This document shows, piece by piece, positions 1 through 64,000 of a stretch of DNA of 64,000 nt. Under the pieces are notes generated by a model that was not told the DNA's origin, did no database searches, and worked only from the letters and a program-made list of their open reading frames with translations. The stretch's first letter is position 1. Each line of letters starts with the position of its first letter. Source of the DNA: Heptranchias perlo (lineage: Eukaryota); contig NC_090340.1 in the NCBI RefSeq assembly GCF_035084215.1, positions 4,650,001 to 4,714,000 on the forward strand, read 5' to 3'. The position numbers and the translations under genes are program-made.

Positions 1-881
1 CTTAGGTGCAGGTAGCAAAAGAGGAAAGAGAACGATTCAGAAATAAAAGAGGGGAGAAAGAGAGAGAAACAACAATGACAAGAGAACTGACAGGGAGAAG
101 GGAGAGACGACGACCTTGAAATGACATGGCGTACAAGTGATCTAGCGTCAGAATTCGGATGCGAGCCCAGCGAAAACCCCAAGAAACTAACACGCCTGGA
201 CATGCAAACCCTAGAATGATCGCCTAGAATTCTCCGGCTGGATATCGGCGAATGCAGCGGAGAATCATCATAAGCGTTAGGAAGGAGATCAGTGGAACTA
301 GCGTAAATTCGTCCCTAATTGTAGACGTTCAGCAGAAAAGTCGTATTGACGGCTGATCTAAGATAGGGCAACGTCAACCCACGGCAGGAGACACAGCTGG
401 AATGTTAGTCGGTGAAGGCTCTGCCAGGAAATGCAAGACTTTTACGGTTTTACAATCACGAAACACGACGTCCAACATCAGTATTCGCAAATTTAAGATT
501 TAACGAACGTGTGTCACGAAGTATACACGGATCTCTCCTCGCTCAAGTACGTAAAGATGTCTCATGCTCATTGTTTCTAGCAACATTTAAAATCATTTCT
601 TTTAGAATGTATTTATATTATTGCGAGAAAAAACGAACAGAGAAAATCTTCACCAAAGCATTGACAATATCACGCACACGGCCAGCAATGGAATCCTTAT
701 TCCAGTGGATTGTATAATTGCAAATGATTTTCTGTGGTTTTGTTATATAAAAAAAAGAAAGATAATGGGACAAGCATGAAGTGGATAATGTTTGATTACG
801 TGGCATAGTCAGAAATATCATCAGATTGACATGGTTTCTGGTTTTGAGTGCTTATCATTGACCAATTTATATCTTTTCCAG

Positions 882-996
882 ACGATCATTCTGTCCTACC
901 CATCCACCTGATTTATCGATCTACAGTGGCGTTATTGGTCATTATTCTACTGACGATAATCATCCTCAACCATGTTACATCAGATAACTTTTAAAG
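882..996 (+). CDS. Transmembrane exon of upstream paralog (copy A) of the VJ-C1 Ig-superfamily receptor; in-frame TAA at 992-994
   Basis: Acceptor atatcttttccag| at 881/882, phase 1, reads (D)DHSVLPIHLIYRSTVALLVIILLTIIILNHVTSDNF*; donor AG|gtaaga at 996/997. Paralogous to 42475-42589. Confidence 0.75.
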
Positions 997-1184
997 GTAA
1001 GAGATTATTCAATCTTAAACAACATTATTCAATTTATAACATGGAAGAAATATGTGACATTTCGTAATCAATTGTAGAGATTTCTACTCAATAAATACAA
1101 AATAATGAAATGCCTGAAACCATGAAAACCAACAGGAAGTCCTATCAGGGCCGCTGTTTAATGTTGGCTTTAGAAAATAAGTTA

Positions 1185-2790
1185 AAATAAGAAATATGAG
1201 CAGGAGTAGGCCATCCAGATCATGGCTGATCTTCTACCTCCACTTTCCCAGCCTATCCCTATATCCCTTGATTATCTTGAGTACCAAAACCTATCGATCT
1301 CAGTCAGAATATACTCAACGACTGAGCATCCACAGCCCACTAGGGTAGAGAATTCCAAAGATTTGCAGCCCACTGTGTGAAGAAATTTCTCCTCATATTA
1401 GTCCTAAATGATCGATCCCTTATCCTGAGAATATGCCCCCGAGGTCGAGACTGTCCACCCAGTGGAAGCAGCCTCTCAGCATCTACCGTGTCAAATCCAC
1501 TCAGATTCGAATATGTTTCAATGAGATCACACATAATTCTACACAACTCCAGGAAAACACATTCTGCTCAATCTCTCCTCATGGACCAATCCTCTCATCC
1601 CAGGAATCAATCCCGTTAACCTTCATTGAAACACATCTGAGGCAATTGTATCCTTCCTTAGGTAAGGAGGCCAAAACTGTACACATTACACCAGGTGTGG
1701 TCTCACCAAAGCCCTGTAAAATTGCAGCAAGACTTCCTTACTCTTGTACTCCAACCCCCTTGCAATAAAGGTCAACATGTCATTTGCCTTCCTAATTGCT
1801 TGCTGTGACTTCCTGTGTTTCGTGTACAAGGACACTCAAATCCCTCTGAACAGGAACATTTAATAGTTTTTCACCGTTTACAAAATGTTAAGCTTTTCAA
1901 TTCTTCCTACCAAAGTGAATAACTTCACATTTCACCACATTATACTTCATCTGCCAACTTCTTGCCCACGAACTTAACCTGCCTTTATCCCCTTGCAGTC
2001 CCTTTCCCACCTAGCTTTGTATCGTTAGCGCAATTGGATACATAACACTGGATCCTTTCGTCTAAATAATTAATATGGATTTTAAATAGCTGAGGCCCAA
2101 GCACTGATCCATGCGGCTCCCCAGTAGTTGCAGCCTGCCAACCTGAAAATGGCCGATATATTCCTAGTCACTGTTTTCTGTCCGTGAACCAATCCTCAAT
2201 TCCTGCTAATATATTACGCCAACCCCATGGGACTTTACCTTGTGTAAAAATCTTTTGTGTTACACTTTATCGAATGGCTTTTGAAATTTCAAATATACTA
2301 CATCCTCTGGTTCCCCTTTATCTACCGTGCGAGTTCGATCATCATAAAACAATAATAGAGTTGTCAAACACGATTCCCCTTTCATAAAACCATGTTTACT
2401 CTGCCTAATCATATTATGTTTTGCTAAGTGCCACCTTAATAATTGATTCCAGCACTTTCAGGAATACTGATGTCGTACTAACTGGACTGTGGTTACCTGC
2501 TTTCTCTCTCCCTGATTTCCTGAATAGCTCTGTAACGTTTGCTACCTCCCAATCCACTGGGACAGTTCTAGAATCTAGGGAACTTTGGAAGATCACAACC
2601 AATGCATGCACTATCTCTGCAGCCACCTCTTTTAGAACCCGAGGATGCAGGTCAGCCGGCCCAAGGGATTTTTTGGTTGTTAGTCCCTTTCATTGCTTCA
2701 TTACTTTTTCTTTACTAATATTAATTAATTTAAGCTCCTCACTCTCATTGAACCCTGGGTTCCCCATTATTTCTGGTGTGTTTTTCTTTT
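1185..2790 (-). mobile_element. Old degraded CR1 LINE fragment (3' part), continues at 5369-~5700 after the young CR1 insertion
   Basis: Degenerate ORF2 peptides (RRNFFTQW..NLWNSLP; VPVDWEVANVT..F.K.GREKAGN); contiguous in copy B (42780-44700). Confidence 0.85.
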
Positions 2791-5368
2791 CATAGAAGAA
2801 TCATAGAATCATAGAAGTTACAACATGGAAACAGGCCCTTCGGCCCAACATGTCCATGTCGCCCAGTTTATACGACTAAGCTAGTCCCAATTGCCTGCAC
2901 TTGGCCCATATCCCTCTATACCCATCTTACGCATGTAACTGTCCAAATGCTTTTTAAAAGACAAAATTGTATCCGCCTCTACTACTGCCTCTGGCAGCTC
3001 GTTCCAGACACTCACCACCCTTTGAGTGAAAAAATTGCCCCTCTGGACCCTTTTGTATCTCTCCCCTCTCACCTTAAATCTGTGCCCCCTCGTTATAGAC
3101 TCCCCTACCTTTGGGAAAAGATTTTGACTATCGACCTTATCTATGCCCCTCATTATTTTATAGACTTCTATAAGATCACCCCTTAACCTCCTACTCTCCA
3201 GGGAAAAAAGTCCCAGTCTGTCTAACGTCTCCCTGTAAGTCAAACCATCAAGTCCCGGTAGCATCCTAGTAAATCTTTTCTGCACTCTTTCTAGTTTAAT
3301 AATATGCTTTCTATAATAGGGTGACCAGAACTGTACACAGTACTCCAAGTGTGGCCTCACCAATGCCCTGTACAACTTCAACAAGACATCCCAACTCCTG
3401 CATTCAATGTTCAGACCAATGAAACCAAGCATGCTGAATGCCTTCTTCACCACCCTATCCACCTGTGACTCAACTTTCAAGGAGCTATGAATCTGTACTC
3501 CCAAACCTCTTTGTTCTATAACTCTCCCCAACATCCTACCATTAACGGAGTAGGTCCTGAACCGATTCGATCTACCAAAATGCATCACCTCACATTTATC
3601 TAAATTAAACTCCATCTGCCATTCATCGGCCCACTGGCCCAATTTATCAAGATCCCGTTGCAATCCTAGATAACCTTCTTCACTGTCCACAATGCCACCA
3701 ATCTTGGTGTCATCTGCAAACTTACTAACCATGCCTCCTAAATTCTCATCCAAATCATTAATATAAATAACAAATAACAGCGGACCCAGCACCGATCCCT
3801 GAGGCACACCGCTGGACACAGGCATCCAGTTTGAAAAACAACCCTCTACAACCACCCTCTGTCTTCTGTCGTCAAGCCAATTTTGTATCCAATTGGCTAC
3901 CTCACCTTGGATCCCATGAGATTTAACCTTATGTAACAACCAACCATGCGGTACCTTGTCAAATGCTTTGCTGAAGTCCATGTAGACCACGTCTACTGCA
4001 CAGCCCTCATCTATCTTCTTGGTTACCCCTTCAAAAAACTCAATCAAATTCGTGAGACATGATTTTCCTCTCACAAAACCATGCTGACTGTTCCTAATTA
4101 GTCCCTGCCTCTCCAAATGCCTGTAGATCCTGTCCCTCAGAATACCCTCTAACAACTTACCCACTACAGATGTCAGGCTCACTGGTCTGTAGTTCCCAGG
4201 CTTTTCCCTGCCGCCCTTCTTAAACAAAGGCACAACATTTGCTACCCTCCAATCTTCAGGCACCTCACCTGTAGCGGTGGATGATTCAAATATCTCTGCT
4301 AGGGGACCCGCAATTTCCTCCCAGACCTCCCATAACGTCCTGGGATACATTTCATCAGGTCCCGGAGATTTATCTACCTTGATGCGCGTTAAGACTTCCA
4401 GCACCTCCCTCTCTGTAATATGTGCACTCCTCAAGACATCACTATTTATTTCCCCAAGTTCCCTAACATCCATGCCTTTCTCAACCGTAAATACCGATGT
4501 GAAATATTCATTCAGGATCTCACCCATCTCTTGTGGTTCCGCACATAGATGACCTTGTTGATCCTTAAGAGGCCCTACTCTCTCCCTAGTTACCCTTTTG
4601 CCCTTTATGTATTTGTAGAAGCTCTTTGGATTCACCTTTGCCTGATCTGCCAAAGCAATCTCATATCCCCTTTTTGCCCTCCTGATTTCTCTCTTAACTC
4701 TACTCCGGCAATCTCTATACTCTTCAAGGGATCCACTTGATCCCAGCTGCCTATGCATGTCATATGCCTCCTTCTTCTTTTTGACTAGTGCCTCAATCTC
4801 CCGAGTCATCCAAGGTTCCCTACTTCTACCAGCCTTGCCCTTCACTTTATAAGGAATGTGCTTACCCTGAACCCTGGTTAACACACTTTTGAAAGCCTCC
4901 CACTTACCAGACGTCCCTTTGCCTGCCAACAGACTCTCCCAATCAACTTCTGAAAGTTCCTGTCTAATACCATCAAAATTGGCCTTTCCCCAATTTAGAA
5001 TTTTAACTTTTGGGCCAGACCTATCCTTCTCCATAGCTATTTTAAAACTAATGGAATTATGATCACTGGTCCCAAAGTGATCCCTCACTAACACTTCTGT
5101 CACCTGCCCTTCCTTATTTCCCAAGAGGAGGTCAAGTTTTGCCCCCTCTCTAGTCGGGCCATCCACATATTGAATGAGAAATTCCTCCTGAATACACTCA
5201 ACAAATTTCTCTCCATCCAAGCCCCTAATGCGATGGCTGTCCCAGTCAATGTTGGGAAAGTTAAAGTCCCCCACTATGACCACCCTATTTTTCTTGCAGC
5301 TGTCTGTAATCTCCTTACATATTTGCTCCTCAATTTCCCGTTGACTATTTGGGGGTCTGTAGTACAAT
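2791..5368 (-). mobile_element. Young 5'-truncated CR1 LINE insertion, present only in duplicate copy A
   Basis: 3' tail (TTCTATGA)n seen as tcatagaa repeats at ~2790-2816. Copy B shows the empty site (gtgttttttt|attcttctattg, ~44381-44402). Confidence 0.95.
2881..5368 (-). CDS. CR1 ORF2, uninterrupted but 5'-truncated within the APE endonuclease; RT domain complete
   Basis: YYRPP, GDFN, SDH (endonuclease); NYRPVSLTS, QHGF, DFSKAFD, GVPQGSVLGP, FADD (RT). The first ~10 aa of the 839-aa track ORF come from flanking DNA. Confidence 0.93.
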
Positions 5369-5759
5369 ATTCTTCTATTGTAAGGGCAGATAGAATACAT
5401 TTGTTCAACGCATCTGTCATTTCCTGATTCCCCAATATAATTTCTCCTGTCTCAGCCTCGAAGGGAATTCACGTTTACTTTCGCTCCTCTCTTCCTTTTT
5501 ACATACTTTACAAACAATCTGATTTAATCTGTCTATTTACTCCCTCATCCGTTTTTTTGACTTCCTTTGCTGGTTTCTAAATCGTTCCCAATCCTCAGGC
5601 TTACTACTCTTCTTGGTAAAATAATAAGCCTCTTATTTTAATCCAATACGACACTTAACATATTTAGTAAGCCAGGGATGGATCATTTTTACCGTCGAGA
5701 TTTTATTTCTGAATGAAAATTGTATTAGTAAAGAATTATGAAAGATTTATTGAAATGAT

Positions 5760-6995
5760 TTTGAGTATGTAACTGGTCAAATAGACAAGGGAGAACCAGT
5801 GCATGTGGTTTAATTGGATTTTCAGAAGGTCTTTGAAAAAGTCCCACATGAGAGGTTAGTGTGCAAATTTAAAGTGCATGGGATTGGTGGTAATTTACTG
5901 GCATGGATTGAAAATTGGTTCACAGACAGGAAACAGAGAGTAGCAATAAATGGATCTTTTTTCGGGGTGGCAGGCAGTGACGAGTGAGGTACCGCAGGGA
6001 TTAGTGCTGGGGCCCCAGCTATTCACAATATATATCAATGATTTGGATGAGGGAACTAAATGTAATATTTCCAAGTTTGCTAACGACACAAAACTAGGTG
6101 GGATAGTGAGTTGAGAGGAGTTTGAAAAGAGGCTTCATGGCGATTTAGACAAGTTGAGTGAGTGGGCAAATACATGGAGGATGCAGTGTAATGTGGATAA
6201 ATGTGAAGTTATCCACTTAGGAAGGAAAAACAGAAAGGCAGAGTATTATTAAAATGTTGATAGATTGGGGAATGTTGTTGTACAAAGGAACCTGGGTGCC
6301 CTTGTACACCAGTCATTGAAAGCAAACATGCAGGTGCAGCAAGCAGTTAGGCAGGCAAATGGTATGTTGGCCTTCATTGCAAAAGGATTTGAGTGTAGGT
6401 GCAAGGATGTCTTACTGCAGTTATACAAGGCCTTGTTGAGTCCACACCTGATGTATTGTGTGCAGTTTTGGTCTCCTTACCTCAGAAAGCATATGCAGAT
6501 GGAGTGCAGCGAATGTTCACCAGACTGATCCCTGGGATGGCAGGACTGTCGTATGAGCAGAGCTTGGGTAGACTTGGCCTGTATCACTCGAATTTCGAAG
6601 AATGAGAGGATATCTCAGTGAAACACGTAAAATTCTGACAGGGCTAGACAGAGTGGACGCAAGGAGGATGTTTCCCCTGTTCGAGGTGGGGGGTGTCCAG
6701 AACGAGGGGTCACAGTCTCAGAATACGGGGTCGGACATTTAGGATTGAGGTGAGGATAAATTTATTCTCTCAGAGGCTGGTGAACCTGTGGAATTCTGGA
6801 CCATAGACGGCTGTGGAGGCGAAGTTACTGAATGTATTTAAGAAGGAGCTAGATAGAATTCGAGAAACAAATAGCTTCAAGGGGTATGGGGAGAGAGCGG
6901 GATAGACGGTCAGCCAAGACCATATTGAATGGCAGAGCAGGCTCAAAGGGCCGAATAGCCTACTCCTGATCCTATGTTCTATGTTTCTATGTTCA
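5760..6995 (+). mobile_element. Degraded CR1 LINE 3' fragment
   Basis: RT motifs with stops ([39 protein letters not shown]) and ttctatg-type tail at ~6975-6995. Confidence 0.88.
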
Positions 6996-7994
6996 TGATC
7001 GACCTTCATATATGTTAACCGAATTTATCAATCAACCTTAGCCAACTCGCTAATCATACCTCTGTAATTGGCTTTGTTTAAGTTTAAAACTATAGTTTCT
7101 GACTAATTACGTCATTTTCGAACTCAATGTGAAATTCTATCACAGTATGATCACTCTTCCCCAGACGATCCCTTACTCTTTGATTCCGAATTAACCGTGT
7201 CTCATTGCAAAATATTACATCTAACATTACCTGTTGCCTGGTTCGTTCCACCACGTACTGTGCTACGAAACTGTCTCGAATGCATTCTATGAACTACAAT
7301 TAAAATCGGCCGACAAATTCTCGTCAAATTCATTGTCTCACCTGAATTCATCGAAGAGACAAGCTTTGTTATCGTTGTGATTATCGGTTATGCGCCATTT
7401 ATAACATTTAAAATTTCTCCATTACATTTCAGCCTCTAACTTATTCTTCGTTTTAAATAATTCTGCATTCAACCCATTCAAATGCCTCGATTAGATACTA
7501 ATTTGTAATGCACTTTTGGATGCACATTGTTCCTATCAACCCGATCAGCTACCACCAGACTCCCGGTGGTAGGTTCGGTGAAGTTGGGGGTGGGGTTGCA
7601 TATGCCAGAAAAATGGATAAATGTCCAATAGGATTATTTGCACCGTTTTTCTGCGATTTAAGCTGGTGTCCCGAGGTAAGGACTGGGGTGATTGGATTCT
7701 GATTGTGAAACCTTTCTAGACCTGACCACTCTGCAAGGGCTCTCCGCATGTCTGGCTTTAACCTCAGCAGGACACCAGGCGAAGCCCCAGGAGAAACAGT
7801 GTAAATGGTGGGAAGATAGATCGGGAAAGCGAGCGAACCCTGGCGCGATTTGAAGATCATAATTAAAAAGCACAGTTCATTGAATTTACAAAATGTAACT
7901 TCCATTAAAAGTTGAATTTAATCCTCAAACACTGCTTGAGCTTGTGCCAATTTGATGGTGTTCAATTGAAGCTCAACACAAGCTCGAAGAACAA

Positions 7995-10803
7995 AATGTA
8001 TGTACTTCAATGCACGAAATCTAGTGAATAAGGCAGATGAGCTGAGGGCACAGATAGATACGTGGATGTATGATATCATAGCTAATACTGAAGTACGATA
8101 TCATAGCTGTTATGGCTTAAAGATTGACTGGAATGGCAGCTCAACATTCCTGCTTACAGGGTATTCAGTCGAGATAGGGAGTGAGATGATATAGGATGCG
8201 GGTGGCAATATTGGTTAAAGAAACAATTACAGTCGTGTGGTGGCATTATTTATTAGAAGGATCATAAAATGAGGCCATATGGGTTGAGCTGAAGAACAAA
8301 TAAGGGGCAATCACTCTGCTGGAAGTGGGATCAACCAGTAAACAGTCAGAGGGACATTGGAGAGCAACTATTTAGGTAAATTTCTGAGACGTGCAAAAAC
8401 AATAGAGTAGTAATAGTAAGGGATTTCAACTACCCTAATATTAACTGGGATAGAATCAGTGTAAAAGGCATCGAGAGCGCAGAATTCTTGAAATTAATTC
8501 AGGAGATCATTTTTAGGCAGTACATAGCAAGCTCAACTCGAGAAAGAGAGCAACTCTGGACTTAGTTTTAGGGAATGAAGCTGGGCAGGTGGAAGGAGTA
8601 TCAGCGGGAGAGAATTTTGGCGGTAGTTATCATAATTCAGTTGGATTTTGAGTAGTTCTGGAAAAAGACCAAGATTGAACAGGAGTAAAAGTTTTCAATT
8701 GGGGAAATGCCAATTTTAACAAGCTGCGAAGTGATTTAGCAAAAGTCGACGAAAAACAGCTGCTTGAAAGTAACTCGGTGCCAGAGCAGTGGGAGGCATT
8801 GAAGGAGGAGTTTGTGAGGGTTCAGAGCAAATATGTTCCCAAAAAGAAGAAGGGTGGCACTCCCAAAACTAGCGCCCCCATGGATGTCAGGATGGTATAC
8901 AGGCAAAATACGGAAGGTTGTGTCAGATGCCGAGAGCTGAATGCTGCAGAGATTCGAGAGGGATATAGAAAGTGCAGCCTTGAAATTAAAAGTAAATTAG
9001 GAAAGCAAAGAGAGGGCATGAAATTTTTTGCAATATAATCGAGGAAAACCCAAAGATTTTTTTTAATACACAAAGAGCAAGACGATAACTAAGGAAAAAG
9101 TAGGGCCTCTTTGAGACCAAAAATGTAACGTATGTGTGGCGGCAGAAGATGTGAGTATGATTGTGAATGAATACTTTGCGCATGTCTTTACAAAAGAGGG
9201 GGACATTGTAGTTAAGGAGGAGGAGTATGAAATTTTGGATGGGATAAACACATTGAGGGAGGAAGTATTAAGGGGATTAGCATCTTTGAATGTAGATAAA
9301 TCGCTAGCCACGGACGAAAAGTATCCCAGGCTGTTAGTAGAAGCATGGGAAGATATAGTGGATGCTCTGATCATCAGTTCCCAATCCTCTCTGGCTGCAG
9401 GAGCGTGCCAGAGGACTGCAAGCGTTGTGCCACTGTTTAAAAAGAGAGAAAGGGATAGACCGAGTAATTAAAGGCCAGTCAGCCTAACCTCGGTGGTGGC
9501 CAAATTATTGGAAACAATTTTGATTGACAGTATAAATCGTCATTTAGAAAGGCACGGATTAAAGAAGGACAGTCTGCAGGTATTTGTTTCGTGAAGGTCA
9601 TATTGACCAACTTGATTGCATTTCTTGAGGAGATAACGAGGAGGGTCGATGAGGGTTGTGCGTTTGATGTCGTCTACATAGCAAGGCTTTTGACACGGTC
9701 CCACATGGCGGACGGGTCAGAAAAGTAAATGCGCATGGGATCCAAGGGAGTGTGGCAAGTTGACTCCAAAATTGGCTCTGTGGAATGAAGCAAAGGGGAA
9801 TGCTCGATGGGTGTTTTTGTGAATGGAAGGCTGTTACCACTCGGATTCCGCAGGGCACAGTACCAGGTCCCTTGCTTTTTGTGGTATTTATCAATTATTT
9901 GGACCAAAATGTAGACTGCATGAGTAAGTAGTTGGCAGATGATACAAAAATCCGTTGTGTGGTTGAAAGTGAGGAGAAAAGCTGTAGACTGCAGCAGAAA
10001 GGTGGCAAATGGAATTCAATCTGGAAAAGTGTGAGGTAATCCATTTTGGGAGGGCAAACAAGGCAAGAGAATACACAATAAATGGAAGGATACTGAGAGG
10101 TGTAGTGGAATAGATGGACCTCGGAGTGCACATCTACAGATCCCAGAAAGTAACAGGACTGGGAGATAAAGTGGTTAAGAAGGCATACGGGATACTTTCC
10201 TTCATTAGCCAAGGTATAGAATATAAGAATAAGGAGTTTCTGCTTGAACTGTAGAAAACATTAGTTCGGCAAGAGCGTGGGTACTGCTTACAGGAAAGAT
10301 GTGATTGCACGAGATAGGGTACAGAGCAGATTTACGAGGATGTTGCAAGGACCGGAGAATTTTAAGTATGAAGAAAGATTGGTTCGGCTGGGATTGTTTT
10401 CTTTGGGACAGAAGAGGCTGAGCAGAGATTTAATTGAGGTGTATAAAATTCTGAGGGGCCTGGATAGAGTGGATAGGAAGGACATGTTTGCCTTAGCAGA
10501 TGGGTCAATAACCTGGGGGCATAGATTTAAATAATTGCTAGAAAGATTAGAGGGGAGCTGAGGAAACATTTTTCATCCAGAAGGTGGTAGGGGTCCGAAG
10601 CTCATTTGCTGAAACGGTCATAGAGGCAAGAAACCTCATCGCATTTCAAAGCTGATTGAATGTGCACTTGAAGCGTCGTAACCTACAGGCCAAGGACGAA
10701 GAGCTGGGAAGAGTCATTCGGCTGGATTGTTGCTTTTTCGGCCGGCACAGACGTGATGGACCGAATGGCCTCCTACTGCACCATAATATCAATGATTCTA
10801 TGA
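7995..10803 (+). mobile_element. Degraded CR1 LINE spanning most of ORF2
   Basis: MYFNARNLVNKADEL endonuclease start, DFNYPNINW, RPVSLTSVV and RLGLFSL, with many stops/frameshifts; tail gattctatga at ~10793-10803. Confidence 0.88.
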
Positions 10804-10809
10804 ACAGCA

Positions 10810-13200
10810 CCCCATTTTTCTACGAACACATGAAGCACTTTCGGGTTCTACTCTCCTCTGCCAAAACAGTTCACAACACCAGGATCATCCTGGAATGCGA
10901 AGATGACACACGGTTTCTCTGCTCCACTACCGTTTAAAGCCCCGCTCCACTGTCTGCTCAACCCTCACCTCCAAAACAAGTGCGATGAGCTCATGGACTT
11001 TTATGTCGACGAAGTTTGAGCGCCTCTGTTCAATTAACTCTGCTGCTTTCCTTCCTTCTCCTTGGCCACCGAACGAAACATCACCCAAAAATTCCCCCTA
11101 CACTCGCCCTTAACTCGCATCATTCTGTAGTTTCTCTCCTATCTCTCCGAATGCCATCTCCGACATCATCTTGTCCACGAGACCCACCTCTTGCTTCTGC
11201 ACCCCTGCTTCCCAGCAAACTACTGACCACACAACTTTCATTCCTGACCGCCATGCTATCTGATATTTCAAACAGTTCCCTCCTCTCAGGTACCGTAAGG
11301 CTCCAATTAGGATCTCCATCATTACCACCTCATTTAAAATCCAACCTTCAACTCTGTGTCCTGGCAAACTATCGCCCAATCTCCAAATTCCCGTTGCTCT
11401 CCAAATCCTTGAACTTGTTGTCCCCATCCAAATCCTTGCCCATTATTCCTGTGACTCAATATTTGACCCTCCCCAATCAGGCTACCGCCCCGGCCACAGC
11501 ATGAAATGGCCCGTACCAAGTCACAAATGACATCCTATGCGACTGTGACTGTGTTCTGCTATCCCTCCTGATCCTTCCCGACATGTCTGCAGCCTTTATC
11601 TCGTTTGGCCACACCATCCTCCTGAACCACTTCTCCTCTGGGTGGGACTGCCCTCACCTTGCTCTATTCTTATCTGTTATAATGCAGCCAGAGGCCCTAC
11701 TGCAATGGCTTCTCTTCCCGCTCACAAGCATTTCAGCTGGAGTCTCCAAGGATTCTAATTGCCCCCCTCCTATTTATCATCTACATGCTGCCACATCTGA
11801 AAATACAATGCCACATTCCATATGTATGCTAATGACGCTCAGCTCTCCATCATTATGACACCTTTTGACTCGATGATTGCCTTTGATTTAACATGCTGCT
11901 TGTCAGGCATCCAGCATTGTTTGCACAGAAATTTCTTCCAATTAAATATTGGGAATACTGACATGATCGGCTCCACAACTTAAGTTTAACTGGAAGTGAG
12001 GGGGAGGCCCGAGCTGTCGGCTGCCAGTCAGCTGATCCGATGTGGGAGCTGTAAACTCCAGGAGGTAAGTTCCTTCCGCTCACCCACCCCAGGTCCCGAA
12101 CTCTGCCTCCCGCTGGCACCAATCTATAGCCTCCCCCGGCGCCCATCTCCAGCCTCCCCGTGGCCGCGATCTCCAGACTCACGCACTCTGAATCGTGGCT
12201 CGGAACCGATGCTCCCATTCTGATGCTGGGGGCAATTTCCGCTTTGGACGGCTGCGGCATCCTGCTGTCAGACATGGCTCCCGCCAGCCAATCAGGCTGT
12301 CAATTTGTCAAGCCCAACAAGATTCAAAAGCGGCACTGCCGTTCAGATCGGTAGGCCTTCCACGTCCCCAGCTTTGCCGGGTTCTCAACCCGCCCCCACC
12401 GCACCATATCCAGCTCCCCATTAATATTGGGGCCCTTGTCTTCCGTCCTGCCACAAACTCAGTTCCCAAGCAACCTACCCCCTGGCCAATGTCTGCGGTA
12501 AACCAAACTTTTCGCAAACTTAATGTCCTATTTGACTCTAAGGGGAGCTTCCAACCCTATAATCATCTCCATCACCAAGACCACCTGCTTCCACCTTATT
12601 AATAGTGCCCCTTCAAACCCCTGTCTCAGCCCATCTGCTGCTGAAAACCTCATCCATGGTTTTCTTACTTACTGTCTCGACGATTGGAAAGCTGTCCTGG
12701 CTGATCTGAAAACTTGCACCCTATTAAGCTGATCCAAACCTCTGCTCCCCTTATCCTAACCCATACATCCAATTCCACTATGCTCACTAAACTACCTTGA
12801 CTCCGGGTCCGGCATTGCCCCCAATTTAAAAGCCGCATCCTTTTGTTCAAATCCCTCAATGACCTTGCTCCTCACTATCTCTGTAACCACCCACAGCAGT
12901 ATGACTCAGACATCTCTGTGCTCCTCCAATTCTGGCCTCTTGCGCATCCCCAATATTACGCGGACCAACATTGGCGGCCGTGCCTTCAGCTGTGCAGGCC
13001 CTATTTTCTGGAATTCCCGGCATAAATCCATCCCTCTCTCTACCTCTCTCTCCTCCTTCATGGCGCTCGTTAAAACCAACAATTGGACCAAGCTTTTGGT
13101 CACCTTCCCTAATATCTGTGACACACTGTCATTTTTTTTTCAGAAAGCTTTCCTGTGAAGTGCCTTGGGACGATATACTATGTTACTGGCGCTATATAAT
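10810..13200 (+). mobile_element. Degraded L2-clade LINE fragment
   Basis: NYRPISKFPLLSK, YADD-like site, NIGGRAFS, and L2-type 3' end gtgaagtgccttgggacg...ggcgctatataa. Confidence 0.8.
11962..12430. mobile_element. GC-rich non-coding insertion (probable non-autonomous element) interrupting the L2
   Basis: Abrupt GC-rich block between L2 segments ...ttgggaatactga and gcccttgtcttcc...; also present in copy B (~50583-51052). Boundaries approximate. Confidence 0.5.
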
Positions 13201-26646: not shown

Positions 26647-28364
26647 TGCTGGCCCGGATTTTGTCCTTCAGCCTCAGCTGAAGGAGTGGGAGCTGTGTCA
26701 ATTGACGCCACTTGTTTACGTTGGCCCATAATGTTTCTGGTTGTCAGTAATTTATTCAATTTATCCTTGGTCCCTTGTCTCCAGTTTTCCGGAGTACCGA
26801 CATGGGGGAAGGGCTGGGCAGCAGTTCCTTCCCTGTATACAACCTCTGGCAAAATGTCCCATTTTGCCACAATTATAGCATTGTGGTCCCCTAATTTCCT
26901 GATCCTGGCCCTTGTGGTCCCCTATTTGCTGACCCTGACCTTTTGTTTGGTCCCAGTTATTCCTATACTTCTGAGGTCCCTCGTCCACTGACATTGGTTT
27001 TCCCGCAGTTCTCGAATGTTGCTGCCCTCCCTTTGGTCTGGTGATGTGTCCTTTTACATCACCCCAGGCCTCAATGGTGAGTCTCAAAATTTCGTCCCAC
27101 CTATCATTTTTACAGATAGATACTCCCAGTGCAGTTTCCATTAACGGCTGCAAATGACTTATTAACGTTTGTTTCAAGAACTTATAGTTTCGCCGATCAG
27201 GCAACACTTGGTTTGGTTGTACAATTGCTTGCTGACGTGGCACAATTGGTTGTGTCATCCAATACACATCAAGCAATCGACTGTTGAACGCGATCGCTTG
27301 CTCTGTCGGTCCCTGTACCGCGAGTGCACAAATGTGCATCAAATTTAAGGTGTTTATTCCCAATAAATCAAATATTCCTCCAAACAGCACATCGGACCTA
27401 TTTACTGCATAAGCGGCAGGGTAGTACATGGTTGTAAGCCCTCATCCAGGGCGGCAAACAAAATAGTTTTTAAATCACCGTCTTCCAGCTCTCCATGACC
27501 CCGTTTAAAATCTCCCCAAGCTCGAGAGAGCAGAGTAGGGTCATTTCCGTTAATGGGCCCGAATTATGTAGCCAAAGTAGCTGCTTCATCTCGTTTCTTG
27601 GGTTTACTGTCATTGTGTCTTGATGTAATCGCACCTTATTGATCATGGCTCACAATGGTGATGATCACATTTACGGGTTGGCTTCCCCAGGCATCGGTGT
27701 CGGTATTATTATTATATGCTGTTTCTCATTCTAACGGTTGCCAATATACTCCATCCCCTCCTCCGCCCGCCTTGTTAGCTGACACCAGGGTTGTTTGTTG
27801 TTCCAATTCTCCCTGTAGTTCATATATTTTTAACTCGAACTTGGTGTAATCTGCCTCGCGAGCAGGCCTATTCACCATTTTTCTAAGGGCTCCTCGCGCG
27901 TCTTTTCGTTGTGGGCTCAAAACATTGTTCTCTTGTCGCAATTCATTAATCTTCTACTTCACCTGCTGCGCTACTAACCCCTCTGCGGCTGCCTGAGCAG
28001 CTCCAGACTGTATTTGTGACAGAATACATGTCAGATCCCTATTCCATTCTCCAGTTCCTCACACTGTTTCTTCCCTTGTTTTAACTGTTTTGCACTCTAG
28101 GTCTTTCTTTTCCATCAATTCCACCTGCGGTTGTTCCCTTTCTTCCTGTTCTTTGTCTGTCTTTGCGAAGATTTGCTCTCTTCTGCGTGCACAGAAATGG
28201 GCTGCATGGACTACCAGTTGTAAGCCTATTTTTCTTTTCTTTTCATCTGTCTCCTCCTGAGTCCATTGCACGGTGCATTCAAATGTTCCGCCGTCTCCTG
28301 CCGTTGCACAGACCTTCTCTAACTGGTTCTGTAAGATCATTTCGGTCTCGGTTAACTCTGCCAC
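26643..28364 (-). pseudogene. gag: ERV gag relic with CCHC zinc knuckle
   Basis: ATG ORF shortly after the PBS (MAELTETEM...), coiled-coil-like N-terminal region, CYNCGKMGHFARGC at 26839-26880; several frameshifts. Confidence 0.85.
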
Positions 28365-28420
28365 AGTGAGTCAATAGATTACCGGTAGGAGGTACAATCC
28401 CCTACACTCCCTAAAGTTCC

Positions 28421-28438
28421 TTCCTGCCACGGACGCCA
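28421..28438 (-). promoter_or_regulatory. Primer-binding site TGGCGTCCGTGGCAGGAA (tRNA-Arg-like)
   Basis: Begins TGG 1 nt after the LTR-terminal CA. From memory it best resembles the complement of a tRNA-Arg(TCG) 3' end; needs checking. Confidence 0.75.
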
Positions 28439-28439
28439 C

Positions 28440-29279
28440 TGTAAGACTATTTCGACCTGACACCAACTGGTTCAAGTAATGATCTTTTGTTTGAATAAAA
28501 GCAAGGATTAATACATTTAAGTATCTAAGCGGTAATTATCAAAGGAAAATGAATCATATTACTTGGTTGTCCTCTGGGTAGAGATCATAGCTTTGTCATT
28601 GCCTCGAGTCTTGCCTTCTTCCTTCACGCTGAGCTGTCTTCCTTCTCTACAACCAGATGTTGATTTATTTTGGGCTCATATGCAGCCCATTAAGAACCCG
28701 AAGCCTGAGCCATCAAAATTGTCAGTGGTTAGCACCTCCCCAACTTCATCTGCCTTCAACCGATAATGACAACTCTGATGTCTTAATGCGAAACATTTTA
28801 ACCTGATGTTCCCTGTCTGACATTTCAAAGGAACATAAGATGCTGTAAACACAGCCCGAATGCTTGATGTGGTTTGGGCCGGTCTGCTGCTAGTTTCTGC
28901 TGCTCGATTGTCCCGAATAATCTCTAATATTAGCACATCTTAGAATACATGGGATGCCTTCCACACACCATGTGGAATTGGGTCGACCTGTCTGCTAGTT
29001 CCTGTTTTTCCACTGTCCAGTCTAATCTCAAATATTAGCATATCCTTACATGACGAAGACCTAAGGATATGATTAACTCTTCTTGAAAACAACTTTAATT
29101 ATTTCATCTTTCTAGTCTACAGCCTGCCAGTGGTGGAAAAAATACTGAATCTTTGATAGAAAACACTGAATGCTGGATAGATGACTGGATAATGACAGTA
29201 ACAAACTAACCTTCTAATCGATTGAAAAACCCTTAATCTACATTTCAAAAAACCTTGTTACAAAAGATATTCCCTTACA
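28440..29279 (-). repeat. 5' LTR of the ERV (840 bp)
   Basis: TGTAAG...CTTACA inverted termini; minus-strand AATAAA at 28664-28669; internal direct repeat (tctgctagt...taatct..aatattagca) at ~28877-28940 and ~28981-29045. Confidence 0.92.
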
Positions 29280-29720
29280 GTCTTCTATTGTTCTTTTGCC
29301 AATTATGTAAAATATGTGGAACAGTTTCTCTTCATTTACTCTGTCAATGCCCCTCAGGATCTTGAACACGACTATTAAATCTCCCCTTAGCCTTTTCTGC
29401 TCGAACGAGAACAATCCCAGCTTTTCTACTCCCTCCACATAACTGAAGTCTTTCATCCCTGGTATAATTGTTGGACTTCTCCCCTGCACCGTCTCCAAGG
29501 CTTTGACATCCTTCCTAAAGTGTAATGACCAATACTGGACAGAAATCTCCATCTGCGGCATATCCACATATCTATAAAGGCTAAGCATCACTTCCTTGCT
29601 GTTGTATTCTCTGCCTCTATTTATAAAGCCAAGGACACTGTAAACTTTTTTTCAACAGCGTTACCAACTTGCACCGCTGCCTTTCAATTTTCGGGAATTG
29701 CACGATGGAGGTCCAAGACG
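29280..29720 (-). mobile_element. Old CR1 fragment, continuation of 18172-18416
   Basis: QYWSLHFRKDVKALETVQ...KLGLFSFEQKRLRGDL. Confidence 0.82.
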
Positions 29721-31228
29721 TATTTGTGGCTTTGTAAGTTACTGGAGCAGACTGCAACACCGCCCCCACAAACCAATTCAAGATCATTAGGAATGTGAAC
29801 AATATACTTTGTGTGTTTGACGTGGAACACCGAATAAAAATGGTCCAAATATTGATTCTTGTTATGTAGGTATCCTTATCCTTCATACTCACATGAGCTT
29901 GATAAGGGGTTCCTACCTCGCTTCCCTTCATTACTTTGCTCAGAAGTTAATTCTCCTGCAGAAGACGCTTTTGGATAGGAATGGCAGCTCTATCGACGGT
30001 TGTTTGGAAACAACAAGTTTTACCAAAAAAGGCAAAATGACGAGGCAGTATCTCGACAGCAGCCGTATCTAAGACGTCCACAGGGAACTGTTACTAAACG
30101 AAGACTGCCTAACAATTATTGTCATGTTGCTTGAAGTGGCGTGAAATTAGTTTTTCTCCATGAAGCAGTTCAATTGCTTGGAAGTACTTATAAATTAATG
30201 AGCCTGACGGTCACCTATTCAAACACATAACGAAGGTTTTCTACATTTTCGGGCTTCGTGCCACACTTATATATTACCTTTGAGCTTTTGTCACCAGATA
30301 CTATTCTCCATTTATATCGCCCGTTCAGCACTAAGTCAATGCATTGAGGATCACTGGGAATTCCGGTAACACAGACAAATGAATAAAGAACCCTCCACTG
30401 CTCTCAGTTGTGTGGCATGGGAGGGAACTTAAAGACAGGTTCCCATGACATCAATTTACAATATATAAACTTATTGTTTTAATTCTTCCTTTTCATATAA
30501 TTCTCCCATTTCTAATTAAACAGTATTAAAATCTCCAATTGAATAACCACTTGTGCTGAAGTATTCAATATTCTGATGAAACTACCAATGGAAACAGCCC
30601 TAAACTCATCGCACCAATTCTTATAGTGATAATTCTGAGCCCACCCTCCTTGTTACAAAAGGAAACAATCTGTCACTCTTCTCCCTGTCAGAGGCTTTCA
30701 GAATTAGAAAAGACTCCATTAGGTCAATGTCAACATTCTCCATTCCACTGGAGAAAAAAGCTCACCTGACTCGTTCTATATGGCAGCAATTTCCCATTCC
30801 TCACATCATACAAATTTATCTTCAATGTATCTTTGAATAGCATCAAAATACTTTGCCATAACTGGATGAGCAGGACAGCACGTAATGCTCCAAATGTGAC
30901 ACGAAAGATGATTTGTGCAAAGTCAACAACGCTTCGTTTCTTTTATATTTAGTTCGCGATTGAATAAAACCCAAAATCCCATCTGCCTTTTTATGGCCTT
31001 TTATACTTGCATTTCTAACTCTTAACTATTACATGAAAGCCTCGAAATGGATGCACACTCAAGTTTCCAATATGTACCCCAATGCATGAAACTCTTACTC
31101 GAAACCATGAAGATAAAAAAAATCCATGTTTTTTATGGATATGCTGTAAATAGACTAATAATAATATTATAAATACACCAGAACTTGCGGTTTAGCATTT
31201 CCACACAAAATGCAAGATTGAACAACAG

Positions 31229-31344
31229 TCATAGAATCATAGAATCATGGAAGTTTACAACATGGAAACAGGCCCTTCGGCCCAACATGTCCATGTCGCC
31301 CAGTTTATACCACTCAGCTAGTCCCAATTGCCTGCACTTGGCCC
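31229..31344 (-). mobile_element. Very short 3'-end copy of the young CR1 family at 2791-5368
   Basis: Near-identical to ~2800-2906, including the tcatagaa tail and caacatggaaacaggcccttcggcccaacatgtcc. Confidence 0.92.
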
Positions 31345-32284
31345 GATAGAATAGAGTCAATGGTTGTGTGTTGCTACTGACCTGGCTTGACCCACAGGAA
31401 ACATCTGCACAGCGTCCTGTTTTGCAACACATCCTATTCAGCCGAGCACAAAAGCAAATGCAAACATTCTAGTGCTGACCACAGGCCAAAACGTGCAATT
31501 TGCAGATTTTATCGGTAAACTGCAGAATCGCGAGTGCTCTTTACAAACAACAAGAAAACAAACCAGATAGAGCATGTCAATTCAATGCTAAATTCAGCTG
31601 ATCCATTAGCTCCGGTTCGGTGACAAATGTGCAGCAACGGACTGCAGCCATCGCTGATACATTACTTCATACGCCTTCTGTGACAAACCTAATGTCGTGG
31701 CCGATGAGGGTTTACTGAGCAAAATCAAATATTCGCTATGGCTTTCTCAGGAGTTTCCGCCGATGTTTCGCCAATGTTGCGGCGGGAGTTGGAAGGAAAC
31801 GCTGCGGAAATTCCAGGACAATTAATTGACACAACGCTGAAGAACGGTTTATCTGCTATACAGGACCGTAATATACATTAATAACAATCGTGTTTTATTT
31901 TAAATCTACACACATGAACCCGATGCATGAGGCAAGTATTTCGATAAATTTAAATTTCTGATTCGAATCAGTTGCTATGTTAGCCATGGGACGATCCGAG
32001 AATCATAGAATCAGAGAAACGTTTTCGAACAGAAGAAGGCTATTCGGCACATTCAGCCCACGCCGACACTTTGTAAGAGCAAACCAGTTACATCAGCAGA
32101 CAGAAACTGCGAAAAAAAAATCCCATTTTCATATTGGGCTATGGGCTAAAGGGGTAATTTCAACTTCTGGTGATAGCGTTGACAGGAAAACACTTTTCTT
32201 AAACTGCGGACCAGGCAGTTTTCGAGAAACGGTTTAAAGTGACTCAACTGTGAGAAATCTACATCTCAATTTTACTCCATAGCT

Positions 32285-33850
32285 GCATAGGAACAGTAAT
32301 AGGCTATTTAGCCCCTCTAGCCTGTTCCGACAGTCAATGAGATCATTGCTGATCTGTAACCTGACTCCATGCATCCGCCTTGGCTCTATAAACTTTAATA
32401 CCTTTGGCTAGCAAAATTCTATCGATATCAGATTTAAAGTTATTAATTGATCTAACATCTGCTGCGTTTTGTGTAAGAGAGTTCCACACTTCTACCACCC
32501 TTTGCTTGAAGAAGTGTTTCCTAACGTCTCTCCTGAATGGCTTGGCTCCGATTTTAAGGTGATGTCCCGTTGCCGTAGACTCCCCCAGCCGCAGAAAAAG
32601 TTTGTCTCTACCTACCCTATCAATTCCTTTCAAAAACATAAAAACCTCAATGAAATCACCCCTTAACCGTTTGTATTCCAGGGAATACAAGACTGGTTAA
32701 TGCAATCTCTCCTTCTAATCTAACACTTGGAGCACTGGCAACATTCTGGTGAATCTGCACCGCACTCCTTCCAAGGCCAATAAACCCTTTCTAAGGTGCA
32801 GTGCCCAGAAATGTACACAGTACTCCGGAGGTGGTCTAACAAGGGCTCTGTTTCCCTGTCGCAATACTTCCTCACTTATATTCTCGCCCTCCAGTTATAA
32901 AGGCAAACATTCCATTCGCATTTTTGATTATTTTTTGTACCTGACTACTACATTTTAGTGATCTGTGTATATGGACCCCAAAATCTCTCTGTACCTCCAC
33001 TGTTCCTGGCTTTTCACGTTTGGAAAAGTGCTTGGATCTCTCCATTTTTGTTCCAAAATGGATGACCTGACACTTTCCTTCAATGAAACCCATTCGCCAC
33101 AGGTTTACCCACCAACTTAATCTCTCAATGTCTCTTTGTAATTTTATGCTCCCATCTACACAACTTACTATGCCAACAATCTTTGTTTCATCAGCAAATT
33201 TGGATATATGTCCCTCAATTGTGTTCTCTATGTCATTAATAAATGCAGTGAATAGTTGAGGCCACAGCACAGATCGTTGTGGGAAATCACTAATCACTTC
33301 CTTCCAATTGGAATACAGAGCCATTATCCCTACTCTCTGTCTTCTACCGCCTAACCAATCTCCTAACCAGGTCAATAATTTGTTTTCAATTCCATGAGCT
33401 TTCATTTGAGCTGACAGTCTCTTGTGTGAAATATTTTCAAATGCCTTCTGGAAGTCCATATAATCGACATCTATAGACAGTCCCTTGTGTACTACTTTAA
33501 TTACTTCCTCAAAAAGTTCAATTAGATTCCGTAGACATGACCTACCGTTTAAAAATCCACATCAGCTCTCTCCAATCAGTTCAAATTTCTCGAAGTGCTC
33601 AGTCACCCTGTCCTTAATTATAGATTCCAATAACTTCCCCATAACAGATGTTAGACTAATAGTCTGTAATTCCGTGGTTTCTCTCTCTCATCTTTCTTTA
33701 ATAATGGAGGTACATTTGCAATTTTGCAATAGAAAGGCAAAATTCCTGAATTGAGAGAGCTTTGGAAGATTATGGCTGAAGGATTTGAATATCATCACTG
33801 ACTTCATTCAATACCTTGGTTTGGAAACCATCAGGTTCTGGGGAGTTGTC
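32285..33850 (-). mobile_element. Degraded CR1 fragment
   Basis: DFQKAFE, PQRSVLWPQLF, FADETK, YSLEYKRLRGDFIEV. Confidence 0.88.
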
Positions 33851-34577
33851 CAATAGTTTATTCAGTGTTCGGGAGATCCGAACGACCTTATAGACCAAGC
33901 CTCAAGTCTTAGCGGGCTGATTCTCCAAGTGTGGGGAATCTCACACTAGAAAAGCTTGTCTCCAGCTATCTCTCGATTAAATTCGGAAATTGACTGACGA
34001 GCTGTGTTGCCACTTTAGCCATAACCTGACGTAACTGTAGCTGCAGAGTTCATAACAAAAGACCTAATTCCAATGGTCCAAAGACCGCTCACAAATTTGT
34101 AATAATAGCCCGAAGATAAATTTGAAACTCTACACATTTATTACATTTACATTCAATTACCTCCTCTTCCACAATCTATTCGTGCCATCAGGTCAGGTCA
34201 TTTTGACGCTATACAAGAATCGATGGGACATGTTTCTGACAAAATTTTATTTGATACACGAATGAACCCGATTGATGGAACCATTGGTCCTCAAGCGATC
34301 CTCTTCAGGTCAACTATGCAAACATTAAAGTGATTCTTCAGAATCAAAAACAGTAAAGACTTGGAATATTCGTCCATCGTGGCGGGCAAAAAGACGATGA
34401 ATTATGGACTTATGAGCTCATGTATAATATTAATAAACTCCCCCTACCTATGCTGCAACTACACTTTCTTATTTTCTGTTACCGTTTCTGGTCACAGCTA
34501 CACCCACAAATCTTACTCCAAAGGGCATGTTTTTCTCCACTTTACGCCACTGCGCAATTAAACAGTCATGTATCAAC

Positions 34578-35995
34578 TGACGTCACAGATAATTATTAAA
34601 TTATATTAAATACACAGCCGCCCATTCTCCGAAACTTCGTCCATTCGGTTCTCATTCACAAGGGTGATCTACGATACATTCAGTGCACGATATGTCGATG
34701 AGGGTGTCTCTTTGGAGCATTTGTTCCTTGGGAATTTTGATTCCAGGTAGACTTTTATTTTTGTTGTTATCAATCAATTTTTCCCGAACAAGAAACAGCA
34801 CATGAAGTCGATCGGATATTGTTTTGTGCTGGTTTAATTTGATATAATTGTTATCCTGTCCCTTGCCAGAGGGAAGCATCTAGTTGAGAAAGGCATGTTA
34901 CTTATGATCATTCAGCGAGGAAACCATTTCAACAGATGGATAATAATTCTCAGGTTTACGTACATTGAATTACGAATGCATCAATAGAGTGGATGGACGA
35001 TCTTATTTTAGCGGTTCAGATCATCTTCCCTGTATATGAATTATTTAACATTGTGGCTTCGTTTGTTGATAGTTGCTGTGCACACTTCAGGCAAATTGAT
35101 TCCGGATATTGTACAAAATAAGGCGCTTGAAGTGTCCTGTTCCCTTCGATCTCAATCATTCATTCATAAAGGTTCACTGGTGGAGAGAGGGCAACGGTAC
35201 CTTTCTGCAAAAAGAGAATAGAAAACAGTTCCAAATAAAGAAAGGCTGCGCCTATCTACAGTAATTTGGAATTTGACGTCACAGACAATTATGAAATTAT
35301 ATTAGATACACAGCCGCCCATTCTCAAAGACTTCACCCATTCGGTTCTCAGTCACAAAGGAAGATATACTGTACTTTCAATGCACGAAATGTCCATGAAT
35401 GTGGCACTTTGGTGCATTTGTTCCTTGGGCATTTTGTATCCAGGTAGACTTTTATTTTTGTTGTTATCAATCAATCTTTCCTGAAAAAGAAACAGCGCAT
35501 GAAGTCGGTATTATATTTGAGGTACAATTAGATATTGGTTTATGCTGGTTTAATTTGAAGTAATTTTTATCATGTCCCTTGCCGAAGGGAAACATCAAGT
35601 TGAGAAAGGTGATGTTATTTATGGTCATTCAATGAGGAAACAATTTCAACAGATGGAGAATAATTCTTAGAGTCAGGTACATTCAATTATTAATGTATCA
35701 ATGGATTGGATGGAAAATCTTATTTTGGTGCTTCAGATCATCTTCCCTGCATATGAATTATTTAATCGTGTGGCTTCTTTTGTACACAGTTACTGTGGAC
35801 ACTTCAGGCAAATTGGATCCGGATATTGTACAAAAGAAGGCGCTAAGAGGTTCGAACATAACCTTGAAATGTCCTTTTCCCTTCGATGTCAATCATTCAA
35901 ACATAAAGGTTCAATGGTGGAGAGAGGGCAACGCGACCTTGCTGCAAGAAGACAGTAGAAAACAGTTCCAAATAAAGAAAGGCCGCGCCTATCTT
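34578..35995 (+). repeat. ~700-bp local tandem duplication (34578-~35256 vs ~35275-35995) covering the V-exon 5' part and upstream intron
   Basis: Shared tgacgtcacaga, tacacagccgcccattctc, ccaggtagacttttatttttgttgttatcaatcaat, cacttcaggcaaattg and aaacagttccaaataaagaaaggc. Confidence 0.93.
35073..35256 (+). pseudogene. Truncated, frameshifted duplicate of the V exon
   Basis: VAVHTSGKLIPDIVQNKAL, then deletions relative to 35790-35995; ends before the DxGxYxC motif. Confidence 0.85.
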
Positions 35996-36101
35996 GATCT
36001 CCTGAATGTGACTGTCCTGGACAACGGGATGTATCATTGTGCAATTAAAAATCAGAAGGAAAGTTTTGGAAAAGTAACTCGTGTACAAGTTGTTGTATAT
36101 G
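35790..36101 (+). CDS. Ig V-set exon with germline-joined J-like motif (VJ) of an NKp30/antigen-receptor-like VJ-C1-TM gene; in-frame ATG at 35753 is an alternative start
   Basis: ITLKC...VQWWRE...LDLLNVTVLDNGMYHC...FGKVTRVQVVVY; acceptor cttcttttgtacacag| (phase 1); donor G|gtaagt at 36101/36102 (phase 1). Confidence 0.9.
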
Positions 36102-36968
36102 GTAAGTATGAGTGGAGCTGGAAACGTGAAGAGTTTAGTTGCTGTCGATGCTTAAAATGCGTTTGACATTAAAATCCAAGAAGGAAAAGCACTGTGTATA
36201 AAATAGTACAGCTTTCTACTTGTTCATAACGACACGCGTTCAACTATATGGAAACTTTCCCACTTCCAGAGTCTCTGCAAAATGTGACAACTGACCTATA
36301 TCTTCAATTGTTACTTAATGTTATGTTCATCAAGGGAAGTAAATTCAAGGCCGGGAACTAAAATGCTTCTTTCCAATTTTAGCACGAAGTATCCCTATGA
36401 AACACTTCGTGGTTATTTGCAATATTATAGATCTTTAAAGGTCCAGTGGAAAGAAGAGTTTCGAAGAGGAAGATCCCCATTCCCTCATTTAGACGGCGCA
36501 CTTCCCGCTTCTGCGATCCAGATAATATTACTGAATCGGTGGAACAGAGGAGACACACACGATAAATCAGGTGTCGTAGTCCAGACCGAGGTTTAAACTG
36601 GATCCTTTACGTACAAATGAAGGAAATGATCTCGATGTAACAACAGAACTCGTTCTGTACTATTTCAACTGTTTTCGCGCAGCATGGCCATTCGTACACC
36701 ATAATATGAATAAAAAGAGGTCCAACTTTGCAAATAAATGTTGTTGAATTCAACAGGGATACATCAGTATTGCTGGGGAGGAAATTGGGTAATAATACCT
36801 GTAGATACAGTGACAAAAATTAGGTTGAATTCTATTCAGGATAAATCATAATTACAGATACAACTACGATGCCAGATCACAAGCATTCGTTAATTAATGA
36901 AAACAGAGTGTAGATAAGAGTACAGGCCAAATATTTTGCTTTATCTCTTTTTGTTCTTTACCATTCAG

Positions 36969-37275
36969 CTGTTCCCGCTCCGCTGAAGATTGTCGCCAGA
37001 ACATCCGAAGGGGCTTCATCCGCTTTTCTGCGACTCGAGTGCAGAACGGCTGCTTTTTACCCGAAGGACTTCAACCTCATCTGGCAAAAAAAATGGTACC
37101 GAAATCGTGACTGGAGTTGGAACTGAAGAACAGGTAAACACAGAGGGACTGTATGAAGTTATTAGCTCCATAGAAGAGAAACGGCCAATCGAGCGCGGCA
37201 CAATTTACACCTGTCAAGTATATCACGTTTCAAACTCAATTCCAACAAATGACAGCTACACCGTTGGTAGCGATG
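36969..37275 (+). CDS. Ig C1-set exon of the same gene, with a +1 frameshift in an A8 run (37086-37093)
   Basis: Acceptor ttctttaccattcag|; AVPAPLKIVARTSEGASSAFLRLECRTAAFYPKDFNLIWQK, shift, NGTEIVTG...GLYEVISSI...YTCQVYHVS...GSD; donor G|gtaata. C1 signatures FYP, W..NG, YxCxVxH. Confidence 0.88.
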
Positions 37276-37727
37276 GTAATATTATTGCACAAGTCGTACT
37301 TGTATTGATTTCTGTGTTTCTTCGCGCAGTAATTGAGTTTCCATCGCAGAAAATGCGGGAAGTGTTTCCTGCAGTTGTTTGCATATCATTCTGTCACATC
37401 CGAAGTCTGGGTTTACTCCATCTCCCCTCAATCGGGTGAAGATTCCCTTTCTGTTGGTTATTGGGATATGATGAGAAATAATTTGGACACAAGCAACAGA
37501 GCCAATAGTGAACACCAGTCCTCAGCATAAGAACATAAGAACATAAGAAATTGGAGCAGGAGTAGGCCAATCGGCCCCTCGAGCCTGCTCCGCCATTCAA
37601 TAAGATCATGGCTGATCTGATCCCAACCACAAATCTAAAGAACACAAGAAGTCGGAGCAGGACCCGGCCACATAGCCCCTGGGCCCTCTCCGCCACCCAC
37701 AGGGCATTGACCGATCCGAACTCAGCT

Positions 37728-40583
37728 TCATGTCCAATTTCCTGCCCGCTCCCCATAACCCCTAATTCCCTTTACTTCTAGGAAACTGTCTATTTCTGTT
37801 TTAAATTTATCCAATGATGTAGCTTCCACAGCTTCCTGGGGCAGCAAATTCCACAGACCTACCACCCTCTGAGTGAAGAAGTTTCTCCTCATCTCAGTTT
37901 TGAAAGAGCAGCCCCTTATTCTAAGATTATGCCCCCTAGTTCTAGTTTCACCCATCTTTGGGAACATCCTTACTGCATCCACCCGATCAAGACCCTGCAC
38001 AATCTTATATGTTTCAATAAGATCGCCTCTCATTCTTCTGAACTCCAATGAGTAGAGTCCCAATCTACTCAACCTCTCCTCATATGTCCGCCCCCTCATC
38101 CCCGGGATTAACCGAGTGAACCTTCTTTGTACTGCCTCGAGAGCAAGTATGTCTTTTCTTAAGTATGGAGACCAAAACTGTATGCAGTATTCCAGGTGCG
38201 GTCTCACCAATACCTTATATAACTGCAGCAATACCTCCTTGTTTTTATATTCTATCCCCCTAGCAATAAAAGCCAACATTCCGTTGGCTTTCTTGATCAC
38301 CTGCTGCACCTGCATACCAACTTTTTGATTTTCTTGCACTAGGACCCCCAGATCCCTTTGTACTGCAGTACTTTCCAGTCTCTCGCCATTAAGAAAATAA
38401 CTTGCTCTCTGATTTTTCCTGCCAAAGTGCATAACCTCACATTTTCCAATATTATATTGCATCTGCCAAATCTCCGCCCACTCACCCAGCCTGTCTATAT
38501 CCCCTTGCAGATTTTTTATGTCCTCCTCACTCTCTACTTTCCCTCCCATCTTTGTATCATCTGCAAATTTTGATATGTTGCACTCGGTCCCCTCCTCCAA
38601 ATCTTTAATATAGATTGTAAAGAGTTGGGGACCCAGCACCGACCCCTGTGGAACACCACTGGTTACTGGTTGCCAGTCCGAAAATGAACCATTTATCCCA
38701 ACTCTCTGCTTCCTGTTTGATAACCAATCCTCCACCCATGCCAGAATATTACCCCCAATCCCGTGATTTTTTATCTTAAGTAATAATCTTTTATGTGGCA
38801 CCTTGTCGAATGCCTTCTGGAAGTCCAAATACACTACGTCCACTGGTTCCCCTTTATCCACCCTATACGTTATATCCTCGAAGAACTCAAGCAAATTTGT
38901 CAGACATGACTTCCCCTTCATAAAGCCATGCTGACTTTGTCCTATTAAATTATGCTTATCTAAATGTTCCGTTACTGTCTCCTTAATAATAGACTCCAAA
39001 ATTTTACCCACCACAGATGTTAAGCTAACTGGCCTATAATTTCCAGCCTTCTGCCTACTACCCTTTTTAAATAACGGTGTTACATTAGCAGTTTTCCAAT
39101 CTGCCGGGACCTCTCCTGAGTCCAGGGAATTTTGGAAAACTATCACCAAAGCATCCACAATCCCTACTGCCACTTCCCTCAAGACCCTAGGATGGAAGCC
39201 ATCAGGTCCAGGGGATTTATCCGCCTTGAGTACCATTATTTTACTGAGTACCATCTCTTGAGTGATTTTAATCGTATTTAGCTCCTCCCCCCCGAGAGTC
39301 CCCTGTTTGTCCAGTGTTGGGATATTCTTAGTGTCCTCTACTGTAAAGACTGAAACAAAATATTTGTTCAGCATTTTTGCCATCTCCATGTTTCCCACCA
39401 TTAATTTCCCGGTCTCATCCTCTAAGGGACCTATGTTTGCCTTAGCCACCCTTTTTCTTTTTATATAACTATAGAAACTCTTGCTATCTGTTTTTATATT
39501 TTTTGCTAATTTCTTTTCATAATCTAACTTCCCTTTCTTAATCAATCCTTTCGTTACTTTTTGCTGTCTTTTGAAGAATTCCCAATCTTCTATCCTCCCA
39601 CTAAGTTTGGCTACCTTATATGTCCTTGTTTTTAGTCGGATACTATCCTTGATTTCTTTACTTAGCCACGGGTGGCTGTCATTTCTTTTACACCCTTTTT
39701 TCCTCAGTGGAATATATTTATTTTGAAAGTTGTAAAATAACTCCCTAAATGAACACCACTGATCATGTACCGTCTTACCCTTTAATCTATTTTCCCAGTC
39801 CACTTTAATCAATTCCGCTCTCATACCATCATAGTCTCCTTTATTCAAGCTCAGTACGCTTGTTTGAGAATCAACCTTCTCACCCTCTAATTGGATATGG
39901 AATTCAACCATGTTGTGGTCGCTCGTTCCAAGGGGATCCTTAACTAGGACATTATTAATTAATCCTGACTCATTACACAGGACCAGGTCCAAGGTTGCCT
40001 GCCCCCTTGTAGGATCAGTTACATACTGCTCAAGAAATCCATCCCTGATGCACTCAATGAACTCGTCCTCAAGGCTGCTCTGCCCAATTTGATTTGTCCA
40101 GTTAATATGATAATTAAAATCCCCCATAATTATGGCTGTTCCCTTATTACATGCCCCGACTATCTCCTGATTAATACTTCTTCCAGCAGAGTTGCAACTA
40201 TTAGGAGGCCTATATACTACGCCCACTAATGTTTTTTTTCCCTTATTATTCCTTATCTCCACCCAAACTGTTTCATTATCTTGATGCTTTGTCCCAATAT
40301 CATTTCTCTGTATTACAGTGATTCCTTCCTTTATTAACATAGCCACCCCACCTCCCCTTCCTTCCTGCCTGTCCTTCCTGATTGTTAAATACCCTGGCAT
40401 ATTTAATTCCCAGTCGTTGTCACCCTGCAGCCATGTTTCTGTAATGGCCACAAGATCATACCCATACGTAGTTATTTGTGCCGTTAACTCGTCCATTTTA
40501 TTACGAATGCTACGTGCATTCAGATAAAGAACTTTCAAATCTGTTTTGTGACGCTTAGTTCCTGCTTTTTCCTTTTTTAACAC
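37728..40583 (-). CDS. Intact CR1 ORF2 (APE endonuclease + reverse transcriptase), 951 aa
   Basis: LYLNARSI, ITETW, YRPP, GDFN, SDH; NYRPVSLTS, QHGF, DFQKAFD, GVPQGSVLGP, FADD; no stops. Confidence 0.96.
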   Translation of the reverse strand: MLKKEKAGTKRHKTDLKVLYLNARSIRNKMDELTAQITTYGYDLVAITETWLQGDNDWELNMPGYLTIRKDRQEGRGGGVAMLIKEGITVIQRNDIGTKHQDNETVWVEIRNNKGKKTLVGVVYRPPNSCNSAGRSINQEIVGACNKGTAIIMGDFNYHINWTNQIGQSSLEDEFIECIRDGFLEQYVTDPTRGQATLDLVLCNESGLINNVLVKDPLGTSDHNMVEFHIQLEGEKVDSQTSVLSLNKGDYDGMRAELIKVDWENRLKGKTVHDQWCSFRELFYNFQNKYIPLRKKGCKRNDSHPWLSKEIKDSIRLKTRTYKVAKLSGRIEDWEFFKRQQKVTKGLIKKGKLDYEKKLAKNIKTDSKSFYSYIKRKRVAKANIGPLEDETGKLMVGNMEMAKMLNKYFVSVFTVEDTKNIPTLDKQGTLGGEELNTIKITQEMVLSKIMVLKADKSPGPDGFHPRVLREVAVGIVDALVIVFQNSLDSGEVPADWKTANVTPLFKKGSRQKAGNYRPVSLTSVVGKILESIIKETVTEHLDKHNLIGQSQHGFMKGKSCLTNLLEFFEDITYRVDKGEPVDVVYLDFQKAFDKVPHKRLLLKIKNHGIGGNILAWVEDWLSNRKQRVGINGSFSDWQPVTSGVPQGSVLGPQLFTIYIKDLEEGTECNISKFADDTKMGGKVESEEDIKNLQGDIDRLGEWAEIWQMQYNIGKCEVMHFGRKNQRASYFLNGERLESTAVQRDLGVLVQENQKVGMQVQQVIKKANGMLAFIARGIEYKNKEVLLQLYKVLVRPHLEYCIQFWSPYLRKDILALEAVQRRFTRLIPGMRGRTYEERLSRLGLYSLEFRRMRGDLIETYKIVQGLDRVDAVRMFPKMGETRTRGHNLRIRGCSFKTEMRRNFFTQRVVGLWNLLPQEAVEATSLDKFKTEIDSFLEVKGIRGYGERAGNWT

Positions 40584-40666
40584 TTTACCTATTACTCCAT
40601 ACCTTCTGTCCCTTCCTGTTACGCTTTCCTCTCTCTCCCTGCTCAGGTTCCCAACCCCCTGCCACT

Positions 40667-40957
40667 TTAGTTTAAACCCTCCCCAACAGCACTAGCAAAC
40701 ACTCCTCCTAGGACAGCGGTCCCGGCCCTGCCCAGGTGCAGACCGTCCGGTTTGTACTGGTCCCACCTCCCCCAGAACCGTTTCCAGTGTCCCAGGAATT
40801 TGAATCCCTCCCCCTTGCACCATTCCTCTAGCCACGTATTCATTTGAAATATCCTCCTATTTCTACTCTGACTAGCACGTGGCACTGGCAGCAATCCTGA
40901 GATTACTACCTTTGAGGTCCTATTTTTTAATTTACCTCCTAACTCCCTAATTTCCAT
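40667..40957 (-). CDS. CR1 ORF1 C-terminal fragment (SGNH esterase-like)
   Basis: VVISGLLPVPR...MNTWLEEWC...YKPDGLHL (DxxH motif) directly upstream of ORF2. Confidence 0.85.
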   Translation of the reverse strand: MEIRELGGKLKNRTSKVVISGLLPVPRASQSRNRRIFQMNTWLEEWCKGEGFKFLGHWKRFWGRWDQYKPDGLHLGRAGTAVLGGVFASAVGEGLN

Positions 40958-42474
40958 AATTCATGCGAACTGGCAAATAATATTGCAAGTTCACTGAGAG
41001 GGCACGGTGAGGGGTGATGCCGGAAAACGAACCATGCGTCATTGGGATTGGAATAGTTAGTGAGGGTTGACGGCGTGGACTGGGGGAATTGATTTCTTTC
41101 ACGTTCCCGCAGCCATGTCGCAATCCAAGGTCATTCCCGCATCATCAGATTCACAGTGCGGAGCCGTTGACAATGCACCAAGTATGGAATACTTAGGTTG
41201 CTCTTGTGGAAAGATGGAAAAAAGTTTTCGTGAGCATTTGCTCCGAATGGCAATTCTAGCGCATTTGTAAATACGCCCCATTGTCTTTAAGAGTTCGCCC
41301 TAAATAAGCAATTGTTATTTAATGTTATGTTTATCAAGGAAAGCGGTATGAAGGGAACGTGGCAGTGGAAGGGTGAATAGGTCGGAGTTGGTCGAGCAGC
41401 AAGTGGGTAGGTGAAGCATGAATAATTGCGGAGAGAATGGGAAAGCAGCCACTTAAGGCAAGTGTTTCCCTGCAATATTACCTAAAATATAGGCTGCAGC
41501 CATTAGTTAGTCATTTCTCTTTTACAACACACTGTGCCAATCGTCACCTACCGTTCGCGCAATAATGCAGAGAAGATAGCAAAAGAGGTTAGAAAGAGAA
41601 ACAAAGAGAACTTAGGGGCAGGTAGCAAAAGAGGAAAGAGAACGATTCAGAAATAAAAGAGGGGAGAAAGAGAGAGAAACAACAATGACAAGAGAACTGA
41701 CAGGGATAAGGGAGAGACGACGACCTTGAAATGACATGGCGTACAAGTGATCTAGCGTCAGAATTCGGATGCGAGCCCAGCGAAAACCCCAAGAAACTAA
41801 CACGCCTGAACATGCAGACACGAGAATGATCGCCTAGAATTCTCCGGCTGGATATCGGCCAATGCAGCGGAGAATCATCATAAGCGTTAGGAAGGAGATC
41901 AGTGGAACGAGCGTAAATTCGTCCCTAATTGTAGACGTTCAGCAGAAAATGTAAAATAGGACAACGTCAACCCACGGCAGTCGACACAGCTGGAATGTTA
42001 GTCGGTGAAGGATCTGCCAGGAAATGCAAGACTTTTACGGTTTTACAATCAGGAAACACGACGTCTAACATCAGTATTCGCAAATTTAAGATTTATCGAA
42101 CGTGTGTCACGAAGTATGCACGGATCCCTCCTCGCTCAAGTACGTGAAGATGTCTCATGCTCATTGTTTCTAGCGACATTTAAAATCATTTCTTTTAGAA
42201 TGTATTTATATTATTGCGAGAAACAACGGACAGAGAAAATCTTCACCAAAGCATTGACGATATCACGACACACGGCCAGCAATGGAATTCTTATTCCAGT
42301 AGATTGTATAACTTCAAATGATTTTCTGTGGTTTTGTTATATAAAAAAAGAAAGATAATGGGACAAGCATGAAGTGGATAATGTTTGATTCCGTGGCATA
42401 GTCAGAAATATCATCAGATTGACATGGTTTCTGGTTTTGAGTGTGTATCATTGACCAATTTATAGCTTTTCCAG

Positions 42475-42611
42475 ACGATCATTCTGTCCTACCCGTCCAC
42501 CAGATTTATCGATCTACAGTGGGGTTACTGGTCATTATTCTACTGACGATAATCATCCTCAACCATGTTACATCAGATAACTTTAAAAGGGAAGAGATTA
42601 TTCAATCTTAA
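42475..42611 (+). CDS. Transmembrane exon of the VJ-C1 gene (copy B); donor GT>GG, read-through stop at 42609-42611
   Basis: Acceptor gcttttccag|, phase 1 matching the C1 donor: (D)DHSVLPVHQIYRSTVGLLVIILLTIIILNHVTSDNFKREEIIQS*. Confidence 0.75.
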
Positions 42612-42779
42612 ACAACATTATTCAATTTATAACATGGAAGAAATATGTGATATTTCGTAATCAATTGTAGAGATTTCTACTCAATAAATACAAAATAATG
42701 AAATGCCTGAAACCATGAAAACCAATAGGAAGTCGTATCAGGGCCGTTGTTTAATGTTGGCTTTAGAAAATAAGTTAAA

Positions 42780-44700
42780 ATAAGAAATAGGAGCAAGAGT
42801 AGGCCATCCAGATCATGGCTGATCTTCTACCTCCACTTTCCCAGCCTATCCCCATATCCCTTGATTATCTTAGAGTACCAAAACCTATCGATCTCAGTCA
42901 GAATATACTCAACGACTGAGCATCCACAGCCCACTGGGGTAGAGAATTCCAAAGATTTGCAGCCCACTGTGTGAAGAAATTTCTCCTCATATTAGTCCTA
43001 AATGATCGATCCCTTATCCTGAGAATATGCCCCCTAGGTCTAGACTGTCCACCCAGTAGAAGCAGCCTCTCAGCATCTACCGTGTCAAACCCACTCAGAT
43101 TCGAATATGTTTCAATGAGATCAAACATCATTCTCAAAACTCCAGGAAAACCCATTCTGCTCAATCTCTCCTTATGCACCAATCCTCTCATCCCAGGAAT
43201 CAATCCCGTTAACCTTCGTTGAAACACATCTGAGGCAATTGTATCCTTCCTTAGGTAAGGAGGCCAAAACTGTACACATTACACCAGGTGTGGTCTCACC
43301 AAAGCCCTGTACAATTGCAGCAAGACTTTCTAACTCTTGTACTCCAACCCCCTTGCAATAAAGGTCAACATGTCATTTGCCTTCCTAATTGCTTGCTGTG
43401 ACTTCCTGTGTTTCGTGTACAAGGACGCTGAAATCCCTCTGAACACCAACATTTAATAGTTTTTCACCGTTTACAAAATGTTAAGCTTTTCTATTCTTCC
43501 TACCAAAGTGAATAACTTCACATTTCACCACATTATACTCCATCTGCCAACTTCTTGCCCACGAACTTAACCTGCCTTTATCCCCTTGCAGTCCCTTTCC
43601 CACCTAGCTTTGTATCGTTAGCGCAATTGGATACATAACACTGGATCCTTTCGTCTAAATAATTAATATGGATTTTAAATAGCTGCGGCCCAAGCACTGA
43701 TCCATGCGGCTCCCCAGTAGTTGCAGCCTGCCAACCTGAAAATGGCCTATATATTCCTCGTCACTGTTTTCTGTCCGTGAACCAATCCTCAATTCCTGCT
43801 AATTTATTACGCCAACCCCATGGGCCTTTAACTTGTGTAAAAATCTTTTGTGTGACACGTTATCGAATGGCTTTTGAAATTTCAAATATACTACATCCTC
43901 TGGTTCCCCTTTCTCTACCGTGCTAGTTCGATCATCATCAAACAATAATAGAGTTGTCAAACACGATTCCCCTTTCATAAAACCATGTTTACTCTGCCTA
44001 ATCATATTATGTTTTGCTAAGTGCCACCTTACCGCGTCCTTAATAATAGATTCCAGCACTTTCAGGACGACTGATGTCGTACTAACTGGACTGTGGTTCC
44101 CTGCTTTCTCTCTCCCTGATTTCCTGAATAGCTCTGTAACGTTTGCTACCTCCCAATCCACTGGGACAGTTCTAGAATCTAGGGAACTTTGGAAGATCAC
44201 AACCAATGCATGCACTATCTCTGCAGCCACCTCTTTTAGAACCCTAGGATGCAGGTCAGCAGGCCCAGGGGATTTTTTGGTTTTTAGTCCCTTAATTGCT
44301 TCATTACTTTTTCTTTACTAATATTAATTAATTTAAGCTCCTCACTCTCATTGAACCCTGGGTTCCCCATTATTTCTGGTGTGTTTTTTTATTCTTCTAT
44401 TGTAAGGGCAGATGGAATATATTTGTTCAACGCATCTGTCATTTCCTGATTCCCCAATATAATTTCTCCTGTCTCAGCCTCGAAGGGAATTCACGTTTAC
44501 TTTCGCTCCTCTCTTCCTTTTTACATACTTTACAAACAATCTGATTTAATCTGTCTATTTTCTCCCTCTTCCGTTTTTTTGACTTCCTTTGCTGGTTTCT
44601 AAATCGTTCCTAATCCCCAGGCTTACTGCTCTTCTTGGTAAAATAATAAGCCTCTTCTTGTAATCCAATACGACACTTATCCTATATAGTAAGCCAGGGA
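42780..44700 (-). mobile_element. Old CR1 fragment (copy B of 1185-5700, uninterrupted)
   Basis: Same degenerate ORF2 peptides as copy A. Confidence 0.85.
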
Positions 44701-44769
44701 TGGATCATTTTTACCGTCGAGTTTTTATTTCTGAATGAAAATTGTATTAGTAAAGAATTATGAAAGATT

Positions 44770-46020
44770 TATTGAAATGATTTTGAGTATTTAACTGGTC
44801 GAATAGACAAGGGAGAACCAGTGCTTGTGGTTTATTTAGATTTTCAGAAGGTCTTTGATAAAGTCCCACATAAGAGGTTAGTGTGCAAATTTAAAGTGCA
44901 TGGGATTGGTGGTAATTTACTGGCATGGATTGAAAATTGGTTCACAGACAGGAAACAGAGAGTAGGAATAATTGGATCTTTTTCGGGGTGGCAGGCAGTG
45001 ACTAGTGAGGTACCGCAGGGATTAGTGCTGGGGCCCCAGCTATTCACAATATATATCAATGATTTGGATGAGGGAACTAAATGTAATATTTCCAAGTTTG
45101 CTAACGACACAAAACTAGGTGGGATAGTGAGTTGAGAGGAGTATGAAAAGAGGCTTCATTGCGATTTAGACAAGTTGAGTGAGTGGGCAAATACATGGAG
45201 GATGCAGTCTAATGTGGATAAATGTGAAGTTATCCACTTCGGAAGGAAAAACAGAAAGGCAGAGTATTATTTAAATGTTGATAGATTGGGGAATGTTGTT
45301 TTACAAAGGAACCTGGGTGCCCTTGTACACCAGTCATTGAAAGCAAACATGCAGGTGCAGCAAGCAGTTAGGCAGGCAAATGGTATGTTGGCCTTCATTG
45401 CAAAACGATTTGAGTGTATGTGCAAGGATGTCTTACTGCTGTTATACAGGGCCTTGGTGTGTCCACACCTGGATTATTGTGTGCAGTTTTGGTCTCCTTA
45501 CCTCAGAAAGCATATGCTTGCCACAGATGGAGTACAGTGAATGTTCACCAGACTGATCGGTAGGATGGCAGGACTGTCGTATGAGGAGAGATTGGGTAGA
45601 TTTGGCCTGTATTGACTCGAATTTCGAAGAATGAGAGGATATCTCATTGAAACACGTAAAATTCTGACAGGGCTAGACAGAGTGGACGCAAGGAGGATGT
45701 TTCCCCTGTTCGAGGTGGGGGGTGTCCAGAACGAGGGGTCACAGTCTCAGAATACGGGGTCGGACATTTAGGATTGAGGTGAGGATAAATTTATTCTCTC
45801 AGAGGCTGGTGAACCTGTGGAATTCTGGACCATAGAAGGCTGTGGAGGCCAAGTCACTGAATATATTTAAGAAGGAGCCAGATAGAATTCTCGAAACAAA
45901 AAGCTTCAAGGGATATGGGGAGAGAGCGGGATAGACGATCAGCCAAGACCATATTAAATGGCAGAGCAGGCTCAAAGGGCCGAATGGCCTACTCCTGATC
46001 CTATGTTCTATGTTTCTATG
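44770..46020 (+). mobile_element. Degraded CR1 fragment (copy B of 5760-6995)
   Basis: [31 protein letters not shown]. Confidence 0.88.
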
Positions 46021-47024
46021 TTCATGATCGACCTTCATATATGTTAACCGAATTTATCAATCAACCTTAGCCAACTCGATAATCATACCTCTGTAATTGG
46101 CTATGTTTAAGTTTAAAACTATAGTTTCTGACTAAGTACGTCATTTTCGAACTCAATGTGAAATTCTATCACAGTATGATCACTCTTCCCCAGACGATCC
46201 CTTACTCTTTGATTCCGAATTAATCGTGTCTCATTGCAAAATATTACATCTAACATTACCTGTTGCCTGGTTCGTTCCACCACGTACTGTGCTACGAAAC
46301 TGTCTCGAATGCATTCCATGAACTACAATTAAAATCGGCCGACAAATTCTCGTCAAATTCATTGTCTCACCTAAATTCATCGAAGAGACAAGCTTTGTTA
46401 TCGTTGTGATTATCGGTTATGCGCCATTTATAACATTTAAAATTTCTCCATTACCTTTCAGCCTCTAACTTATTCTTCGTTTTAAATAATTCTGCATTCA
46501 ACCCATTCAAATGCCTCGATTAGATACTAATTTGTAATGCACTTTTGGATGCACGTTGTTCCTATTAACCCGCTCAGCTACCACCAGACTCCCGGTGGTA
46601 GGTTCGGTGAAGTTGGGGGTGGGGTTGCATATGCCAGAAAAATGGATAAATGTCCAATAGAATTATTTGCACCGTTTGTCTGCGATTTAAGCTGGTGTCC
46701 CGAGGTAAGGACTGGGGTGATTGGATTCTGATTGTGAAACCTTTCAAGACCTGAGCACTCTGCAAGGGCTCTCCGCATATCTGGCTTTGACCTCAGCAGG
46801 ACACCAGGCGAAGCCCCAAGAGAAACAGTGTGAATGATGGGAAGATAGATCGGGAAAGCGAGCGAACCCTGGCGCGATTTGAAGATTATAATTAAAAAGC
46901 ACAGTTCATTGAATTTCCAAAATGTAACTTCCATTAAAAGTTGAATTTATTCCTCAAACACTACTTGAGCTTGTGCCAATTTGATGGTGTTCAATTGAAG
47001 CTCATCACAAGCTCGAAGAAAAAA

Positions 47025-49405
47025 ATGTATATACTTCAATGCACGAAATCTAGTGAATAAGGCAGATGAGCTGAGGGCAAAGATAGATACGTGGAAGTAT
47101 GATATCATAGCTAATACTGAAGTGTGATATCATAGCTATTGTGGCTTAAAGATTGACTGGAATGGCAGCTCAACATTCCTGCTTACAGGGTATTCAGTCG
47201 AGATAGGGAGTGAGATGAAATAGGATGTGGGTGGCAATGTTGGTTAAAGAAACAATTACAGTCGTGTGGTGGCATTATTTATGAGAAGGATCATCAAATG
47301 AGGCCATATGGATTGAGCTCAAGAACAAATAAGGGGCAATCACTCTGCTGGAAGTGGTGTCAACCAGTAAAGGGATATTGGAGAGCAACTATTTAGGTAA
47401 ATTTCTGAGACGCGCAAAAACAATAGGGTAGTAATAGTAAGGGATTTCAACTACCATAATATTAACTGGGATAGAATCAGTGTAAAAAGCATAGAGGGCG
47501 CAGAATTCTTGAAATTAATTCAGGAGAACATTTTCAGGCAGTACATAGCAAGCTCAACTGGAGAGAGAGAGCAACTCTGGACTTAGTTTTAGGGAATGAA
47601 GATGGGCAGGTGGAAGAAGTATCAGCGGGAGAGAATTTTGGCGGTAGTTATCATAATTCAGTTGGATTTAGAGCAGTTAGAGTAGAGTAACTAAGGAAAA
47701 AGTAGGGCCTATTAGAGACCAAAAAGGTAACGTCTGCGTGGCGGAAGAAGATGAGTATGATTGTGAATGAATACTTTGCGCATGTCTTTACAAAAGAGGG
47801 GGACATTGTATTTAAGGAGGAGGAGTTCGAAATATTGGATGGGATAAACATAGTGAGGGAGGAAGTATTCAGGGGATGAGCATCTTTGAATATAGATGAA
47901 TCGCTAGCCCCGGACGAAAAGTATCCCAGGCTGTTAGTAGAAGCAAGGGAAGATATAGTGGATGCTCTGACCATCAGTTCCCAATCCTCTCTGGCAACAG
48001 GTGCGTGCCAGAGGACTGCTAGCGTTGTGCCACTGTTTAAAAAGAGAGAAAGGAATAGACCGAGTAATTATAGGCCAGTCAGCCTAACCTCGGTGGTGGC
48101 CAAATTATTGGAAACAAATATGAGTGACAGTATAAATCGTCATTTAGAAAGGCAGGGATTAATGAAGGACAGTCTGCAGGTATTTGTTTCGTGAAGGTCG
48201 TATTGACCAACTTGATTGCATTTTTTGAGGAGATAACGAGGAGGGTCGATGAGGGTAGCTCGTTAGATGTCGTCTACATAGCAAGGCTTTTGACACGGTC
48301 CCACATGGCAGACGGGTCAGAAAATTAAAAGCACATGGGATCCAAGGGAGTGTGGCAAGTTGAATCCAAAATTGGCTCTGTGGAATGAAGCAAAGGGGAA
48401 TGGTCGATGGGTGTTTTTGTGACTGGAAGGCTGTTACCACCGCGATTGCGCAGGGCACAGTACCAGGTCCCTTGCTTTTTGTGGTATTTATCAATTATTT
48501 GTACCAAAATGTAGACTGCATGAGTAAGTAGTTGGCAGATGATACAAAAATCGGTTGTGTGGTTGATAGTGAGGAGAACAGCTGTAGACTGCAGCAGAAA
48601 AGTGGCAAATGGAATTCAATCTGGAGAAGTGTGAGGTAATTCATTTTTGGGAGGGCAAACAAGGCAAGAGAATACACAATAAATGGAAGGATACTGAGAG
48701 GTGTAGAGGAACAGATGGACCTCGGAGTGCACATCTACAGATCCCAGAAAGTAGCAGGACAGGGAGATAAAGCGGTTAAGAATGCCTACGGGATACTTTC
48801 CTTCATTAGCCAAGGTATAGAATATAAGAATAAGGAGGTTCTGCTTGAACTGTAGAAAACATTAATTAGGCTAGAGCGTGACAGGATTTCCTGACAGGAA
48901 AGATGTGATTGCACTAGATAGGGTACAGAGCAGATTTACGAGGATGTTGCAAGGACCGGAGAATTTTAAGTATGAAGTAAGATTGGTTAGGCTGGGGTTG
49001 TTTTCTTTGGGACAGAAGAGGCTCAGGAGAGATTTAATTGAGGTGTATAAAATTATGAGGGGCCTGGATAGAGTGGATAGGAAGGACATGTTTGCCTTAG
49101 CAGATGGGTCAATAACCAGGGGGCATAGATTTAAATAATTGCTAGAAAGATTAGAGGGGAGCTGAGGAAACATTTTTCATCCAGAAGGTGGTAGGGGTCC
49201 GAAGCTCATTTGCTCAAACGGTCATAGAGGCAGGAAACCTCTTCGCATTTAAAGGGTGATTGAATGTGCACTTGAAGTGTCGTAACCTACAGGCCAAGGA
49301 CGAAGAGCTGGGAAGAGTCATTCGGCTGGATTGTTGCTTTTTCGGCCGGCACAGACGTGATGGACCGAATGGCCTCCTCCTGCACCATAATATCTATGAT
49401 TCTAT
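47025..49405 (+). mobile_element. Degraded CR1 (copy B of 7995-10803, with internal deletion)
   Basis: Colinear with copy A; NYRPVSLTSVV. Confidence 0.87.
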
Positions 49406-49409
49406 GAAC

Positions 49410-51822
49410 AGCACCCCATTTTTCTACGAACACATGAAGCACTTTCAGGTTCTGCTCTCCTCTGCCAAAACTGCTCACAACACCAGGATCATCCTGGAAT
49501 GCGAAGATGACACACGGTTTCTCTGCTGCACTATCTTTTAAAGCCCCACTCCACTGCCCGCTCAACCCTCACCTCCAACAACAAGTGCGATGAGCTCATG
49601 GACATTTATGTCGACTAAGTTTGAGCGCCTCTGTTCAATTAACTCTGCTGCTTTCCTCCCTCCCCCTTGGCCACCAAACTAAACATCACCCAAAAATTCC
49701 CACTACACTCGCCCTTAACTCACATCATTCTGTAGTTTTTCTCCTATCTCCCCTAATGCCATCTCCGAAATCATCTTGTCCACGAGACCCACCTCTTGCT
49801 TCTGCACCCCTGCTTCCCAGCAAACTACTGACCACACAACTTTCATTCCTGGCCGCCATGCTATCTGATATTTCCAACAGTTCCCTCCTCTCAGGTACCG
49901 TAACGCTCCAATTAGGATCTCCATCATTACCACCTCATTTAAAACCCACCCTTGAACTCTGTGTCCTGGCAAACTGCCGCCCAATCTCCAAATTCAAGTC
50001 CATCTCCAAATCCTTGAACTTGTTGTCCCCATCCAAATCCATGCCCACTATTCCTGTGACTCTATGTTTGACCATCCCAAAACAGGCTGCCGCCCCGGCC
50101 ACAGCATGAAATGGTCCGTACCAAGTCACAAATGACATCCTATGTGACTGTTACTGAGGTCAGCTATCCCTCCTCATCCTGCCCGACATGTCTGCAGCCT
50201 TTATCTCGTTTGACCACACCATCCTCCTGAACCACTTCTCCTCTGGGTAGGACTGCCCTCCCCTTGCTCTATTCTTATCTGTTATGATGCAGCCAGAGGC
50301 CTTACTGCAATGGCTTCTCTTCCCGCTCCCCAACCATTTCAGCTAGAGTCCCCAAGGATTTTACTTGCCCCCCTCCTATTTCTCATTTACATGCTGCCAC
50401 ATCTGAAAATACAATGCCACATTCCACATGTACGCTGATGATAAGAACATAAGAACATACTCAGCTCTCCATCATTATCACACCTTTTGACTCGTTCATT
50501 GCCTTTGATTTAACATGCTGCTTGTCAGGCATCCAGCCTTGTTTGCACAGAAATTTCTTGCAATTGAATATTGGAAAGACTGACATCATCGGCTCCACAA
50601 CTTAAGTTTAACTGGAAGTGAGGGGGAGGCCCGAGCTGTCGGCTGCCAGTCAGCTGATCCGATGTGGGAGCTGTAAACTCCAGGAGGTCAGTTCCTTCCG
50701 CTCACCCACCCCAGGTCCCGAACTCTACCTCCCGCTGGCCCCAATCTCTAGCCTCCCCCGGCGCCCATCTCCAGCCTCCCCGTGGCCGCGATCTCCAGAC
50801 TCACGCACTCTGAATCGTGGCCCGGAACCGATGCTCCCATTCTGATGCTGGTGGCAATTCCCGCTGGGGACGGCTGCGGCATCCTGCTGTCAGACATGGC
50901 TCCCGCCAGCCAAACAGGCTGTCAATTTTCAAGCCCAACAAGATTCAAATGAGGCACTGCCGTTCAGATCGGTAGGCCTTCCACGGCCCCAACTTTGCCG
51001 GCTTCTCAACCCGCCCCCACCGCACCATATCCAGCTCCCCATTAATATTGGGGCCATTGTATTCCGTCCTGCCACAAACTCAGTTCCCCAGCCACAGACC
51101 TCCGGCCAATGTCTGCGGTTAAACCAAACTTTTCGCAAACTTAATGTCCTATTTGTCCCTAAGGGGAGCTTCCAATCCTATAATCATCTCAATCACCAAG
51201 ACCACCAACTTTCACCTTATTAATATTGCCCGTTTACACCCCTGTCTCAGCCCATCTGCTGCTGAAACCCTCATCCATGCTTTTCTTACTTACAATCTCG
51301 ACGATTCCAAAGCTCTCCTGGCTGATCTGAAACCTTGCACCCTATTAAGCTGATCCAAACCTCTGCTCCCCTTATCCTAACCCATACATCCAATTCCACT
51401 ATGCTCACTAAACTACCTTGACTCCGGGTCCGGCATTGCTCCCAATTTAAAATCCGCATCCTTCTGATCAAATCCTTCAATGACCTTGCTCCTCACTATC
51501 TCTGTAACCACCCACAGCAGTACGACTCAGAGAACTCTGTGCTCCTCCAATTCTGGAATCTTGCACGTCCCCAATATTCCTCGGACCAACACTGGCGGCC
51601 GTGCCTTCAGCTGTGCAGGCCCTAATTTCTGGAATTCCCTGCATAAATCCGTCCCTCTCTCTACCTCTTTCTCCTCCTTCACGGCGCTCGTTAAAACCTA
51701 CCAATTGGACCAAGCTTTTGGTCACCTGCCCTAATATCTGTGACTTACTGTCATTTTTTTTTTCAGAAAGCGGTCCTGTGAAGTGCCTTGGGACAATATA
51801 CTATGTTAATGGCGCTATATAA
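49410..51822 (+). mobile_element. Degraded L2 fragment (copy B of 10810-13200)
   Basis: Colinear with copy A; MYADD, GGRAFS, L2-type 3' end. Confidence 0.8.
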
Positions 51823-51824
51823 TA

Positions 51825-53830
51825 GAACCAGAGAACCATAGAAAAGATACAGCACAGAAGGGGGCCATTAGGCCCATCGTGTTCGTGCTGTCTCAAAGAA
51901 CAACCAGGTGCCCATTCGAATCTAATTTTCCAGAACCCGGTCCGTAGCCCTGCAGCTTACAGCAATTTGGGTGCACATCCAGGTACTTTTCAAAAGAGTT
52001 GAGGGTCCCTGCCTCTTCCACCAATTCGGGCAGCGATTTTCATACACCCACCACCCTCTGGGTAAAGAAGTGTTTCCTCATGTCCCCTCGAATCCTTCCG
52101 CAAATCAGCTTAAATCTATGTCCTCTCGTTCTTGAGCTCTCTGCCAGGGGAAACAGGTACTTCCTGTCTCCTCTATCTCGGCCCCTCATAATTTTGTGCA
52201 CCACAATCAAGTCACCCCTCAGCCTCGTCTGCTCCAAGGAAAACTACCCCAGCCTATCCAAACTCTCATTGTAGCTGCAATTTTCAAGCCCTGGCAACAT
52301 TCTTGTAAATCTTCTGTGCACTCTCTCCACAGCAATTACCTCCTTCTGTTATGTGGTGACCAGAACTGCGCACAATACTCCAGCTGTGGCCTTACTAGCG
52401 TTTTATACAGTTCCATTATTACATTCCTGATTTTGTATTCTATACCTCGGCTAATAACGGAGAGCATTCCGAATGCCTTCTTCACAACCTTATCTACCTG
52501 TACTGCCACCTTCAGGGGCCTATGCACATGCACTCCAAGGTCTCTCACTTCCTCTATTCCTCTCAATATATTCCCGTTTACTGCGTATTCCCTTTTATTC
52601 TTAACCCTACGTAAGTGCAATGCTTCACACTTCTTCGGGTTGAACTCCATTTACCACATTTCCGCCCACTCCTCCAACCCATTGGTATCTTCTTGGAGTC
52701 CACAGCTATATTCTTCACTATCAACTACACGGCCAAATTTTGTGTCGTCTGCAAATTTGCCAATCAAGCCCGCTACATTCAAGTTCAAATCATTAATATA
52801 TACCACAAAGAGCAAGAGACCCAACACTGAGCCCTGTGGCACACCACTGGAAACGGATTTCATTCGCAAAGACATCCATCGACTTTTACCATTTGTATCC
52901 TGTTCCTGAGACAATTTTGGATCCAATTCGCCACATTGCCCTGTATCCCCTTTACCTCAGAAAGGGCTTTTACCTTTCTGACCAGTGTGCCATGTGGGAC
53001 CTTGTCAAATTCCTTACTAAAATCCATGTAGACAGCATCCACTGCAATACCCTCATCAATCCTCCTTGTCTCTTCCTCAAAGAATTCAATCAGATTTGTA
53101 AGGCATGACTTTCCCTGAGCAAATCCATTCTGACTATCCCTGATTAAACCATGCCTTTCCACCTGACAGTTTATCCTATCTCTCAGTATTGATTCGAATA
53201 GTTTGCCCACCACCGAGGTCAGACTAACCGGCTTATAATTGTTCGGTCTTTCCCTCGTATAGTTTTCAAACAATGGTACTACGTTAGCAGTGGTCTAATC
53301 CGCCGGTACCGCCCCTGTATTTAGTGAGGATTGGAAAATGATCCTCAGAGCATCCGTTATTTCCTCCCTGGCTTCCTTCCATAGACTACGAAAGAATCCA
53401 TCCGGCCCTGGTGACTTATCAGCTTTCAAGGATTCCAGTCCCTCTCGTAATGCCTCCCTCGCTATGTTCACCATATCCAATATTTCACACCTCCCCTCTT
53501 TAACTACTACGTCCGGATCATCCCTTTCCCTTGTGAAGACGGAGAAAAAAAATATTCATTTAAAACCCGACCCACATCCTCTGCTTCTACACCCTTATCA
53601 TCCCTGATGGGTCCCACCTTTTCCTTTGCTATCCTCTTATCCTTGATGTACTGATAAAACATCTTTGGGTTTTCTTTAATCATACTAGCTAATATTTTTT
53701 CATGCCCTCTCTTTGCTTTCCTTATTTACTTTTTTTACATCATCCCTGTACTTTCTATACTCCTCGAAGCCTTCTGCAGTATTTAGTTTTTTGTAATAGT
53801 CACAATTTTTCTTTTTCTGCTTCATCTTGC
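51825..53830 (-). mobile_element. Degraded CR1 fragment (copy B of 13200-15200)
   Basis: GVPQGSVLG, FADDTK, KSPGPDG. Confidence 0.88.
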
Positions 53831-56659
53831 CCCATCAATTCTGTCATTGAATCAACTCCTGCCATCCACTCAGTAACAAAGCTCCCTTTTTCATTTACGG
53901 TCCATTTTTCTTGGCTATGTAGCTGCCTGAAAGATTTTATTCTGAGACATTTTCAGTGGTGACGATAGGCCGTTCACCTGAAAAGTTAACCCTATGTTTT
54001 TCTCTCCACGGGTACTGCCTGACCTGATAATGGTTTGTAGCATTTTCTATTTATATTTCAGACTTTCAGAATCCGCACTGTTTTGATTCTTCTTTGGTAC
54101 AGTTGCAATGACTGATGAAGTATCCGAAATCATCGCCCTTAAATTCATTGGCCCCGAATTTCTTCGGGGTTTTCTCGATCTCCCTGCGCAAACCCAGCCA
54201 AAACGGTGCAGATGGCTGTTTTCAACCGTTTACGCTGTTTCTCTGGGATTCTGCTGTCTCCAGTCGAAGTGGTTGCTGTAGATCAGGGGAACCCCCTGCG
54301 GAATTTCTGGAACTTTCTATCCTGAAATTTTGAATTAGTTGTATACATCTCTTAGAGTACAAGAGCCCGTGGTAGAATAGCCCGGCATCTGGAAGATTTT
54401 GAACACAGAGATCCAGAAACTTGTGGTTAAAACGTTTTTAAAAGTTTGGAACTGGAACAGTAAGCAATGAAAACATTGATCAAATCCTCTCTTATTAGAA
54501 AAACCCCAATAACGCCAGAGTAATTTGCGAAAACCGTGGTCCCCATTATCAATCCATCAATGTAGCTGGCGATGAATGGGGGATATTTCCCAGGTATAGA
54601 GAGGAATTATAAGATAATGAAGGGCACTTTAATCAGATGAACATAATTATTTTGAAAGACTATAATTGACGTGAAATTAGAACTTCATCGGCACAGGTGT
54701 GGACTCGTACATTACGTTTAAAATATGTGATTAATAAAAGGGCTGATTATTTCCAGGCGATTTTAAGCTGCACCAGCGATGTAGAATGCTCCAAGCTTTA
54801 AGACGAAATGGCAATTTCTCAGAAGTGAAGACAGCCACTGGATGAAACGCAACAGAGTATGCTGGAATAGGCAACAATATATTCTACCTTCAAAGAGATC
54901 GTGTAATTGTCACCAACGGATCTATATATAGTTAAGGAAAATGTGACACTCAATAACAGCCAGCCAGATTACGGAACTTTTCCACAATGCGTTTAAAAGG
55001 AGCTTCAGAAGCGTTTTCTGCTGTCTCTGTTTCAACTAATGTCACTTGTGAATAAATTGACTGCTAATGAAGAGTATGCACGGAAATCAGTAATTTAACT
55101 GAAATAAAACGATCCAATTACACAATAAGTAGCGCATAGAATATTGATGTAAAATGTGCAAATTAGAGTTGCATGGTACAGAGTTTTTAAAGTTTATTCA
55201 GAAAAGGGAACGACTAGGAACAGGTTTATCAAATTTCCCAATCTGAAAAAGATTAAAAATTCAGAAAATATTGGTTGGAGTTCACAAAACCTCGTGCACA
55301 TCATCTTCCAGAAGGTCTCGGGTGCCATTTTTAGCCAGTTACAGCGACGCGTGGCCTATGGTTTACGAAGCACAATTCTCTATATGCAAGTAGCAAAATG
55401 AGTCGGTGTAGTTGTTGATAACACTAAAGAATATCTAATATGACGATGTATCTCTGGCCAAGACACTTTTGCAAATAGTCAACTGGTACAAGAACAGTTC
55501 TTTTAAGGGCGGAAACCACATTAATTGTTGACTGGCATGGACAACACACAGTGCAGTATTTAGTTCCAAAATGGACCAGTGTGCAAGTATCATGGATGGA
55601 AAATAGGTATGCCGAAAAAAACTGTATTCAGGGTGTACAAATGAGTGTTTTGGATGCATTCGGGCAATATCTGTTGAAAAATGCAGGTTAGACATAAAAA
55701 GATGAAAGTACATGACGGAAACAAAAGTTCCCGTCGCCCATTCTCTTATGAAAAATTCGGTGTCGAGTGAAGATTGTATGGACGAACATTATCTCGTTGG
55801 TCACACTGCATGTCAATGCTACAGTGCAGCTTAGGTTTCCACTTCCTCCCCTTTCAGACCAGCGAAGCAGACACAAATTACCAGACAAGTCTTCGCCCGG
55901 ATTTCGATGCGCAGGTTGCGCGTCTGCCGCAGTTGCATGCATCGCGTGCAAGGATACCAAGTGCACAGCGGTTCAGCTCCGCGCATAAAGGCTATATGAA
56001 ATTGACGGGGCAGGGAACCTAATCGGATCTTGCACCCGTTGTTCTTCAGCTACTTTGATTTTCGCAGGTCTTTGGTGAGAGGAATGGGGCAAAATAAGCA
56101 GGCATTATGCAATGCACAGAGCCCCGCTTATAGTGGAGTAGGTCAACTGGCCCTCAGTGTCACTGAAAGTTGAGCCAAAAGGTAAGCTGTTTCCCTCCAC
56201 AGCGCCAGGCGGAAGACTCTCGTGGCCGGGGGTCTTCTTGCTACTGTATTTTGAACAGTCGCCAGCAGGCTACACAGTCGGAGGTCATGAGCGCTGCTGC
56301 AGGCATCTCAGGCCACAGCACCAGTAACGGCTGGATTACGCTCTATGCTTGCGGGTGCAGGCACTCTGCCAAGGGGAGCGAGGTACTGAGAATATTATAT
56401 CTAAATAAATGATCTATACCTTTCAATGTCTGCTGATTCGGGCCGTCGGGTGCACTAGATTTTGGTTCCACTCCATGGCATCTGCGTTTTGATGATTGGG
56501 CGTGGGAAATGGTTAATTGTCCAAAGTCTTGCGCCACCTGCATCCAACTTTTAATAAATGAGAACTTGCAATTTTTGATGGTCTCACAGGGCAGGGTATT
56601 TTCATCAATGATAAAATTGATCAAATATTTCACTGGGTAGGGTACAATTTAAACGGCGA

Positions 56660-56828
56660 GACACCGATCTCCCCAGTTAACATCGGAGGAAGATGGACCG
56701 AAACCTTGAAGATTGGGCGGATTCGACCGTTTCTGCCCTTTCTCCAGAGATTCCATCGATATTTCGCCAATGTTAGGGTGGGGTATCGGAAGAACGTCGC
56801 AATCCTGTATGGAGAACAGATTGGTGTC
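56660..56828. repeat. Short inverted-repeat (MITE-like) element
   Basis: gacaccgatct ... agattggtgtc, an 11-bp inverted repeat with 1 mismatch around a GC-richer core. Confidence 0.45.
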
Positions 56829-57039
56829 GGATCCTCTGACTCTGAGGAGGCCAATCAAAGGAAAAGCTTATGGTTATTCATTTTGTGTAAATCAACATAG
56901 GAGATCAGCTCCTGAAAAGGTTTAAACTCTTCATTTTTCTTTCAATTCCGGATTATTGATAAAATGTCGTTTCATGATTAAAATGTAATTTAATGATAAG
57001 TTTGAATTAGAGAATGCAACAGAATGTGATGCATTTTAG

Positions 57040-57725
57040 AAGGAAGAATGAGGAGAGGCAATATAAACTAAATGGTATAATTTAAAAGGGGACACACGAA
57101 CAGAGGGACCTGGGACTTCACATGTACAAATCTTTGAAGTGGTAGGACAAATCGATAGGGCTGTTAATAAAGCCATGGGATCCTTGTCTTTAAAAATAGA
57201 GGCATTGCACACACACAAAAGGAATTTATGACAAATCTTTATAAATCACTCGTTAGATCTCAACTGGAGTATTGCGTCCAATTCTGGGTCCCGCACTTTA
57301 GGAACGATGTGAAGGCTGAGATGGTGCAGATGAGATTTCCTAGAATGATACCAGGGAAGAGGTATTCAGTTATGTGGAGAGACCAGCGAAGTTGGGATTG
57401 ATGCCCTTGGGGATCAGAAAGTTAAATGAAGATTTAATAGAGGAGTTCAAAATTGTGAGGTGTTTTGAGACAGTGAATAAGATAAAACTGTTTCCACTAG
57501 CAGGAGGGTCGGTAACCAGAGGACACATGTGTAAGGAAATTGGCAAAAGAATCAGGGGGTAGATGAGGTGAAATTTTTATGCAGCGAGTTGTTGTGATCT
57601 GGTTTATACTGCCTGAAAGGATGGTGGAAGCAGATTTCACAGTCACTTTCAGAAGGGAATTGAATATATAATGTACATCCTTTTTGCTGAATGACCTCCA
57701 TCTTTGCTGTATGATTTATGATTCT
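57040..57725 (+). mobile_element. Degraded CR1 3' fragment
   Basis: YKSLVRSQLEYCVQFW, DLIEEFKI, KLFPLAGGSVTRGH; tatgattc-type tail. Confidence 0.82.
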
Positions 57726-57859
57726 GTGTAATGTTTCATGATAATTGGAGAGCAAATGACTAAGATAATCAAGATGTGGAGATGCCGGTGATGGACTGGG
57801 GTTGACAATTGTTAACAAATTTACAACACCAAGTTATAGTCCAGCAATTTTATTTTAAA

Positions 57860-57898
57860 TTCACAAGCTTTCGGAGGCTTCCTCCTTCCTCAGGTGAA
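57860..57898 (-). ncRNA. Minimal type-I hammerhead ribozyme motif in the Penelope terminal repeat
   Basis: Minus strand TTCAC-CTGAGGA-A-GGAGG-AAG-CCTCC-GAAA-GC-TT-GTGAA: stem I, CUGANGA core, stem II, GAAA and palindromic AAGCTT stem III. Confidence 0.8.
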
Positions 57899-58133
57899 CG
57901 TTTGTTGGAAATGAAATCCTCGAAATGAAATCGCATTTATAATTCACAGAACAATGCTTGGTGATTACAGAAAGTTTTTTCAACTGCCCGTTGCCAAGGC
58001 AATCAGTGTGCAGACAGACAGGTGTTACCTGCAAGGTCTCCGAATATACAAATCACCAAATAAAAACAATAAACAAAACAAAATAGAGATAGAGAGGTAG
58101 AAACATAGAAAAGACAGCAACTGACCCGTTATA

Positions 58134-59478
58134 TTAAAAACAGATAACATTTGTTTGCTGGTGGCGTGACATGAACCCAAGATCCCGGTTGAGGCCGTCC
58201 TCATGGGTGCGGAACTTGGCTATCAATTTCTGCTCGACGATTTTGCGTTGTTGTGTGTCTCGAAGGCAGCCTTGGAGTACGCTTACCCGAAGGTCGGTGG
58301 CTGAATGTCCTTGACTGCTGAAGTGTTCCCCGACTGGGAGGGAACCCTCCTGTCTGGCGATTGTTGCGTGGTGTCCGTTCATCCGTTGTCGCAGCGTCTG
58401 CATGGTCTCGCCAAAGTACCATGCTCTGGGGCATCCTTTCCTGCAACGTATGAGGTAGACAACGTTGGCCGAGTCACAGGAGTATGAACCATGCACTTGG
58501 TGGGTAGTGTCCTCTCGTGTGATGGTGGTATCTGTGTCGATGATCTGGCATGTCTTGCAGAGGTTACCGTGGCAGGGTTGTGTGGTGTCCTGGACGCTGT
58601 TCTCCTGAAAGCTAGGTAATTTGCTGCGAACGATGGTCTGTTTGAGGTTGGGTGGCTGTTTAAAGGCGAGTAGTGGAGGTGTGGGGATGGCCATAGCGAG
58701 GTGTTCGTCCTCATTGATGACATGTTGAAGGCTGCGGAGAACATGGCGTAGTTTCTTCGCTCCGGGGAAGTACTGGACGACAAAGGGTACTCTGTTGGTT
58801 GGGTCCCGTGTTAGTCTCCTGAGGAGGTCTATGCGATTTTTTGCTGTGGCCGGTCGGAACTGTCGATCGATGAGTCGAGCGTCATATCCCGTTCTTACGA
58901 GGGCGTCTTTCAGCGTCTGTAGGTGTCCATCGCGTTCCTCCTCGTCTGAGCAGACCCTGTGTATTCGCAGGGCCTGTCCATAGGGGATGGCCTCTTTGAC
59001 GTGGTTAGGGTGGAAGCTGGAAAAGTGGAGCATCGTGAGGTTGTCTGTGGGCTTGCGGTAGAGTGAGGTGCTGAGGTGCCCGTCTTTGATGGAGATTCGT
59101 GTGTCCAAGAAAGAAACTGATTCTGAGGAGTAGTCCATGGTGAGCTTGATGGTGGGATGGAACTTGTTGATGTTATCGTGTCGTCTCTTTCGTGATTCCT
59201 TGCCGTGGGTCCATAGAAAGAAAATGTCGTCGATGTATCTGGTGTATAGTGTTGGTTGGAGGTCCTGTGCAGTGAAGAAGTCCCGCTCGAACTTGTGCAT
59301 GAAAATGTTGGCGTATTGGGGTGCGAATTTGGTCCCCATGGCTGTTCCGTGTGTTTGGGTAAAGAACTGGTTATCGAAGGTGAAGGCATTGTGATCCAGG
59401 ATGAAGCGGATGAGTCGTCGGATGGCGTCGGGAGATTGGCTGTTGTTGGTGTTGAGTATTGATGCTGTCGCAGCGATG
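58134..59478 (-). CDS. Penelope RT/GIY-YIG ORF fragment without internal stops (track ORF N-terminus 59479-59723 is flanking DNA)
   Basis: See Penelope element; element homology starts at IAATASILN next to the TSD. Confidence 0.88.
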
Positions 59479-61459
59479 CTAAGATAATCAAAGTTTCGAA
59501 GGCAGATTTGCATTGCTATTTTTGTTTTTGTGTTGTTGCTCTTGTTGTTGAGTCGAGTTGCTGTTGTTGTTGAGTCGAGTTGACAATTGGCACTAAAAGC
59601 TTTTGAGGGGAATGTGCAACGAACAATAACCTGGCGACAGGGGGAACGAAAGAAACAGAGAAACGATTTACCGAACGCTGAGAGAGGTATGCATCTTTCT
59701 GCAGAGTGGAATGGAGGTGACAAAGACCTGATGTGGGAAGGTTAAAATATATGTATTTATTAATAAATTTCCCCAAATCCTCTAGGACAGTGTGAGGTCG
59801 AAAAAGGGAGTGAGCTCGAGAGAAAGCAAAATGTAGGCAATCTGTGAAACAAAATCCACTAAGACCGGACTGAAGAAAAGGAGGGGCATTCGCCTGTGCC
59901 ATTCACAGGTCAGTGAGTTTGCTGCACCTGTCTACCAGCGGGAGTTCCACACGTTAACCAGATCTTTTCCGACCCATCTTTCCTCGGTAATAGTCCATTA
60001 ATTGTGCCGGCTTAGATGGTACCTTCACCCCTTAGAGGGAACCCCACACTGCCGGGGGAGAAATGAGCTGGGGCGCCAGTGAGTCACTGGCTGCACCGTT
60101 AGAATGGACGGTCCAATGTGAAAGGGGGAAGAATCCCTCTAAATAAAACTGCCCCTGAAATGTTCATGGTGTTTTAACTAAGCCCAGCATCAATAAAATA
60201 CTTATTTGGACAATTTGGAAGAGGGAAATTTCGCCATTGCTTATGTCTCACGAGGACGGGTTTCATCATCTTGGGTTGTGTTGCCTTGAGCTTCGAACGT
60301 TGCGGGGTAATTTAATTAAGAAGCTTAAAAAATTAAAGGGATTCGATATGATAGGTACAGAGAAACTATTTCCTCTGGCAGATGAATGGATTAAGGGTAT
60401 CCAGCGTGACACCAACTTTATATGGAGGGAGATAGTTTTTCCGGTATAGCCAAGGATCCAGTGGATATCATAGTTTAAGATATTTTAAACTGTAGTATGC
60501 GCACTACTTATCATTTGATGCCTCATGTCTACAAGAAAGACATTAACCAAACATACCTTGTAAAACTTACAGAGAATAATTTTTAGAGTTATCACATTTC
60601 GAGTACATATCCTTCATCAGGTATACCTGAAATTTTGATATCAGCCCATTACCTTTCATCATTGATATGCTGTGCATTTCCATTTTTTTCTTATTGTAAG
60701 TGAGATTTGAAGTGTTTGATTTATTTATCTTTTATTGCACGACGGTAATTCTGCTTATTTGGAGAAAATATCGTGCATTATGAAAGGCCATGACGATTAC
60801 TGTAAAATGATCGGCTCCTCGAAGCAGCTCCAGATGAGGAGGGTGTGGTCGATTGATCAAGAGGGCAAAATGTTCAAACAGTTACCGAAACACACTGGTC
60901 AGTTTGCGGCATCACAACTGTCGTTGTGTTGTCCCGTGGGCAGAAATCCGGAAGCTGCTAACGTCCAACCAGTCAATCGTTCGCTGAACCAGCTGAACCG
61001 TGAGCCCACGACATTGCCACATAAGGGGTTAAAGTGAGCTAAAACGCTGGATATGTCCTTGATTTACCGCCGTTGTGGAGTACTTTTGTTGCGGAAAAAC
61101 TGAATAAGATGCTATAGCAATTGCTGAGGTGTTCTTTGATGTGAAAAATGGTCCACATTTTTACCTACACACTTACGCTTATGAAAGAAAAGGTGTTTCC
61201 AATCAATGAAGGAATGATAACAATAATTGAATTAAAATGTTATTGGGATTCTTGTATTTTTATACCTATCTTTAGTGTGCATCTGTTCCCTATCGTAATG
61301 TCCATCTCCCAATATTCTCAGTTCACTGGATCTGTGGAGAGCATGTGGTAACTGTTTCTTTATTGTGTTCACTTTACTATTGTACTTTTTGAAATGTTAC
61401 TTGTGCTCCAGTATTATTTCGTTTAATAACATTAACCAAAATAAATGCTTTCATTTTTG

Positions 61460-61784
61460 TGTATCGTCTTTCACGACTTCAGGATGTTCCAAAGCGCATT
61501 ACGGATAATCTGTTTCTAATGACGTTGGTTGAGGGATACATATTGGCCAGGATATTGGGGAAAATTCCCCTGCTCTTCTTGGAAATAGTGAAAAGGGAAT
61601 TTTTACGTCCACCTGAGATTGCAGAGGGGGCCTCGCATTAATGGTACCTCTGATAGTGCAGCACTCCTTTAGAACTGCACTGAAGTACCCGTACAGCTTT
61701 TGTGCTCAATTATCTGGAGTGGTATTTGATCCAAAAAACCGTCTGAATCAGAGGCGAGAGTACTACCACTGAGCCCCAGCTGAC
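61460..61784 (-). mobile_element. tRNA-derived DeuSINE-type SINE (SacSINE1-like) with L2-like tail
   Basis: Minus strand head gtcagctggggctcagtggtagtactctcgcctctgattcaga (A box), degenerate B box, Deu-like cagtgcagttctaaaggagtgctgcactatcagagg, tail gcgctttggaacatcctgaagtcgtgaaa. Confidence 0.75.
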
Positions 61785-64000
61785 ATAGCTAAGTGTATTT
61801 TCCTTTTTTGAAGATTAACCATTTTTGGGTTTTATTTTGAGAAACTGATCCGTGGTCGAAAATAATCAACATCATGTTTTACAGCTTTAATGACTGGACA
61901 CCTTGAAAATCCACAGGCAACAATTGGTGTCATGTCGTTACCCCACAGGACACCGACGCAAATGCGGGAGAAACGGGGACAATTTCTTAAAATGGCAGAT
62001 TTTCTGTTATTTACATGGGTCTTCCTTAGATGTTAGCGTAAAGAATGGCGATCATCCAAAGGTATTTCAAACCTGGGTACATGAACGTCTTGCATATTTA
62101 TATTTTCTTGTGGAGGTTTTGATTTATTTCAACGTAACTTCAGTGGATGGGGCAATTTTAACTTTTGGTCAAAATGTTAAACCAACAATAATGGAAAAGC
62201 CGCCCGCTTTAAGCCTCGCTTGACTTTACTTTCTATTAAAGACAATTGAAAGGAAAATCCGGTAAGATGCACAAATGGCTGTCATCCGATATTTCCAGAA
62301 TTACACTATCCCAAAAGTTAAAATTACAACCGATGATCGGAAGAAATATGTATAGAGAAGGCCAAAAGCGGCCATTTCCAATGTTTCCCAGGGTGTTCGT
62401 CGATTTTATGCAAATGTTAGTGCAGAAATTATCTACTATTATATAATTTATTATACGGCCCTATATATTAATGGTCAACCAATCTAACATGATCAATCAT
62501 AAAGAGACTTTGAAGTGAACGTCATGGTATAGATCCAGTGAGGCGGTTAGTTTCCTCCAAATAATAGCAGGTAAGGTTATTTTCATGCGGTATTTGCTAT
62601 GAATTGATAAACTACTTTACAAAAAATTTGATATAGATATTTTAAGATTCACGGTGTGAATTTCCAAGAGGTTTCTTCCAATCCCTGCCATTTATGCTGT
62701 TTATTTGGTGTTTCCACGGATGTTCCGCTGAAGTTACGACAAATGAGCGGGGTAATAACATGGCCGCAATTCATCCCTTTGTCGCGCTCTGTGTGAAATT
62801 CAGTCTGAATCTATTCTCCAGATTGCGCACTCGTGTTTTGGCCACTTGGAGGCGTAGGGGCATTAATTTTGTTAAAGTGCAGCGGAGTGAATGTGAATAC
62901 TTGCTGTTAAACTTAAAGTTAAATGCATCTGAATTTGTTTTATAAATTTGAACTGAACAGGGTGAACGATTTGATAAGATTATGCTGCTGCACCACTCAC
63001 TGCGAGTTTGGAGGTTAGAATATGAACATAACGCTTTCACAGACAGCACTTGCTTCTCCGAAGTTCACTGTGGTATAAATTCGTCCGGGGCGTCAGTGCA
63101 AATCGGGCTCCCGATTCGTCATCCAGCGTCTTGCATTTACGCTCATGACGAATTTCTACCCCATAGTCTCCAGATGGCGTTAATTTCAGGCAGTTACTTC
63201 AGAGAGCGGGAGAAACCACGCGGAAATTCACTTCCGTTCACATCTGAAAATTAAAATGACTTGTATAATGCCTTTGATGCAAAAAAAATAACAGAAGGCG
63301 TCACTAGCTAGAAGTGCCTGGACGCAGGGATACCTTTTTTTTTAAGGATGTGGTAAAATTGCATGGAGGGTTAATTGGGCATCACCTGTGCAAACTACGG
63401 CCCATATGAGCATAAGTCCACAGGAATTGCTAGACTAAGAGAATAAGTTCCATCTCGTTCACCTTCTACTATCCTGGTAGTAATTATGATACCAGCAGAA
63501 TGGAGTTGGTGATGAATCATAACCATCAATCTCCATCAATTACTCTACAACCGAGCCAAACATGTGGCGAGGAAAATTCCATTGGTAGAAAGCTTTAGAA
63601 ACCATGGCACACATTCATCAGTTCCTCCCAAGCGTGCTACACTTACCACATATCATGTCTCAAATTACTGATTCATGATTTCCCAAAATATTTTTTCTCA
63701 AAGAAATCTATCTAATTTGAATTTCAATTAATCAACACGTTATGCTTGCACTGGCAAGATGGGAAGCCTGTTGGATACATTTACTATTCGCTCATGCAAA
63801 TCATTTTTCTCCAGATTAGTTTGAATTTAGACCTTCAAGCGCAGACCATTTCATTCAGATTGTTACTGCGGAGCATTCCCTGTCGTAGCCAATTGGGCAG
63901 CCCTCTTTATACGCATTAAGTGGTTGAGTCTTAAATCCCTGAGGGAAACCAGCGATGGGCGATGAATGTTTCCATGCCAGTGTTCACCACGTCCCAGGAA

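What the first reader, a model, noticed from the sequence alone, without database searches (positions are those of the whole stretch)
35753..42611. Non-rearranging antigen-receptor-like gene: joined VJ exon + C1 exon + Arg-containing TM exon
Seen: three + strand exons joined by phase-compatible (phase 1) GT-AG introns. They encode a V-set domain ending in a J-like strand (FGKVTRVQV, one base from FGKGT) with no intervening RSS, a C1-set domain (FYP, W..NG, YTCQVYH) and a TM segment with an Arg near its N-terminal side (IYRSTVGLLVIILLTIIIL). The TM exon lies beyond a 3.4-kb LINE and is absent from the ORF track. Established: C1 domains are largely confined to Ig/TCR/MHC/B2M/tapasin/B7/SIRP-type proteins; single-exon VJ domains occur in NKp30 (NCR3); TM Arg residues mediate pairing with FcRgamma/CD3zeta in activating receptors. 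Inference: an NKp30-related or 'pre-RAG' VJ-C1 receptor family, possibly uncharacterised in this lineage.
Basis: partly seen in the sequence, partly recalled or inferred. Interest (0 to 1): 0.85.

Follow-up and report, generated by a model that had tools for sequence, protein, structure and literature searches.

The report
Shark SIRP-like receptor gene copy
This is one copy, carrying a one-base frameshift in the assembly, of a large shark and ray family of non-rearranging immune receptors built like a single T-cell-receptor chain; the family is unstudied, but this scan had already met it elsewhere in the same genome.

Summary
The three + strand exons are real. They are leader+V 35753-36101, C1 36969-37275 and TM/short tail 42475-42611, with GT-AG phase-1 introns. 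A 3.4-kb antisense LINE lies in intron 2.

The exons are colinear with annotated 261-aa proteins of the shark Heptranchias perlo (V 62-65%, C1 77%, TM 81% identity).

The gene belongs to a family found only in sharks, rays and chimaeras in my searches. Its layout is V(J-type G strand)-C1-TM. Members have either long ITIM-like tails or short tails with a TM arginine. Databases give it only inconsistent automatic names.

The nearest solved relative of the closest homolog is human SIRPalpha. NKp30 never appeared in the match lists shown.

This copy is atypical in two ways:
- It has lost three of the four J-motif residues.
- Its C1 exon has an extra A (A8). Most DNA contig depth shows one A fewer.

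One low-depth RNA-like contig joins an internal donor in the C1 exon to the predicted TM acceptor, out of frame.

The gene is one unit of a tandem array with a period of about 39-42 kb.

This scan noted the same family before on other DNA of this genome (s1-882560, s1-882814, s1-883179, s1-883506). Verdict: a new member of a known kind, of moderate interest.

The parts
882..994 (+). TM/short-tail exon of the preceding tandem unit. It encodes the same IYRS...NHV segment and stops 8 codons earlier than the exon at 42475.
   Evidence: tblastn within the window: 89% over 47 aa. Exact start and stop. The 1-2785 block matches 41611-44388 at 95.8%.
35036..35258 (+). Truncated, frameshifted copy of the leader and first two thirds of the V exon (pseudo-exon). 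It is part of a local duplication, 34815-35257 versus 35531-35994.
   Evidence: tblastn pieces of 73% and 77% identity in two frames. blastn 82.8% over 464 nt. Translations.
35753..36101 (+). Exon with ATG, a hydrophobic leader (MNYLIVWLLLYTVTV) and the V domain with its G strand. It ends in phase 1 before GTAAGT.
   Evidence: Pfam V-set E 8.9e-10. 64.8% identity to P0162 over 108 aa. Lies in a 13-row clade with SH-aLRT 99.
36969..37275 (+). C1-set exon, 307 nt as assembled. It is in frame only with one A fewer.
   Evidence: The two pieces match P0161 at 76.9% and 77.4%, abutting at residue 163. C1-set E 0.0018 for the second piece.
37086..37093 (+). Run of 8 A that shifts the frame. A TGA follows at 37123-37125 in the shifted frame.
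   Evidence: In DNA contigs 'left out 1' at 37086 carries 75 of 92.2 (X1) and 89.5 of 96.7 (X3) of summed depth.
37133..37134 (+). Internal GT (GTAAAC) in the C1 exon, used as a donor in the one RNA-like contig seen.
   Evidence: X5 record 17 lies on 37087-37133, then runs on for 118 letters. The first 30 of these equal window 42475-42504.
37520..40960 (-). LINE in intron 2 (limits approximate). Its open 951-aa ORF2 lies at 37728-40583.
   Evidence: ORF. Pfam RVT_1 8.2e-31 and Exo_endo_phos 8.3e-14. Related copies elsewhere in the window.
42475..42611 (+). Terminal exon: connecting peptide, TM helix with Arg near its outer end, N-H at its inner end, short tail, TAA.
   Evidence: 80.6% identity to P0161 residues 225-260. 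Acceptor used in the X5 contig.
42683..42688 (+). AATAAA, 72 nt after the stop codon.

Best explanation
The locus is one unit of a tandem array (period about 39-42 kb) of activating-type members of a chondrichthyan multigene family of non-rearranging V(J)-C1-TM immunoglobulin-superfamily receptors. The family's nearest characterised relatives are the SIRPs.

Shown:
- the exon structure;
- colinearity with annotated shark proteins;
- placement in a well supported subfamily that holds both ITIM-tailed and short-tailed, Arg-TM members;
- V-set and C1-set domains in all 50 relatives scanned.

Inferred mechanism: the two-domain ectodomain binds an unknown ligand. Short-tailed members such as this one signal by pairing their TM arginine with an acidic TM residue of an ITAM adaptor of the FcRgamma / CD3zeta / DAP12 kind. 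Their ITIM-tailed siblings with near-identical ectodomains recruit SH2 phosphatases. Together they form a paired activating/inhibitory system.

This particular copy, as assembled, cannot make the protein, because an extra A in the C1 exon leads to a stop 10 codons later. It has also lost the J-type glycines. I read it as a recently disabled or decaying copy beside intact siblings. An assembly slip or an allele is the live alternative.
For: - Exons and splice signals.
- Colinear matches of the four exon pieces to P0161 and P0162 (Heptranchias perlo, 261 aa): V 62.5-64.8%, C1 76.9% and 77.4%, TM 80.6%.
- An exhaustive HMMER search with the V exon found single-stretch matches at 50-62% identity to 292-412-aa shark proteins.
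- The family profile found 56 proteins at E<=1e-8. Of these, 55 carry names of sharks, rays or Callorhinchus and 1 has no name.
- 50 of 50 relatives match both Pfam C1-set and V-set.
- V tree: the window falls in a 13-row clade (SH-aLRT 99). By my reading of the TM and tail strings, 7 of its proteins are short-tailed with Arg in the TM and 4 have tails with 1-4 ITIM-like motifs.
- The window keeps 43 of 48 positions conserved at 80% or more in the family.
- P0161's best solved relative is SIRPalpha, 2wng, E 6.7e-13, aligned from FR3 through the G strand into C1.
- Tandem repeat blocks at 93-96% identity.
- The A7 form dominates the DNA contigs, and one RNA-like contig uses the TM acceptor.
Against: - No canonical V-C1 or C1-TM junction was seen in RNA. 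X6 gave nothing. X5 gave one 168-nt contig at depth 2.4, with a non-canonical, out-of-frame junction.
- The reads do not settle A8 against A7. Contigs of paralogous units were laid too (90% threshold), and the sample differs from the window by about 1% (my estimate from the word share).
- Adaptor pairing and ligand are pure inference. The Arg sits only about 3 residues into the hydrophobic stretch and could be juxtamembrane.
- SIRP orthology is not shown. SIRPs have two C1 domains and a TM Lys. The structural search ties B7-H6, MHC II, Ig, UrIg2 and SIRPgamma within 2 Z units.
- It is not resolved whether a further upstream leader exon exists.
Confidence: 0.75

Rival explanations
1. The gene is intact and functional in the animal. 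On this view the eighth A is a homopolymer error of the assembly, or a rare allele, and this unit encodes a working activating receptor.
For: - One A fewer is shown by contigs carrying 75 of 92.2 (X1) and 89.5 of 96.7 (X3) of the summed depth at 37086.
- The X5 contig starts its match at 37087 with 3 unmatched letters before it, as expected if it had 7 As. This is my reading of table 8.
- Apart from the A-run, no stop or lost cysteine or tryptophan occurs in any exon.
Against: - The contigs with 7 As may come from sibling units.
- X1 keeps 17.2 of 92.2 depth without the deletion.
- The copy has lost G114, G116 and L119 of the family motif.
- The only RNA-like junction seen is aberrant.
Confidence: 0.4
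2. One reading: the gene is an NKp30 (NCR3)-related gene, or a direct relic of the pre-RAG antigen-receptor precursor.
For: - V and J-type strand lie in a single exon with no RSS, followed by C1 and a TM Arg.
- The family profile matches Ig chains and shark UrIg2 (9dmx, E 1.8e-28) as strongly as SIRPalpha.
- The passages I read in PMC10751288 and section 7 of PMC12227049 treat non-rearranging VJ-C1 genes as remnants of such precursors.
Against: - NKp30 has no C1 domain and was not among the 60 matches shown.
- UrIg and UrIg2 have many C domains (section 7 of PMC12227049).
- Earlier notes of this scan put the MHC on other pieces of this genome (unchecked).
- Multi-C-domain targets inflate whole-protein scores.
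Confidence: 0.1
3. The family consists of B7/butyrophilin-type ligands (V-C, membrane-bound counter-receptors), not receptors.
For: - The best structural match of the P0161 model is B7-H6 (Z 14.9, rmsd 3.2, 182 aligned over both domains). ICOS-L, PD-L2, BTN and B7-H3 are close behind.
- The V exon alone hits VTCN1, PD-L1 and SKINT1 V domains.
- 10 of 56 relatives are auto-named NCR3LG1-like.
Against: - Z values are tied with many other IgSF chains.
- 50 of 50 members match Pfam C1-set, against 10 of 50 for the CD80-like C2-set model.
- Pairing of ITIM-like tails with Arg-TM short tails is a receptor signature.
- The sequence search puts SIRPalpha first.
Confidence: 0.1

Closest known systems
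SIRP family (SIRPalpha / SIRPbeta1 / SIRPgamma)
   Same: - N-terminal V-type domain with a GxG G strand running straight into a C1-set domain.
- Paired members: ITIM-like tails versus short tails with a basic TM residue.
- SIRPalpha is the best solved relative of the closest homolog P0161 (E 6.7e-13), and SIRPgamma is 4th.
- 17 of 56 relatives are auto-named PTPNS1-like or SIRPbeta1-like.
   Different: - One C1 domain, not two.
- Arg near the outer end of the TM, where SIRPbeta1 has a Lys (the latter recalled).
- A short V with about 56 residues between the cysteines and no C'' strand in the model.
- Orthology, CD47 binding and synteny are untested.
- A passage of PMC13262535 dates the SIRP family to Tetrapoda.
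NKp30 (NCR3)
   Same: Non-rearranging single-exon V with a J-type strand, and a TM Arg for adaptor pairing (the NKp30 properties are recalled).
   Different: NKp30 has no C domain. It was not among the matches shown. Shark NCR3 genes are cited as MHC-linked VJ genes in section 7 of PMC12227049, while this locus has no MHC gene within the window.
UrIg / UrIg2 (shark non-rearranging Ig-like genes)
   Same: Single-exon VJ plus C1-type domains, found in cartilaginous fish. The UrIg2 structure 9dmx matches the family profile at E 1.8e-28 and the model at Z 13.4.
   Different: UrIg2 has 9-11 C domains and is a single gene near the Ig/TCR loci (section 7 of PMC12227049). Here there is one C1, a TM Arg or ITIM tails, and a large multigene family.
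Ig light chain / TCR chain
   Same: V-J-C1 order and lengths. Fab light chains fill the Foldseek list (E about 2e-14). The profile aligns from FR3 through J into the lambda constant domain.
   Different: V and J are contiguous in the germline with no RSS. Two-domain rmsd to Fab and TCR chains is 9-13 A, against 3.2 A for B7-H6, so the predicted domain arrangement differs.
B7-H6 / B7-butyrophilin ligands
   Same: Best two-domain structural superposition. Weak V-exon sequence hits to VTCN1, PD-L1 and SKINT1.
   Different: The second domain is clear C1-set in all members, and the tails are receptor-type and paired.

Membership tests
Unnamed chondrichthyan V(J)-C1-TM family (auto-named SIRPalpha-like, NCR3LG1-like, tapasin-related-like and others) | Colinear V, C1 and TM similarity to annotated members | tested here: met
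   V 64.8%, C1 76.9% and 77.4%, TM 80.6% to P0161/P0162. 13-row clade with SH-aLRT 99.
Unnamed chondrichthyan V(J)-C1-TM family (auto-named SIRPalpha-like, NCR3LG1-like, tapasin-related-like and others) | Family-conserved residues, including the GxGxxLxV G strand | tested here: inconclusive
   43 of 48 positions conserved at 80% or more are kept. Three of the 5 lost are G114, G116 and L119 of the J-type motif.
Unnamed chondrichthyan V(J)-C1-TM family (auto-named SIRPalpha-like, NCR3LG1-like, tapasin-related-like and others) | Open reading frame through all exons | tested here: not met
   A8 run at 37086-37093 shifts the frame in the assembly. The reads mostly show one A fewer but cannot be assigned to this unit.
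SIRP family | V domain followed by two C1-set domains | tested here: not met
   Only one C1 exon lies between V and TM here. The aligned relatives go from one C1 domain straight to the TM. One search shows C1-set in all 50 members but does not count domains.
SIRP family | Paired inhibitory (ITIM) and activating (basic TM residue, short tail) members | tested here: met
   Met at family level. The window copy is the short-tail, Arg-TM type.
SIRP family | Closest sequence relationship to SIRPs | tested here: inconclusive
   SIRPalpha is first for P0161 (51.7 bits), but an Ig chain is within 0.5 bit. With the profile, Ig and UrIg2 score higher. No tree with SIRPs could be built.
SIRP family | CD47 binding; synteny with the SIRP cluster | not testable with these tools
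NKp30 (NCR3) | Single V domain with no C domain | tested here: not met
   A C1 exon follows the V exon.
NKp30 (NCR3) | MHC linkage | not tested
   No MHC gene in the window. Earlier unchecked notes place MHC genes on other pieces of the genome.
Rearranging antigen receptors (Ig/TCR) | V and J segments separated in the germline and flanked by RSS | tested here: not met
   The G strand is contiguous with V in one exon, with no heptamer inside the exon.
UrIg / UrIg2 | VJ exon followed by many C1-type domains | tested here: not met
   One C1 exon only. Compare section 7 of PMC12227049.

The most novel reading that the evidence does not exclude
The family is the cartilaginous-fish counterpart, or sister lineage, of the SIRPs. 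That would put a SIRP-type paired activating/inhibitory VJ-C1 receptor system in the ancestor of jawed vertebrates, not at the origin of tetrapods. Its one-C1, Arg-TM members would then be the closest living non-rearranging analogues of a single T-cell-receptor chain, V-J-C-TM with a basic TM residue for adaptor assembly. Such genes are what an antigen-receptor precursor is thought to have looked like.
Probability: 0.3. Interest if true: 0.6.

Novelty: new member of a known kind. Interest (0 to 1): 0.4.

Why it matters
Non-rearranging VJ-C1 genes are the candidates discussed as relatives of the gene that the RAG transposon invaded (PMC12227049, abstract and section 7; PMC10751288, passages).

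A large, fast-duplicating, paired activating/inhibitory VJ-C1 family in sharks, rays and chimaeras is annotated under at least eight unrelated automatic names. It therefore deserves a proper description.

This window adds two things: an activating-type unit in a young tandem array, and an example of decay, with the J motif lost and a possible frameshift. It does not reveal a new kind of system, and the scan had already met the family on other DNA of this genome.

Tried and rejected
Steps that led nowhere or were limited:

1. The exhaustive HMMER search with the V exon was dominated by giant multi-Ig proteins. Only the single-stretch hits were useful.
2. The PDB search with the V exon alone gave I-set proteins (titin, CEA, contactins) and weak B7-type V hits. 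It is not diagnostic of family.
3. The Foldseek PDB list was filled by Fab light chains, with TM-scores of only 0.32-0.34. The VIA wide search tied many IgSF chains within 2 Z units. Structure therefore confirms V+C1 but does not choose a family.
4. RNA evidence was thin. The three RNA-like runs hold next to none of the words. Of the two laid, one gave nothing and one gave a single aberrant junction.
The question of a split or unsplit leader, and synteny, stay open.
6. I considered a separate upstream leader exon and found no convincing one by eye in 33.5-35.7 kb. tblastn cannot see so short an exon.
7. The isolated heptamer at 36190 in intron 1 has no coding segment beside it. I rejected it as chance.
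9. Eight answered paper searches found no description of this family. One search was badly designed: shark terms alone satisfied it. Subscription journals are mostly not held. The UrIg paper PMC10530332 is not held. Supplements are closed, so the figures and tables S of PMC12227049 and PMC10751288, which may list other VJ-C1 genes, were not seen.

Every search used single exon pieces. The natural homolog P0161 stood in for the whole protein.

Full report
**What is in the sequence.**

The three + strand exons exist.

- Exon 1 runs from an ATG at 35753 to 36101. It encodes a hydrophobic leader (MNYLIVWLLLYTVTV) and then a V-type domain with the canonical Cys, Trp and D-x-G-x-Y-x-C. It ends in phase 1 before GTAAGT.
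- Exon 2 (36969-37275) follows a pyrimidine-rich acceptor. It encodes a C1-type domain (LECRTAAFYP ... W ... YTCQVYH) and ends in phase 1 before GTAATA.
- Exon 3 (42475-42611) encodes DDHSVLPVHQIYRSTVGLLVIILLTIIILNHVTSDNFKREEIIQS and a stop. AATAAA follows 72 nt later.

Intron 2 holds a LINE with an open 951-aa endonuclease/reverse-transcriptase ORF on the minus strand.

The C1 exon is 307 nt as assembled. A run of 8 As (37086-37093) shifts the frame, and a TGA follows at 37123. I did not correct this and did not join the exons. All searches used exon pieces.

**Chance or real.**

- Pfam gives V-set E 8.9e-10 (39 bits, cut-off 26) for exon 1.
- For the second C1 piece alone, C1-set gives E 0.0018 (19 bits, just under the cut-off of 21).
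- The 41-aa first C1 piece and the TM piece match nothing significant.
- Against the PDB, the second C1 piece finds Ig light-chain constant domains first (8.3e-4). MHC class II beta, TAPBPR and B7-H6 follow weakly.

**The family.**

An exhaustive HMMER search with the V exon found 534 proteins at E<=0.001. Most are giant multi-Ig proteins. The single-stretch matches over the whole exon were 292-412-aa proteins at 50-62% identity. Their sequences show leader-V-C1-TM.

They come from Heterodontus francisci, Chiloscyllium punctatum, Scyliorhinus canicula, Carcharodon carcharias, Callorhinchus milii, Heptranchias perlo and Mobula.

Two more searches added relatives. With the profile, 56 proteins passed E<=1e-8. 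Of these, 55 are named for sharks, rays or Callorhinchus and one has no name. Only the 8000 candidates sharing most words were scored, and only lengths of 143-457 aa were eligible. Absence of bony-vertebrate hits is therefore not proof.

By my count the automatic names of the 56 are:

| Automatic name | Count |
|---|---|
| PTPNS1 (SIRPalpha)-like | 16 |
| SIRPbeta1-like | 1 |
| NCR3LG1-like | 10 |
| tapasin-related-like | 5 |
| MHC class II-like | 5 |
| Ig lambda-like | 3 |
| TCR beta-like | 2 |
| PD-L1-like | 1 |
| CDON-like | 1 |
| uncharacterised or unnamed | 12 |

All 50 relatives that I aligned match both Pfam C1-set and V-set.

**Colinearity.**

The exon pieces match two 261-aa Heptranchias perlo proteins end to end:

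| Window piece | Identity | Residues matched in the homolog |
|---|---|---|
| Leader+V, residues 9-116 | 64.8% | P0162 15-122 |
| First C1 piece | 76.9% | P0161 125-163 |
| Second C1 piece | 77.4% | P0161 163-224 |
| TM piece | 80.6% | P0161 225-260 |

The two C1 pieces abut at residue 163. The lesion is therefore a single extra base with nothing lost. This supports the join of the three exons without my making it.

No protein near 100% identity was found. The window's species is thus not among those annotated in the libraries searched. The nearest hits being from Heptranchias is all I can say about its position.

**Paired forms.**

The alignment shows two kinds of C-terminus on similar ectodomains.

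- Long tails carry repeats such as LTYAAL, VYAQT and VYAEV.
- Short tails have an Arg two to four residues into the hydrophobic segment (IYRS, IVRG, IPRL, THRF) and a D/E/N-H pair at its inner end.

In the V tree (51 rows, quick IQ-TREE, SH-aLRT only) the window falls in a 13-row clade with support 99. Its nearest row is P0162, at 66% over 104 columns. Of the other 12 rows:

- 7 are short-tailed with the Arg (P0161, P0162, P0160, P0023, P0164, P0165, P0166).
- 4 have tails with 1-4 ITIM-like motifs (P0012, P0163, P0170, P0171).
- 1 is a truncated model (P0013).

These counts are my reading. The script misplaced the TM window for P0165 and P0166, so I read those two from the alignment. The window copy is of the short-tailed Arg type.

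**The J-type strand.**

In the 50-protein alignment the G strand carries G114 (88%), G116 (86%), L119 (80%) and V121 (92%). This is GxGxxLxV, the signature of J segments.

The window keeps 43 of the 48 positions conserved at 80% or more. Three of the five it has lost are G114 (now V), G116 (now R) and L119 (now V).

So the family has a J-type strand, but this copy is the poorer example.

No heptamer lies within the exon. One CACTGTG at 36190 in intron 1 stands alone.

**Nearest known relatives.**

- P0161 against the PDB puts human SIRPalpha first (2wng, E 6.7e-13, 51.7 bits). The alignment runs from the E-F region of V through the G strand into the first C1 domain, with a second weaker match to the next C1.
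- An Ig chain follows within 0.5 bit. SIRPgamma is 4th, UrIg2 7th and B7-H6 60th.
- The 15-protein profile ranks an Ig chain (8.5e-29) and UrIg2 9dmx (1.8e-28) above SIRPalpha (1.1e-22). Those targets have more C domains, which raises the score.
- NKp30 was in none of the 60-row lists shown.

An AlphaFold2 model of P0161, built with the 50-row alignment, has mean pLDDT 84.4 and pTM 0.67. It shows two beta-sandwich domains and a helix at 232-260 that begins about 5 residues before the Arg. Only a one-residue bridge lies between strands C and D, so the V domain is short and lacks a C'' strand. This fits the 56 residues between its cysteines.

Foldseek lists Fab light chains. The wide VIA search gives B7-H6 first (Z 14.9, rmsd 3.2 A, 182 residues). 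MHC II, Ig, ICOS-L, PD-L2, butyrophilins, UrIg2 (13.4), SIRPgamma (13.2) and TCR lie within 2 Z units of it. Either way structure does not pick a family.

**Genomic setting.**

Blocks 1-2785, 5368-8657 and 9086-17162 repeat at 41611-44388, 44390-47678 and 47688-55786, with 95.8, 96.0 and 93.2% identity.

The TM exon of the preceding unit lies at 882-994. It stops 8 codons earlier, as the Heptranchias proteins do.

The gene is therefore one unit of a young tandem array with a period of about 39-42 kb.

A truncated, frameshifted copy of the leader and first two thirds of V lies about 700 bp upstream. It is part of a local duplication at 82.8% identity.

tblastn of all stored relatives found no other family exon in the window. 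The rest is LINE and retroelement debris.

**Reads.**

Four DNA-like runs of one sample hold 0.71-0.72 of the stretch's words. Three RNA-like runs of the same sample hold next to none. All are contigs.

I laid 33900-37450 at 90% likeness.

- At 37086, contigs with one letter fewer carry 75 of 92.2 (X1, 2 contigs) and 89.5 of 96.7 (X3, 3 contigs) of the summed depth.
- At 90%, contigs of sibling units are laid too.
- At several places (for example 37128 and 37135 in X3, and 37270 in both runs) the window's own letter is not seen at all.

The result therefore shows that forms with 7 As exist and dominate. It does not show what this unit carries.

X6 gave nothing. X5 gave one 168-nt contig at depth 2.4. 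It lies on 37087-37133 and then runs on for 118 letters. The first 30 of these equal window 42475-42504, and they differ at 2 of 30 from the preceding unit's exon (my comparison).

This is a spliced record that uses the predicted TM acceptor of this unit or of an allele. Its donor, however, is an internal GTAAAC at 37134, which skips the last 142 nt of the C1 exon. With 7 As it is out of frame. With 8 As a stop precedes it.

So the TM exon is confirmed as an exon spliced to the C1 exon. The canonical transcript was not seen.

**How it most likely works.**

Shown: the architecture and family, and the paired tails within the subfamily.

Inferred from established knowledge of paired receptors (SIRPalpha/beta, KIR, NKp30/NKp46, FcalphaRI, GPVI; recalled, not tested):

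- Short-tailed members assemble through the TM Arg with an ITAM adaptor that has a TM Asp.
- An Arg near the outer end points to the FcRgamma / CD3zeta type more than to DAP12.
- ITIM-tailed siblings recruit SHP phosphatases.

The ligand is unknown.

For this copy I estimate about 0.55 that it is disabled and about 0.4 that it is intact in the animal.

**Comparison and novelty.**

It works like a SIRP-type paired receptor, and its layout is that of a single antigen-receptor chain.

It is not a SIRP by architecture, since it has one C1. It is not an NKp30, since it has a C1. It is not a UrIg, since it has only one C1 and belongs to a multigene family.

I found no paper on the family. What I read:
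- PMC12227049: outline, section 7 and passages.
- PMC10751288: passages.
- PMC13262535: passages.

Supplements were closed and most subscription journals are not held.

Earlier notes of this scan describe the same family on other DNA of this genome:
- the preceding unit (s1-883506);
- a cluster 122 kb downstream (s1-882814);
- clusters 10.4 and 10.6 Mb away (s1-883179, s1-882560). The last has a follow-up that reached the same 'SIRP-like VJ-C1' reading.

This finding is therefore a further member, of moderate interest.

Noticed in passing
window 37728-40583 (-): The LINE in intron 2 keeps an uninterrupted 951-aa ORF2 with endonuclease and reverse-transcriptase domains, so it may be a young insertion. 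Related but broken copies lie at about 1.3-4.2, 13.7-14.6, 43-44.3 and 52.3-53.3 kb.
   Followed up: partly
window 35701-35790 (+), other frame: A second open frame starting at ATG 35701 ends in ...LFNRV just upstream of the V exon. The leader of the Heptranchias protein P0161 ends IFNRV-TVD. Removing 19 nt from the window would give NRVTVD, the matching end of that leader. P0162 instead follows the frame used here. This suggests an indel difference in the leader region between paralogs. The true start and leader structure are unresolved.
   Followed up: no
window 42559-42564 and relatives (alignment A1): Short-tailed members share an acidic or amide residue plus His at the inner end of the TM helix (NH here; DH and EH in others). 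ITIM-tailed members lack it. This is a second conserved polar feature with no explanation so far.
   Followed up: no
window 25216-27429 (-): Broken retrovirus-like element: a gag-type zinc knuckle ORF and reverse-transcriptase fragments in separate ORFs.
   Followed up: partly
window 35094/35825: One DNA contig (X3, depth 10) joins 35094 to 35825 with 13 other letters between. It bridges the truncated V copy and the full V exon. It may be a sibling unit without the local duplication, or an alignment artefact.
   Followed up: no
protein P0161 (Heptranchias perlo): The closest annotated homolog has Tyr in place of the second canonical cysteine of the V domain, which is conserved in 98% of relatives. 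Decay or relaxed constraint may therefore be common among activating-type copies.
   Followed up: no
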